Source: an uncultured Planctomycetia bacterium
GTDB taxonomy: Bacteria; Planctomycetota; Planctomycetia; Pirellulales; PALSA-1355
Direction: 5' to 3'
Length of the DNA stretch: 64,000 nt
Assembly: GCA_963699445.1 (NCBI GenBank)
Contig: CAVOTX010000004.1
Coordinates: 81,219 to 145,218 of the forward strand
Within the stretch, counting starts at the first letter, position 1. Each line of letters starts with the position of its first letter. The translations under genes were made by a program, and so were the position numbers. This document shows, piece after piece, positions 1 to 64,000 of this stretch. Below the pieces are notes generated by a model, which saw only the letters and a list, made by a program, of their open reading frames with translations, made no database searches and had not been told where the DNA came from.

Positions 1-1719
1 CCCAGCGGCCGCGCGCTGGTTGGCATCCCAGAGGGCCAGGGCCTCCTGAAAGCCGAACATTGCCCGGGCATACGTTTGATAGTCGCCGCTGGTCTCGGCC
101 CGCCGCAGGTCCTCTTCGGCGCGGACGGCGAGCACGATGCTTTCCGAGTGCGATTGGTATTGGCGAATTGCGGTCTGAAAGTCGCGCACGCTTTGGTAGC
201 GATCGGCCGGGCTGGTGGCCATGGCCGCCTGCGCGATCGACATCAACTCGCCCGACTGCTGGACCGGAACGATCTCGTTCTGCGCCGCGGCCAACAGACA
301 CTTCATCACGCTCTTGCCGGTGTGCGGTTGCCGCCCCGTGATGATCTCGAACAGCACAGCCCCCAGCAAGTAAATGTCGCTGGCCGGACCGATGCGCTCG
401 AGCGGACCGGAGGCCATTTCGGGGGCCATGTAGGCGGGCGTGCCCCCCATGCTGCTCGTTTGCGAGATGCTGCCGGCCTTGCGGAACGACGCGGTCGAAA
501 GCGCCAACCCCCAGTCCATCACCAGCACTTCGCCAAATTCGCCCAGCATCGTGTTTTCGGGTTTGATATCCCGATGCATCACGCCACGGGCATGGGCAAA
601 GCCGATGGCGTCGGCCACTTTCATCAGGATTTCCAGGTTTTCGGCCAGCGACTTGTCCGCCAGCACTTTGCTCCAGGGAGTGCCTTCAACCCGCTTCATC
701 GAATAGAACAGGGCCCCGGCTTCGTTCGCACCCAGATCGTAGATCGGCACGATGTTCGGGTGGTCGAGGTCGCCGGTGACGACCGCTTCGGAAAGGAATT
801 TTTCCCGCTGGTCGGCGTTGCGGGCAATGTCCGCCTTGAGCATCTTGACTGCAACCGTGCGGTCGATCGAGGCCTGCCGCGCCGCATAGACGACGCCCAT
901 TCCACCTTCGCCGATGGTCTCCAGCAGCTCGTAATCGCTGTCGCGGGACGGGACCCCGCGCGTGAGCGCAAGGCGCGCTTCTTAATGACCAGCCGCGAAT
1001 CCTTGTGCGTCTTCGGACCGGCCGACTTGAGCGACGTGCCGGGGTTGGCCTGAGGCGAAACCTGGCTCGACCACATGCGGGTCAATCGATCCATTTCGGC
1101 GTGCGTTAGCGCGCCCGGTTCGACCGCTTGCCCCACTCCCTCGTCCGGCAGCGGAGTCGAATCGATCGTCCGCTCAACACCGTCATCCGGCAGCGACTTG
1201 GAATCGATCGTGCGGTCGAGCAGCGCCGGCCGTGCGACCGGCCCCGCCTGGCGGCAGCGATGTCGAATCGATCGTGCGGTCGAGAGCGCCGGCGGTTCGG
1301 CCAACCCCGCCCGGCGGCAGCGACGTCGAATCGATCGTGCGATCGAGAGCGCCGGCCGTGCGACCAACCCCGCCCGGCGGCAGCGATGTCGAATCGATCG
1401 TGCGGTCGAGTCCGCTGACCGTGCGGTCCGTCTTACCAGGCGCTGGCCGAGTCGGACCTGCGGATTGCGGGGCCGGTTCGGATGAAATGAAACCCGATTC
1501 GATGGTGGCATCGAGCTGCCGGCAGTCCGGCGCGGTTTTGCCGGTCCCGCTCGCTTTGGTTCCGGCCGCATTTTTGTCGCTGGCAGGTTCGCCTGCCGAG
1601 CCGCGGCTCGGATCTTTCGGCGGCGACTCGGTGACGAAGACGCTGCCACAGATCGAACAGCTCCCCGACGGAGTTGCGACGGATTCGAGCGGCGATTTAC
1701 AAACGGGGCAAGTCAGCAT
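1..1719 (-). CDS. Hanks-type Ser/Thr protein kinase with N-terminal zinc ribbon and 21-aa tandem repeats; the C-terminus runs off the window start
   Basis: Minus-strand translation starts MLTCPVCKSP...CSICG at 1719, followed by LDRTIDSTSLPPGG repeats. Kinase motifs IGEGGMGVVY, VAVKM, HRDIKPEN, DWGLA and GTPAYMAPE lie between ~930 and ~400. The frame changes at least twice (~1230 and ~960). Confidence 0.9.
1147..1420. repeat. About 5 tandem copies of a ~63-nt unit (first copy shorter) inside the kinase gene
   Basis: The unit cggcagcgaYgtcgaatcgatcgtgcgRtcgag... recurs head to tail. On the minus strand it encodes LDRTIDS(T/K)SLP(P/D)GG(V/A)G. Confidence 0.85.
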
Positions 1720-2194
1720 GTCGATTTTTCAACGCTGGGCAGCCGCGGCGGCCGCCGAGCATCGTTGCATGGGGTGTCTGGCTCGAACAAGCGTAGCAAC
1801 CTTCAGCCGCACGCGATTCAAGCGGCCGACCGCCCGTCGGCCTGATTCTCGGATAACATGGCCTCAATGATTGGCTCAGCTTGACGCTCCGGCATCGAAG
1901 TTTCTGCGATCGCGGCGCATCAATCGCGCCGCTTTCGAAAGTCGCCCGCCCCCCGGACTCCGCACGGCCGCCGGTGCGCCCTGGGAGCGAACCTGGCCCG
2001 ACTGCCGGTGCCGGCCCAAGCCAGCGCGGCGATCGCAACATGACCGTTGACGGCTCGATAAGGCGCTTCGTCGCTCGGACGTTCGTACCGCGCTGAATCG
2101 GGAAGCGCGTCTGCCGCCCTGGAGTCGGGCACTGACTGCTCTTCGAGCGGCAAACCGGCCGCCGCCCGATTGCGGGCCGGCGGCAGGCTGAAGT

Positions 2195-5100
2195 TCATCG
2201 GCGGTTGCCGCGCCGGCAGGTCGACCAAGATCGCCGGCGTGTCCGTGCTGCTCGGCGGCGGTTCGACCCCGCGCTGGGGGGCCGATCCTGTGTGCCTTCG
2301 GAATCGTCGCCAGCGTCGACAGGCCGCCCCTGGCGGACGTTGACGTCGATGATCATTCGCTCGCGGTGCGTGTCTCCCTGAACGTAATAGACCCGGTAAT
2401 GGCCGTCCGGCAAACGCTTGAGATAGCCGGGCAAGTTGTCGAGCACGTTTGGCGGCAGCAGGATATCTTCACTTTCCTTGCCCGTCGGGAACACCGTTCG
2501 CATCACGATCTGGTCGTCCGTGATGCCGACGGTCTCCGCCCGGACGGGCGTCAAGTCCGTCACGGCAGCTACGGGCTGCTCCGGAGCAATGAGGAAACTG
2601 GTACCCTCGTTCAGCACGGTTTGCGGCGCCGGTATTGGCGGCGGCGTGGGTTCTGGCAGGAAGGTCACGATGGCCACTCCAGTGCCAGGCACCTGGACCA
2701 GAAAATGCTCCGTCACCGACGAGCCCACCAGTTCGCTGACCGTGACGCTGACCGGAATCGGCGCCGCTGGATCCAGCGGATTGGGCGGTCCAAAATAAAG
2801 ATGCGATAAGGCCAGGCTATCGATGTTGGCGCCGGGCACGGCAAGCACGGTGGTCGTATTGTCGCCCCAAGCCACGGTGACCGTCAGGGGATTCGTCCCC
2901 GGGTCGAACGTCTGGCCGGTGCTCATCGTCATCGACACGACATTCAGCTCGGAAAACTGCGCAAGGCTCAACGTTGGCGTCACGTCCAACACCGTGACTT
3001 GAAACGTCTGCTGCATCGAACCGTGCTGAGGATCGATGATCGTGATCGTGGCCTGATACGTGCCCGTCACGCCATATAAGTGTGTCAATTGAAACGAGCC
3101 CTGCGTAAGCACGCCGACCGAGCCCATCTGCGTCACCGGGGCGGAGCCGTTTTGCACGGCCGACCCGTCGCCCCAGTTGATGCTGTAGGTGAAACTGGGC
3201 GTGTACCCCAATGCCGGCACCGCAAACGTCGGATCGCTGAAACCAATTGTGCTGGTCGTGAACACCGAGCCCTCGTTCAAGGGACCGGCGGCGATGGTGG
3301 TCGTGAATGTCGGCGGCACATCGTTAACCACCAACGTAAAGCTTTCCGTGTCGGAAAGCCCGCCGTTGTCGATCACGGTGATCGTTACCGTGTACGTGCC
3401 TGGCTCGCCGAACGTGTGACTGCCGGCCAACGTCCCGGTCAAGCCGCTCGTCGAACCCGGCGGCCCGAATGGCGACTCGCTGACGACGAGCGATTGCGAC
3501 GAGCCATCGCCCCAATTGATGGTCGCGGTGTGCGTGTCGAGCGTGCCCGGATCGGTAAACGTGACGACTGGCAGTGTGAATAAGCTTCCCTCGTCTACCG
3601 ACTGCGCGGCAACCGGCTGCAGCGTCGGCGCCACGTTGCCGACCACGATCTGGAACGTCTGCGTGCTCGACAGACCGCCATTGTCGGTCACGGTGACCGT
3701 GACCGTGTACGTGCCGAACGTGGCGTAAACGTGCGTGTCCGAGATGCTGCCCGTCTGGCCGCTGGTCGAGCCGGGCGGGCCGAATGGCGACTCGGTGACT
3801 GTCGCGACGTCGGTGGTCGAGCCGTCGCCCCAGTTGACCGTCGCGGTATGCGTGTCGAGCGTGCCCGGATCGCTGAAAGTGACCGTGCCCAGCCCGACCG
3901 TCGAGCCTTCGTTGGTCGTCTCGTTGGCGATCGGGTTGAGCGTAGGCGCCACGTTGCCGACCACGATCTGGAACGTCTGCGTGCTCGAAAGCCCGCCGTT
4001 GTCGGTGACCGTGACCGTGACCGTGTACGTGCCGAACGTGGCGTACACGTGCGTGTCCGAGATGCTGCCCGTCTGGCCGCTGGTCGAGCCGGGCGGGCCG
4101 AATGGCGACTCGGTGACTGTCGCGACGTCGGTGGTCGAGCCGTCGCCCCAGTTGACCGTCGCGGTATGCGTGTCGAGCGTGCCCGGATCGCTGAAAGTGA
4201 CCGTGCCCAGCCCGACCGTCGAGCCTTCGTTGGTCGTCTCGTTGGCGATCGGGTTGAGCGTGGGCGCACGTTGCCGACCACGATCTGGAACGTCTGCGTG
4301 CTCGACAGACCGCCATTGTCGGTCACGGTGACCGTGACTGTGTACGTGCCGAAGGTGGCGTAAACGTGCGTGTCCGAGATGCTGCCCGTCTGGCCGCTGG
4401 TCGAGCCGGGCGGGCCGAACGGCGACTCGGTGACCGTTGCGACGTCGGTGGTCGAGCCATCGCCCCAATTGACCGTCGCCGTGTGCGTGTCGAGCGTGCC
4501 CGGATCGCTGAACGTGACCGTGCCCAGCCCAACCGTCGAGCCTTCGATGGTCGACTCGTTGGCGATCGGGTTGAGCGTGGGCGCCACATTGCCGACCACG
4601 ATCTGGAACGTTTGCGTGCTCGACAGACCGCCATTGTCGGTCACGGTGACCGTGACCGTGTACGTGCCGAACGTGGCGTAAACGTGCGTGTCCGAAATCG
4701 AGCCGGTCTGGCCGCTGGTCGAGCCGGGCGGACCGAATGGCGATTCGGTGACTGTCGCGACGTCGGTGGTCGAGCCATCGCCCCAGTTGACGGTCGCGGT
4801 GTGCGTGTCGAGCGTGCCCGGATCGCTGAACGTGACCGTGCCCAGCCCGACCGTCGAGCCTTCGTTGGTCGTCTCGTTGGCGATCGGGTTGAGCGTAGGC
4901 GCCACGTTCCCCACCACGATCTGGAAGGTCTGCGTGCTCGACAGACCGCCGTTGTCGGTGACCGTGACCGTAACCGTGTACGTGCCGAACGTAGCGTACA
5001 CGTGACTGTCCGAGATGCTGCCCGTCTGGCCGCTGGTCGAGCCGGGCGGGCCGAACGGCGACTCGGTGACCGTTGCGACGTCGGTGGTCGAGCCATCGCC

Positions 5101-8100
5101 CCAATTGACGGTCGCCGTGTGCGTGTCGAGCGTGCCCGGATCGCTGAACGTGACCGTGCCCAGCCCAACCGTCGAGCCTTCGATGGTCGACTCGTTGGCG
5201 ATCGGGTTGAGCGTGGGCGCCACGTTGCCGACCACGATCTGGAACGTCTGCGTGCTCGAAAGGCCGCCGTTGTCGGTCACGGTGACCGTGACCGTGTACG
5301 TGCCGAACGTGGCGTACACGTGCGTGTCCGAGATGCTGCCCGTCTGGCCGCTGGTCGAGCCGGGCGGGCCGAACGGCGACTCGGTGACCGTTGCGACGTC
5401 GGTGGTCGAGCCATCGCCCCAGTTGACCGTCGCCGTGTGCGTGTCGAGCGTGCCCGGATCGCTGAACGTGACCGTGCCCAGCCCAACCGTCGAGCCTTCG
5501 TTGGTCGTCTCGTTGGCGATCGGGTTGAGCGTGGGCGCCACGTTGCCCACCACGATCTGGAAGGTCTGCGTGCTCGACAAGCCGCCGTTGTCGGTGACCG
5601 TGACTGTGACCGTGTACGTGCCGAACGTGGCGTAGACGTGCGTGTCCGAGATGCTGCCCGTCTGGCCGCTGGTCGAGCCGGGCGGGCCGAACGGCGACTC
5701 GGTGACCGTTGCGACGTCGGTGGTCGAGCCATCGCCCCAATTGACCGTCGCCGTGTGCGTGTCGAGCGTGCCCGGATCGCTGAACGTGACCGTGCCCAGC
5801 CCAACCGTCGAGCCTTCGTTGGTCGTCTCGTTGGCGATCGGGTTGAGCGTGGGCGCCACATTGCCGACCACGATCTGGAAGGTCTGCGTGCTCGACAGAC
5901 CGCCATTAATGTCCGTAACCGTCACACTGGCGCTGTAAGTTCCGGCAGTGGCGAATACGTGGGTATCGCTGATCGCATACGTGCCCGGCGTGGCAGTGGC
6001 CGTGACCACACCTAATGAGGTCGTGCCATCGCCCCAATCGATCTGGGCCGTGTACGAGCCATTGGGGTCTGCATCGGAGAACGTTGCACCGGTCAGCGTC
6101 AACGTCGAGCCTTCATTAACGGTCTGCGTGGGGACCGGCGGAATCACGGGGGCCGGGCTAATGACGTCGACGGTAAAGGTCTCCGACGCGCTGTGCCCCA
6201 AACCATCGTTGACCGTGACCGTGGCCGTATAGAGGCCCGGGACCAGATAAGCGTGGCTGCCGCTGAAATCGCCCAGTGTCGGAGTATTAATCCCGCCTGG
6301 CTGCGTGATGTTGGCAGGGCCGGTCGACGACGTGGAACCGTCGCCCCAGTTGATCGTGTAGGTGAAATTCGGCGTGTAGCCTTGCACAGGGCCAGCGAAC
6401 AATGCCTCGCTAAAGCCCACGTTGGTCAAGCTCAACGTGCTGCCCACGTCGAGCGTCACGTCATTCAAGGGGGTCAGGACGGGAGCCACATTGCCGACGA
6501 TCACGATGAAGTTCTGCGTGCCGACACCGCCGTTGCTGTCGGTAACGGTCACGGTGCCGTCGTAGATCCCGGCCGTGGTGTAGACGTGGTTACCGGTCAC
6601 GCTGCCGGTGGTGCCGGTCGGAGTGACGGTGGTGCTCACGGCGCCGATCGAAAGCGGCGATCCGTCTCCCCAATTGATCGTGGATGTGAACGTTTCTTTG
6701 GTGCCCGGGTCGGTAAACGTGACCCCGCCGAGCGTGAAGGTCGCCCCCACGCCGGCGGTTTCATTAGCGATGGGATTGATCGTCGGCGGCACGTTGAGCA
6801 CTTGGACGCTAAAGTTGCCGGTGCCGACAACGTTCTGATCATTGATCACCGCGACGGACACGGGATAATTGCCGACCACGGTATAGTCGTGGCTGCCGGT
6901 GATCGTGCCGCTCGAACCGTCCACGACATACTCGGTCAACGGACCTTCGCCCCATTTGATCACGATCGTATGCGGACCCGAGTTGCCCGGATCGCTGTAC
7001 GTGACGTTGACCAGCGTCACGGTCGTCCCTTCGTTGATCGTCTGGTTGCCGCCAACGGTAACGACCGGACCGGTGCCGATGACGTCGGCGGTAAAGTTTT
7101 CCGACGTGCTGTGCCCCAAACCATCGTTGACCGTGACCGTGGCGGTATAGAGGCCCGGAACCGAATAGACATGGCTGCCGCTGAAATCGCCCAGTGTCTG
7201 GGTATTAATCCCGCCCGACTGTGTGATGTTGGCGCCCCCGGTCGACGACGTGGAACCGTCGCCCCAGTTGATCGTGTAGGTGAAATTCGGCGTGTAGCCC
7301 TGCACGGGCCCGGCGAACAATGCCTCGCTAAAGCCCACGTTGGTCAAGCTCAGCGTATTTCCGACGTCGAGCGTCACGTCGTTCAAGGGGGTCAGGACGG
7401 GAGCCACATTGCCGACGATCACGATGAAGTTCTGCGTGCCGACACCGCCGTTGCTGTCGGTAACGGTCACGGTGCCGTCGTAGATCCCGGCCGTGGTGTA
7501 GACGTGGTTACCGGTCACGCTGCCGGTGGTGCCGGTCGGAGTGACGGTGGTGCTCACGGCGCCGATCGAAAGCGGCGATCCGTCTCCCCAATTGATCGTG
7601 GATGTGAACGTTTCTTTGGTGCCCGGGTCGGTAAACGTGACCCCGCCGAGCGTAAAGGGGGCTCCCACGCCGGCGGTTTCATTGGCGATGGGGTTGATCG
7701 TCGGCGGCACGTTGAGCACTTGGACGCTAAAGTTGCCGGTGCCGACAACGTTCTGATCATTGATCACCGCGACGGAGACGGGAAAATTGCCGACCACGGT
7801 ATAGTCGTGGCTGCCGGTGATGGTGCCGCTCGAACCGTCCACGACATACTCGGTCAACGGACCTTCGCCCCATTTGATCACGATCGTATGCGGACCCGAG
7901 TTGCCCGGATCGCTGTACGTGACGTTGACCAGCGTCACGGTCGTCCCTTCGTTGATCGTCTGGTTGCCGCCAACGGTAACGACCGGACCGGTGCCGAGCA
8001 GCGCGTCGACAACGGTCGGTTGATTGTCGGCCGCGATGTTGCTATTGGACAGCGGAGTGGTTGACGTCGCGCCCGTCGAACCGGTTACGAAAGTGGCGGC

Positions 8101-8694
8101 CGCGGTGCCGGTCGACTGCAAATTGGGCAGAGCCGATTGCGTCTGATGGTTCGTCTTCGCGGCCGGGCCAGCTCCGGCGAAGTCGAATCGCTCGCTGCCC
8201 CGTAGCGCCGGGGACACAAATTCGCTATGAGCGAACTGCGAGTCACGGAAAGAGTGCGGGAACCCCTCATGGCCGGCAAATGTTCGACCGCAACCGTTCG
8301 AACCTTCGACCCACCAGGCCAATGGCGCAAGCGTGGGCCCAGCACCTTGCGTCGGGCCGCCGCCTGCGCGACTTGCCAGCCCGGCAGGTGGCAGCGCCGA
8401 TGCACAATTTGAAGCCGCGGCGGCATGGTTGCCCTGCGTCGCCGAGCCGGAATTCCCGCTGCCGGTCTGATGCGTGCCAGACACGGCCGGCGATCCGGCA
8501 ACGCCGCCGTGCCCCGAATTGGCGAACCAGGGGGCCGAGAAGTGCGGCGCCGTGTCGAGATTCAGCAGGGTGCCGGGCGGTGTCGACGTACCGGGCGCAT
8601 TGGAACTCGAGCCCTGACCGGAGTGAGCAGCCGCGGGGGCTGCGTTCAGCACACGCCGTTCTTCGAGCTGACAGACTTCGAGATGGAGGAGCAA
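2195..8694 (-). CDS. Giant secreted PKD-domain repeat protein (~2170 aa, about 17 PKD-like domains), adhesin-like
   Basis: ORFs 3688..8694 and 2195..5740 join by a single missing C near 4267 (tgggcgcacg here, tgggcgccacg in the sister repeats). The NWGDGS / GxYTVTVTVTD PKD signature recurs. The N-terminus reads LHLEVCQLEERRVLNA. The true start may be ATG ~8806 and the true end ~1920 if further frame slips are allowed. Confidence 0.85.
3628..5905. repeat. Seven near-identical tandem 318-nt repeats, one PKD domain each
   Basis: Antisense ORF starts recur at 3735, 4370, 4688 and 5642, consistent with a ~318-nt period. The protein unit VAPTLNPIANE(TTN/STI)EGSTVGLGTVTFSDPGTLDTHTATVNWGDGSTTDVATVTESPFGPPGSTSGQTGSISDTHVYATFGTYTVTVTVTDNGGLSSTQTFQIVVGN occurs 7 times. 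Confidence 0.9.
6163..7998. repeat. Two tandem copies of a 918-nt block, three PKD domains each
   Basis: Antisense ORFs at 6608..6838 and 7526..7756, and at 6636..6842 and 7554..7760, are 918 nt apart and nearly identical. The 306-aa protein blocks differ at about 12 positions. Confidence 0.9.
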
Positions 8695-9414
8695 ATCCTC
8701 ACGCAGCCTACGGGCGGGCGAGTCGCGGCGACGAACTGTTCCAAAGCGCCGCGATCCTCCGGCTGCGGAGCTTCTGAATCAGGGTCGCCAACAACATCGC
8801 AGTCGTTCTCCCTGCGGCGGGCTGCGGACTTGCCGTGGTCGTCGCAACCGGCACATTTTTCTTACTCGCCGGCGCCGAACCGGCTTGGGTTCCGGCGGCA
8901 TGGCCCGACGCACTCGCCCCCAGGACGGTCGCGCCGGCGGCGGGCGTTTCGCCCCCTTTAAGCCGCTATGATTCAAGGGCTTAACCGGTCCAACGATTAT
9001 CACCAGCCGAGGTGGTGAGTGTCAAACGTTCCGGTCGTAAGCGGTGTGGCTTGCCAGCATTGCGCCTCGAAATGCCGGCTCGCCTCGGCGGCTGCCAATC
9101 GCCGAGATTGGGGCCGGCGCTCCCCTTCAGGCCTGTGGCCACCGACTGCGGCGAAACGGGCGATCGCGCCAGCGACGAGCCGGCAAACCGCGTTGAGTTT
9201 TCCGTCCCGGCGCGCCCTGGCCGGCCGGGCAGTTGCCCGAAATTTGGCCGCTTTGTAACGATTATGCCGAGCAGCCCGATTGATCCGGTCATAGCGATTC
9301 GAGCGCATGTCGTGCGTGTACTGAATGTTCCTGGCGTGCCGGGCCGAAGACAGGAGCAACGCATCCCGCTGCCTGGCGGCCACCCTCCCAACCGCGGAAC
9401 AGGAAGGCAATACG

Positions 9415-10375
9415 ATGTCAGTCGCGGTCACGAGCAATCGTCCCCAGACTGCCGGCCGCCGGGCCTGGCATTACTGCTTGCTGGCCACCGCGCTCGGCGG
9501 CTTTGCGGCGGCCAGTGGCCGAGCAATGGCCGATCCGGGCGCACGGCGCAGGCATTGCAATCCGGGCCGATTCACACGTCAGTCCCCGTCGACACTCCGA
9601 GCGCCCGACCGCGGCTTATGCCCTCTGAGTTGACCCCGGCGGCAACGCTCTCGCGCTTGCCGGCGGCAGAGCCCGTGCCGACCGAGTTGCCGGCGACGCA
9701 GTCGTCGGCCGGCGTGATACCGACGAGCCTGCTGCAGCCGCTCCAGCGGCGCGAACTGTGGGCTCCGGACTTCGTGACGACCCAACCGGCGGCCGACAGA
9801 ATCGGCGCAGCGATGCACACGGTCCAATTGCCTGGGCGGCGTGTTCTGCCGGTGCCTGAAGAGGTAACGGGCCGTCCGAATGGTGGTAACGGCGGTGCGA
9901 TCCCGTTCGACGACGACATCAAGCCGCTCGTCGCCACTCGAACCAACTTGCAACCGCCGCCGGGCGAAATGCCGATGGACTACGCCGAGCGCAGTTCGAA
10001 GCCGAGTTGCCCATTGTCGGCGGCGGCCCGGACGATCGGCGGCCGACGGACGTGGTCTACTTTTACGAAGCGTCGGCGCTCTGTTTTCAGCCGATCTACA
10101 TCGAGGACGTGAACCTCGAGCGGTACGGCTATTCGCACGGCGTGCTGCAGCCGTTCGTATCGGCGGTGCACTTCTTCGGCACGATTCCGCTGTTGCCCTA
10201 TAAGATGGGCATGCACCCGGAGCGCGAATGCGTGTACGCGCTCGGGTACTACCGCCCGGGCAGTCCGACGCCGTATCAAACCAGCCGCCTCGGCTGGAGC
10301 TTGCGCGGGGCGATCTACGAAGCGGGCGCGATCGGCGCGTTCATCGCTTGGATTCCGTCGGGCAAGTTCTATTGA
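9415..10375 (+). CDS. Conserved secreted hypothetical protein with a C-terminal IYIEDVNLERYGYS motif
   Basis: ATG at 9415 follows GGAAGG. The N-terminus MSVAVTSNRPQTAGRRAWHYCLLATALGGFAAASGRAMA looks like a signal peptide. Coding continues through the frames of ORFs 9012..10112 and 10007..10375, so at least 2 frame breaks. The C-terminal 122 aa have normal protein composition. Confidence 0.6.
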
Positions 10376-10450
10376 TCCGGCAACCGCCTCGACAAAGGCT
10401 GTTCGCTTCGCACGAAGAACAACTTCGACTTCTGGCAGACCCTCACCCTA

Positions 10451-10472
10451 CCCTCTCCCTGAAGGGAGAGGG
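10451..10472. terminator. GC-rich hairpin CCCTCTCCCT-ga-AGGGAGAGGG between convergent genes
   Basis: Perfect 10-nt inverted repeat at 10451-10460 / 10463-10472, with a T-run at ~10490. It lies between the stop at 10375 (+) and the stop at 10506 (-). Confidence 0.45.
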
Positions 10473-10505
10473 GTTGAGCGCCGGGGTTATTTTTCGTTCG
10501 CACCC

Positions 10506-12722
10506 CTAGAGCCGGAAGCGAAACGTGCCGGCAAGAAGTCGCATCAGGCGACGACCGAGCGATTGGGGATCGGCCAGGATCTTTGCCTGCGCCGTGGCGC
10601 CGGACGCAAGCGGCGGATGTTCGAGTTCGAGCGCTACCCGGGCCTGATAGCAAGTTCGCAGCGGGGTGTGCAGGCCGGCGGCGTCGTGGCGTGTCGGCAA
10701 TTGTCCCTGTTCGATCAGTTCGGGTGGTGCTTCGGCCAGATCGATTTGGGCCAGCTCCGAGACGACCCCCTCCAACTGCCAGGTCGGCAATTGATCGAGC
10801 AGTAAGAGCACTTTCTGGCCGGCGCGGACGAATTCGACCTGGTCTTCATCGACGAGCAACAGCGCCTCGAGTCTCTGCGGATCGCCGACCAGGCACAACA
10901 GGGTGCCGGTTTGCAGGAAACACCCGCGATTGTCCTCGTCCAAGGGATGGCCGCTCCAGGTGGCCAGTTCTCCGTGGGCCGCCTGCGCCGGGTGGATTCG
11001 CGGCGGCAGGACGGTTCCTCGGCAGGGGGCGAGAATGGTCAAGCGCTCGCGTTCGGCCAGGCGCTGTTCGAGTCGCCGCTCGAGATCCGCGAGTGCCGCC
11101 TCGGCGGTCGGGATTTCGGCGCCGGCCTGCGGCGCGTCGACCTGCTGTCGCTTGAGATTGGCCAACCTGGTTTGCTGCTGATTGCGCTCGCCACGGAGCC
11201 TGGCAATTTCCAAGTCCATCTCCAAATTGGCGAGTTGCGCGAAGGGCTGATCGGCTTGGACCTGTGCGGCGGCATCGACGGAACTGGCCAACCTGCCGGG
11301 CACCGAGACGTAAACGCGCCGTGCGCCCGCCGATTCGACCAGCGCCGGAACGCGGATCCGATGCGGCAGCGGCAGATGCCACAAGCCAAAGCCGCACAGC
11401 AGCAACAATCCGCACGCCACGACCAACCGCGGCCAGTGCAACCGGCCGCCAGCCAGCGGGCGACGGGCATAATGCAACACTTGCCGCCAGGGATTGACCA
11501 ATAAGGCCGCCGTCATGACGCCCGCCAGGATCACGGCAAACAGCTCGAGCCGATACGGCTTGAGGGCCTGGTAGCAAAACCAGGCAATGGCCAGCGACGC
11601 AAACCAACGGTAGGCCAGCGACGCCAGGGCATACACGACCAGCCAGCCGCCGGACTTTTCCGACAGCAAGTCGCCCTGCGGCAATTTCTGAACCAGAAAC
11701 GGGCCCACCACGAAGCGCCGCACGCTGCCGCAGACCGCTCGTGCAGATTCGGAATCTCCAACAGATCGGACAGCAGGTAGTAGCCGTCGTAACGCAACAG
11801 CGGGTTGCCGTTGAACAACAGCGTGCTGAGCGAACAGACGATCATCAGATTGAAACAGATGGAATTGAACCAGCCCGGCACGCTGAACCACCACAGCAAT
11901 GTGCAGGCCGCCGCCAGCACGAACTCGACGAACATTCCGGCCACGTCGACGGCGACCCGCCGCCAGCGACTGCCGAACATCCAGGCATCGGACACGTTGC
12001 AATACAAGCAAGGCAGGAATACGAGCAGCAGAATTCCTAATTCGTGGCACTGGCCGCCGAAGTGCCGGCAGGCCAGGGCGTGCGCCAGCTCGTGAAGCGT
12101 TTTCGCCACGACGACCGATAGCGCCAGCCAGCCGGCGTTGCGGAGGCTGAAGAACGCCTGAAATTCGGGCAATCGCAGCGCCACCTGGTCGGCCTGCACA
12201 GCCAGCAGCCCCAGTGCAAACAGCATGGCGCCGAGTGCCGCGCCCACCGCCCAGGGTGAAAACATCCAGCGGCAATACGGATACACCGCGTCCAACAAGG
12301 GTTGCGGATCGACGCCGCGCGAGCGCAGAGCCAGCAGGTTGGTCCAACCCCAGATGTGCCGTTCGCGCCGACGCCCTGCCCTGCGCTTGAGCGTTTGCAC
12401 GGCCTGGCCCGGCGAATCGCAGATCAACAGACCCTCTGCGTGCAGCCGGGCGATGAACGACATGAGTTGTCCGGCGCCAACCCGGCGCGGGGCAAACTGC
12501 CGCTCGCAGTGCGCTGGATGCGTTCGACACTCGTTTGTCCGTCCAACTCGCCGAGCACGAAGAACTCTTCCCGGCTCAGCTCGAAATGCCGTTGCGAGAG
12601 TGGGTCTTTGATCCGCCAGTACTGCCCGTCGCCTGAGCCAAAGGCGCGGCATTCGAGATCCGGCCGCTTGCGCAGCGGAACTCGCGCTCAGCGGCGGACG
12701 CAAGCAGAGTGGCTGTTGCCAT
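10506..12722 (-). CDS. Fusion protein: PqqD/RRE-like N-domain, M50 site-2 metalloprotease and C-terminal HlyD-type membrane-fusion domain
   Basis: N-terminus reads VPLRKRPDLECRAFGSGDGQYWRIKDPLSQRHFELSREEFFVLGELDGQTSVERIQ..ERQFAPRRVGAGQLMSFIARLHAEGLL. M50 motifs are HELAHALACRHFGG and NGNPLLRYDGYY. The C-terminus has a coiled coil plus a beta-barrel-like part (ANLEMDLEIARLRGERNQQQTRLANLK...ILAPCRGTVL). At least 3 frame breaks (~12680, ~12510, ~11730). Confidence 0.8.
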
Positions 12723-12737
12723 GGGGGAGGCGCGGGC

Positions 12738-13643
12738 TCAGGGTTGTCGCGGGGAGAATGGCTCGATGGTCATTTCCGCCGCCACGCCCGGGCGCAGCAG
12801 CAGGTCCTGGTTCTCCAGTTCGGCCCAGACCCGAATCTGACCGTTCACCGGATTCACTTCCGGACTGACGAACACGAGCTTGCCGGTGAATGCGGCCTTC
12901 GGCCGCTCGGGCAGGTCGACGCGCACGGTGACGGGTCGGCCGACGGCGCTCGCGTCGAGCTGCTTGGCGCTGACGAAGCCTTCGGCGCCAAGCGGTCGAG
13001 GCGCAGCACGCGGACGACACTCTCGCCGGCTTGCACCCACTCGCCGCGGCGGCGTTTGATCTGCACGACCATGCCGTCCAAGGGCGACGAGCAGCCGGCG
13101 GCGCTCGACGTCGAGAGCGGCGGCGGCCAGTTCGCTGTTCTTGAGCTCGGTGGTGAGCTTGGCAACGGTCAGATTGTGCTCCGCTTGCTCGACCTCGAGC
13201 GCGGCCTGTTCGGCTGCCAGACGCAGTTGATCGATTTCGGACCCTGTCACGCTCTTGCGGTATTTTTCGATCGACGCGTTCGCTCGCTGGAACTCGACTT
13301 TGGCAGTCGCCAGCGCGTCCTTGGCATAACGGACTTTGACGGTGTTCGAGTCTTCTTTGGCGGCGATGTCGTACTCGGTCTGGGCGCGGCGTTTGGCGAT
13401 CTGCGCGGCGGCATCGTCGACCTGGGCCAGCAGATCGCCGACCGAGACCATTTGCCCCTCGCGAACCGCAATCTTCGCGAGCATGCCCGGCTCCGGCGCG
13501 GCCACTTCGGCCTGGTCGATCAAGCTGATCAGCACCGAATCGGCTTTGACCGCCTTGTCCGCCTTTTCAGGATGCTCGCCCGCGGCGCCTGCACCCAATG
13601 CCAAAGTCGACAGCAGGATCAAGCTCGTCCCGATGGCGTTCAT
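12738..13643 (-). CDS. Periplasmic adaptor (membrane-fusion protein, HlyD/RND-MFP type)
   Basis: Starts MNAIGTSLILLSTLALGAGAAG. Lipoyl-like hairpin AAPEPGMLAKIAVREGQMVSVGDLLAQVDD, a coiled coil, a second lipoyl half SSPLDGMVVQIKRRRGEWVQAGESVVRV (visible in an alternative frame), and VFVSPEVNPVNGQIRVWAEL. Two frame breaks near 13080-12960. Confidence 0.8.
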   Translation of the reverse strand: MNAIGTSLILLSTLALGAGAAGEHPEKADKAVKADSVLISLIDQAEVAAPEPGMLAKIAVREGQMVSVGDLLAQVDDAAAQIAKRRAQTEYDIAAKEDSNTVKVRYAKDALATAKVEFQRANASIEKYRKSVTGSEIDQLRLAAEQAALEVEQAEHNLTVAKLTTELKNSELAAAALDVERRRLLVALGRHGRADQTPPRRVGASRRECRPRAAPRPLGAEGFVSAKQLDASAVGRPVTVRVDLPERPKAAFTGKLVFVSPEVNPVNGQIRVWAELENQDLLLRPGVAAEMTIEPFSPRQP

Positions 13644-13684
13644 AGATACGGTGCTCCCGGAAAAATGTTTTAAGCTCGGCAAAG

Positions 13685-15803
13685 TCAGAATAGCAACCGC
13701 CGGCGGACCAGCGAAATCAGATCGTGGAACCAAACGTAACCGATCGCCCGGCGGCCGCATCGAATCTTGCCGATCACGCTGGCGCCGGGCCGCAGCCCGC
13801 TGACGCTCTCGCGATCGATGGCCACGGTGACCAACACGTGCGCACCGTAGACCTCGTCGATTTGTGCCGCCAGCGCCGTCTTTTCGATGCGTCCCCGATA
13901 CGTCTGGCCCGGATCGGTCGCCAGCAAGAAGTCGACCTCCAACCGGGAATCCTGCGCCTGCTCGGCCTGGAGCACGTAACCGGCATGATCGTCCGGCAGC
14001 CGCAGCTCCAATTGCCAGGGGCCGGCCAGATCGCCGACCGCGAGCAACACTTGCCCCCGTTGCACGGGCCGACTTTCGAGCAGTTGTTGCACGTCCCAAG
14101 TCAAGACTTGTCCGTCGATGGGACTGGTCACCTCCAACTCGGCCTGCTGGCGGCGGAGAATCTGCTCCTGGTCGGACAAGCTCGCCAGCAGTTCCTTGAG
14201 TTCTTCTTCTTCAGCGGTGAGTTGGTTGTAGCGCTGGGGCGTATCGGTCTTGCCACGCTCAGGTCCCAGTCGCTCGGCCTGCACGCCGGCCAATCGCTTG
14301 CGTGCCGTTTGCGTCTCGCCCAGCACGCGGTGCAGTTCAAAATCGAGCTGCGGCCGGCGGAGAGTTATCAGCACCTCGCCCGCCCTGACATTGCCCCGAT
14401 CGGCAACGTGAATTTCGCTGACGATCGAGTCGCTCGGCGCGAACACATCTCGCCGCGTGCGGGGTTGTAGTTCGCCGCGGGCCTCGATCGAAAAATCGGC
14501 CGGGTAGAAAGTCAATAGCGCCGCAGCCAGCAACACCGCCAGCCCGCAGGCCAGCGTCTTGGGCAATTGCCTGGCCTTGGTCAGCCACTTCAAGCCCAAC
14601 AGGCCGCGTTCCAATTTCAACAAGGGCAACGATTCGTATTCAACGGCGTTGGCCAGTGCCGAGGCCGCATGGCGGCTGACCGCTTCGGTGCGCGCGACCA
14701 GCGCCGGATCCACGGACGCCGCGTGAAACTGCTCGACGAACAACAGTCCGATCGGTTCCGACCCGCTCGCCGGCTCTCCATCGGGCGGCCGCTTGACCAG
14801 CGGAATCGCGCCGAACACGCGGGCGTGCGACTCGTCCAGGCAGGCATCCAAAGCCTGCTCCAACGCGGGGGCCAATGTCTCGCGGGCCGCCGGGTACCAA
14901 AGCGTCTCGCCGAAGATCAGCACCCGCCGGCCAAGCTCCTCCAGCCGCTGCACGAGATTGCTGCGCCGCTCGACGTCATCGGCCCCGCTGACCGCCGTCA
15001 GCCGGCACTTGCCCGAGCGCCAGACTGCCAGGCTCAACCGATCGCAACCGATCAGCCGCCGCCCTTCATTGACAATCGCATGAGCCGTGGATGCCAGTTC
15101 CAGACGACCGTGAACGGCCTCGATGAATTGCTGGAGCCCGCGCCACTGTCCTTCGCGAACGGCGAAATCGCGGAGCCGGCCGTGCCGCTGAAAGTCGGCG
15201 GCCAATTCACCCAGCGCCGCCAGTAGCGGCAAGACTTTGCGCTCGGAAAGAACGGTGCCGTCCGCGCGATGGCACAGCTCGATTGCTCCGATCGATTCGG
15301 CTCCCAGTCGCACAGGCGAAAACAACAGCAGCCCGTGTGACGGATTATCCGTCCGCGCGGAACGGTCCGCCGCATCGGAGGCGGCGCCCGGCGGAATCAT
15401 CGACCGCGGATCCAGTCGACATGGCTCGCCCCGAGCGCAGACCGACTGCAGCAATTGCTGATGGTGCGCGGGTCGCTTCGGCGGATGCATCGAACCCCGT
15501 CGCGGCGAAGTTCCAATCGGCTTCGCGCAGCAGTTCGCCGTCCGGCGAACGCAGCCAGACCGCGCCGGCGAAGTGCGCCAGCGCAGCGGCTGCTTTTTCG
15601 ATCAGCGCCGTGTGAAAATCGTGACTGGAAATATTGGACGTGGAAAGCTCGGCGATCTCCTCCAGCGCAGCCTGAATTTCGTGCCAGAGCGGCTCGCTGC
15701 TCGACACGTCGCTGGAGGCAATCTCGCGGACCATGACTTGCTCTGCGGTCACTTGTTCGATGAGCGCTGGCTCGACTGGCAAGCCATTTGGGCACCCGGG
15801 CAA
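13685..15803 (-). CDS. Two GAF-like cytoplasmic domains, a TM helix and a HlyD-type membrane-fusion domain
   Basis: ORF 13685..15490 plus the upstream frame 15345..15803, with one break near ~15470. GAF-like blocks include IVNEGRRLIGCDRLSLAVWRSGKCRLTAVSG...IGLLFVEQF...ALANA. TM helix LACGLAVLLAAALLTFY. HlyD part IVSEIHVADRGNVRAGEVLITL, a coiled coil, and SPIDGQVLTWDV. Confidence 0.75.
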
Positions 15804-15958
15804 TGCGCACTCGGTTGCCAGCGGCGGGCGTTCCCCGTGCTAGCGCTGCTCAGCCGCCGACGCTGCCTCTCAGTATAAGCTGCCGCCCCGGCGCGTCCGC
15901 ATTCGGCGGCCTGCCAGCAGGCTTGGGTCTAGCCAGGGCATCCAACCCGGAGGAATGG

Positions 15959-16039
15959 ATGAATTGGGGGGCATTTTCGTCGTATCAGGGCCGGGCGGAC
16001 TGGGAGAAGTTTGTCGGTCATAGCGACTTTGACGAGTGA
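15959..16039 (+). CDS. Candidate 26-aa small ORF (MNWGAFSSYQGRADWEKFVGHSDFDE) in the divergent intergenic region
   Basis: GGAGG at 15949-15953 lies 5 nt upstream of ATG 15959. The aromatic/acidic composition contrasts with the Arg/Ala/Pro-rich noncoding frames around it. The stop is at 16037-16039. Confidence 0.3.
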   Translation: MNWGAFSSYQGRADWEKFVGHSDFDE

Positions 16040-16161
16040 TTCGCTCGACTTTTTGCCGATCTATACCCCACCGTGGAAGGTTTTTCCTCGGGCGTGGTTC
16101 GGTATTTGGCGTGTGCCCGAACTCGTTTGGTGCCCACTGGAACAAGGAGACTGTCTAGGCC

Positions 16162-18323
16162 ATGTGTCGCGTGCGGGTGTGGACGATTGCAGGAACTGCC
16201 GCAGCACTGTTGCTGGCCGGCTGCAACTTGCCGCACGCCGAACCTGGCCGATCCGGAACTGGGCACTACAAGACCACGGCAACCGGGCTCGACTATCCCG
16301 ACGCCAAAGCGCCGCCGCCGGCACCGCTTGTGGAGATGCGTTCGCCGCTGGAAACGGGCCGCGATGCGCCCCTGAGTATTGGGAGCTGTCGCTGCTCGAA
16401 GCCATGCGCCTGGCGCTGGTCAACTCCAAAGTCCTCACGGAAATCGGCGGACAGGTGCTGCAGTCGCCGGCCAACGTGCGGACGACGCACGGGCCGGCGA
16501 TCACCGAAACCGACCCGCGGTTCGGCGTCGAGGCCACGCAGGCCGCGTTTGACCCGGTCTTTTCGGCCTCGTCGAATTTCAACAAGAACCATTACGCCAT
16601 CAACAACATCTTCTTCGGCGGCGGCACGCGCGTCGTGGAACAGGATACCGCGGACTTCTCAACCGAGCTCACCAAGCGCACCGCCACCGGCGGCACATTT
16701 TCATTGAGCAACAACACGGATTACGACGCCAACAACACGCCGGGCAATTTGTTTCCGCACGCCTGGAATACGGTCAATCAAGCGACGTTCCGGCAACCCT
16801 TGCTCCAGGGAGCCGGCGCGGAGTTCAATCGGATTTACGGACCGCCCAACGTGCCGGGCGTGTTCAGCGGCGTGCCCGGCTATGCCAACGGCGTGATGGT
16901 GGCCCGCATCAACACGGACATCAGCTTGACCGAACTCGAGACCGGCCTGCGCGACCTGGTGAGCAACGTGGAGAACGCCTACTGGGACTTGTACTTCGCC
17001 TATCGCGACCTGGATGCCAAGATCGCCGCCCGGGATAGCGCTTTGGAAACCTGGCGCCGCGTCCACGCCCTGTTCGTCAGCGGCCGCCGGGGGGGCGAAG
17101 CCGAAAAGGAAGCCGAAGCCCGCGAGCAGTACTTTCGCTTCCAGGAAGAAACCCAGGTCGCCTGGTACGGCCGGCTGGTGCAGGGCACGACCGTGTTCAA
17201 CGGCAGCGGCGGCGGCAGCTGCGCGGGGCTGAGTGGCGTGCGCGTGGCCGAGGCGCCGGCTGCGCATGCTGATGGCGATTCCGATCAACGATTGCAAGCT
17301 CATTCGTCCGTGTGACGAGCCGCGCCGGGCAAAAGTGATTTTCGATTGGAAGGAAATCCTCAAAGAGGCGCTGGTACGGCGCGTCGAGCTGCGCCGGCAG
17401 AAATGGGTGATCAAGCGGCGCGAGCTGGAATTGATCGGCAGCCGGAATTTTCTGCTCCCCAACCTCGATACCCTGGGCTACTACCGCTTCCGCGGCTTCG
17501 GCGAGAACCTCGTCGACTTCAACAACGACATCAACGTCAACCGCTACGACAACGCGCTGCAAAACTTGTACAGCGGACAGTTCCAGGAATGGCAAGCCGG
17601 GTTTCAATTTTCGGCCCCGCTCGGTTTCCGCCGCGGCCATGCCGCGGTGCGCAACGCCGAACTGCAACTGGCGCGGGAACGGGCCATCTTGGTGCAGCAG
17701 GAACGCGAAATCTCGCTGGCCCTGAGCAATGCTCTATGCGAAGTCGAACGCGCTTACGACTGCACCTGGACCAGCTACAACCGCCGCGTGGCCGCCCGGC
17801 AGCACCTGGCCGCCGTGGCGCCGCGTTCGAGTCCGACAAGGCGCAGTCCGAGCTGGTGCTTGACTCCCAGCGTCGGCTGGCCGAGGCCGAGATCCGCTAT
17901 TTCGGCTCGCTGACCGAATACGCGCTGTCGATCAAGAACGTCCACTTCGAAAAAGGCTCGCTGCTCGACTACAACGACGTGTATCTGGCCGAAGGCCCGT
18001 GGCCCGGCAAGGCCTATGACGACGCGGCCGAGCGGACCGCCCTGCGCCGCCCCGAACGCGAACTGAACTACCGCTTCCTGCGGCAGCCGCTCCAGGTGAG
18101 CGAGGGCAGCTACCAGCAGATCACGCCCCCCTCGGTCCAGCCGCGGGAATTGAACGCGCCCATTCCGCCCGCCGGCCCGCCCGCCGCCGCTGGCCAGGCC
18201 CTGCCGGAAAACATTCCGGCGCCGGTCGCGCCCTGGACGGAACCGCTGCCCCTGCCGGAACTGCCGCAATTGCCACCGCCGCCGCAGCAAGACTTGTCGC
18301 CGTTTCCGGCACGGCCGCTGTGA
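16162..18323 (+). CDS. TolC-family outer-membrane efflux protein, lipoprotein form
   Basis: AAGGAG lies 12 nt upstream of the ATG. Lipobox AALLLAGC. OEP-like segments LSLLEAMRLALVNSKVL, ENAYWDLYFAYRDLDA, ERRLRMLMAIPINDCKLIRPCDEP and LQLARERAILVQQEREISLAL. At least 3 frame breaks (~16370, ~17255, ~17815). Confidence 0.8.
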
Positions 18324-18325
18324 GT

Positions 18326-18376
18326 GGAAGGATGAAGGCGGCCTGCGGCGGGCTCCGCCGAGCGGAAGGATGAAGG
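18326..18376. repeat. Two direct copies of GGAAGGATGAAGG flanking a small CGGCGG-gct-CCGCCG hairpin
   Basis: Exact 13-mers at 18326-18338 and 18364-18376, with the hairpin at 18346-18360. The element lies between convergent gene ends at 18323 and 18409. Confidence 0.5.
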
Positions 18377-18408
18377 ATGAAAAAACGCGCGTCTTTGTGG
18401 CGGCGTTT

Positions 18409-20224
18409 CTAACCCGTTGTGAGCGGGTCTTCCGGGACAAGGCCATCCCGGGCCGTGGATTGCGGCACAACAATCTCCGGCACTGAGGCTTCCGGCACGG
18501 CGATTTCCGGCACAGGCTCGTTTAGCGACCGCCACGATTTCAGCAGCGTCTGGCTGATGTCCTTGCTGCCCATTCTCCCGGCCAAGCGGTCGAAATGCGC
18601 GGCGATCCAAAGGATCGTGATTCCCGTGGCAAACAGATATAGGCCGACTCTCGACGCGACAAAAACCACTCCGAAGACCAGGCCCGACAAATCGGCAGTC
18701 GCGGAGAACCCTTGCAACGACGACGAGGTCGTCAGCGCATGCGTCGCCCAAGCCAGCATGCAAAGCACGAGCACGACGATCGACAGCAGCCAGGCCAGCA
18801 CCGCTGAGATCACCGCCGCCGCCATCCACACCGCGACGATGGCCGCCATGCCGCGGGTCGTCTGGGCACCGCTCAACGACAGGCCGACTCCCACACCGGC
18901 GGCCGCCATGAAAGCTCCGCCGGCCGCCAGCATCACCAAATTGTTCAGATACGTGGGAACCGCCATTCCGCCCGCCAACACGGCCGCCGTCCAAGCCAGG
19001 ATCATGGCGGCCAAGAGCCAGCGCAGGGCGAACAGACTGCCCCAGGTCTTGGCAACGATGATTTCCCTGCCCTCCAACGGGCTGGCCAGGATGGCGTCCC
19101 AGGTCGATCGCTGGCGCTCGGTGCCAATCACTCCCAGGGCGGCGCAAGCCAATCATCCATTGCGCAAGCCAGACGAGCAGCATCGCCGATCCGCCAATCG
19201 TGGCGGCGATCGCCTCGCACCACGGCGCCGCCTGGACGTCGGCGGTGGCAAATCGCCAGGCGAGCGCGGCCAGGATCGACAATCCGCCGCCGGCCAGTAG
19301 CGCCACAAACAGCCTGGTCAGCCACAGGCCGAATGCGCCGAACGTGCCCGCACTATCGAGGTAAAGCTCCTTCCACAGCATCGGCCGGTCAGCCAGCGGC
19401 GGCACGTGCCGGCGCTGGGTTCGCCTGGCGCTCGACCCGCTGCCGGTTTGTCGGCGGTAAGCCGGACGCAACTGCCAGATTGCCAGCGCCGTGCCGGCCG
19501 CACCCAGGGCCAGCCAGAAGGCGGTGGCCATCGTCGCCGGTCCCGCGGCGCCGACCATCGCCAGCGGATACACCGCAGCGAACGGGTTAAGCGGTCCGAT
19601 CCAGGCGAGCCAACCGGCCCCGCCGAAACTGGCCAGCAGCGCCGCGGTGAGCAACAGGACCTCGATCAGGTAGATCGTCAGCAGAGCATCGCGGCCGCGG
19701 CGGGCCAGCGCCGAGGCGGTCATCGTCAGACCGGCGCTGCCGAAGGCCACCGCCGCAGGCAGTCCGACCAGCAGCAGCGTCTGGATCGCGTCGGCCCGGT
19801 GCAGAGCGGCCAAGAGCACGCACCCCGGCAGACCGGCTGCCACCAGGAAGGCGACTTGAGAAATACAACCGACCAGCCGGCCCAAGACGATGTCGCTCGA
19901 TGTGAGTCGGCTGCTCAATAGCAAGCCGAGCGTGCCGCGGTCTTTTTCGGCGGCGATTGAGCCGGCGATCAGCGCGGGGCTCAAGAGCAGCGCCAGGACG
20001 ATCTGCACCATCTCGACCCAAAACAGGCCGCCGGCCAGCAGGCTGCCCGGCCTGTACGCCGGGTCAAGCAGCGAGAGCAACATCCAAACCCAGACAATCA
20101 CCAGGGCGATGAGAACCGCAGGCAAGCCGGCCAACAGGCGCACCCACAACAGCCAGCGCGGTCGCACGGCGCGCCGGCATTCGATCGTGGCCAGCGGTCC
20201 CAGCAGCGCGTCGAGCGGGTTCAC
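18409..20224 (-). CDS. Tandem-duplicated ABC-2-type transporter permease
   Basis: Two permease halves each carry the conserved post-TM1 motif: AAEKDRGTLGLLLSSRL and GTERQRSTWDAILASPL. The sequence is multi-TM hydrophobic throughout. One frame break near ~19140. The GTG start overlaps the upstream stop (GTGA). Confidence 0.7.
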
Positions 20225-21033
20225 GGCGATTCCGCCGGCGCAGGGCAGACGTTTCGCCGCAGGCCGCTTTGACTTTCGGGCGAGTCAGCACCCAGAGCAC
20301 GACGATCGGATAGATGACGCCGACGAGAATCATCAGCACGGCACCAGCGCTCGATTGCGACACCATAGAACGTGCCCAGGGTCTGTCCGATCGGCGGCAT
20401 GGCGGGCGCACCGGGGCGCTTCGGCATGCTGGCCGTCATTTGTTCCATCATCTGGCTCATTTTCTGCGCATAGATGGGCACGACGACGGCGATCGAGTAT
20501 CCGTAGAGCGTGACCAGCCGGACGATCTTGAGCGCGGCTGTCCAGATGGCCAGCTTGCGGGCCCAGGCTTTGGCGGCCAGCAAGCCAAGTCCGGAAACGA
20601 ACAAGAGAATGTTGAGCACAAGCGCGGTAATGAGATCGGTCCACATGAAGCCGATGATTTGCGGGTCGCGATAGGCGGCCATCATGTCGAACTTCGGAAA
20701 TTCGACGGGCTCCTGCTGCTGGAGTTCGTCGATTTCCGCTTCGATTCGTGCCCGGTCATCGTCGCTCGTAGTCGCTTCTAGCTCTTCTTTGAGCGAGTCA
20801 ATCTTCTTTTCTCGCTCCTGTTCGGCCTGGGCGCTCATCGCCTCCTGCATCGCGTTCTGATAGCCCTCGGTCATCGGTGCCATCGCCACTTGGAGCAGAA
20901 AGCTGATTCCGGTGCAGGCGCCGCACATGAGCAGCAGACCGGCAAAAACCAGGTTCAGCGTGCCGATCATCTTGTGCGCTGAGGTGGGCGGTTCGGAGGC
21001 CGTGTGGCCGCCCGAGGAAGATTCGATGTCCAT
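20221..21033 (-). CDS. Membrane protein with a central acidic coiled-coil insert
   Basis: Starts MDIESSSGG. TM helices include IGTLNLVFAGLLLMCGACTG and LITALVLNILLFVSGLGLLAA. Coiled coil SAQAEQEREKKIDSLKEELEATTSDDDRARIEAEIDELQQQE. The C-terminal ~60 aa are ambiguous because of frame breaks near 20400. Confidence 0.55.
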   Translation of the reverse strand: MDIESSSGGHTASEPPTSAHKMIGTLNLVFAGLLLMCGACTGISFLLQVAMAPMTEGYQNAMQEAMSAQAEQEREKKIDSLKEELEATTSDDDRARIEAEIDELQQQEPVEFPKFDMMAAYRDPQIIGFMWTDLITALVLNILLFVSGLGLLAAKAWARKLAIWTAALKIVRLVTLYGYSIAVVVPIYAQKMSQMMEQMTASMPKRPGAPAMPPIGQTLGTFYGVAIERWCRADDSRRRHLSDRRALGADSPESQSGLRRNVCPAPAESP

Positions 21034-21197
21034 GTCAGAAAACGCCCCCGGCGTGCATGCGCTGGATCCGGAATGACTTGCGACGGCCGTCATTGTCCCC
21101 TGCGCCAGGGCACGTTGCAACTTGGAGCCCGGGGAGAAAAACGGGCCGGGACTGTGCCGGTTCTTGCGCCGTGCCCGACGGTGTCGTCCCCGGTCGC

Positions 21198-21897
21198 TTA
21201 CCGGATGCCGGCCAGGCCCGAAAAATCGCAGGCCAGCAGGGCGCCGATCGAGTCGATCGTGATATCCGCCGGCGGATAGTGGGCGATCGCCTTGGTGTCC
21301 AGGGCGTAGTGCCCTTGCTTGGGAAAGACGCTCGTCAGCCGGTCACCCCAGATCGCTTTGACGGCAGAGAGAGATGCGCAGCTTGTCGTCGACCAGCACG
21401 TAGCGCCGGGCCGGATAGCGGGCCTCGACGTCGGCCAGCTCGTGTTCTTTGTGGATGTAAATCAGCACGCGCCCGTCGACCTGGTCCCAGAGGCCGCTAC
21501 GTTCGACCTTGCGGGGCTGAAACACCACGTCCCCGTCGGACAGGATCACGGTCGGCCCCCACTGGCCGCAGTGGCGCAGCGCGTCAAACGCGCGCGGGTA
21601 CAGTCGCTGAGCAAACGGGTAGTCGACCAGATAAGACGACATGCCGAGCAGCCGCGGATTGTGCATCTGCCGCAAGCGATAGCGCTGCAGCGCGCCGAGA
21701 TAGTCGGCATATCCGACTTCGCTCCGCAGTCGCTCGAAAATCTCGCGATACAAGTCCCGATCGGCGGTGCCGAACTCGGCGGCGATCTGATCGAACAGAT
21801 CCTGTTGAATCCGATCGTTGTCGAGCAATGTATTGTCGACATCGAACAAAAAGACGACTGCTGGTATTTCCGGCAAGCGAGATGTCTCCCTGGGCAC
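21198..21897 (-). CDS. HAD-superfamily hydrolase
   Basis: Motif I is VVFLFDVDNTLLDND, and a later motif is VILSDGD. The C-terminus KAIWGDRLTSVFPKQGHYALD...GLAGIR appears after one frame break near ~21365. The start codon is uncertain. Confidence 0.7.
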
Positions 21898-22309
21898 ACA
21901 ACAGGCTTCGCCATCACCAGGCCGATTATACCCAGGCAATCGCCGCCGCCCAGGTATCTCCCCGCCGGAGCTGGGTCTGCGGGCGTAACCTTTGTCCGAC
22001 GGATGACATTCCACGGTCGGAGGGATTCGGCGCCGATATTCGCCCAGAACGGTCGCCTTGCAAAGAACGCCGGGCGAATTCATTTTCCTGACTCAGAAAT
22101 TTGACGACCGCCGGGGCCCCGTAGGAGAATACTGCGGAGCGCGCGTCGAAGCCCGTAGGGTTCGCTGTGCGGACGGCCCATAGCGGATCAGCTGCCCGGC
22201 GGTTTGACAGGCGCCGTAGGGTCCGCTGTGCGGACCGAATGTGCGCCCGTGTGGCAGACAAAGATGGTCCGCACAGCAGACCCTACCACTTTCCAACGAA
22301 GGCACACCG

Positions 22310-25300
22310 ATGAAAAACTTTGCTGTCCGCACCGCCTTGGCCGTGCCCGTTCTTGTTTGGCTGGTGGCGGCCGCATCCCAGGCGCGGGGCGAGTTGCAGA
22401 TCCTGCTGCCGCTGGCGCGCAAGGCCTATCAAACCAACGAAGTGATCGATGTGTCGGTCGTTCGCTCCGGGTCCGCGGCGCTGCCGGCCGGCGACCTGCG
22501 GCTATCGGTCGATTGGCGACGAGCGGCAGCCGCGCGTCGTTCGAATTCCCGCTTCCGGCCGTCGCGGTCAATGACAAGGATGCCCGCGATACGGTCCATT
22601 TGCACCTCAACGGCTGGCTGCTGCGGCCGGGCAAGTACACGCTGGAAGTCGCGGCCGACGGTGCGACGGCGAGAGCCGACATCGACGTTCACAGCCACGT
22701 GCGGCAAAGCTCGTTCAAGCTGATCAATGGGGTAGCCGAGCCGCCAAGGCCGAGCAGGGCGTGCTGGGCGAGCAAAGCCTGGGTCTGAACCTGATCTATG
22801 CCTCCTATGGCGGCCTTGAGCCCGATGAACTGATCCGCACCGGCTCCGACTACATGTGGTGCTGCACGATGAGCGGCGCCCACCAGATGGACATTCGCTC
22901 GAATGCGATTGGTCGGATCCCTACGTGCTGCGGGGCGGCACGGCCGCGTGGTCGCGCGCGGGCACTGCAAGACCGCACCCGCCCCAACGCCGTCGGCGTC
23001 CACTTCTACGACGAGCCGGGACTGACCTGGTTGAAACATCCGACCACCGGCCTGACGGTGCCGCTCAACATGCCCTGCGCAGGATCGCGGCGTTTCGATC
23101 GCATCTTCGGCCAGGAGCCGACCACCAATACCAGGACGTCGATGCCGCACAACCCGACCTGGTCCGCCGCTGGAAGCGACATGGGCCGCTGGAATGGGCA
23201 ATTCATGGACGCGGCCTGGAAAGACTCGCAGTTCGGCGTCAGTCGCGTGCAGCCCGACATCCTGTCGGTCACGCAAAGCCAGTACGGCGGCACGGCCTAT
23301 GCCGACGGCTATTACTTCAACGTGGTCCGGTCGCTGCCGGTCGATCAGCGGCCACGGCGGCTACGACGACTACGGACTGCTGCTATCACAATCCGGCCTA
23401 CACGTTCCAGCTCGGCCGCATGCGGCAATACGACAAGCCGAACTGGTATCTGCCGATGCTGGTACGGCAACGAACCGTCGGACCGCTTCCGCATGGAGCA
23501 GTATCTGTCGTTCATGGACAACCTGCAGGGCATGGCCGTGCCGCCGGACGATCCCGGTGCAAAACCCGGAGTCCGTGCCGGGCACCGAGGGCGTGGTCGA
23601 GTCGAATTTGTTGATGGCCCGGCTGGGCACGATCTTCACCACCCAGCCCGTCGATCGCGGCGAAGTGGCGGTGCTCGACTCGCTCTCCCAGGCGCTGGAC
23701 GCCGAAGTGCGCAACATGAAGGTCGACATCAACCGGGCGTCGTACGAGGCGGGCGGCCACAATCGAAACGCGCTAGGTTTGGTTTACCTGGCCAGCCGCA
23801 TGATTCAAACCCAGATCTATCCGATCGTCGAAGAGGACGTCGTCGACGGCACGCTGGCCGCCCAATACCGGGCCATCCTCATACCCACGGTCAATGCGCT
23901 CGAGCCGGCCGTCATCAAGTCGCTCGAGGCATTCGCCGAGAGCGGCGGGTTGGTGCTGGTCAGCGACGACTCGAAGGTTCAGATCCGGGGCGCCACCCAA
24001 CTGGGCGTGCCGACGCAAGCCGGCATCTTCGCCAAAATCGCCGAATTGTGGCCGCTGTCGCAGACCGACAAAGCCAAGTTGGCCGAACTGCAGAAACTCA
24101 ACAACGTCGGCAGCTATTACCAAGCCGCCGCGCCGATCGCCGAGGCCATCGCCGCGCGGCTCAAGGAGCGCGGCATCCGGCCGGCCTTCGTCTGCGATAA
24201 CCGCGAAGTGGCCGGCACCCGGCAAGCCTTCGGCGATCTGGAATATCTGTTCGCGGTCAATGCCGGCCTATAACCCCGCCCAGGGCGAGGCCAACTCCAT
24301 TCAAGCGACCAGCGCCATCATCTCGCTGCCGGCCGACGGCCGGCCCGTCTACGACGCGATCCAGGGAGCGCGGCCGGGCAATTCAAGTCGCAAGGGGACC
24401 AATTGGCCGCACAGTTCCGCTTCGGGCCCGGGCAAATGCGGGTCTTTGTGCGCACTGCCCGGCCGATCGGCGGCGTGCAGGTGCTCACGCCGCTGGTCAG
24501 CCGCGATTTGACGGCCGGCGAAAATCCCTTGCGCGTCCAAGTCAACGCCGCCCTGGTCGACGACGCGAAACAAGTTCTCGTCGGCTCGGCTCCGTTGCGG
24601 ATCCGCTTGCTCGATCCATCGGGCGGCGTGCGCTACGACCTGTATCGGGCGACCGACCAGGGAACGCTCAAACTGACGCTGCCTTTGGCGGCCGACGATC
24701 CGCCCGGCAAGTGGAAGGTCGTGGTTCAGGAACTCTTGAACAACTCCGAGAGTTCCGCCGTTTTCAACTACACCGTGGCCGCCCAATGCGGCGCGATCGC
24801 CGGCCGAACGCCTCGGGCAGTGTCGTTCGGTGACGACCGCGAGAACATCTTCCGGTTCTTTCAAACTTTCAAGGACGTGACGATCGTCACCGGCACAAGC
24901 GCGTACAACGCGGCCGCCGCCGATCGGCTCGTCAAGAATCTGCTTCCTTGGGGTGTTCGTGCCAAAATCATGCCCGTGGCCGAAGCCGCCAAGCCGCGGC
25001 CGATCTCCGAGGACGAGGCGCCGACCTGGGTCGGACTCGACCCGGGCCGCGCCAAGGCCGGCAGCGACAACCCGCTCACCGTGACCGGTTTCAACGTGCC
25101 CGGCCCGGTGTTGCTGCTCGGCACGCCGGCCGATAATCCGCTGATCGATTTCGCACTCAAGCAGAACTTCTTGCCTTACGTGCCCGATGCCGAAAACTTT
25201 CCCGGCCGCGGGCACGGTTACCTGGCCTGGCAGCGCGATGCCGTCGGCTACGCTCTGGAGTCGATCACCATGATCGCGTACGACGAGGCGGGCATGAGCG

Positions 25301-25855
25301 AGGCGGTCGGCTCGTTGCAGGAAGACGTGTCGGCTTTCACGCCGCTGGTGCGCTGGGACGCGCCGATCTCGAATCGCGTGGCGCCGGCCAGCAAGACTGC
25401 CAGCGGCGTGCCCGAGGCCAAGGTTGTCTGGCAATTCGCGCGTCTCCGACCGCGCCGTGGCGCTCAAGGCCGAGCCCAACGGACAGATCACGGCCCTGGC
25501 GCTGGACGACACGCTGGCTCGAGTGGCCGCGGACGGCAAGCTGTTGGGCCAGGAAGTGCTCGCCCACGACGCGGCGCTGCAAGCAGCCAAGACTCTGCCA
25601 GCCGCAGCCGATACGGCCGCCGCGGAAGCTGCCGCGAAACAGCAGATTCCCGGCTTGCTCGTCAAGCGATCGGTGAGCGCAGCGGGCCGCACGGCGATCG
25701 CCTATTGGGGCGGAACGCTCCGGATCGTCGACGCCGCCGGCGCCGTCAAGTCGCAGCAGCGATTCGCCCAGGACATCACGGCCCTGACCTTTGCCGGCGA
25801 CAAGCTGGTCGTGGCGCTGGCCGACGGCAAATTGCTCGAGCTGAAAATCGAATGA
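22310..25855 (+). CDS. Large secreted protein of unknown function (~1180 aa)
   Basis: Signal peptide MKNFAVRTALAVPVLVWLVAAASQARG. Coding-like sequence can be followed through ORFs 22204.., 22761.., 22856.., 23194.., 24403.. and 25424..25855, so at least 8 frame breaks. It ends ...DGKLLELKIE, overlapping the next start (ATGA). Confidence 0.6.
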
Positions 25856-27013
25856 AGAATCTCGCAACGCGGCGCCGCCTGTCGGCCCGCTCGACCATGC
25901 ACGCCGCCTATGGTTTGCTGCTCGGCGTCGTTGCCGCGAACTGCGGGCACGCCGGCGAGCCGGCCAAACCGCAGCGGATCGCATTTCTCGGCGATTCGAT
26001 CACCGACGGGTTCACCTATCCGCTCTTGATCCGGCAGGCACTCGGAGAAGCCGGCCGGCCTGTGCCCACCTGCATCGACGCCGGCGTGGCCGCCGATACG
26101 GCACAGATGATGCGCCAGCGCCTGGACCGCGACGTGCTGGCGCACGGGCCGACGCTGGTAACGCTCAGCGTCGGCGTGAATGACGTGAATCGCAACATGC
26201 CGCTCGCCGAATTCGAAGCCGACATTCGCACCATCGCCGACTCGCTCGAAGCCCGCGGGATTCCGCTGGTCGTCATGACGACCAGCGTGCTGGGGCCCAA
26301 GCTGGCGGAGGCCGACAAGCGACTGGACGACTTCAACGCCATTCTCCGCCACATCGCCAAGGATCACGGCTACGTTGTGGCCGAAGTCAACCAGTCGATG
26401 CGCCGCGCTCGCGACGCCGGCCAGGATCTGCTCGAAGCGGATCAAATCCATCTCAGCTTCGAGGGCTATCGCGTCATGACCCGGGCACTGCTTGACGCCC
26501 TCGGACATGCCGACGTGCCAGTGCCCCAGCGGCAGAACTCGAGCTGATGCCGGGCGTCGTGCGCGGGTGGCGGATCCGCGCCGTGGCCGACGACCGGCCG
26601 CTCGACGAAGCTCAAGCCCGGGCGATCGAACCGGACGCCGGCTGGATGCAGTACGAACTTCCGGAGCGGACGCCACAGAAACATTGGTGGCCCGAACAGG
26701 AGCGGCAGCGCGGCTTTGCCATGTCGCTGGCGGACGTCATCGTGCAGATGTCGACCCGGCGCAGCGGCCCCGGCGGTTTCAGGCCTGGGCCACGGTCGAG
26801 GCCGACGCTTCACGGCAGGTGTACTTCAACACCGGCGCGAACTTACAATCCATCTGGCTCAACGGCCGGCGGATTTTCGCGCTCGATGGATTCACCGGTT
26901 GGCACGCCGGCAAGGAGCGGATCGCGGCCCGGCTCGAGCAGGGTCGAAACGTCGTGCTGATCGAGACCGGCAACGAGTTTTTCTTGAGCATTACCGATGA
27001 GAATACCTGGTAG
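25852..27013 (+). CDS. SGNH/GDSL hydrolase with a C-terminal beta-sandwich-like extension
   Basis: Block I is IAFLGDSITDG, followed by LVTLSVGVNDV and DQIHLSFEGY. The C-terminal part (VRGWRIRAV...YFNTGANLQSIWLNGRRIF) is reached through 2 frame breaks (~26540 and ~26760). Confidence 0.75.
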
Positions 27014-27084
27014 CGGCGAAAAGCCCGCTGACCTGTTTCACCCCACAGGGCCCACTCCACGGAGCCCACCCAACAAGGCCCGCC

Positions 27085-28309
27085 ATGAAACGCAAACCCG
27101 AAGTGATCGACCGCCGCAACCTGTTCTTCTCCTCCGCCGCGCTGGCCGCCGGCGCCTTGCTGCTCGACGAGAGCACCGCTGCGGCCGACAATCCGGCGGC
27201 CAACGTCGTCGATCGGCTGACGAGTTTGAAAATCACGGGCCTCAAGGCCACCCGCGTCGGCACCAAGGCCTATTTCAAGATCGAAACCAATCACAAGGTC
27301 ACCGGCTGGGGCGAGGTCACCGGCCTCGATCCGAAGGTCTCCTGCGCCCTGGCCGAGTCGTTGTTCGAGTTGCTCGACGGCGAGAACCCGACGCGCGATC
27401 GAGCACCTCTGGCAAAAGCATGTACCGCTCGCATCGCGACATGCGCGGCGGCCCGTTCATGGTCCACACGATCTCCGGCCATCGACATGGCCTTGTGGGA
27501 CATCACCGGCAAACTGCTGGGGCGTGCCGGTCTACCGCCTGCTGGGCGGCCGACGTCGCGACAAGATCCGCATGTATCCGACGCCGAAGGCCCACAAGAC
27601 CGGCACCGGCGGTCCGCACCCCTGGTCTCGCGGCAATCCGACGACATCCAGCGCCTGGTCGATGCCGGTCGAGGACACGCGCAAACGCGTCGGGCCTGAC
27701 GGCGCGGTCATGTTCGACGCCCACTGCGCCGTGCCGCCGCCGATGCTGCTGCAGTTCGCCGCGGCCATCGAGCCCTACGACGTGCTGTTCATCGAGGAGC
27801 CGGCCGTGCCGGGCAACATCGAGGTGTTCAAGCGGCTCAAGCAGCACGATCCGCGATGCCGATCGCCACCGGCGAGCGCGACCGCACCATCTGGGACGTG
27901 ATGCCGTACCTGCAGGAGCGCTGCATCGACATCCTGCAGCCCGACTGCGGCCACACCGGCGGCATCACGCAGATGAAGAAGATCGCCACGCTGGCCGAGA
28001 CGTTCTTCGTGCCGATGGCGCCGCACTACACCTGCTCGGAACTCGGGCCTGTCGGCCAGCCTGCACGTCGCGGCCTCGATGCCGCTGTTCCTGATCCACG
28101 AAGGCTATCTCGACGGCCACATCATGCCGCCCGGCGTGGCCCGCAAGCAATGGGAGATCGACAAGGACGGCTATGCTTCGCTGCCGCAGGGCCCGGGGCT
28201 GGGCGTCGAAATCGACGAAGCGGCGATCGAAAAAGTGAACGCCGATCCCAACCGCAAGTACAAATGGCCGATTGCCGACAGTCCCGACGGCTCGGTGCGG
28301 GATTACTGA
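27085..28309 (+). CDS. Enolase-superfamily enzyme (mandelate racemase / galactonate dehydratase-like) with a TAT-type signal
   Basis: RRNLFFSSAALAAGALLL at the N-terminus. Family motifs IDMALWDITGKLLG, VMFDAHCA, LFIEEP, IATGER and LQPDCGHTGGIT. At least 7 frame breaks. Confidence 0.8.
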
Positions 28310-28331
28310 GCAATCCGGCCGTCGGGCGACG

Positions 28332-28848
28332 TCAGCGCGGTTTCGTCTGCCTCGCCTGCAGCCGTGGCTTGTTTTCGGTCGACGGAGGTTTGAGCAGGGC
28401 TTCCACCAGCCGCGAGCGGACGATATCGACGATCCACAACGGGTCGTCAACCGCCCGGTCGAGCAACCAGGCACAGACCTTGGCCCGGGTGAGATCCTGC
28501 TGCCTGGCGATGCGTCCGATCCGGTCGGCCACGTCGACTGCCAGCGGCACTTGCAGCAAGACGATCTCCGCAGCCGGCTGTCCGAACAACCGCACGACGG
28601 GCGGGGCGTGGGCGGCGGACTCGTCCACCCGCTCGCGCTGGCGCATCGACAATCATGGCGCCCGCCTGGCGTTCGCACTCCGACGCCCCGTCGAGCAGGA
28701 ATGCGGCGGCCTTTCCGGTCGGCTGGCCAAAGATCGAGCCGAAGTGCTCGATTTTCCTGGCGACGTCGCGGCTCAAATAGAATTGCAGACGCACGCTGCT
28801 GCGTCTGCCCGGCACATTTGTCTCTGAGTCTGATGAAATCGAGTCCAT
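28332..28848 (-). CDS. Hypothetical protein with two ribbon-helix-helix-like repeats
   Basis: Repeats VRLQFYLSRDVARKIEHFGSIFGQPTGKAAAFLL and IVLLQVPLAVDVADRIGRIARQQDLTRAKVCAWLL. One frame break near ~28650. The gene starts 7 nt after the sbtB-like stop. Confidence 0.5.
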
Positions 28849-28854
28849 TCGTGG

Positions 28855-29169
28855 TTAATCCGGGGTTTTGCGGAAATGTTTGCCGCGCATCACGTCGACG
28901 TTCGTCACCCAAGCGACGATCGCGTAGTGCTCGAAATAGTTTTCCGCCACGTAGGTCATGATTGCCGTGGCCACCTCGGCCGGGCAAACGACTTTCATCT
29001 GGAAGTTTTCGCTGAACATGTCATCGTGGCGCGCCTCGCGCAATCCCTTGCCCTCGGTGGGGTGGTAGCTGCAGCCGGTGGCGCCGAGCTCCAACACCTT
29101 TTGGATCATCTGATCCTTGAGGAATTTCTCCGCGATGATCGTGATCAACTTCATCGACTCGAGTTGCAT
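28855..29169 (-). CDS. sbtB: SbtB-like P-II family signalling protein
   Basis: Intact 104-aa ORF. KLITIIAEKFLKDQMIQKVLELGATGCSY...GKG...MKVVCPAEVATAIMTYVAENYFEHYAIVAWV matches the P-II fold pattern. It lies directly downstream of an SbtA-family permease. Confidence 0.75.
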   Translation of the reverse strand: MQLESMKLITIIAEKFLKDQMIQKVLELGATGCSYHPTEGKGLREARHDDMFSENFQMKVVCPAEVATAIMTYVAENYFEHYAIVAWVTNVDVMRGKHFRKTPD

Positions 29170-29266
29170 GGAATGCTCCGAGGGAAGAGAACCTGCGGCC
29201 TTTGTTTATTATCTGTCGATCGTCGTCGGAATCGTCAGCCGGGGCAGCTGCCCGCGGCGGCCGGTT

Positions 29267-30347
29267 TCAGGTCGCGCCCAGCATTTTTGACATCTCGTAG
29301 TACAACGGAATGCCAAAGGCGATATTGAACGGAAACGTGATGGCCAGGGCCGCGGTAATCGAAAGCGTGGGATTTGCCTCGGGCAGCGTCAGCCGCACGG
29401 CCGGCGGGGCCGCGATGTACGAAGCGCTGGAGACGATGGCCGCGAACACGGTGCAGCCGCCCAGGTTCATGCCGGCCATGTGCCCCAAGAACGCGCCGAA
29501 GAAGCCGTGAACGATCGGCAACAAAATGCCGAACCCGATCAAAAACGCCCCGGCCTTCTTCAGATCGGCCAGCCGTTCGCCGGCCACGAGTCCCATTTCC
29601 AGCAGGAAAATACAGAGGGCTCCGCGGAAGATCATGCCCTTGGCGTAGAAGAAATCGTGGAACGGATCGAAACCCTTGGCCAGGTTGCCTTGCGAGTCCC
29701 GCATGAAGACCGTCGAGACGTAGCCGATCACCAACATTCCGCCCATGAGCATGATCGACTGCCCGGTGATCACTTCGTACAGAGCTTCTCCCAGCCGGCC
29801 TTCGGTTTCCTCTCGGGCTTCCAGCACGCTTTCGCCGCTTTTTTCAGCGTGCCGCCTTGGCCGAGAACACGGCCCCAATGGCCAACGCGATGGCAATGCC
29901 CGGACACTCCAAAATCGTGACCAGCGTGGGCAAATAGCCATTGGGTTTGGCCCCGGCCTGTTCGGCGAAGGCCAGCGCCACCGCGAACGTGACGGCCGAT
30001 GTCGAACCGTAGTGGGCGGCGATGCCGGCCGAGTCGGCCACCGAAAAACGTCCCAAATCGCGCAGCACGAGGTAGGCGGAAATGGGCGTCAGGCAGCCCA
30101 GAATCAGCGTGACCAGGGCGGGCTGCCAGATGGTCGTAAGCCCATGTTCGCCGACTTCCTTGGCGAGCTCGTGACCGCCGATGAAGCCGATCGACATGAG
30201 CAGAAAAATCGAAATCGAATAATAGAGTTCCTTGGGAATCTTGATGCCGCCATGAATGACCTTGCAGAAGATGCCCAGGGCAAAACAAAGCGGGATCGGC
30301 GTGAGCAGATTCTCGCCGAGGGTGTGAAGGATTTTGGAAGCGTCCAT
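29267..30347 (-). CDS. sbtA: SbtA-family (DUF897) sodium-dependent bicarbonate transporter-like permease
   Basis: Starts MDASKILHTLGENLLTPIPLCFALGIF. Also ADSAGIAAHYGSTSAVTF and an internal repeat half ending SSASYIAAPPAVRLTLPEANP. One frame break near ~29855. Confidence 0.75.
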
Positions 30348-30817
30348 CCTGAAAATACCTCGCCGGTTTTGATTTGTTCGCTCTCCGCGCACAGTGCCTG
30401 CCTCATGGGCCGCCGCTGCCGGGTTTGCTGGCAATGCGGCCTCTCACGCATCAATTTAGACCGCGGCCGCAGCATGAGCAAACGCAATTCCGGGCCTCTG
30501 TCCCTTAAGGAATTGTAATGTTGCCGGTGACCTGAAAACGGGCACTTGATTCGCGGCCACGGCGGAAACCGGAGGCTGCTCTCGGGACAAATCGTTCTAG
30601 GCCGCAACGGCAGCCATCTGTTATGCTTTTTGAGTTGCCTCGGCGGCACTTGCGTCCTCGGCGGTCCAAATCGTCGCTGCGGTGCGTTTTGCCCCGATGG
30701 CCGCAAGGCGAATCGCGCACGGCGGGAGTCCGAGACAGGAAACGGAATTGCCCGCTCGCGACACGCCAGCAGCACCCGGCGGAACCAGACAATTGCCTTA
30801 CGGAAAGGGTTCTTGAA

Positions 30818-31597
30818 ATGAATCTCAGGTTAGCCATAGGAGTGGTGGTGGGGGTGGTGGCGGCGCAATTCTTCGCCGGGCCGAGCGGTGCCCAGGAAAA
30901 GACCACAAAGAAGCCGGCCGAACTCAAGAGCGTGAAAGACAAAGCCGCCTATGCCATCGGCATGAATTCCGCCAGCAGCATTCGCCGCATCAACGAAGCC
31001 CAATCGCTGGGCCTCGATCCGGAGACGATTCTCCGCGGCTTCCGCGATGCGCTGGGCCCGGGCAAGCCGCAACTAACCGCCGAAGCCATGGAGGAAGCGC
31101 TGCAGAAACTAGAGGAAGAAGTGGCCGAGCGAAACGCCGCGGCAGGCGAGGCCTTTTTGACCGCCAACAAAAGCAAGCCGGGAGTCAAAACGTTGCCCAG
31201 CGGATTGCAGGTCAAGGTCCTGAAAAAAGGGACCGGCAAGAAACCCAGATTCACCGACACGGTGGTGGTTCATTACCGCGGCAAAACCGTCGACGGCAAA
31301 GAGTTCGAGAGCTCGTACGAGACAAACCAGCCCGCGACGCTCCCGGTGAATCAAGTCATGCAGGGCTGGGCCGAAGCCTTGCAATTGATGGACGTGGGCT
31401 CGAAATGGGAGATCTACATTCCCTCCGACCTGGCTTATGGCCCCACGCCCCACGAGAAATTCGGGCCCAATTCGGCTCTGGTCTTCGAACTCGAACTGGT
31501 CGACATCGCCAAGGCGAATCCCCAATTGCCCGCCGGCAGCCTGCCCGCAGCGCCGAAGGGCCGGCCGGCGAGCAAGCCGGAAGAAGTCGAAAACTGA
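30818..31597 (+). CDS. fkpA: FKBP-type peptidyl-prolyl isomerase (FkpA/Mip-like), secreted
   Basis: Intact ORF with a signal peptide. It has an N-terminal dimerisation-helix region, then GLQVKVLKKGTGKKPRFTDTVVVHYRGKTVDGKEFESSY...VMQGWAEALQLMDVGSKWEIYIPSDLAYG. Confidence 0.85.
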   Translation: MNLRLAIGVVVGVVAAQFFAGPSGAQEKTTKKPAELKSVKDKAAYAIGMNSASSIRRINEAQSLGLDPETILRGFRDALGPGKPQLTAEAMEEALQKLEEEVAERNAAAGEAFLTANKSKPGVKTLPSGLQVKVLKKGTGKKPRFTDTVVVHYRGKTVDGKEFESSYETNQPATLPVNQVMQGWAEALQLMDVGSKWEIYIPSDLAYGPTPHEKFGPNSALVFELELVDIAKANPQLPAGSLPAAPKGRPASKPEEVEN

Positions 31598-31635
31598 GTT
31601 GGCGAGCCGGCTGCCTGCGCAGCGGATGTGACCGG

Positions 31636-33243
31636 TCAATCTGCCTGCGGCGCCGCCTCGGGCCGCCCGTCGTCGCCGACTTGCTCGGCCGTTTCATCGG
31701 CCGGATGCAACGTGACGGTGCGCACCCGGCCGCCGGTCTCGACGGCGAGATCGATCGGGCCGGCGAGCGTCGCCGCCAGGCTGCGAAACTCATCGACCGA
31801 CGCGAAGGCGCGCCCGCCGATGCGGTGAATCCGGTCATTGACCCGCAACCCGGCCACGTCGGCCGGAGAACCCGACAGGACGCGATTGAGAATCGGCAAG
31901 CCGGGCTCGGCATCGTCCGTGCGCCAGGTGATCCCCAGCCGCGACGGGCTGCCCGACAGGGTCAGGGTGGCCTCGGCCGGCTCGTCGCTGCCGGGGCGCT
32001 GGAAACGGACGATCACTGGATTCTTGGCCGCCAAGACAATGGCTCGAAAGCCGTCGGGCGAATCGATTTTCCAGCCGCCGAATTGCCGGATGTGGTCGCC
32101 CGGCTTCAGTCCGGCGGTGGCCGCGGGACCAGCGCGATCGAGCGACGCAATGACGACCCCCTCGCCGGGCGCAGTCTCGGGGTCCGGCGCAGCCCTAAAC
32201 GGCTGGCCGGCAGGCTCAGCGGTTTCTCGACGTCGGCTTGCGTCAGCGGCGATTCGGTCTGCGACTGCTCGCGGAAGCCGCCGAGTTGGGGAGCCTCGGC
32301 CAGGTCGTCGACGACCAGAAACAGCAGCTGTGCGATTTGCTTCAGGCCTTCGCGGTTGATCCGTTCCACGTCGTCGCTGGGACGATGGTAATCGCCGTGC
32401 AGTCCGGTATGGATCAGCAGCGCCGGAATGCGCCGCTTATAGAACGTATAGTGATCGCTGTTGCTCTTCATTTCCCAGGAGAAATCGATCAGCAGGCTCG
32501 GCTCGACGTTGTCGCTGCTGAAAATTTGCCGCAAACCGCTTGTGGTGCGGCTGCCGTAGATTTCCAATCGATTGGCGCGCAGCCGGCCGACCATGTCGGC
32601 ATTGACCACCAGCCGGACGCGGCTGAGCGGCAGGGTGGGCTGCGCGGCCCAATGTTCCGATCCGAGCAAGCCTTTTTCTTCGCCGTCCCAAAAGGCGAAC
32701 AAGATCGTCCGCTTGGGCCGCTCGGGCAGCCTGCTGAAGGCCTCGACCAGCTTGAGCATGGCCGCCACGCCGCTGGCGTTGTCGTCGGCGCCGTTGTGAA
32801 TCTGGCCGATGGGGCCGAAGCTGTTTCGCCGGCTGCCATAGCCCACGTGGTCGTAGTGGCGCTGACGATCAACACTTCCTGCTTGAGCTGCGGGTCGCGT
32901 CCTTCCAGCAAGCCCAGGATGTTGCTGTATCCGCTGCCGAAGGGCTGATAGTACGAACCTTTCGCGCCTCCCCCGGGATGCCGGCGGCTTCGAACTGCTT
33001 GACGATGTACAAGCCGGCGGCTCTGCCGCCGCGACTGCCGGCTTCGCGCCCTTCGAGCGTGTCGTCGGCGAGCACGCTGACGTGCCTTTGCACTCCATCG
33101 AGCGTGATTGTCTGGCTGGCAATGTCCAGGGCCGTATGCTCGGCGCCTGCCGCGGCAGGCATCAGCCTGGTCACGGCGGCCAACAGCAGCCAGGCGCAGC
33201 GTCGTCGGCCGATCGAGTGAGATTTCAGCAGCCAGGATAACAT
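31636..33243 (-). CDS. M28-family aminopeptidase with a C-terminal PDZ domain
   Basis: Signal-like N-terminus. Motifs VSAHYDHVGYG, NGADDNASGVAAMLKL, FAFWDGEEKGLLGS and HGDYHRPSDD. PDZ-like part SGSPADVAGLRVNDRIHRIGGRAF. At least 3 frame breaks. Confidence 0.8.
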
Positions 33244-33469
33244 GGAGGCGGACTTGCTTTCGTTGGTAGCGAACTGTGACTCGACGGCGGGTGCCGGTGA
33301 CACTGCAAATATACGCCAAGATATCGGGTTTCTGCTCGGACAAACTGAGCTGTTTTGACTCGCCGGCGGCAAATCGTCAGCGCGATCGAGAGGTCTGGAC
33401 GTCTGAGCCGGCATGCCCGGCGAGCGCGGAGCGGGGCTCTTTGCCCGGGGGCAGCGGCGTGGGGAGCGA

Positions 33470-34456
33470 TCAGTTCGCGGCGACCGGATTTTCGCGCCGC
33501 AAGACGGCGGTTCCGCGCACGTCGCGATCGAGTCGGGCGGTTTCGCCGGCGGGCAATTCGTGCCAGACGACGGTGCGGCCGGCGGCCGACTTGACGAACA
33601 CGTGCGCGCTGGCCTGGCCGATCGTTTCCAACCGGTTGCCTTGCAGCACCAGAGCGGTGCGTTCCTCGACGGCCAAACCGAGCATGTTCACTCCCGCGCC
33701 GCTGCGGCCGGCGAGATTGTCGATCTGGGCCGAATCGCCGAGCAATCCGGTGAAGCGTTCAAGACGTCCCCCTTTGCCGTCGAAATGCTGCTCAACGATG
33801 GCGCCGTTGAACAATCCCAGGCCGTGCGCGGCCACCGCCTTGGCCGGAGCTTGATCGAACTTGCGATCCTGATACATCGTCATGATTTCGGGCAGGGCCG
33901 CCATGCCGGCGGAGGTGCCGCCCACGACGCCGCCGCGCACGACGACCTCGCGCAGCGCCACCTGGAACCGCGTCTGCTGTGGAAACTCGCCGACGAAGCG
34001 GTAATTCAGCCGCGGTTGCAGTCCGCCGCAAAACCAGACTCCCGTCGCGGTCTCCAGCGGTCGCACGAACGCGGCAGCGTCGGCGTCCAGCGGATCGTCG
34101 GTGTAGAGAAAGTCGAAGCTGCGAATGTGACCGCTCGAGGCCAGACGCACCCAACCGCTGAATCGCTCGTGCATCACGCGCAAGAACTGCTGCTCGCTCT
34201 CGTAATCGCTGTGACGATAACCGGCCGAAGGAACGAGAATGATGCGGGCCTCTTTCCCACCGGCCAATTCGATGAACCGCTCGAAGACCTCGTCGGAAAG
34301 TTCGCCACCGCCATGCAGCACGATGGCGCCCGGGCGGCCTTTTTCCGCGGGAGCAGGCAGACCGAACGGATTGTCGTCCGCCTGCGCCGGCGCAAGCAGG
34401 CGCACGGCCAAAACCATCAGCAGGCAGACCCGCCGAATGAAAGCCCGCATCGTCAC
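33470..34456 (-). CDS. Peptidase S51 / cyanophycinase-like protein, secreted
   Basis: Intact 328-aa ORF. Signal peptide MRAFIRRVCLLMVLAVRLLAPAQA. Motifs GAIVLHGGG, ILVPSAG and VVGGTSAGMAAL (nucleophile-elbow type). Confidence 0.7.
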   Translation of the reverse strand: MTMRAFIRRVCLLMVLAVRLLAPAQADDNPFGLPAPAEKGRPGAIVLHGGGELSDEVFERFIELAGGKEARIILVPSAGYRHSDYESEQQFLRVMHERFSGWVRLASSGHIRSFDFLYTDDPLDADAAAFVRPLETATGVWFCGGLQPRLNYRFVGEFPQQTRFQVALREVVVRGGVVGGTSAGMAALPEIMTMYQDRKFDQAPAKAVAAHGLGLFNGAIVEQHFDGKGGRLERFTGLLGDSAQIDNLAGRSGAGVNMLGLAVEERTALVLQGNRLETIGQASAHVFVKSAAGRTVVWHELPAGETARLDRDVRGTAVLRRENPVAAN

Positions 34457-34597
34457 TGCCCTCCTTTTCCCCGACTCAGAAACCAGTAGGGTGTCTTGTA
34501 GCTCAAGTCGGCGTCCGAGAACAACATCAGTTAGGCCGGTGTCGCCCGGCCCCCAGAAGGGGCAGCGGGAAATTATCCCCTAATTCGAGGGCTTTCC

Positions 34598-34627
34598 TTG
34601 CCATACCGCCCAGGGACTGGTTACAAT
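34598..34627 (+). promoter_or_regulatory. Sigma70-like promoter candidate: TTGCCA, 18-nt spacer, TACAAT
   Basis: TTGCCA at 34598-34603 and TACAAT at 34622-34627, about 75 nt upstream of the lipoprotein/DUF1559 gene string. Confidence 0.3.
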
Positions 34628-34670
34628 CGCCCTAATGCGATTATGAGCTGGTCGCAGTGCAATTCCAAAC

Positions 34671-34686
34671 GACTCCGATCGGAGTC
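34671..34686. promoter_or_regulatory. Perfect 16-bp palindrome GACTCCGATCGGAGTC
   Basis: The sequence is its own reverse complement. It ends 15 nt before the ATG at 34702, so it could be an operator or a 5-prime UTR hairpin. Confidence 0.3.
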
Positions 34687-34701
34687 CAAAAAAATCGTTC
34701 G

Positions 34702-35138
34702 ATGCAAAAAATTGCCCTGTGCCTGGCAGGATCGATGCTATTGCCGTTGTGGGGGTGCAAACAAAGCACTCCGGCAGTGGAAAAGGGGCTGGATCCCAGC
34801 CAAGAGCGGCTCTTGTTGGTCGGCCAGACGTACCGCCAGTTCAATCGCAACCAGCACCGCCCCCCCGATCGGCCGCGGATCTGCTGCCTTTGTTGCAACA
34901 GCGCGGCGCCGACGAAGAAACGCTCCGCTCGACCCGCGACGGGCTGCTTTTCACGGTGTTGTGGGGTTTGGATGTCACGTTGCCGCCGGCCGGCAAAGGG
35001 CGGCCGGTGCTGGCCTACGAACAACGCGGGCTCTCGGGTAGCCGTTTTGTGCTGTCGACGATGGGCAACGTGGAACTTCTAGCGGACGAACCCTTACGCG
35101 AGTCTTACTTTGCACCCGGTTTTCAGCCGCCCAACTAG
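34702..35138 (+). CDS. Small lipoprotein upstream of the DUF1559 genes
   Basis: [19 protein letters not shown] carries a lipobox. One frame break at the C7 run near ~34865. The C-terminal part reads [29 protein letters not shown]. Confidence 0.55.
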
Positions 35139-35146
35139 CTGAATTC

Positions 35147-36220
35147 TTGGAAAGAAAAAACATGTGTCGTGAAAGCCAGGCCGCGCGGCGGAGCGTTGTT
35201 CGACAAGCTCGCCGCCGTAGCGCGGGAGAGCATGCCAGGCCTGCACTTCCCGGCCGGATGCAGGGCAACGCGCACTGCACTCAAGCGGCCGGCGGTTTTA
35301 CGCTCGTCGAATTGCTGGTGGTGATGGCGATCGTGGGCTTGTTGATCGCGCTGCTGCTGCCCGCCGTTCAGGCCGCACGCGAGGCGGCCCGGCGGGCCGA
35401 ATGCACCAACCATCTCAAGCAAATCGGTCTGGCCTGTCAAAACCATCATCAGGCCTTGGGAGCATTCCCAACGGGTGGCCGCTACTATGGCGCGGCCCGC
35501 ACTTGGGTCGGCAGTAATCCGGCGAAATACCTTACGCAAGACTGGTCGTGGGGCTATCAGATCCTGCCGTTCATGGAACAAACCGTGGTTTATTTAATCC
35601 CCGACGATAACACCGCGGCCGCCACACCCACGGAAGGCTACTTCTGCCCGACCCGCCGCCCGCCGACGGTTTTGGCAGGCGGCTATTGGGCCTCCACCAG
35701 CTTGCCCCGCGCCGAGGCCGACTACGCCGGCAATGCCGGCAGTTCGAGCCTGAATGGCGATGGTGGGGGCGTGTACGGCGAGGGCTATGATGGCGTGATC
35801 GTGGAGCAAGCGGTCGGAATCATCCGTTTCAAAGATATTCAGGACGGCACGAGCCATACCTTCCTGATCGGCGAAAAACGGATGAATGCCACCTATTGCA
35901 CCACCGATCAGCAACCCGACGACAACGACGGCTACGTCGGCGGTTTCCAGGACGACGTGGTCCGCTTCGGCGCTGCCACCAGCGCCTACGGGCCGATCGT
36001 TCCCAACCCTGATTTCCAAAACGCTCCGCAATACACCTGGGGCGCCCCGATGCCGATCCAGCCGCCGATTTACGAATTCGGCTCGTCGCATCCGGGCATG
36101 GCCCAATTCGTGTTGTGCGACGGCTCGGTGCAAACGATCGCCTTTACGATCGACCCGCTCAGTTTCCAGTATTGGTGCGTGCGGAACGACGGATTCTCGC
36201 TACAATTACCGACGGAGTGA
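35147..36220 (+). CDS. DUF1559 protein with a prepilin-type N-terminal methylation motif
   Basis: Intact [50 protein letters not shown] near the N-terminus and [17 protein letters not shown] near the C-terminus. The real start is probably the ATG at 35258. Confidence 0.85.
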
Positions 36221-36301
36221 CGTCCGCTCGGGTGGCCTTGAATCGGCCGCCTGCGGGCGACCTGCACTGGCTGCTCCGCCGAACGCCGGAAACCCCCGCC
36301 C

Positions 36302-37271
36302 ATGCGCCGCCGACCCCCGCGTGGTTTTACGCTCGTCGAACTCTTGGTCGTGATCGCGATCATCGGCATCCTGGTCGCCCTGCTGCTGCCGGCGGTCCAG
36401 GCCGCCCGCGAGTCGGCGCGAATGACCGTCTGTTCGAACAACCTGAAACAGATGGGCGTGGCGTTCAACCAGCACATGACCGCTCAAGGCTTTTTCCCGA
36501 CCTGCGGCTGGGGCTACGGCTGGACCGGCGATGCGGACCGCGGCTACAACGTCGGTCAGCCGGGCGGTTGGCCTTACGCCATTTTGTCCTTCCTCGAGCA
36601 AGATAGTTTGCGGCAACTCGGGGCCGGACAGTCGACGAGCCAGAAGATGATCACGGCCGCGCAGCTCGATGGCGGTGTCGTCGCCACGTTCATCTGTCCG
36701 TCGCGCCGCAGGGTCATGGGTTATCCCGTGGTGGAAATCCCGGGCCAGAATGCCTCGGCTGGAACGCAAATGGCCAAGACCGATTACGCCGGCAACGCCG
36801 GCACCAACGTCACCACGTTCTACGGACCCGACACGCTGGCGACCGGCGATACGCCGTCGTGGTGGGTGGCCAATGCGCCCTGGATCACGACCGAAAACGG
36901 CATCACGTACCTCCGCAGCACGGTCCCGCCGGCCCTGGTGACCGACGGATTGAGCAACACGTTCGCCGTGGGCGAGAAGTATCTGGACCCGGACTTGTAT
37001 TACACGGGCACCTGCGGCGCGGACAACGACACGCTCTACGAAGGGCACGACTGGGACATCTTGCGCTGGGCGTTCCAACAGGATCCGCCCTTCCAGGACA
37101 CAGCCGGGATCGACAACTGGACCGCCTTCGGCAGCGCGCAATTATGCCGGCGCTTATTTCATGTTCGCCGACGGGTCGGTGCATTTGATCGGCTATAGCA
37201 TCGACGCGACCGTCTACTCGCGCTTGGGTGGCCGCAACGACGGCCTGCCGGTCGATCAGAGCAAGTACTAG
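36302..37271 (+). CDS. DUF1559 protein with a prepilin-type N-terminal methylation motif
   Basis: [54 protein letters not shown]. The C-terminal motif [17 protein letters not shown] is reached after one frame break near ~37140. Confidence 0.85.
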
Positions 37272-37784
37272 CCGCGCGGCGTCGCCGGCCCGCTCTTTTG
37301 CGATCGCCGGCCCGTGGGCCGAGACGCTCCTATCTATCTGTTCCCCGGCAATTTTCGTATTTTGTGTCTTGTGCGACGAATTGCTTGAATTATATTGAGT
37401 TCGTCAGCGGTGTGGATTGCGCTGCCATTGCCGTGATTGAACGGCTGGCGTCGCAATCGACAAGCGTAAGCTGAGGCCCCGGTTCGCGGCGGCGTGTAAA
37501 CGCAGCCAACCGGCGAAGGGGTGTATGGCTAGCCAGGCGCTAGTCGGGTGTTCGCCGAAACTACTGACAATTTTTATTAAACTCGTCATAAATAACTTTA
37601 CATTTTGCCAGGCCGCGGCGAAGCCAAGTTCCGAGCGGCAGCACTGCCGGCTGTTTGCAACCGAATCGGCCCGGCTCTGATCCGAATCAATGGCGGGCGG
37701 CCGCAATGGCCGCCCGCAAGAGTCGATTTCAAAGCATCAACCTTTGTCCATGACCAAGTTTTTCATTCAGCGCGGAGCAAAACC

Positions 37785-38456
37785 ATGCAAACGTCCAAGC
37801 TCTTCTGCCTTGTCGCCGTCATTACGCTGACCATCACGCTATCCGCGTCGGCCGCAAATATCGCTTGGAACGCCCCAGTCGCAATCACGACCAACGGGTC
37901 GGCGAGCGATGTGGTCAATTGGGGGAAAACGGTTGAAGCACAGTACGCATCTGGCAACGGTGCGGGTGCCCAAACCGTGCATGGCGTGACGTTCCAGGAG
38001 AATTTCTCGAGCTACACCGGTTCCGGGCCGACGGTTCAAGCCTTGCAAGGGTTTACCACCGGCAATGCGTCCTACGACACCGTCTTGAACGGGTTTTATT
38101 ATGACAACAACAACCCCAACACGCTCACCGTTACCGGCCTGACCGTCGGCACGAAGTACGAAATTCAACTCTGGGGCCTCGATAACCGCACTCCTGAGAA
38201 CGCCCGAACCGAGAGCTTCACGGGTGGCGCGAACACATCGACAACGTTCGCCCTCGGTTCCGACGTTTCGGTGACCGGAACGTTCGTCGCCAGTGCAGCA
38301 ACTCAGGTGGTTTTCGTGAACGGCGTCGGTCAATCGGAGAACAACCTGAATGCATTCGCTGTGACCACGGCTCCCGAGCCTTCCTCGCTGGTCCTCTGCG
38401 GCCTGGGTGCTGCCGGCCTGCTGATGGCCGCCCGCCGTCGCCGCCGCAAAGCCTAG
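37785..38456 (+). CDS. PEP-CTERM sorting-domain secreted protein
   Basis: Intact ORF. Signal peptide MQTSKLFCLVAVITLTITLSASA. C-terminus APEPSSLVLCGLGAAGLLMAARRRRRKA, which is PEP, a TM helix and a basic tail. Confidence 0.8.
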   Translation: MQTSKLFCLVAVITLTITLSASAANIAWNAPVAITTNGSASDVVNWGKTVEAQYASGNGAGAQTVHGVTFQENFSSYTGSGPTVQALQGFTTGNASYDTVLNGFYYDNNNPNTLTVTGLTVGTKYEIQLWGLDNRTPENARTESFTGGANTSTTFALGSDVSVTGTFVASAATQVVFVNGVGQSENNLNAFAVTTAPEPSSLVLCGLGAAGLLMAARRRRRKA

Positions 38457-38483
38457 TTTCCGCAGGCGGTACAAAACACAAAA

Positions 38484-38520
38484 CCGCTCGGGCACCGCGC
38501 GCCCGGGCCGTTTTTGTTTG
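38484..38520 (+). terminator. Intrinsic terminator candidate after the PEP-CTERM gene
   Basis: Stem 38484-38493 / 38501-38510 (one mismatch, one G-U pair) followed by TTTTTGTTTG. Confidence 0.5.
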
Positions 38521-38601
38521 CGCTGAACCGGATGTCCAACGAGCACTCTGCCGGCATGCAACCCGCGCCGGGTCAATCGCAAAACGCGATCTCGTTGGCC
38601 G

Positions 38602-39018
38602 TCAGCCAATCGATGGCGATCGCGCACGGCGCAGTTCGTCGCGAAATTGATACCAGTCTTTGTCGATTCCGCGGATCTTGACCCGATCCTTGAAGCGACG
38701 GAAGGCGCCGCGGCCGCGAATCGCGTCCTCCAACTCATCGCGCAGCTCTCCCTGGGGGAGCGCGAAGCAGAATCCTTCCATGATCCGGTATTCGTCGAAG
38801 TCGAACTTGGACGGCAAGGCCAGCCAGTCGTCCGAGTTCAGCGCCTCGCGAATCTTGGGTAGCGGTTCGCTGTCGTCGTCGTCGTCTTCGGCTGCCGCGA
38901 TTTCCTCGTCGCTCATCGAGAGGAATTCGCCCGTGCGGCGGTTCAGGCAAACCGAGACTTCGTCGATGAACACATCCATTTCGTCGATAAACTTGCGCAG
39001 CGAGACGACGATGCTCAT
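38602..39018 (-). CDS. UPF0158-family protein
   Basis: Intact 138-aa ORF with an acidic linker DDDDDSEPLP, then DEYRIMEGF and the signature RGRGAFRRFKD...DWYQFRDE. Confidence 0.6.
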   Translation of the reverse strand: MSIVVSLRKFIDEMDVFIDEVSVCLNRRTGEFLSMSDEEIAAAEDDDDDSEPLPKIREALNSDDWLALPSKFDFDEYRIMEGFCFALPQGELRDELEDAIRGRGAFRRFKDRVKIRGIDKDWYQFRDELRRARSPSIG

Positions 39019-39194
39019 CGTGCTAACCTTCAGGACTCATGGATGATCGTTCGACAGTGCGGGATCGTGCGCCGCAGGAAAAAGGACCCGCCTCGAATAC
39101 GCCCGCAGCATTCAGGATATCGCAGCCTTCATGATATCATTGCAAGTTTGTTTCCTGCACTGCGGCGCTGGGCCGGAACCGTCAGGCCTGATCC

Positions 39195-39989
39195 ATGACA
39201 AGCACTGCAATGACGCGACCCATCGCCTACGCCGACGACCTGGCTTACATCCATGACTCGGGCTTCGGCGACTTTGCCGCACGTTCGGCGACCGGCTTGC
39301 TGGCCCTGCTGGCCGATTGCCGGATTGCGTCGGGCCGGGTCGTCGACTTGGGCTGCGGCAGCGGAATCTGGGCGAGAAAGCTCGTCGACGCCGGCTACGC
39401 GGTTGTCGGCGTCGACATTTCACCGGCCATGGTCGAGATCGCCCGCGGGCGAGTTCCCGAGGCGGAATTTCACGTCGCGTCGCTATTCGCTTTTCCGCTG
39501 CCGGCGTGTGCGGCGGTCACCGCGCTGGGCGAAGTGTTCAACTACTTGTTCGACGAGAACAACTCGCTGGCGGGGCTGCGCGGCGTTTGCCAGGGGGTGT
39601 TCGAGGCCCTGGCCGCCGGCGGGCTGCTCGTTTTCGATATCGCTGAGCCGGGCCGTTCGAGCGGCCGCAGGCAATCGTTCCGCGAAGCGGCCGATTGGAC
39701 GTGTTTGGTCGAGTACGAGCACGATGCAGTGCGCGAGCGGCTCACCCGCCGCATCGTGACGTTCCGCAAGATCGGCGACACCTTCCGGCGTCACGAGGAA
39801 ATTCACGTTCAGCAGCTTTACCAGGCAGCCGCCGTCGCCGCGATGTTGACGGACGTCGGATTCCAGGTGGATTGTGTCCGCAGCTATGGGGACTATGCCC
39901 TGGCCGAAAGCACCGTCGGGCTCGTCGCCCATAAGCCGCCGTCTGCAGACAGCCACGTGAAGCGTTTCGCTTTGGACCCGAAAACTTGA
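39195..39989 (+). CDS. Class I SAM-dependent methyltransferase
   Basis: Intact ORF. Motif I is VVDLGCGSGIWARKL, followed by VVGVDISPAMVEIAR and GGLLVFD. Confidence 0.8.
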   Translation: MTSTAMTRPIAYADDLAYIHDSGFGDFAARSATGLLALLADCRIASGRVVDLGCGSGIWARKLVDAGYAVVGVDISPAMVEIARGRVPEAEFHVASLFAFPLPACAAVTALGEVFNYLFDENNSLAGLRGVCQGVFEALAAGGLLVFDIAEPGRSSGRRQSFREAADWTCLVEYEHDAVRERLTRRIVTFRKIGDTFRRHEEIHVQQLYQAAAVAAMLTDVGFQVDCVRSYGDYALAESTVGLVAHKPPSADSHVKRFALDPKT

Positions 39990-40774
39990 GTTGGCATCCG
40001 ATGGTCTTAGCAGAGGATTTTCGCCGGCTGCTCCGGCACACCGGTTGGGCAATGGCGGTCTGCCTGGCGGCGGTGGTCTGCTGTTATTATTGGGTCGATC
40101 GGCCGGTGGCATTTTACGTTCACCGGCATGCGCTCGACCAGATCGGCTTGTTCCGGTGGCTCACGTATCCGCCGGCGACCGTGCAGGCCTGGTCGCCGCT
40201 GATCCTGACGCTGCTCATGGTGCGTCGCGCCTGGGGGCCGCTGCGGCCCTGTCAGCAAGTGCTGCTCGTGGCGCTCCTGAGCCTGATCGTGGCGCATGCC
40301 TTTCGCACGTCGCTCGGCGGCTTGTGTGGGCGCTATTGGCCGGAAACCTGGTTCCACGTGAATCCGGCCCTCGCCCAGCGGCCCGGTGGTCCCGCGCTCG
40401 TTGCCGGAGCGTACCTTAACAATCCGTCGCTGATCGGCAACGGCCAGTACGGATTTCATCCGTTTCCGTCAGGCGACAATGTCGGCAGTTTTCCCTCCGG
40501 CCACGCCACGCGAATCTTGGGCTTTGCCACGGTTTGGTGGCTGGCCCTGCCCCGCAGCCGGGCGGTATTGCTTTTGGCTTGCCCACCGATGCTGTTCAGC
40601 CTGGTGGCCATGAACTATCACTTCGTCGGCGACGTGGTCGCCGGCAGCGTTCTGGGAGCCATCGTGGGCGTGTATGCCGTGTGTCTGGCGGATCTGCGAA
40701 CCGGTGGGCGAATTGCGCCCGGGGTTAGCGGATGGCAATCGCCCGGGCGAGCGGCTGCAGGACCTGGTCGATGA
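39986..40774 (+). CDS. PAP2-family phosphatase, integral membrane
   Basis: Intact ORF whose start overlaps the upstream stop. Multi-TM. Motifs SFPSGHATR and NYHFVGDVVAG. Confidence 0.7.
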   Translation: MSWHPMVLAEDFRRLLRHTGWAMAVCLAAVVCCYYWVDRPVAFYVHRHALDQIGLFRWLTYPPATVQAWSPLILTLLMVRRAWGPLRPCQQVLLVALLSLIVAHAFRTSLGGLCGRYWPETWFHVNPALAQRPGGPALVAGAYLNNPSLIGNGQYGFHPFPSGDNVGSFPSGHATRILGFATVWWLALPRSRAVLLLACPPMLFSLVAMNYHFVGDVVAGSVLGAIVGVYAVCLADLRTGGRIAPGVSGWQSPGRAAAGPGR

Positions 40775-41467
40775 CGTAGCGGTCGACCATGTCGTGGCAG
40801 ACCTGAGCCAAGTTTTCGAGCGCCTGGATGTAGGTCATATCCGGCCCAAGGCTGCCGTACTGCCGGGCCGTCAGATAGACGCTCAGTTGGTCTTCGGGAT
40901 AATCGCCCGTGCGGACCTGATAGGCGTTGGTGCGGGTCTCGATGCTCAAACGGCATTGCGTCCGGCACTCTTCGTCCAAGGCCAAAGTGACCGTGGGCTC
41001 GTAGTTGATCACCGTCGCGCCGGGCACATCCAGCATCCGTTCCAGGGCCGGGTTGAGCCCCAGCGCCTCGGCGACGAGCTGGTTGTGGTTGCCGCGGTAG
41101 GTGAAATCGAAGCCGAACAGCAGGTCCAGGGCCTCGCAGTCCAACGGACTGACCGACAGCAGATAGGGGGCTAATTCCAGCACCAGCTTGTGCTGCTCCA
41201 GGGCCTCTTCGACCGACGTCGGGTTGACCTGGCCCGAGCAAACGCGGCGCGATTCGATCGTACACCAGCGGTAATGCCCCTGGTCCTTGTCCTCTTCGAG
41301 CACGAAATCCCCCTTCTCGCGGCAGTAGAAGTTCCGCATCGTGGGGTACTTCTTTTGCATCCGCTCGAAATAGTGCAGGATGGTCTCGCGGTTGGTCGGC
41401 AGCTCCATCTCGGTACTGAGATTCATGTTGACGTAAAAGTCGTCGCTGAATGAGCTGTATTGGTTCA
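40725..41467 (-). CDS. Conserved hypothetical protein
   Basis: Protein-like composition runs from VNQYSSFSDDFYVNMNLSTEMELP (GTG at 41467) to ...QPLARAIAIR. The listed ORF extends further 5-prime but that part is Arg/Pro-rich. Confidence 0.55.
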
Positions 41468-41676
41468 CGCTGGGCCGTCCCTCTCGAATATGCACCGCGT
41501 ATTGCCCCTGCGGATCGCTCGCGCGCGGTCCGTTGATTGCGTCCTGCGAAATCGAGTATAGAATGGCCTGGCGCAGGGTGTCAAAGCGCCACCGCGCATG
41601 GCCTGTGCTGGCCAGGGGGACGGCGCAATTGTCTTGAGCAAGACATGCAGGAGAAATAACTTCCGCATTCCGCCAA

Positions 41677-41712
41677 CCCTCACCCGGCCCCCTGCCCGCA
41701 GGGAGAGGGGTC
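41677..41712. repeat. GC-rich motif CCCTCACCC...GCAGGGAGAGGGGT, related to the element at 10441-10474
   Basis: It shares the CCCTCACCC and AGGGAGAGGGGT words with the 10.4-kb element. It contains a CCCTGC/GCAGGG stem and is intergenic. Confidence 0.4.
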
Positions 41713-41812
41713 GATCGCCGAACTGATTCTACGTTCGTACCCAAGCCAAGGAGCCGGCACATGTCTGTGCGAATTTCCGTCGTAGATCGATTGACCCAGC
41801 AGCGACCGGCCG

Positions 41813-42385
41813 ATGCTCGCCGTCTCGATGGGGGGCGCCGCAAGCCGAAGCTCGCTGGCGGCGTTCGACTCGGAATTGGGCTGGATGGCCCTGGCCTGGC
41901 GCAATCGAGTGCTGGCGCGGCTATCGTTCGGCCATGCGACTCAGATGGCCGCGATCCGTGGCTTGGGACTGCCGGATGCAGATTGCCGGGCGGAGACCTG
42001 GCCCCAGTTGGCCGAGCGGCTGAGGGCGTACGCGGCGGGCGAGCCGGACGATTTTGCCGACATCGCGGTGGATTTCGCCCACCTCACGCCGTTCGAGCGC
42101 CGCGTCATCGAACAATGTCGGCGGATTCCTTTCGGCCAGACTTTGAGTTACGGTCGCCTGGCCGCGCTGGCCGGTTCGCCCGGCGCCGCCCGGGCAGTGG
42201 GCAACGCGATGGCCGGCAATCGGTGCCCGCTGGTGATTCCCTGTCACCGTGTGGTTCATGCCAGCGGCGCGATTGGCCACTATTCGGCCCCGGCCGGCCG
42301 GCGCATGAAGCTGCGGCTGCTCGAACAAGAAGGCGCCTGGCAAGGGGGCAAATTGCGATCGCCCGCGGCCCTGACGGCGCGCTAG
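41813..42385 (+). CDS. ogt: Methylated-DNA--protein-cysteine methyltransferase
   Basis: Intact ORF. FERRVIEQCRRIPFGQTLSYGRLA...AVGNAMAGNRCPLVIPCHRVV contains the PCHR active site. Confidence 0.9.
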   Translation: MLAVSMGGAASRSSLAAFDSELGWMALAWRNRVLARLSFGHATQMAAIRGLGLPDADCRAETWPQLAERLRAYAAGEPDDFADIAVDFAHLTPFERRVIEQCRRIPFGQTLSYGRLAALAGSPGAARAVGNAMAGNRCPLVIPCHRVVHASGAIGHYSAPAGRRMKLRLLEQEGAWQGGKLRSPAALTAR

Positions 42386-42656
42386 TTTGGGCCGCGCCAG
42401 CTTCGTGTCCGCGAATACCAGGTGTCGTTTGCCGGCAGATCCGTCCAAACGAAGCGGCGGGCGCTCTGCTTGCTGGCCGGGAGTTTTCCTTGTTTTCCGC
42501 CTTGCCTGCCGTGCGGCGCCGTGTCGAGCTGGGCGGGGGGAGCGCGAATTTAGCCTAGAATTTGGCTGCCCAGTCCGACAAAATAGAAGCAGGGCCGGCG
42601 GCGGGCCGAATGAACCTGGGCAAGGCCGGCTGAATTTGACGGCGGTGTGGCATCCG

Positions 42657-42857
42657 ATGGGCGTGGGCAGGGCTGTGGTGGATTCGCACTTTTACTTACT
42701 GGAACGGCGACCGGACGGGGCGGTGCTGGTGCGCGTTCGCTCGCGCGCCAACAACGGCCATACGCTGCCGGAGGCCGTGTTTGCCTTCCGCGCCGGCGAT
42801 CCCCAATATCACTATTGGGATCAGCAACTCCGCTCGCGCGAGCACGCGGCGTCCTAG
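42657..42857 (+). CDS. Possible small hypothetical protein (66 aa)
   Basis: ATG-started ORF MGVGRAVVDSHFYLLERRPDGAVLVRVRSRANNGHTLPEAVFAFRAGDPQYHYWDQQL with protein-like composition. There is no other support. Confidence 0.3.
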   Translation: MGVGRAVVDSHFYLLERRPDGAVLVRVRSRANNGHTLPEAVFAFRAGDPQYHYWDQQLRSREHAAS

Positions 42858-43119
42858 TGGGCGGTTGAAAGTCTCGTGGAACGTCCTTCGCGGGCCGTCA
42901 CGAACCGCCCAAGGTTCACCTGGGCAAGATGCCCTGGCCACTTTTTCGACCTCCCCTTCAGGCCCATCCCTGACTCGCCCACGCCGGCGCAGTGGGGCTT
43001 AATACAGTGGGGCGCGATACTTGATTCGTTCGGCCGATCTGCCGACAATGAGCGTCTGACGAGTCCCTTCCCTCTTGGCGTCGGACTTCCCGTCACCACC
43101 TCATTCGATAGGGTTCGAT

Positions 43120-44519
43120 ATGTTCACAATGGGCGGCAAACACGCGTGCCCACTCACGATCCGGCTTGTGCTCGGCGCGATGTCGCCGGCGCGCTGCTGG
43201 CGGGCGATGCCCGGGCACAGAATCGGCAGGACAAAGCCAGCGGCAAAGTCGTGGCCGTCTTGTCGGACGGAATCCGCATGAGCGGTGCGCTGAACACGTT
43301 CGTGTCGGTGGTGATCTCCAAGGATCGACTGGCCCAGTTCAATAAGGACAAAATCCTCAGCGTGACGATCAGCGGCGACGCCGAAGCCAGTTACCTGGCC
43401 AAAGATCAATACGTCTCGTTTACGGCCGAGTTGACGGGAGGCTATACCAGCACCGGCGAAGTGGACGAAGTGACCATCTTCACGGCGGATGATTCGCACC
43501 CGCTCGAGCTGATGGATACCAAGCCCGAACTGGACGATTCGGAATCGGGTGCCAAGCGCCCGGCGACGAATCGAACATCGACATATTTGGTTTCCGGTCA
43601 GGTTCAATCGTATCGCGACGGCCAGTTGATCGTGAAGGCTCCTAACGACCGCGGCCGGCAGTTGCAGGTCAAGGTGCGTCTGTCGGAAAATGCCGTGGTG
43701 AAAGTGCATGCCGCCGACTTCAGCATGGCCCGGCCCGGCGACATGATCGAGGTCGACGGCCTGACGCAGGATCCCGCCGGCCAGCTCGGAACGCTGGTCG
43801 CGGAAAAAGTGACGATCACCGGGGTCAAGCCATTCATGAACGCGAAGCGCGCCAAGGCGTTGGCCGCTGCCAAGCTGGCCGCACAGGTGGCCGCTCAAAA
43901 GCAAGAACGCAAACCGCGCTCGTCGAAGAATGCGGTGGTCGAGAGCGAGCCGGAGGCGGACGAAGCGGCGCCGGTGGCCGGCGCGGACGCCATGGAACCA
44001 GCGGCCGGCGCAGAACCGACCGCCAAGCCCGTTTCTCTGCGTCAAGCCGGCGATCCGCCGGCCGAAGGAATCATTCTGGTGGACGGATTTTCGGTGGATG
44101 ACAATTCGACCGGAGCGGGCGGAGTCGCGGCAGTGCACGTCGCGGCGCGGCACGGACAGGCGGCCGTGGTGGACTTGCTGCTTGAGGCGGGCGCCCTTCC
44201 CGAGGTGACGACGAAGTCCGGCGTCACGCCGCTGATGATCGCGGCCTGGCGGGGACAATTGAAGATCGTCAAGGCTCTGTTGGAAAAGGGGGTGCAGGTA
44301 TCTCCCACCGACAGCGAAGGGCAAACGGCCCTCATGTATGCGGCGGCCGGAGGCAATGCCGATGTCGTGCAAATGCTGCTCGATCACAACGCCCAGGCCA
44401 ACGCCAAGAGCAAGCGCGGCACGACCGCCCTCTCGGTGGCCTTGGATGGCAAGGAGCCGGCGGCGGTCGCCAAGCTGCGGCAGGCAGTGAAAAAATCGGC
44501 GCCTTCGCTGGATTTTTGA
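43120..44519 (+). CDS. Secreted ankyrin-repeat protein
   Basis: Starts MFTMGGKHACPLTIRLVLGAMS, with one frame break near ~43185. C-terminal ANK repeats include VHVAARHGQAAVVDLLLEAGA, TPLMIAAWRGQLKIVKALLEKG and TALMYAAAGGNADVVQMLLDHNA. Confidence 0.75.
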
Positions 44520-44602
44520 GCACGGGATTCTTGAGCCCGGTGCGCACAAGGTACGGCGCCAGATCTTACGGCGCCAGACCTTGCTGAGGACTGCCCCATC
44601 GA

Positions 44603-45914
44603 TTACCGACCGGTGTCGGCCGACTTGATCGGAGCGAGCGGCGCAGAGGTCTGGACGTTGGGATTGGCTCCGGCCTCGAGCAGCAGTTTTACGATCGGCG
44701 CGTTGCCGGCCTTGGCGGCCGACATCAGGGGCGTTTCTCCCAGGGCATCGGCCGCGTTGGGATTCGCTTTGGCGGCGAGCAGGGCTTTGACCAGGTCGGC
44801 CCGTCCCTTGATGACCGCCAATCGCAATACGGTTCGGCCGTCCTTGTTTTTGGCGCCCACATCCGCTCCGGCGGCAATCAGCTTTTGCACTGCGGCAGCG
44901 GTGCCGTCTGCTTCGATCGCCTCGAACAGGCCGGCCGAATTCGAGCGGCCGCGCGGCGCGGCGGGCCCTTTTGTCGATACCGAAGTCTTGGGCGCGTCGG
45001 CGTGCTCATCGTCCTCGAACATCGCATCGTCGCTGCTCGCATCGTCCTCGCGCTTGGCCGGCGGCTCCGCGGCCCTGTCGGCCACCAGCTCGACCGGCTT
45101 TTCCTCCGGCTCGGGCTGCTCGGCGACCTTCTGGCTTTCTTTGCCGCCTGGCGCATCGGCCGGCTGACGCAGAACGAGTGCGACAATTCCCGCTGCAGCG
45201 ATGACACCGACCAAGCCCAGCATGACCACCCAGGGCGGCGTCTGCTTTCGCTTGCGGCGTTTTGCTTTCACACCGGGCAGCGGTGCGCCCGTCAGCCCCG
45301 CGGACTTGTGGGCGCCGGACTTGTGCGGCTTGCCGATCGGCGTCAGGTCGGGCAGAGTGGTGATCCCTGCCGGCATATCCATGAGCGTGTCGATCGGTTC
45401 GGCCGGGGTGTCGGCCAGCGGCGGCGGCGATTCCACATCGGGTGGCTCGGCGAGCGGCAGCGTCTGGTTTCGCGGCGCATCCGCCGGGGGCGGCGCCGGC
45501 GGCGCGGGAACCTGCGTGTCACCCAGCGGCGCGGCCGTGGCAAGCGTGGCGGAGTTGGATCCGCGGTTTGACCGACGCACAGCAGCAGGCGGAGTGACCG
45601 GACTGGCCGGAGCCGCCTCAATCGGCGGCGCGCCGGTGGCGGCGCGTCAACCGCTGGTCGTAGGCCGCGCGGCGCTGCGGATCCATCAGGCACTGCCGCG
45701 CTTGGACGATTTCGGACAGCAGCTTCTTGGCTTCGGCCTGGTGCGGACCGGCGGCGCAGCTCTTGACGTAGACTGCCAGCCGTTTTGCGGCGGCATCGAT
45801 CACATCCGGATCGGACTCGAATAAGTCGATCGACAGCAGTCGATAGTGGTGCGGCGGTTGATCGCGGGGCGGAATGCCCAACCACTTATGATACGGATCG
45901 AACTTGTCGGCCAT
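44603..45914 (-). CDS. Degenerate J-domain-like N-terminus, TM helix and ankyrin repeats
   Basis: ORFs 45618..45914 (DPYHKWLGIPPRDQPPHHYRLLSIDLFESDPDVI...RRAAYDQRL, no HPD) and 44603..45580 join by one frame break near ~45610. TM helix WVVMLGLVGVIAAAGIVALVL. ANK repeats RTVLRLAVIKGRADLVKALLAAKA and TPLMSAAKAGNAPIVKLLLEAGA. Confidence 0.7.
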
Positions 45915-46302
45915 ATTCGGCCCGAGATCGTTTGCCTGGAACAGAAACTAATTCGCCCGAAATTCACCGGAACCGGAATCGTGCAAATCCCGCGGGGCGG
46001 AACCGATCGGACTTTCCGCGCTTGGCTGACATCGGCCTTGACGTTTTCGCCCGTTGCTCGTCGTCCACAAGTTACCTCAGTTTACTCATCGATCGCGGCG
46101 ATTGCGAGCAATTTGGCGGCGCTCGATAACAGGCCGTTTTGTCCCGTTGGGAACGGCTATTTTGCCGCCGATTTCTCTCTCGCCGCCGGATCTAACTACC
46201 GATCGGCGCTGGGCGTGCCATTGAAAAGAAGCTGAAAAGAAGCGGCCTCCTGCGGCGGATCGGTGAAAAAAGCGGGATCCCGTTCGCCAGGACCCAGCCG
46301 GG

Positions 46303-47070
46303 TCATTTCTCCAATCGAGGCGTGAGCACGAGCCGGACTTTGGTGCCCCGGGGCGGAATGTGTTCGGTGAACGCCTCGAAGAGCAAATCGGCGGTTCCTT
46401 GACTGCTCTCGATGGGCAGGTCGAGCATGGCGCCGGGAAAATTCGAGACGCAGATGAAGTCGCCCCCTTCGGCCTGGTAGTGCTTCTGCCCCTCCTCATC
46501 CTCGAAGAACCCGCTGCCGGCGAACACCCAAGTGTAGTCGAAGGGCTTCCTGCTGCGCAAATTGCGAATCCAATCCTGTGCCCGGGCGTGATGTTCCTTG
46601 CCTTGCTCGTCTTTCCAGATCAGCGTGATGTCGATCGGAGTGCCGGTCGCCGGCTCGTACTTGGGCTGAAAGCGGACCGGACTGCCCGCCTTGGCGCCGA
46701 CGGCCAGCAACCCCGCATGGACGGCGAAGGCCTTCGAATCGACCGCGATGATCGATTCGTGTTCTTTGGTTCCTTTGAGACAGGCCAGCATTTCCAGGGT
46801 TCCGGCCCGCAGACACACGACGCCGTCCATCACCAAGCGTTTGTTCTTGGGATCGATCCACACGTCGGCGTCCGGCTGCAGGCGTTTCATGCCGGGCGGA
46901 TCTTTCGACAGCGATTTTTTCGTGCCCTCGGGCCTCGTGGCCTCGGGACCGGCAGCGTCCGGAGTGGCCAGGTCGTCGTCCGGCGCGTCTTCGGCGGGGG
47001 CCAAGCCCGACCAGGCCAGGGCCATCGACAACAACAATCCACTTGCAATGACCAGCGGCATACGCGGCAT
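46303..47070 (-). CDS. Secreted conserved hypothetical protein
   Basis: Intact from MPRMPLVIASGLLLSMALAWSGLAPA (signal peptide) to ...VRLVLTPRLEK. Composition is protein-like throughout. Confidence 0.6.
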   Translation of the reverse strand: MPRMPLVIASGLLLSMALAWSGLAPAEDAPDDDLATPDAAGPEATRPEGTKKSLSKDPPGMKRLQPDADVWIDPKNKRLVMDGVVCLRAGTLEMLACLKGTKEHESIIAVDSKAFAVHAGLLAVGAKAGSPVRFQPKYEPATGTPIDITLIWKDEQGKEHHARAQDWIRNLRSRKPFDYTWVFAGSGFFEDEEGQKHYQAEGGDFICVSNFPGAMLDLPIESSQGTADLLFEAFTEHIPPRGTKVRLVLTPRLEK

Positions 47071-47242
47071 GAAATGAACCCGGTTTGAGGTGATCGGCAC
47101 GTTGCGCACCGTGGGGGCGTCCCCCAGGCGGCGCTGCGGGCCACGGCAAAGTGCGAGGCGAACGGCCGAGGAAAAAAGACGGCAAAAAAATCGGCGAGGC
47201 CAACACGCACGCTCGGCCTTCAATTGGTAAGATACCCGGTTC

Positions 47243-49092
47243 TTGGTCAAACGTCCAACCGACTCTCCGAGGCCTATGAGCACGACTGAAACAAATTTGG
47301 GAATCGACAGCGAGTCCGGCCTGATGTCCCCCGCCAGCGGCGAAATTTGGACTCGCCGGGCGCCGCGGTCGCTGGCCAAGCGTTACGGTCGCATCGACGA
47401 TGCTGCCGGTTGGCAACACTGGTGCAAATACCTGCCCACTCGCCGCAATCCGCCGGCCATCCGCAAGCTGTTCCCGGGGCAGCGATCGCCGCTATTGTGG
47501 GCCATGCCTGCCGATCCGGCCGGTTCGGCTACGGCCGAGCTCGTCGAACGGCTGCGCGATCTGGCCCGGCGACCGCCGGCCGCCGCATCGCAGGCCGGCC
47601 TGGCCACCGAGGTAGAAAACTGGCTCTGGTCGTGCGACGCGGCAGAGCGATCGGCCACCTGGGCCCTGGAAACCTTGGCCTGGGCCCAGGCCCTGCCCTG
47701 CCTGGCCGGTGCGCTGCGGCGCCGGCGCCTGGTGGCGGCTACTCGAGCGGTTGATCGCACTGGTGCATGAAGGAGGTCGCACCGATGTTTTGACCGAGCC
47801 GCTCGTCAACCAGATCCTGGCTGGCGAGCTGCCGTTGACCTTGGCTTACCAATTCCCGGAACTGACCCTTTGCCAATCGTTGCAACCGTCGGCCCGGACC
47901 GTGCTCGCACGCGGAATGACCGAGATCCTCGACGGCGAAGGCCTGCCGCAGGGCATTTATTTTTCCATTCTGCGGCCGCTCCTGGCCTGCTGGACTCGCT
48001 GTCGCGCGATCGGCGGCAAGGCAACTTGGGATCGGGAGAGCGAGAAACAATTCCGCCTGCTCGCGCTGGAAGCCATCCGGTTGTCTCGCAGCGACGGGAC
48101 TCAGGTGCTGTGCCAGGGCGAGGCCGCCACCAGGACGCCAAGATTGTTCGAACTGGCCCTGCAGCTCATCGACCGCAAGCCGCTGGCCAAAACGGCCGCC
48201 CGCATGTTGCCGTCGCTCAATACCCGGGCAGCATCGCGCGGCCGTATCAAGGCGGCGCCGGCCGTCAATTCCGAATGGGCCGAAGTCGCGGTGCTGCAAC
48301 CCGCCTGGCGGCGCGGCGGCCCCAAGCTGTCGCTGGTCTACACAGAGCGGCGCGTGCAAATCGAACTGGAATATCGCGCCGAGCTGATCTGGTCGGGCAG
48401 CTGGGATCTGGAACTTGCTCTCGACGGCGCCCCGGCCGAAATCGTCTCGAATTGGGAAGAGGTCTGCTGGGTGTCGGACGACGACGTCGATTACCTGGAA
48501 ATCGAAGCCAGGCTCGCCGGCGGCCTCACCGTGCAGCGGCAAGTGCTGCTGGCCCGGCAGGATCGCTGCCTGCTGCTGGCCGACGCCATCGTCGGGCCGC
48601 GGCGGGCCCGCATCGAATATCGCAGCAGTTTGCCGCTGGCCGCCGCGGTCGAAGCGGAACCGGCCGCGGAAACGCGCGAAGTCTGGCTGGCCGGACGCCG
48701 GGCACGACTGGCCGCCTTGCCCCTGGCGCTGCCGGAATGGCGCACCGATCCGCGCCGCGGCGAATTGACCCAGCTCGACGGCAAGCTGAGTCTGCATCAG
48801 TCGGCCGACGCCCAACGCTTGTACGCCGCCCTTGCTGCTGGATCTCGATGCACAGCGGGCGGCCCAAGGACTCACCTGGCGACAATTGACCGTCGCCGAG
48901 TCGCGGCAGATCCAGCCGGCCGACGTCGCCGTGGGGTATCGGGCCCAAGCCGGCAAGACGCAATGGATGCTTTATCGTTCGCTGGCGGCGACCGGCATCC
49001 GCACGGTGCTCGGGCAGAACCTGTCCACCGAGTTCTTGTTCGGGCGGTTCCGCCGCAATGGCGAAGTTGACCGGATGGTCGAAATCGAGTGA
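47243..49092 (+). CDS. Large hypothetical protein (~600 aa), possibly a heparinase II/III-like fold
   Basis: Coding-like sequence runs through ORFs 47243.., 47709..49070 and 48832..49092, so at least 2 frame breaks. The start is uncertain (an ATG at 47276 is also possible). The fold suggestion comes only from overall resemblance to that family. Confidence 0.45.
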
Positions 49093-49101
49093 AGATCCGC
49101 G

Positions 49102-49824
49102 ATGAGCGACGTCGAGCGCAGGCTGAGCGAGAATCTGGCCCGCCTGCGCGAGCGAATCGCCGCCGCCGCGCAAGTTTCCGGCCGCCCGGCCGAGGCCGTC
49201 ACGCTGGTTGCCGCGACGAAATATCTGTCGGCAGAGCTGGCGCGGAAAGTCGCACTGGCCGGCTGCGACGATCTGGGGGAAAGCCGCCCTCAGGAACTTT
49301 GGTCGAAAGCCGCCGCGCTTGCCGATTTGCCGGTGCGCTGGCACTTCATCGGCCACTTGCAGCGCAATAAAATCCGCCGCACGCTGCCTTCTGTGACGCT
49401 GCTGCATTCGGTCGATAGCAGCCGACTGTTGGCGGCCGTCAGCGAAGAGGCTGTCGCGCTGGGGCGAATCGTGCCCATCCTGCTGGAAGTCAATATTTCC
49501 GGCGAAGCCAACAAGCACGGCTTCGCGCCCGCCGAACTCGAGCCGCTCCTGGACGGCTGGCCGAATTATCCTGGCCTGCAAGTCCGCGGGTTGATGGGAA
49601 TGGCCGGTTTGGCCGGCGGGGCGGCGGCCGCGGAACGCGATTTTGCTCGCCTGCGCGCGGTGCGGGACCGGCTCGCCCAAAGCCTGCCGCCTGGTGTTTC
49701 GCTGGGCGAGCTATCGATGGGCATGAGCGACGACTTTGAGCCCGCGATCCGCCAAGGCGCCACGTTGGTGCGAATCGGCTCGTGCGCTGAGCGAGGGCAT
49801 CCAGGCCGGCGCGGAAATTCCATG
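49102..49824 (+). CDS. yggS: YggS-family pyridoxal-phosphate homeostasis protein
   Basis: VTLVAATKY, WHFIGHLQRNK, EVNISGEANKHG, LMGMA, LSMGMSDDFEPAI and VRIGS. The C-terminus is reached after one frame break near ~49780. Confidence 0.85.
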
Positions 49825-49886
49825 AACCGGCCCGAATCGACTTCGATCGCCATCGCCCCCCCATGCCGATGGCGTAATCCTGACGC

Positions 49887-50368
49887 CTAGTCGTCGAAGC
49901 GAATGCTTAGAATCTCGAAGCTCGCATGGTCCCACCGGGTGCGGGGATCTCTACCTTCTCGCCGACTTTCTTGCCGAGCAAGCCCTGCGCCAGCGGGCTG
50001 GTGACCAGGATCTTGCCCACGTCGTAATCCTCTTCGCCGGCGCCGACCATGACGAATGCCTCTTCGTCGCCGAATTCGAGATCCTTCACGATCACGGTGG
50101 CCCCAAACACGACCTCGTCGCGGGGAAGCTTCGACGTATCCACCAGCACCGCGCACGACAGCTTGTCGCGCAGCAGGTTGATGCGAGCCTGTAGCAAACC
50201 CTGCGATTCGCGGGCGCCGTGGTACTCGGCGTTTTCGCTCAAGTCCCCCTCGCTGCGGGCAGCTGCCACGCGATTCGAGATGGCCGGCATCTGCACGGAT
50301 TCCATTTCTTCCAGTTCGGCCCGCAGCTTCTCGTAACCGGTGCGGGTGATGGGTACCATGTCGCTCAT
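49887..50368 (-). CDS. greA: Transcription elongation factor GreA
   Basis: Starts MSDMVPITRTGYEKLRAELEEM. Also AAARSEGDLSENAEYHGARE and SPLAQGLLGKKVGEKVEI. The last ~12 aa are reached after one frame break. Confidence 0.9.
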
Positions 50369-50713
50369 ATCCGTCTTTCCGCTCCAGATTTTCCCTAAGC
50401 GCAAAAAATTCGGTCCCCCACCAGCGGAGACCTAACGCGATATTTTGTTCGATCCGAGCCGGTCTGTAAAGCCGGAAGCGCGGCGCGAGGGAGCGATTTG
50501 AAGCGGCCTGCGTCCCCTGAACCCCACCGCTGGCGACCGGCGAGGGAATGTGCCGCTGGAGGCGGTTTCTCGCGACCGCAAGAAGTCTTGCGGCCTGCAT
50601 CGCCGCGGCGCGGGCCTCGCTTTCGGGCCACTGGTTGCCGGGCTTTCGCTCTCAGGCCGGCTCGGGTTAAGATGGCAACGCGACTCGAGAACTTTTTCGG
50701 CAAAAGAGGTTGC

Positions 50714-51272
50714 ATGCACGCCTGGCACGATATCTATATCGATGACGCCCTGATCGAAAAGACCTTCCCCGTGGTGGTCGAAGTGCCGATGGGGAGCAAG
50801 AACAAGTACGAGCTGGACAAGGAAACCGGTTTCTTGCGGCTCGACCGCGTGCTGTACAGCGCGGTCCATTATCCGGCCAACTACGGGTTCATCCCGCGCA
50901 CGTTTTGCGACGACGGCGACCCGCTCGATGCACTGGTGCTGGCGCAGGAGGAAGTCCACCCGCTAACGATCGTCGAGACGCGGCATCGGCGTGATGCGGA
51001 TGCGCGACGAGAAGGGCATCGACGACAAGATCATCGCCATCAGCCAGAGCGATCCGGCTTTTTGCGAATACACGCACCACGACCAATTGCCCGAGTACCT
51101 GGTCCGCGAGATCAAGCGGTTCTTCCAGGACTACAAGGTGCTCGAACACAAACAGGTCGAGGTGGAGGATTTCATGGGCCCCAGCGAAGCCTGCCGGATC
51201 ATTCGCGAGGCGCTCGACATGTATCGCCAATTGCGCCGCGGCGAGTTGGGGCACCGCTCGGCAAAGCATTGA
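50714..51272 (+). CDS. ppa: Inorganic pyrophosphatase, family I
   Basis: VVVEVPMGSKNKYELDKETG, YPANYGFIPRTFCDDGDPLDALV, then MRMRDEKGIDDKIIAI after one frame break near ~50975. Confidence 0.9.
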
Positions 51273-51360
51273 GCGAACGGAGGGAAAAGGCGGAAGGAAG
51301 ATGGATGAAGGCGGAATGGGAAACGCTTCATCTTCCATCGTTCGTCCTGCCGCCTTCACC

Positions 51361-53202
51361 ATGCCTGCCGATCACTGCCAACTCGGCGCCTGCCTGCGGC
51401 CGGAAGGCGGAGCGCACTTTCTCGTCTGGGCGCCGCATGCCGCGCGCGTCGACGTGCGGCTGCTGGACGATCCGCGGCGCACCGTGCCGCTTGCGCCTGG
51501 CGGAGACGGATACTGGGCCGCCCTGGTCGAGCCCGCCGCGCGCGGCAGCCGTTATCTCTATCTCCTGGACGGCCGGCTCGAGCGGCCGGATCCGGCATCG
51601 CGATTTCAACCCGACGGAGTCCACGGGCCCAGCGCCTTGGTCGATCCGACGTTCGATTGGCACGATGCCGGCTGGCGCGGCCTGAAGCTGCGCGACCTGG
51701 TGGTCTACGAGCTGCACATCGGCACGTTCTCGCCGGCCGGCACGTTTCAAGGACTGATCGAAGCGCTGGACGAACTGGCCGATTTGGGCGTCACGGCCAT
51801 CGAGCTGATGCCGGTGGCGCAATTCCCGGGCAGCCGCAATTGGGGATACGATGGCGTTTATCCGTTCGCAGTGCAGGACAGCTATGGCGGCCCGGGCGAA
51901 TTCAAGCGGCTGGTCGATGCCTGCCATCGCGCGGCCTGGGCGTGATTCTGGACGTGGTCTACAACCACCTGGGGCCGGAGGGGAACTATCTGGCCGATTT
52001 CGGGCCTTATTTCACGTCCAGGCACCAAACGCCGTGGGGTCCGGCGCTGAATTTCGAGGGGCCGGACAGCGATCCGGTCCGCCGGTTCTTCATCGACAAC
52101 GCCCTGATGTGGGTGCGCGAGTTTCATGTCGACGCGCTGCGGCTGGACGCCATCCATGCCATCGTCGATCAGTCGGCGCAACCCTTTCTGGCAGAACTGG
52201 CCGACGCCGTGCGCTCGGCGGCCGGCGAACTCGGCCGCCCGGTCTGGCTGATCGCGGAAAACAATCGCAACGATCCGCGAATCTTCCGGCCGGCGGCCGA
52301 CGGCGGCTACGGGCTCGACGCTCAGTGGCTCGACGATTTCGGTCGAGCAGTCGAGGGCCTGCTCACGGGCGAGCGGGCCGGATTCTATGCCGATTTTGGC
52401 CGCCTGGGCGATCTGGCAAAAGCCTGGCGCAGCGGCTACGTGCTCAGCGGCCAGCATTCGACCTATCGGCGGCGACGGCACGGGGTCGGGTCGGATGACG
52501 TCCCGTGCGAACGGTTTCTGGCCTACGCCCAGTGTCACGATCAAGTCGGCAATCGCCCCCAAAGCGACCGCTTGAGCACGCTCGCCGATTTCGGGCAGCT
52601 CAAACTGGCCGCGGCCGCACTGCTCTTGTCGCCCTATCCTCCGCTGCTGTTCATGGGCGAGGAATACGGCGAACCGGCGCCGTTCCACTATTTCATCAGC
52701 CATCTCGATCCGGACCTGGTGGAGCGCGTGCGCCCCGGCCGGCGGCAAGAGTTCGCCGCCTTTCACTGGCAGGCGGACTTCGCCGACCCGCAGGCCGAGA
52801 GCACGTTCGCGGCGTCGAAGCTCGACCGGGCCTTGCGCCACACGAGCCGTCACCGCGTGCTGTGGGATTATTATCGCGAGTTGCTGCGATTGCGACGCGA
52901 GCTCGCGCCGCTCGGAGCGGCGCTGCGCCGGCAGCCGGGTCGAGTCGTCGGAAGAACCTCGTCTGCTGCTATCGACTCGCCATACAGGCGCCGTCGAGAT
53001 TGCGATTCTGCTGCACTTCGCCGCCCAACACGTCGTGGTCCCTCCCGCGCCATGGTTGGCGGGCCGGCCCTGGCACAAACGATTCGATAGCTGCGAGCCG
53101 CGCTGGGCGTCAACCGGCTCATTGTCGCCCGATCGCTGGGAGCCCGCCGCCGGCTTGCCGCTGGGCCCGTGGGCGGCGGTGCTCTACCAGCGAGATCGAT
53201 GA
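51361..53202 (+). CDS. treZ: Malto-oligosyltrehalose trehalohydrolase (GH13)
   Basis: VVYELHIGTFS, GVILDVVYNHLGPEGNY, HVDALRLDAIHAI, WLIAENNRND and QCHDQVGNR. At least 2 frame breaks (~51940 and ~52940). Confidence 0.8.
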
Positions 53203-53459
53203 AACCGCGGCCGCGTTGGCCGGTGCAACCACGGCTCGGACAAATCTCGCAGTGCTCGCCAAGGACCGGCCGTGGGGGGACGAACTGACGAGAGTCGGAC
53301 GGATACCAGCGGAAGTCGGGACTTTTTCTCCAGTTCTGGTTTGACTGCCAGGCGGGCCGCCATTACGATCGACCATTGAGCAAGTCGTTTGCCCAAGTTC
53401 GGGCGATAGCAAGGGACGTGGGGGAAGTGCCGTTGCCAGGCACGCCGCGAGCGTACTCA

Positions 53460-54538
53460 ATGGACCCACAGGCTGGTGCAATGCCACTGACGGACCATGC
53501 CATGATCGCCCGGCGAATCCAGCCCCGCTGGGTCGTGGCCAGGCAGTGCGCCGCCAGGCGGTGGCGTGCTTTTACGCTGGTGGAGTTGCTGGTCGTGATT
53601 GCGATCATCGGCTTGCTGATCGCGCTGTTGCTGCCGGCCGTGCAGGCGGCCCGCGAAGCGGCCCGGCGTTCGCAATGTGCGAACAACATGCGGCAAGTCG
53701 ATTTCGGCGCTGCTCAATCACGTCGCCGCGCACGGCGTTTCCGCGCGGTACTTATAACGTGATCGATTGCCTGACGTGCAGCCTGCCGACCAGCGGTCCG
53801 ACTCAAGATCGGCACAGTTGGATGCCGGAGCTGCTCCCCTATCTGGAAGAAGAACCCCTGTTCGAGCAATTCTTCAATTTCATGAATGCGGGAGGCTCGG
53901 CGCTCAATTTTCCGCTGAACATCAGCATCATCACGCCGATGATGTGTCCCGACGATCCGCTGGGCCCCAAGCTGCAAACCTACAACAGCGGCGGGGGCAA
54001 CGGCAATGGGGTGACCAACTCGCAGGGATTCTCGGGCAATATGGTGGTCTGCGTGGGCAACAGTTATGAGAACCCGGGCGCCGATGCCAACAGCACGAAT
54101 CCCTTGATGGTCAACGGCATCATGTACGCGCGATCGCAAACGAAGATGAAAGACATCCTCGACGGCAGCAGCCATACGGCGCTGGTCAGCGAGATCATTC
54201 TTTCGGCTGATGCGATCGACAACGACATCCGCGGCCGCTACTACAATCCGTCGCATGGCGGCGTGCTGTTCAGCACGCTGTATCCGCCGAACACCAGCGT
54301 GCCGGATCAGGTGGATTGGTGCTCCGCGGCCCCGGCGAAGACGGCTCCCTGCATTCCATCGCAAGGAGCCGATCTGGGCAACCTGTACATGTCGGCTCGC
54401 AGTTACCATCCGGGCGGAGTCAATCTGGCCCTGGCCGACGGTTCGCGTGCGATTCATCGCCGACGAAATCTCGCCCGTCGCTTACAATGCAATCGGCAGC
54501 CGCAACGGCAGCGAACAGATCGACTCACGAATTTCTAA
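53460..54538 (+). CDS. DUF1559 protein with a prepilin-type N-terminal methylation motif
   Basis: [44 protein letters not shown]. The C-terminal motif is [19 protein letters not shown]. At least 3 frame breaks. Confidence 0.8.
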
Positions 54539-54569
54539 CGCGCTCCCTGAGACGCTCTCGATCGCCCGC

Positions 54570-54974
54570 ATGAAGCTCCGCCACTGCTTGATGCTGCCTG
54601 TGTTGCTCCTGTCTGTCGCCGGCTGCGGACAACCCGGGCCCGGCCAACTACAAAGTGGTGGGCACGGTCAAATGGAAAGGGGAGCCGGTCGAGAAAGGGG
54701 ACATCATTTTCCAGCCGTTCGACCGCGAAACGCAGCCGAGGCGGCCAAGATCATCGGCGGAAAGTATCGTTGCGGATTGGCGCCGGCAAGATGAAGGTGC
54801 AAATCTTCGCCAGCCGCGATCTGCCGGGCAAGATCAACCCAGACATGAAGCTCGCCCGTTCTCGAGCATTACATTCCGCCCGAATTCAACCGGCGGACGA
54901 CGCTCGAGGCCGAAGTGCTGCCCAGCGATGACAACAATTTGTCGTTCGATCTGCCACCGCAGATTGCCCGTTGA
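54570..54974 (+). CDS. Small lipoprotein downstream of DUF1559, possibly a carboxypeptidase-regulatory-like beta-sandwich
   Basis: MKLRHCLMLPVLLLSVAGC carries a lipobox, followed by VVGTVKWKGEPVEKGDIIFQPFD. At least 2 frame breaks. The fold guess is weak. Confidence 0.5.
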
Positions 54975-54997
54975 TCGAGCTCGATCGCGGCGGAAAG

Positions 54998-56330
54998 TCA
55001 ATCGCGTTCGTCGGGCTCTCTACAGTTGCGACGGGTGTCGTCGCCGCCAGGCCGCGCAGCAGCCAGGGCATGACCAACCAACAGGCGGCGGTCGTCAGCG
55101 AGCCGATGCCCACCAGCCAGTGGAACGCCGCGTGGTTGTTGTCGAGGCTCTCGCTCAGCCGGTCGTACCAATAGCCGCCCATCCATTCCGAAAGCGAAGT
55201 GCTCAGATTGCCAGCGACATCAATACGGCAAAACGGTGCCGGCGACCTCGACGGGGCAGACCTGGCCCGCCAGATCGAGTTGAATCAAGCGTGGCCACAG
55301 CGGTCGTAAAGCCGACAGCCGCACTGACGACCCGTGCCGAGAATTCGCCGCTCCATGCCCCAATACGCCGCCGTGCTGAGAATCCCCAGCACGATCGACC
55401 GTGCAACAGCAAGCGAAAGCTGATGTGCTTGCGCAGCAGCCCATACGACAGGGCTCCGGCCACGGAGCCCAGCGAAGAGATCGTCTTCAAGTTGCCGAAA
55501 AACTGCTCGGAAATCCGATGTGCCGCACCATGTGAACTTGCAGGATGGATGCCGAAAACGGATTGAAGTTCCACAAGATCAGGAACGCCGCCGCGGCCCA
55601 CAAGACCGGAATGCCGCATGCCCGGCGGAGCAGCCGCAGGTCCGGCTTAACGCGGGCGGCAGGCGACCGATGGCGATGTTCGGGCGCGAAACTGGACAGA
55701 GCACAAACAGGGCAAGCAGGCCCAACCGCAATAATAAAAGCCGAACTGCTCAATGCGATGCTCGCTCAAGAAGCCACCCAAGACGCCGGTCAGCACATGG
55801 CCGCATACATGCCGGTCCATTGCACGGCCTGCAATTGCCCGGTCCAGCCACGCGCGTTGGCCGTTTTCGATCATCAGCGCGTCGATCACCACGTCGCTAA
55901 AGGCGATGCCGCTGGCCGGCACGAACAACAGGACAACAGCAGCGTCGTGTCGGCCGGCGTCAGCCGCATCGCCGACAGGGCAAACAAGGCCCCGGCGGAC
56001 AACCACTGGTCAGCATCAAGTAGCTTTTGCGGCGATAACCAAACAGCGGAAGAAGTCGGAGATCAGCCCGTAGATCGGCTTGATCGACCAAGGCAACATG
56101 ACGATCGCCGAAAATCGGCCGATCTGCTCGTGCTCTGTCCCCACCGCATCAGCAGCGACTTGACGGGCTGGGCGATCAAACCGTCGGACGGCTCGCCGAA
56201 CCCTTGCAGGAAATAGAACAAGCCGAATAGCGTCGCCAGGGCCGCAAACGAGGGCCGACGCGACGCCGGATCGACGGTCAGGCTGGCAGCCGCGGCGAAG
56301 GATTTTGGCGGCCGGGTTACTCAAGCCATC
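54998..56330 (-). CDS. MFS transporter, folate-biopterin (BT1)-like
   Basis: The minus strand gives FGLFYFLQGFGEPSDGLIAQPVKSLLM, then FSAIVMLPWSIKPIYGLISDFF and further hydrophobic segments. At least 5 frame breaks, and both ends are approximate. Confidence 0.55.
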
Positions 56331-56587
56331 GCTCGGCGTTAGAATTCGGGGCTCGTGCCGCGTTTCGACAGGCCGAGAATCACGTTGCGTTGTAGCTTGC
56401 GGCCCTCCGCAGGGCAAGCTGGCTGCACCGTTGCGCCCGCGAAGCATTGCTAACGGGCTCGCTTATACTAACGGGCTAGCTACCGCCGGCTGCCAAACCA
56501 AAAGTCGATTTTGTCATTCCCACAGCCGACACCGCGAAGCCTCGCCATCGGATGCCGCTAATCCGAGCCTGGTCGAAACCCCTGACG

Positions 56588-57132
56588 ATGCGACGGAACC
56601 GCACGAGCCCGCACAGACCATATCGGTCGGCCTGTGGATCGGATTGCTGGTCTTGGTGGCCCTGGCATTGTACGTCCAGCGGCCGGGGCTCGCGCCGCCA
56701 GTGGCCCTGCCGCCGGAGACTCTGCCATCCGATCAGCCGGCGGCCGACGTCGATCGCCTGCTCCGCACGAAGCGTCGGTTGCGACGGGCGAAGCCTCGCG
56801 TCGCGGAGACCTGCGGTGGCCGATCCGGCGAGGGTCGAAAACGTCACGATTCGCGATCTCGACGGCCGGGTCGAGTTCCGCGGCACGGTCGACCTGGGCT
56901 CCGACGATGGCCCGCATCGAGCGCGGCGATCGGCTGCGGTTCGCCCACGACGGCAGCAAGTTTGCCAATCGCGAAGGGCGGCTGCCGCACAAGCCGGCCG
57001 GCTATTACCACGAATTCGTGCATCCCACGCCGGGTCTCTCGGGGCCGGGACCGCAGCGCAGTGATTGTCGGCCGCGAGGGCGAAGTTTATTACACGTTCG
57101 ACCATTACCAGAGTTTTCGGCGGATCAAGTGA
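56588..57132 (+). CDS. Guanyl-specific ribonuclease (RNase Sa/barnase N1/T1 superfamily) with an N-terminal membrane anchor or signal
   Basis: TM helix ISVGLWIGLLVLVALALYV. Catalytic part TMARIERGDRLRFAHDGSKFANREGRLPHKPAGYYHEFVHPTPGLSGPGPQR / [23 protein letters not shown]. The gene is spread over three frames with at least 3 breaks, and the start is approximate. Confidence 0.75.
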
Positions 57133-57543
57133 AACCTGCAAGAACCCACCGGGCGGCTTCCGTTTTGCCGACAGCTGGCCGCGGCCGACGACGCCACCGC
57201 GGGCGGCGAGCCGGCCGGCGCACTGCGTGCGGATTTCCGCCGGCGTGCGGCGGAAAGCGCGAATTGTTGGCCCAATACGACCGGTCGCTCCGATTGCCCG
57301 GATTACTTCGGCTGGAATTGGGATGCGCTCGAAGAGGTGCTTGCGCGACCTCGCCTGGCTGGCCGAGCCGCGCCGGATCGTCGTCGTGCATGCCGACGTG
57401 CCGTTGCGCCGCATGGCAAGAACCGGCCGGATTACCTGGCCCTGCTGCAGGATCTGATCGCCGAAGGTGCCGCCGCTCGTGGCGATTTTCCCACCGGCGG
57501 CCGAGGCGGATGTCGCAACCGCACTGGGGTATCGTCCAGGCTG
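57129..57543 (+). CDS. Barstar-family RNase inhibitor
   Basis: The GTG start overlaps the RNase stop (GTGA). Signature [35 protein letters not shown], assembled across at least 3 frame breaks. Confidence 0.65.
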
Positions 57544-57654
57544 ACCCAACCGCCCTGGCGAATGCGGCAAACTCCATGTAACAAGTGGGAGTTTTCGCTA
57601 GCAATGTGCCTTCCAGACCACCCGTCGGTCCACTCACGTTCAGAGTCGCGTGCC

Positions 57655-60141
57655 ATGCAAGATTTCGAAAAGCTCGGGGTGTTTTACCTCGGCAAACATT
57701 ACGATCTCGACGCCAAGAAAGTGCAAGACGAACTGCTGCTCTACGAGTCGAAGGATCTGACCACGCACGCCGTTTGCGTGGGCATGACCGGCAGCGGCAA
57801 GACGGGGCTCTGCCTCGATCTGCTGGAAGAGGCGGCCATCGACGGCATCCCGGCCATCGCCATCGACCCCAAAGGAGACCTGGGCAACCTGCTGCTGACG
57901 TTTCCCGAGCTCAAGCGCGAGCGACTTTCTGCCCTGGCTCGATCCCGGCCGACGCCCGGCGCAAGGGGCTGTCGCTCGACGAGCTGGCCGAGCAAGACCG
58001 CCAAGGGCTGGCGCGAGGGACTGGCCGCAGTGGGGACAGGAGCCGGCCCGCATCGCCCGGTTTCGCGACGCGGTCGACATGGCGATCTACACGCCGGGAG
58101 CAACGCCGGACTTGCCGCTGACCGATGCTGCGTTCGTTCGCCGCGCCCCCGCCGCACTGCTGGCCGACGGCGATGCCCTGCGCGAGCGAATCACATCGGC
58201 CGTGTCGGGCTTGCTGGCGCTGCTGGGTATCGACGCCGATCCGCTCCGCAGCCGCGAGCACATCCTGCTGTCGAACATTTTCGACGACGCCTGGCGCGGC
58301 GGCCGCGACCGTTGACCTGGGCGGCCTGATCCACGACATCCAATCGCCGCCGTTCGACAAGATCGGCGTGGTCGACGCTGGAAAGCTTCTTCCCCGCCAA
58401 GGAGCGCTTCGCTCTGGCGATGCAATCTGAACAACTTGCTGGCCTCGCCTGGCTTCGCGGCCTGGCTGACCGGCGAGCCGCTTGGACATTCAGCGGCTCC
58501 TCTACACGCCCAGCGGCAAGCCGCGATTGTCGATCATTTCGATCGCCCACCTCAGCGACTCGCGAGCGGATGTTCTTCCTGACCATTCTGCTCAATGAAA
58601 TGATCGCCTGGATGCGCACTCAATCGGGCACGTCCAGCTTGCGGGCCCTGCTCTACATGGACGAGGTGTTCGGCTATTTTCCACCCTCGGCCAACCCGCC
58701 CACCAAGACGCCGATGCTGACGCTGCTCAAGCAAGCCCGGGCGTTCGGCTTGGGAGTGGTGTTGGCCACGCAGAACCCGGTCGACCTGGACTACAAGGGG
58801 CTGTCGAACGCCGGCACCTGGTTCCTGGGCCGCTTGCAAACCGAGCGCGACAAAGCCCGGGTGCTGGACGGGCTCGAAGGGGCTTCCGCAGCGGCGGGCG
58901 CTGCGTTCGACCGCAAGCGGATGGAAAAGATTCTCTCGGCATTGGGTGCCCGGGTGTTCTTGATGAACAACGTCCACGAAGACCAGCCCGTCGTGTTCCA
59001 AAGCCGTTGGGCTCTGTCCTACCTGGGCGGACCATTGGGGCGCGACAAGATCATGGCGCTGATGGCCCCGCGGAAGGCGGCTGCCGCAGCGGCAAGTCCC
59101 GCGGCCACTGCGGCTGCCGGCGGACAACCGGCAGCCGCAGTAGCCCCGCAGTCGGCGCCGCTATCGGCCGCCACGTCGCGACCGGTGTTGCCGCCGGGGG
59201 TCGTGCAGTTTTTTCTGCCCCGGCGCGAAAAACTTGCCTCCGACAGCCGGTTGGTTTACCGTCCGGCGCTGTTGGGATCGGCCCGGGTCCACTTTGCCCA
59301 AGCCAGCACGCACGTGGACGTCTGGCGGCCCGCGGAGTTATTGTTAGCGGTCGACGGCGAGGGTGACAAGTTCGTATGGGACGACGCGCAGGCGCTCGAT
59401 GAGGCGCCGGAGTTGGATAAGGAGCCGGGCGCCGTCGCAACATTTGACTCGCTGCCGGCTGTGCTGGCCAGGCCCAAGACGTACAACGAGTTGGAATCGG
59501 CGCTCAAGGAAATGCTTTACCGGACTCGCAAATTGCAGCTCTGGCAAAGCAAGTCTCTCAAACAGGTCTCGACACCGGACGAGAGCGAGGACGGTTTTCG
59601 CGCCCGCCTGACGCAGCACGCTCGGGAGCAATGCGACGAGCAGGTGGAAAAACTGCAAACCCGTCACGACTCGACGGTCGCTGCGCTTAAAGAGAAACGG
59701 CGAAAAGCGGAACAAGCCGTGGAAAAGCAGCGATCGCAGTTCTATCAGCAACTCTATCAAACGATCTGGAAGATACTCCAAACCGTCCTCGCAGCGCTTG
59801 CGAGTCGGAAGCTGACGAGTGCCGCCAACGTGCAGCGGATGGGCACTTCGATGGGCGCAGCGGGGAAGATTTCCAAAGAACACGGCGACGTTCAGCACGC
59901 CGCCGAAACGCTCAGCTCGATCGACGAGCAGATTGCCGCCGCGGACGCGGAGTTTGAACGGGAGAAAGAGAAACTCTCGGCCGGCGTCGACTCGATTCCG
60001 CTGGAAGACGTCTCCCTGCAACCGAAAAAGTCGGACATTTCCGTGAGCCGGGTGGTGCTTGTCTGGACGCCGTACGCGATTGCCGCGGACGGCAGCCACA
60101 ACCCCTTATATCGAGTCTCCAGCGCGGCAGCGCCGGCGTGA
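57655..60141 (+). CDS. Large HerA/FtsK-like P-loop ATPase (DUF87-type) with a C-terminal coiled coil
   Basis: Starts [17 protein letters not shown]. Walker A is [14 protein letters not shown], followed by [15 protein letters not shown]. Walker B-like is [16 protein letters not shown], followed by [35 protein letters not shown]. At least 5 frame breaks between 57900 and 58560, then intact to 60141. Confidence 0.75.
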
Positions 60142-60204
60142 AATTGAACACCAAAAATGGGGATCGTCGATCAGCGCCCGGTTGATCGAATCGGCCCCCC
60201 GACC

Positions 60205-61501
60205 CTACCCCTTCCAGCCGTCGGGCAGGACGGCTCCCTTTTGCACGACGACGATGCCGTCGGCGATCATGGCTTCGGCCGGTTTCTTCGCGTTGTTTCC
60301 AGGCCGCGGTCGTTGGTCACCCGGACATTGCGGCCGATGCGGCAGTTCTTGTCGATGATCGCGCCTTCGATCACCGAATTCTCGCCGATGCCCACGGCGG
60401 GCTCGCCGGCGCGGCGCAGTCGGCCGCTTCGGCCGGCGATGTCGTAGAAGTCGGCCCCCATCAGCACGCGAGTTGCGGATCGTCACGTTCTTGCCGATGC
60501 GGCAGCGCAGGCCGATGACGCTGTTCTCGATCGCCGCGCCGGATTCGATCGTGCAGCCGTCGGCGATCAGGCTGTTGCGCACCGTGGCGCCGTCGATGCG
60601 CGAAGGGGGCAGGAACCGCGCCCGGGTGTAGATCGGCGCCTGCTGGCCGAGCCAGGTCGAACGGGCGGTCGGCGGCCGCCAAGGCCAGGTTGGCCTCGTA
60701 AAACGAGCGGATCGTGCCGATGTCTTCCCAATAGCCGTCGAACAGGTGGACCTGCACGCGGTGCGTGCGGATCGGCGGCCGGGAAAGATCTCGTTGCCGA
60801 AATCGTGATAGTCGGTCTTGGTCAGCAGGTCGACCAGCGCTGTCGCGGTTGAACAGGTAAATGCCCATGCTGGCCAGGCAGTCGCGCCCGCGGCTGGCGA
60901 TGCCGCGGGCGTCGATCCAGGCCGGGTCCATCCGCACCATGTCCATTTCCTCGTCGGTCTGCGGCTTTTCCAGAAAGCCGACCACGCGGCCCGCGTCGTC
61001 CAGCCGCATGATGCCCCATCGCTGCGGCCGTCTCGCGATCGACCGGCATGCCGGCGATCGTCACGTCGGCCTCGCTGTGCTCGATGCGTGGCCATCATTT
61101 CGTCGAAGTTCATGCGGTACAGTTGATCGCCGGAGAGAATCAGCACGTAGTCGATGTCCGGGCTGTTCGATATAGCGCAGGTTCTGCCGCACGGCGTCGG
61201 CCGTGCCTTGATACCATTCGGCGTTGTCGAGGGTCTGCTGCGCGGCCAGGATTTCGACGAAGCCGCCGCCGAACTGGTCGAACATGTACGTGCGGCGGAT
61301 GTGCCGGTGCAGGCTGACCGAGTTGAACTGCGTGAGCACGTAAATCCGGTTCAGCCCGCTGTTGATGCAGTTCGACAGCGGGATGTCGATCAGCCGGTAT
61401 TTGCCGGCCAGCGGCACGGCCGGCTTCGAGCGAAACTTGGTCAGCGGATACAGCCGCGTGCCGCGGCCGCCGCCGAGCACCAGGGTCTGAACGTGCCGCA
61501 T
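60205..61501 (-). CDS. glgC: Glucose-1-phosphate adenylyltransferase
   Basis: Starts [49 protein letters not shown]. Also [24 protein letters not shown] and GYWEDIGT, plus C-terminal left-handed beta-helix repeats. At least 6 frame breaks. Confidence 0.9.
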
Positions 61502-61585
61502 GACGTTTTCCTCGCGAGCTGCATGTATCACGGGCGGGCGTGTGCCGCGCAATGCCCGACTGGCGCCGGGGATTATCGGATGACG

Positions 61586-64000
61586 TTATTTGACGACGAA
61601 ATTGACCATTCGGCCCGGCACGACAATGACTTTGACGACGGTCTTGCCGGCCAGCAATTCGGCGATCTTCGGGTCGGCTCGGGCGGCCGCTTCCAGCGTC
61701 GGCCGTCGGCGTCGGCGGCAACCGGTGACGCTTGCCGCGGAGCTTGCCGTTGATCTGCACGGGCACCTCGATGGTGTCTTCCTTGAGCATGCCGCTTCGT
61801 CGAACGTGGGCCACGGCTCGTAGGCCAGGGTGTCGGCGTGGCCCAGCAGTTGCCACAGTTCCTCGGCCAGGTGCGGGGCCAACGGGGACAGCAGCAGCAC
61901 GAACCGCTCCATCGCCGCGCGCGGGCGCACGTCGTACTTGAGAAAAAGTTGGTGAACTCCATCATCTTGGCGATGGCCGTGTTGAACGACAGCCGCTCGA
62001 TGTCGCTGGTCACGGCCTTGATCGTCTTGTGCAGCACGCGGTTCTGCTCCGTCGTCGGCTCGACGTCTGAACGGCCGGGTTCAGTTCGAGCGCTTCGCGC
62101 GCGCTCGTCGATGATCATCCGCCACACGCGGTCGAGGAAGCCGCGCACGCCGCTGACGCCCGTCCATGCTCCACGGCTTGGTGGCCTCCAGCGGGCCCAT
62201 GAACATCTCGTACAGCCGCAGCGCGTCGGCCCCGTATTCCCGCACCACCTCGTCCGGATTGACCACGTTGCCGCGGGCTTTCGACATCTTCTAGGACGCG
62301 GCTTTCGAGCCGGACGTCCGTCGTGATCGTCGGAGCACGAAGCTTTCGCCGCTGTTTTTCGCGCCTGCTCGACGGCCACGCGCATGGCACGCGCCGGCTC
62401 GCCGATGCGCGTATTCGCGGGTGCGCGTCGTCGCTCGGCGTCGACCAGCGCGGTGCTGATCCAAGTGCCATTGGACGCTTGATAGCCGGTGATTCAATTT
62501 CGCCGAGGATCATTCCCTGGTTCACCAGCTTCTGAAACGGCTCGGACGTGCTGACTGCCCTCGGTCGAAGAGCACCTTGTGCCAGAAGCGGGCATAGAGC
62601 AGGTGCAGCACGGCGTGTTCCGCGCCGCCGACGTACAGATCGACCGGCATCCAGGCCCGCTCGACCTCGCGGATCGACCAACGCCTTGTCATTCTTCGGA
62701 TCGAGGAACCGCAGGTAGTACCAGCACGAGCCGGCCCATTGCGGCATGGTGTTCGTTTCGCGCTTGTAGCGCTTGCCGTCAAGCGTGACGAAAAGCCAAT
62801 CGGCCGGGGCCTTGTCCAACGGCGGGTCGGGCTGCCGTGCGATTTGAAGTCCGTTATCTCGGGCAGGTCCACCGGCAAGTCCTCGGCCGGCACGACGCGC
62901 ATCCGGCCGGTCGGCTGCCCGCCGGCGTCCAGCTCGTGCAAGATCGGAAACGGCTCGCCCCAGAAATGCTGCCGGCTGAAGAGCCAATCGCGGAGCTTGT
63001 AGTTCACCGCCTCGCGGCCCAGGCCCCCGGCCGCCAGGTCGTCGGCGATGTGCCGCTTGAACTCCTCGGTGGGAAGTCCGTCGTAGCGGGCCGGAGTTGA
63101 TGGCCGTCCCGTCGCCGGCGAAGACGGCTGCTGCCGGCCAGCACCGCGTCCGCGGTCGCACGCCCGCCTCCTCGCCCGGATCAACGACCGGCGACGATGG
63201 GCAGATCGAACTGCCGGGCAAATTCGAAATCGCGGGTATCGTGCGCCGGCACGGCCATGATCGCGCCGGTGCCGTAGCTCGCCAGCACGTAATCGGCAAT
63301 CCAGATTGGAACCGGCTCGCCGTTGACCGGGTTGACGGCGTAGGAGCCGGTGAAGACGCCGGTCTTTTCCTTGGCCAGATCGGTCCGGTCGAGGTCGCTC
63401 TTGCGGGCCGATTGCTGGCAGTAGGCCCGGACCGCCTCGGCCTGCTCGGGCGTGGTCAGCCGCTCGACAAACGGATGCTCCGGGGCGCACGACCATGTAG
63501 GTGGCGCCGAACAGCGTGTCGGGCCGGGTGGTGTAGACCCGCAGCACCTCGTCCCCGGCTTGCGGGGGGAAACCGGGTTCGGCGCCGCTCGTTTTTCCAG
63601 GCCTCGAACTAGGTCCTGCGCGGCTTGCCGCCGGTGCCCGCGCTGCCCGACGCCGATGTAGAAATCGACCTCGGCGCCGGTGCTGCGGCCGATCCAATTC
63701 CGCTGCAGGAGCTTGATGCTTTCGGGCCAATCGAGGCCGTCGAGGTCCTTTTCAGCCGGTCGGCGTAGGCCGTGATCCGCAGCATCCACTGCCGCAGCGG
63801 AATGCGGACCACCGGATGACCGCCGCGCTCGCTCACCCCGCCGGTGACCTCTTCGTTGGCCAGCACCGTCCCCAAGGCCGGGCACCAGTTGACCGGGGCC
63901 TCGGATTGATAGGCCAGGCGATGCTCGATCGCGGTAGCGATCGACCGCGTCTGCGCCGGCGGCGGCGATCTCGGCCGGAATCGGCAGTTCGGCGATCGGC
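61586..64000 (-). CDS. leuS: Leucyl-tRNA synthetase; the N-terminus lies beyond the window end
   Basis: [16 protein letters not shown] (KMSKS motif), [66 protein letters not shown] and the C-terminus [15 protein letters not shown]. At least 9 frame breaks. Confidence 0.9.

Follow-up and report, generated by a model that had tools for sequence, protein, structure and literature searches.

Once nine frameshifts are repaired, the window (the whole 64-kb stretch of DNA that was analyzed) encodes a trio of minus-strand genes and one plus-strand gene. The minus-strand genes are separated by gaps of 41 nt (13685/13643) and 15 nt (12738/12722). The four genes, their coordinates and strands, and both gaps agree with the initial annotation, except that the first gene of the trio had been started at 15803, whereas an ortholog places its likely true start at 15734 (MVREIASSDV). 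The features are as follows.

13685..15803, minus: GAF-GAF-TM-adaptor (GAF-adaptor), identified by HlyD_3, with GAF via orthologs
14566-14501, minus: single TM helix of the GAF-adaptor
12738..13643, minus: plain periplasmic adaptor (membrane-fusion protein, MFP), ~301 aa, with a signal or anchor at the N terminus
10506..12722, minus: fusion of a PqqD/RRE-like domain, an M50 site-2 protease, and an adaptor (M50-adaptor), ~739 aa, identified by profile matches and AlphaFold2
~12653-12425, minus: PqqD/RRE-like cytoplasmic domain of the M50-adaptor
12094-12080, minus: HELAH of its 7-TM site-2 protease
12013-11987, minus: PCLYCNVSD in the protease
11806-11783, minus: NPLLRYDG in the protease
~11375-10509, minus: periplasmic adaptor domain of the M50-adaptor
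16162..18323, plus: TolC-family (OMF) outer-membrane lipoprotein, ~706 aa, identified by OEP and a lipobox
9537..10375, plus: convergent gene x387 (a label without function), encoding a signal peptide and a C-terminal domain that is conserved
2195..8797, minus: candidate cargo, a ~2,200-aa giant surface protein with PKD repeats, identified by leader and PKD

The frameshifts, all within 7.8 kb and spread across the four genes, were located by comparison with an intact ortholog (L001; 73-87% identity). They lie at ~12684, 12508, and 11725 in the M50-adaptor gene, at ~15450-15469 in the GAF-adaptor gene, and at ~16360, 17230, and 17820 in the TolC gene, with a compensating pair within ~13090-12965 in the plain adaptor gene; none falls at a homopolymer. 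Because neighboring genes, among them the giant PKD gene and ABC-2-like open reading frames (ORFs), are broken at equal density, we read the frameshifts as assembly noise rather than pseudogenization.

The convergent gene x387 is frameshifted near 9920-10016, has an uncertain start, and ends in a domain marked by PLYFEE..LERYGY, in which LERYGY spans 10115-10132. Its last 150 residues are 79% identical by tblastn to a 387-aa protein of L001, and homologs lie between the M50-adaptor and leader-bearing genes in 11 clade-A loci; it matched no Pfam family. Adjoining the 3' end of the TolC gene is a frameshifted ABC-2-permease-like remnant (18409-20224, minus; 16 to 20 bits), which is without an ATPase and is absent as a conserved gene from orthologous loci.

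Domain architecture of the adaptors and the TolC-family channel

Window domain scores come from Pfam and NCBIfam profile searches on hand-spliced proteins. The GAF-adaptor consists of two cytoplasmic GAF-like domains, a TM helix, and a periplasmic membrane-fusion domain, in line with the single chain previously described. HlyD_3 (36.6 bits) is above cut-off; GAF_3 (23.0 bits) and GAF (19.5 bits) are both under cut-off in the window copy, and GAF rises above it in L001 (26.8 bits) and reaches 50 to 55 bits in alphaproteobacterial orthologs. The plain MFP was likewise borne out, with HlyD_3 at 76.6, HlyD_D23 at 74.3, Biotin_lipoyl_2 at 34.8, and RND_mfp at 120.9 bits (cut-off, 94.9), and it is 80% identical to its L001 ortholog.

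In the M50-adaptor, HlyD_3 (25.3 bits) is above cut-off and Peptidase_M50 (22.7 bits) is under its cut-off of 27.2, and a 77% identical ortholog, P0001, reaches 31.6 bits for Peptidase_M50. M50, HlyD_3, and HlyD_D23 were matched by 16 of 16 homologs and PqqD by 8 of them, with alphaproteobacterial orthologs scoring 28.7 bits for PqqD. As orthologs score higher, the sub-threshold domain calls in the window are upheld, and with them the proposed three-part fusion, in which HELAH and NPLLRYDG are both present. H211, E212, H215, and D313 are invariant among 117 homologs. The AlphaFold2 model of P0001 (pLDDT, 84.7) comprises an N-terminal domain with a predicted RRE-like beta3-alpha3 topology, seven TM helices, and a MacA/EmrA/MexA-like adaptor, and it places the RRE-like domain and the protease active site on the cytoplasmic face. 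The best Foldseek matches of the model were MacA, EmrA, MexA, and AcrA, and PDB sequence matches of the adaptor included EmrA, MacA, and a fused TriAB adaptor.

Residues 38 to 415 of the M50-adaptor match NF041824 (daptide_HExxH; E = 1.3e-44), and the EpeP/YydH/LiaK model NF058609 also matches the N-terminal half. E values against these RiPP leader peptidase models were 1e-44 to 1e-47, and Streptomyces plasmid daptide mpaP genes were matched directly in the homology search. Judged by these alignments, the PqqD/RRE-like and 7-TM HExxH module is homologous over its full length to the leader peptidases MpaP and EpeP/YydH. EpeP is described as probably cleaving as well as exporting its peptide (PMC10885120). 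Because of the NF041824 and EpeP matches, leader recognition followed by cleavage, as first proposed, is a reasonable reading of the M50 half, with its intact site-2 protease site; the small-peptide substrate proposed along with it is unlikely, as giant genes adjoin the cluster.

The TolC-family protein is, as initially called, a divergently transcribed lipoprotein, with LLLAGC as its lipobox (16162-16224) and a C-terminal tail rich in Pro. OEP scores 36.1 bits in the window copy and 41.4 bits in L001 (cut-off, 22), and the two proteins are 60-87% identical over four frame pieces.

Distribution of the cluster and its leader-bearing giants

The order GAF-adaptor, adaptor, M50-adaptor recurs at 57 of the 63 planctomycete loci with enough upstream DNA, and a divergent OMF homolog occupies the same position at 18 of 53 such loci. 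The three-adaptor core is thus conserved, but the TolC linkage is not universal. Relatives occur in at least 586 species-representative genomes, and 4,024 clusters (50% identity) in a library of 1.84 billion proteins match the M50-adaptor at E ≤ 1e-30. The system is widespread, from planctomycetes to Escherichia coli plasmids. In proteobacterial operons a giant gene comes first, followed by TolC, two adaptors, and the M50-adaptor; in Burkholderia anthina, for instance, a 3,302-aa DUF4347 protein precedes TolC, MFP, MFP, and M50-MFP. Giant-headed operons were also found in Azospirillum brasilense Sp7 and Cupriavidus metallidurans CH34, and the giants reach 7,208 aa in Niveispirillum, 8,847 aa in Methylosinus, and 12,918 aa in Pseudosulfitobacter, where RefSeq names the product "LEPR-XLL domain-containing protein." On E. 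coli IncF plasmids, the giant has 4,457 aa, and 24 of 5,426 complete genomes carry the operon.

The likely cargo in the window had been overlooked initially: it is the giant at 8797-2195 (minus), which is frameshifted at ~8732 and inside its repeats. Its Arg-rich N-terminal leader (8797 to ~8635; MLLATLIQKLRSRRIAALWNS...RRLREDLLLHLEVCQLEERRVLNAAP) is without a hydrophobic signal segment and ends in LEVCQLEERRVLNAAP. The C-terminal 700 aa score 104 bits for PKD_4, with RTX repeats absent. A leader hidden Markov model (HMM) found the same leader downstream of the M50-adaptor at 10 other planctomycete loci, two of which (L020 and L046) were outside the training set. With the window included, 11 planctomycete loci encode a large protein with L.V..LE[EQD]R.VL[SN] on the same strand, 0.6 to 4 kb downstream. 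These proteins share the leader but have largely unrelated bodies. The proteobacterial and E. coli plasmid giants (3,300 to 12,900 aa) start with ...ALEPRxxFDA, and in each of the seven proteobacterial giants an initial basic segment leads into (A)LE[PS]R-hyd-hyd-[FYL]-[DSN]-[AG]. The similarity of leaders across phyla rests on a short motif. Among nine cargo C termini tested, all had Ig, cadherin, PKD, or LamG adhesin domains and none had RTX repeats, and by these domains the cargos do not resemble type I substrates.

The proteobacterial leader matches the NCBI "LEPR-XLL" motif and resembles the "Planctomycete extracellular" signal of 2004; cargo leaders share with NF012209 and PF07595 an LE-x-R-hyd-hyd core on very large extracellular-type proteins. 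The models lend weak support to kinship of the leaders: the NF012209 LEPR-8K model gives 14.4 bits for the Burkholderia giant and 12.2 bits for a 9,054-aa planctomycete giant, PF07595 matches the L068 giant, and the window variant (LEVCQLEERRVLNAAP) lies under detection by both. PF07595 is described as a presumed novel N-terminal export signal in PMC8567305, which cites Studholme 2004, and the available portions of PMC8567305, PMC3343278, and PMC10868602 assign no export machinery to either motif. Some LEPR-XLL giants elsewhere, for example in Vibrio, carry C-terminal RTX domains (PMC10868602), which suggests type I export of those proteins, with the leader possibly serving a different role.

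The association of leader and cluster is not uniform. A leader-bearing gene is missing within 10 kb at about half of the planctomycete loci in which TolC is linked, L002 and L006 among them, and such a gene is rare in the large clade B. L002 and L006 are close relatives of the window locus. A reverse search found one leader-bearing protein on a contig without the cluster nearby.

Some operons also contain a truncated SecA paralog, located within the operon at the alphaproteobacterial loci L093, L094, and L095 and directly upstream of the GAF-adaptor gene at the planctomycete loci L031, L068, L078, and L084. These paralogs score 303 to 347 bits for SecA_DEAD, possess a preprotein-binding domain, and are 45-50% identical between phyla; none is present in the operons of the window lineage, Burkholderiales, Azospirillaceae, or E. 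coli plasmids. The absence of a pump therefore need not mean the absence of a motor, and SecA, as a protein-translocation motor, argues for polypeptide export.

Candidate export of giant surface proteins and competing readings

Starting from the observed gene set, homologies, synteny with leader-bearing giants, and conservation of the leader, our best reading is a leader-dependent processing and secretion system for giant adhesins, new to the literature and family libraries that were searched. We give a probability of about 0.55 to the four genes being the envelope machinery of such a conserved, cross-phylum system, as sequence and structural modeling suggest, and the PKD-repeat giant at 8797-2195 (minus) is most likely its cargo in the window. 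The anatomy fits the interpretation first offered, whose small-peptide substrate needs to change. Its claim that no characterized system has this architecture agrees with our searches, in which we found no paper describing such an adaptor/M50 arrangement and no dedicated NCBIfam model.

In the cytoplasm, the M50-adaptor would bind the basic, non-hydrophobic leader (...L.V..LE[EQDP]R.[VL][LF][SND].A) through its RRE/PqqD-like domain. The chain would then cross the inner membrane N terminus first, threaded at or beside the 7-TM protease domain, and enter a duct formed by the periplasmic domains of three different adaptors docked on the TolC-family channel. The site-2 protease would cut off the leader, freeing the N terminus, and the GAF domains may serve cytoplasmic regulation or assembly. 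Threading would be driven by the SecA-type ATPase where the operon has one; in window-type lineages, the force may come from housekeeping SecA, from pushing during translation, or from a folding ratchet outside the cell. What weighs against export is that an inner-membrane channel for a chain of 2,000 to 13,000 aa is without a candidate, and we know of no site-2 protease that acts as a translocase.

The accessory Sec system (SecA2/SecY2) of Gram-positive bacteria exports giant serine-rich adhesins. It shares with the loci bearing a SecA paralog a dedicated SecA beside a giant adhesin, and adhesins in both have an unusually long, specialized N-terminal leader. However, SecY2 and Asp proteins were not seen here, the hosts are diderm with an adaptor-TolC duct, the SecA paralog is missing from the window and most loci, and the leader is without a hydrophobic core. 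PCATs, such as the colicin V exporter CvaAB-TolC, follow a common logic, in which a leader is cut by a protease of the export machine ahead of an adaptor and TolC. Their protease is a C39 cysteine peptidase on an ABC transporter, whereas here it would be a site-2 metalloprotease on an adaptor, and PCATs are ATP driven with small cargos.

It is conceivable, although unlikely, that the complex controls the giant rather than exporting it, as a signal-regulated intramembrane protease that cuts the leader with GAF as its cytoplasmic sensor. Cleavage would then either free the adhesin from a TolC-type pore or keep it there, comparable to LapD/LapG acting on LapA, or pass on an envelope signal through regulated intramembrane proteolysis. 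The parts are Lap-like (a giant adhesin with a special N terminus, a protease, a TolC-family pore, and a cytoplasmic domain of the nucleotide-sensor type), site-2 proteases classically serve signaling, and some LEPR-XLL proteins elsewhere resemble type I substrates (PMC10868602). However, the giant has no other linked exporter at any locus, no LapG- or LapD-type gene is annotated at any of the loci read, and three adaptors plus TolC would be elaborate for a mere regulator. Also, the modeled RRE-like domain and protease site are cytoplasmic, while LapG works in the periplasm, and the SecA paralog of some operons speaks for export.

We give little credence to the substrate being a small, leader-bearing RiPP-like peptide, bound by the RRE-like domain, cleaved by the M50 domain, and diffusing out through the adaptor-TolC duct, which would make the system a diderm counterpart of EpeP or MpaP, fused to an adaptor. 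This would require no motor, and it draws on the homology of the M50 half to daptide and epipeptide leader peptidases, the PqqD matches of several homologs, and the cleavage and export of a 17-aa peptide thought to be carried out by EpeP (PMC10885120, PMC12871923). Yet ~100 loci show neither a small precursor gene nor a radical-SAM or other modifying enzyme in or beside the cluster, the scores are far under the equivalog cut-offs (153 versus 300; 41 versus 225), and the SecA paralogs suggest long polypeptides. The recurrent neighbor is a giant protein, and the likely substrates have 2,000 to 13,000 aa. Unlike in MpaP and EpeP, the module here shares its chain with a periplasmic adaptor and has two further adaptors and TolC as partners.

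An ordinary tripartite efflux or type I system, with its ABC, RND, or MFS transporter encoded elsewhere and the protease and GAF fusions as accessories, seems similarly improbable. Adaptors are usually partnered with an energized transporter, and OMF genes are often unlinked from pumps, as TolC is at most planctomycete loci here. The adaptor domains resemble MacA, EmrA, and AcrA, and the Vibrio LEPR-XLL giant has RTX domains. With type I and tripartite pumps (HlyBD-TolC, LapEBC, MacAB-TolC, EmrAB-TolC, and TriABC-OpmH), the cluster has in common a TolC-family channel and periplasmic adaptors of lipoyl, beta-barrel, and hairpin architecture; Lap-type systems likewise have giant repetitive adhesin-like cargos, and TriABC sets a precedent for more than one kind of adaptor. 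However, an intramembrane metalloprotease here takes the inner-membrane position of the transporter, two of three distinct adaptors are fused to cytoplasmic or membrane modules, and the cargo signal lies at the N terminus instead of the C terminus, on cargos without RTX. The initial observation of no pump in or next to the operon extends beyond the window: Walker-A and LSGGQ motifs are absent from all 64 kb, and within ±10 kb at 85 related planctomycete loci there was one ABC-like ORF, an unrelated 2,312-aa protein, and no RND-like ORF. No ABC, RND, or MFS pump is present at the window locus or conserved at ~100 related loci, nor does one occur in the compact plasmid-borne proteobacterial operons, including the mobile five-gene set of E. 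coli IncF plasmids.

Finally, it is very improbable that the nine frameshifts, off homopolymers as they are, mark a decaying pseudogene cluster in which nothing is functional, given that unrelated neighbors are equally broken, translations between breaks are 73-91% identical to intact orthologs with no in-frame premature stops, every catalytic motif is intact, and related contigs of similar assemblies are also fragmented.

Genes and domains of the cluster

Three-frame translation and alignment to the intact ortholog set on a related planctomycete contig (L001) recovered the four genes that the initial annotation had proposed, a TolC-family gene and three consecutive adaptor genes separated by 41 and 15 nt, each where it had been placed. 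They are listed here together with two neighbors.

Genes of the cluster and its immediate surroundings in the window
16162-18323, plus strand: TolC-family lipoprotein; three frameshifts
15803/15734-13685, minus strand: GAF-GAF-TM-adaptor (GAF-adaptor); one frameshift
13643-12738, minus strand: plain adaptor; two compensating frameshifts
12722-10506, minus strand: fusion of PqqD-like, M50, and adaptor domains (M50-adaptor); three frameshifts
~9537-10375, plus strand: x387 (named here), convergent, downstream of the M50-adaptor gene; L001 copy at 12232-13395, minus strand
8797-2195, minus strand: giant PKD-repeat protein, a candidate cargo lying beyond x387 and absent from the initial annotation

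The region has a G+C content of ~64% and is frameshifted throughout. The indels do not fall at homopolymers, and a homopolymer origin is not supported; because unrelated genes nearby are equally broken, we treated them as assembly noise. Between breaks, the translations are 73-91% identical to their orthologs, and every catalytic motif is intact. The x387 product has a signal peptide, a hydrophobic tail, and a conserved C-terminal domain (PLYFEE..LERYGY..HFF..LPYKM..YRPGS..PY), and a Pfam search placed it in no family; its position between the M50-adaptor gene and a leader-bearing giant gene is constant in 11 loci of the clade that includes the window (clade A). An Rfam scan of the whole window gave no match, and a promoter and terminator scan gave matches at chance level. 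One sigma-70-like site (9025-8996, minus strand; TTGACA, 18-nt spacer, GATAAT; 11/12 matches) lies ~200 nt 5' of the candidate cargo start, such sites occurring in the region at chance number. Overlapping ORFs with tandem LDRTIDSTSLPPGGVGRTAGA repeats are present at 696-1870.

Hand-spliced window proteins were searched against curated cut-offs, and the proposed domain calls stood to differing degrees. The plain adaptor and TolC passed: the plain adaptor matches HlyD_3, HlyD_D23, and RND_mfp, and TolC matches OEP above its cut-off. On the window copy, the GAF calls were just under the cut-off (23.0 and 19.5 bits), and M50 (PF02163) scored 22.7 bits against a cut-off of 27.2. These weak calls are rescued because intact orthologs match, with GAF at 26.8 bits in the L001 ortholog and 50-55 bits in alphaproteobacterial orthologs, PF02163 at 31.6 bits in P0001 (an M50-adaptor homolog 77% identical to the window protein), and M50, HlyD_3, and HlyD_D23 in 16/16 M50-adaptor homologs. 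For the putative PqqD domain, PF05402 gave no match on the window copy, weak matches in 8 of 16 homologs (best E value, 6e-4), and a match above the cut-off, at 28.7 bits, in the Methylosinus ortholog. An NCBIfam search gave a TIGR03859 match at an E value of 1e-5. The site-2 protease (S2P) motifs HELAH (12094-12080) and NPLLRYDG (11806-11783) are present in the window, and their residues are invariant in 117 homologs. By sequence criteria, the M50-adaptor is a site-2 protease (Peptidase M50), and proteolysis is predicted.

An AlphaFold2 model of P0001 (117 aligned sequences; pLDDT, 84.7) agrees with the topology proposed initially for the M50-adaptor, with the N terminus inside and the C terminus outside. 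Its N-terminal domain has a beta3-alpha3 arrangement (strands 24-28, 35-40, and 45-50; helices 51-59, 66-77, and 84-96), so that the modeled domain shows an RRE/PqqD topology. The model has seven TM helices, with HExxH and NPLLRYDG towards the cytoplasmic face, and a C-terminal adaptor whose best PDB matches by Foldseek are MacA, EmrA, MexA, and AcrA. With the whole model, Foldseek returned adaptor matches alone and no RRE structure match, its output being dominated by adaptors, so that the RRE and S2P parts receive no separate support from fold comparison. A PDB sequence search with the M50-adaptor profile returned adaptors only, plus a marginal match to the M. jannaschii S2P. Four near-invariant cysteines (C219, C226, C239, and C242; P0001 219-242, window ~12070-11987; motif PCLYCNVSD) lie in a beta-hairpin after the HExxH helix. 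This cluster could be a second metal site; such a cluster is atypical of RseP or SpoIVFB.

Conservation, candidate cargo, and leader

The M50-adaptor family comprises >2,098 clusters at 90% identity among 8,000 candidates scored, and 4,024 clusters at 50% identity match the M50-adaptor at an E value of <=1e-30. Relatives occur in at least 586 species-representative genomes, the best 80 being all from Planctomycetota, and current annotation names the family only "HlyD family efflux transporter periplasmic adaptor subunit" or "site-2 protease family protein." The GAF-adaptor and plain adaptor genes lie directly upstream of the M50-adaptor gene in 57 of the 63 loci with enough upstream DNA. A divergent TolC gene is found in 18 of 53 loci, all in clade A of a neighbor-joining tree; in clade B, TolC is not linked. 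The conserved core is the three adaptors, and the TolC part of the proposed four-gene arrangement is not generally co-conserved.

Genes for BBP7 ("putative beta-barrel porin-7") adjoin TolC-less clade-B clusters in L078 (2628-4043, minus strand; 331 bits), L068 (1321-2463, minus strand), and L058 (4980-6599, plus strand). BBP7 could be an alternative outer-membrane partner in clade B. A divergent 576-628-aa gene in a Pirellulales sublineage was rejected as an outer-membrane factor (OMF), with no Pfam family and BLASTP E values of >0.3 against the OMF of the cluster; it and a 1,208-aa downstream gene are conserved in a narrow subclade only. Clusters may also be duplicated: in L084, a second, divergent set of adaptor, GAF-like adaptor, and M50-adaptor genes (15607-20618) lies 3 kb downstream of the first, and several other genomes have two M50-adaptor loci on separate contigs (e.g., L037/L043, L010/L075, and L008/L079).

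The giant protein of the window has an Arg- and Trp-rich N terminus, MLLATLIQKLRSRRIAALWNS...RRLREDLLLHLEVCQLEERRVLNAAP, with no hydrophobic signal-peptide core. We searched for similar leaders by a motif scan and then with an HMM made from nine leaders. Ten other clade-A loci have a large ORF that starts with the leader L.V..LE[EQD]R.VL[SN], on the same strand and 0.6-4 kb downstream of the M50-adaptor gene, and leaders outside the training set in L020 and L046 (Rhodopirellula sp. SM50) matched the HMM at E values of 6e-5 to 9e-5. The leader-bearing proteins have bodies of 440 to >9,000 aa that are mostly unrelated to one another. Judging by these sequences, it is the leader, not the protein body, that travels with the cluster. 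An LE-x-R-hyd-hyd core is visible in all cargo leaders examined.

Two existing families touch on this leader. The L068 giant has a generic leader of a related kind, RLETLEARQLLA, which matches PF07595, "Planctomycete extracellular," at 18.2 bits (cut-off, 25.5), and NF012209 (LEPR-8K) gave sub-threshold matches to the Burkholderia anthina giant (14.4 bits; cut-off, 17) and to a 9,054-aa planctomycete giant in L003 (12.2 bits). The window cargo matched neither family at an E value of <=10. PF07595 is described in PMC8567305, citing Studholme et al. (2004), as presumably a new kind of export signal at the N terminus of planctomycete surface proteins; we found no machinery reported for this signal in the literature searched (PMC8567305 and PMC3343278).

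Association with a leader is not universal: about half of clade-A loci and most clade-B loci have no leader-bearing gene within 10 kb. A reverse search with a 10-leader profile against a 5.8-billion-protein index gave only 4 short matches, a result that we take to be neither for nor against the association, because short motifs are poorly served by the word index. The single match on a long contig had no cluster in its surroundings; leader-bearing proteins thus also occur away from clusters.

Related operons in other phyla

When P0001 was compared by tblastn with plasmids and chromids, full-length PqqD-M50-adaptor homologs, 26-28% identical across 93-97% of the length, were found beside giant genes.

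Operons outside Planctomycetota, with the giant protein followed by the associated genes
Burkholderia anthina: giant 3,302 aa, DUF4347; then TolC, adaptor (~265 aa), adaptor (~480 aa), M50-adaptor
Azospirillum brasilense Sp7: giant 4,195 aa as annotated, DUF4347; then TolC, adaptor (~262 aa), adaptor (~454 aa), M50-adaptor
Cupriavidus metallidurans CH34: giant 3,750 aa, DUF4347; then TolC, adaptor (273 aa), adaptor (449 aa), M50-adaptor
Niveispirillum: giant 7,208 aa, DUF4347; then TolC, adaptor (~244 aa), adaptor (~446 aa), M50-adaptor
E. coli, Citrobacter, and Hafnia plasmids: giant 4,457 aa (Ig-like, DUF4347-like); then TolC, adaptor (~293 aa), adaptor (~449 aa), M50-adaptor
Methylosinus: giant 8,847 aa; DUF3467, GAF-adaptor, PqqD-M50-adaptor, truncated SecA paralog, adaptor, TolC
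Pseudosulfitobacter: giant 12,918 aa; GAF-adaptor, PqqD-M50-adaptor, SapC, truncated SecA paralog, adaptor
Rhodobacteraceae M382: giant upstream; GAF-adaptor, M50-adaptor, truncated SecA paralog

In all seven giants whose N terminus was read, a basic segment at the start leads into (A)LE[PS]R-hyd-hyd-[FYL]-[DSN]-[AG], and the RefSeq name of the Pseudosulfitobacter giant (L094) is "LEPR-XLL domain-containing protein." Not every locus has an obvious cargo, since the neighboring 1,412-aa HrpK-domain protein of Phyllobacterium lacks the leader. The enterobacterial plasmid operon occurs in 24 of 5,426 complete E. coli genomes. In both B. anthina and A. brasilense, the DUF4347 giant gene is immediately preceded by a hypothetical gene of ~107 aa and by small genes (205-228 aa) annotated as "tail fiber protein" (L089 5432-6438; L090 3913-5774).

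The alphaproteobacterial SecA paralogs are truncated (638-691 aa), with SecA_DEAD at 303-347 bits and the preprotein cross-linking domain present. Two of them carry the mistaken RefSeq name "prepilin peptidase" (WP_244635385.1 and WP_114295152.1; L095 14126-16042 and L094 16978-19002); their SecA_DEAD scores (331-347 bits) and preprotein-binding domain mark both as truncated SecA paralogs. Counterparts at 45-50% identity lie directly 5' of the GAF-adaptor gene in clade-B loci L031, L068, L078, and L084, which with the alphaproteobacterial L093, L094, and L095 are the loci containing the paralog. No SecA-like sequence was found in the window, nor in or near the operon in Burkholderiales, Azospirillaceae, or E. 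coli plasmids. A 10-TM SecY-like ORF was neither flagged by TM count in the SecA-containing planctomycete loci nor annotated in L093-L095. Planc_extracel-type giants lie within 5 kb in L068 and L078. In 14 clade-B loci and in Methylosinus, a gene for a small DUF3467-like protein adjoins the three-adaptor set (L068 12395-12796; L078 12272-12805; L095 9648-9968); sequence searches of PDB and NCBIfam gave this protein no match.

Inner-membrane passage and comparison with known systems

We searched for a pump by scanning six frames of 85 planctomycete loci (flanks of up to 10 kb) and the window for Walker A and ABC signature motifs and by counting TM helices for RND- or MFS-like ORFs (>=900 aa with >=10 TM helices). 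Within the 64-kb window, neither a Walker A nor an LSGGQ motif occurs. Among the 85 loci, the only ABC-like ORF is an unrelated 2,312-aa protein and none is RND-like, the sole ORF of the required size and TM count being an MFS-spermine-synthase fusion in L003. Polytopic neighbors are not conserved, flanking genes vary from locus to locus, and the proteobacterial operons contain no annotated ABC gene. The initial claim that the cluster lacks a pump is upheld, ABC and RND genes having been sought in orthologous loci as the evidence that would overturn it. Two ABC-2-type permease-like halves at 18409-20224 (minus strand), frameshifted and directly after the TolC 3' end, were rejected as part of the system: they score 16-20 bits (Pfam, below cut-off), the window has no ATPase, and they are not syntenic elsewhere. 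L096 does have a type I secretion gene pair, unrelated and on the opposite strand, ~3 kb downstream of the operon. An unlikely alternative is that a pump is encoded in trans, away from the neighborhoods scanned.

Type I secretion systems share with this gene set a membrane-fusion protein and a TolC-family OMF (HlyD_3, RND_mfp, and OEP matches; MacA, EmrA, and MexA by Foldseek), but have an HlyB-type ABC inner-membrane transporter, which we did not find here. They are also defined by RTX repeats or a C-terminal secretion signal. Some LEPR-XLL giants elsewhere have RTX domains (PMC10868602); the C-terminal 700 aa of the nine cargos tested contained no RTX repeats (HemolysinCabind), and all nine C termini have Ig, cadherin, PKD, or LamG domains. 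Cargo with an uncleaved C-terminal signal and no RTX repeats would be compatible with these sequences. Tripartite RND, ABC, or MFS efflux pumps likewise have the exit duct in common, but encode an energized polytopic transporter with the adaptor, which is lacking here. A release or retention device resembling LapD/LapG is a less likely alternative, although no listed neighborhood has a gene for a LapG-type cysteine protease or a LapD c-di-GMP receptor. Accessory Sec (SecA2) shares a SecA paralog, a giant adhesin, and a long leader, but the window has no such paralog.

PCATs also have a leader protease built into the exporter, and EpeP and MpaP have a homologous protease; EpeP is thought to cleave and also export (PMC10885120 and PMC12871923). 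Residues 38-415 of the M50-adaptor match NF041824 (daptide intramembrane leader peptidase) over the full model length (E value, 1.3e-44), but the equivalog cut-offs of these RiPP leader peptidases are not reached, at 152.8 bits against 300 for NF041824 and 41.2 against 225 for NF058609 (EpeP/YydH/LiaK); proteobacterial orthologs score likewise below them. The initial annotation had envisaged that a leader-bearing peptide is recognized, cleaved, and passed to TolC. This small-peptide version is an unlikely alternative, as no small precursor peptide or modifying enzyme gene was found in the planctomycete or proteobacterial neighborhoods examined. The three-adaptor system lacks at least one defining feature of each of these families.

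Taken together, the gene set is modular, with three distinct adaptors, one fused to RRE and S2P domains and one to GAF, with or without TolC, the SecA paralog, and DUF3467. It is tied by synteny to giant adhesin-like proteins with a common leader, in at least four bacterial classes and two phyla. The most far-reaching reading, to which we give a probability of roughly 40%, is that it is an unrecognized diderm secretion system, in which giant adhesins are exported N terminus first, the RRE-like domain reads the LEPR-XLL or "Planctomycete extracellular" leader, and the duct-fused S2P cuts them free. The RRE-like domain would bind the leader, the S2P would remove it, and the adaptors and TolC would form the exit duct. 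The chain might cross the inner membrane by means of a SecA-type motor, by co-translational threading, or through an extracellular folding ratchet.

In the literature searched, no paper joined a site-2 protease with HlyD; DUF4347 and LEPR-XLL were mentioned incidentally only, and M50/HlyD/PqqD matches were irrelevant. None of the components has a model of its own in NCBIfam release 20 (June 2026), and RefSeq names are generic. For these reasons we place the system, with its predicted functions, outside the secretion and efflux types described so far, in line with the initial view that no experimentally characterized system of this architecture is known. To our knowledge, all established whole-envelope routes via a TolC-type channel use an ABC, RND, or MFS transporter. 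Here the position of the pump is taken by an intramembrane protease with a putative peptide-recognition domain, sometimes plus a SecA paralog. If the system exports the neighboring proteins, this would be a new secretion logic for the largest bacterial proteins (2,000 to 13,000 aa). The secretion reading, if true, would also assign a machine to the "Planctomycete extracellular" motif, proposed as an export signal in 2004, and to NCBI LEPR-XLL. The system extends from Planctomycetota to mobile E. coli plasmids. Plasmid-borne giant adhesins may bear on colonization by clinical and wastewater enterobacteria.

C. metallidurans CH34 and A. brasilense Sp7 have the complete operon, as do plasmids of E. 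coli, Citrobacter, and Hafnia, so that the hypothesis can be tested directly in standard hosts. On the E. coli plasmid pABWA45_1 (L101; NZ_CP022155.1 118682-138427), the five-gene operon is flanked by IS1, and the leader of its 4,457-aa giant reads ...RFALESRQLFDGAA.
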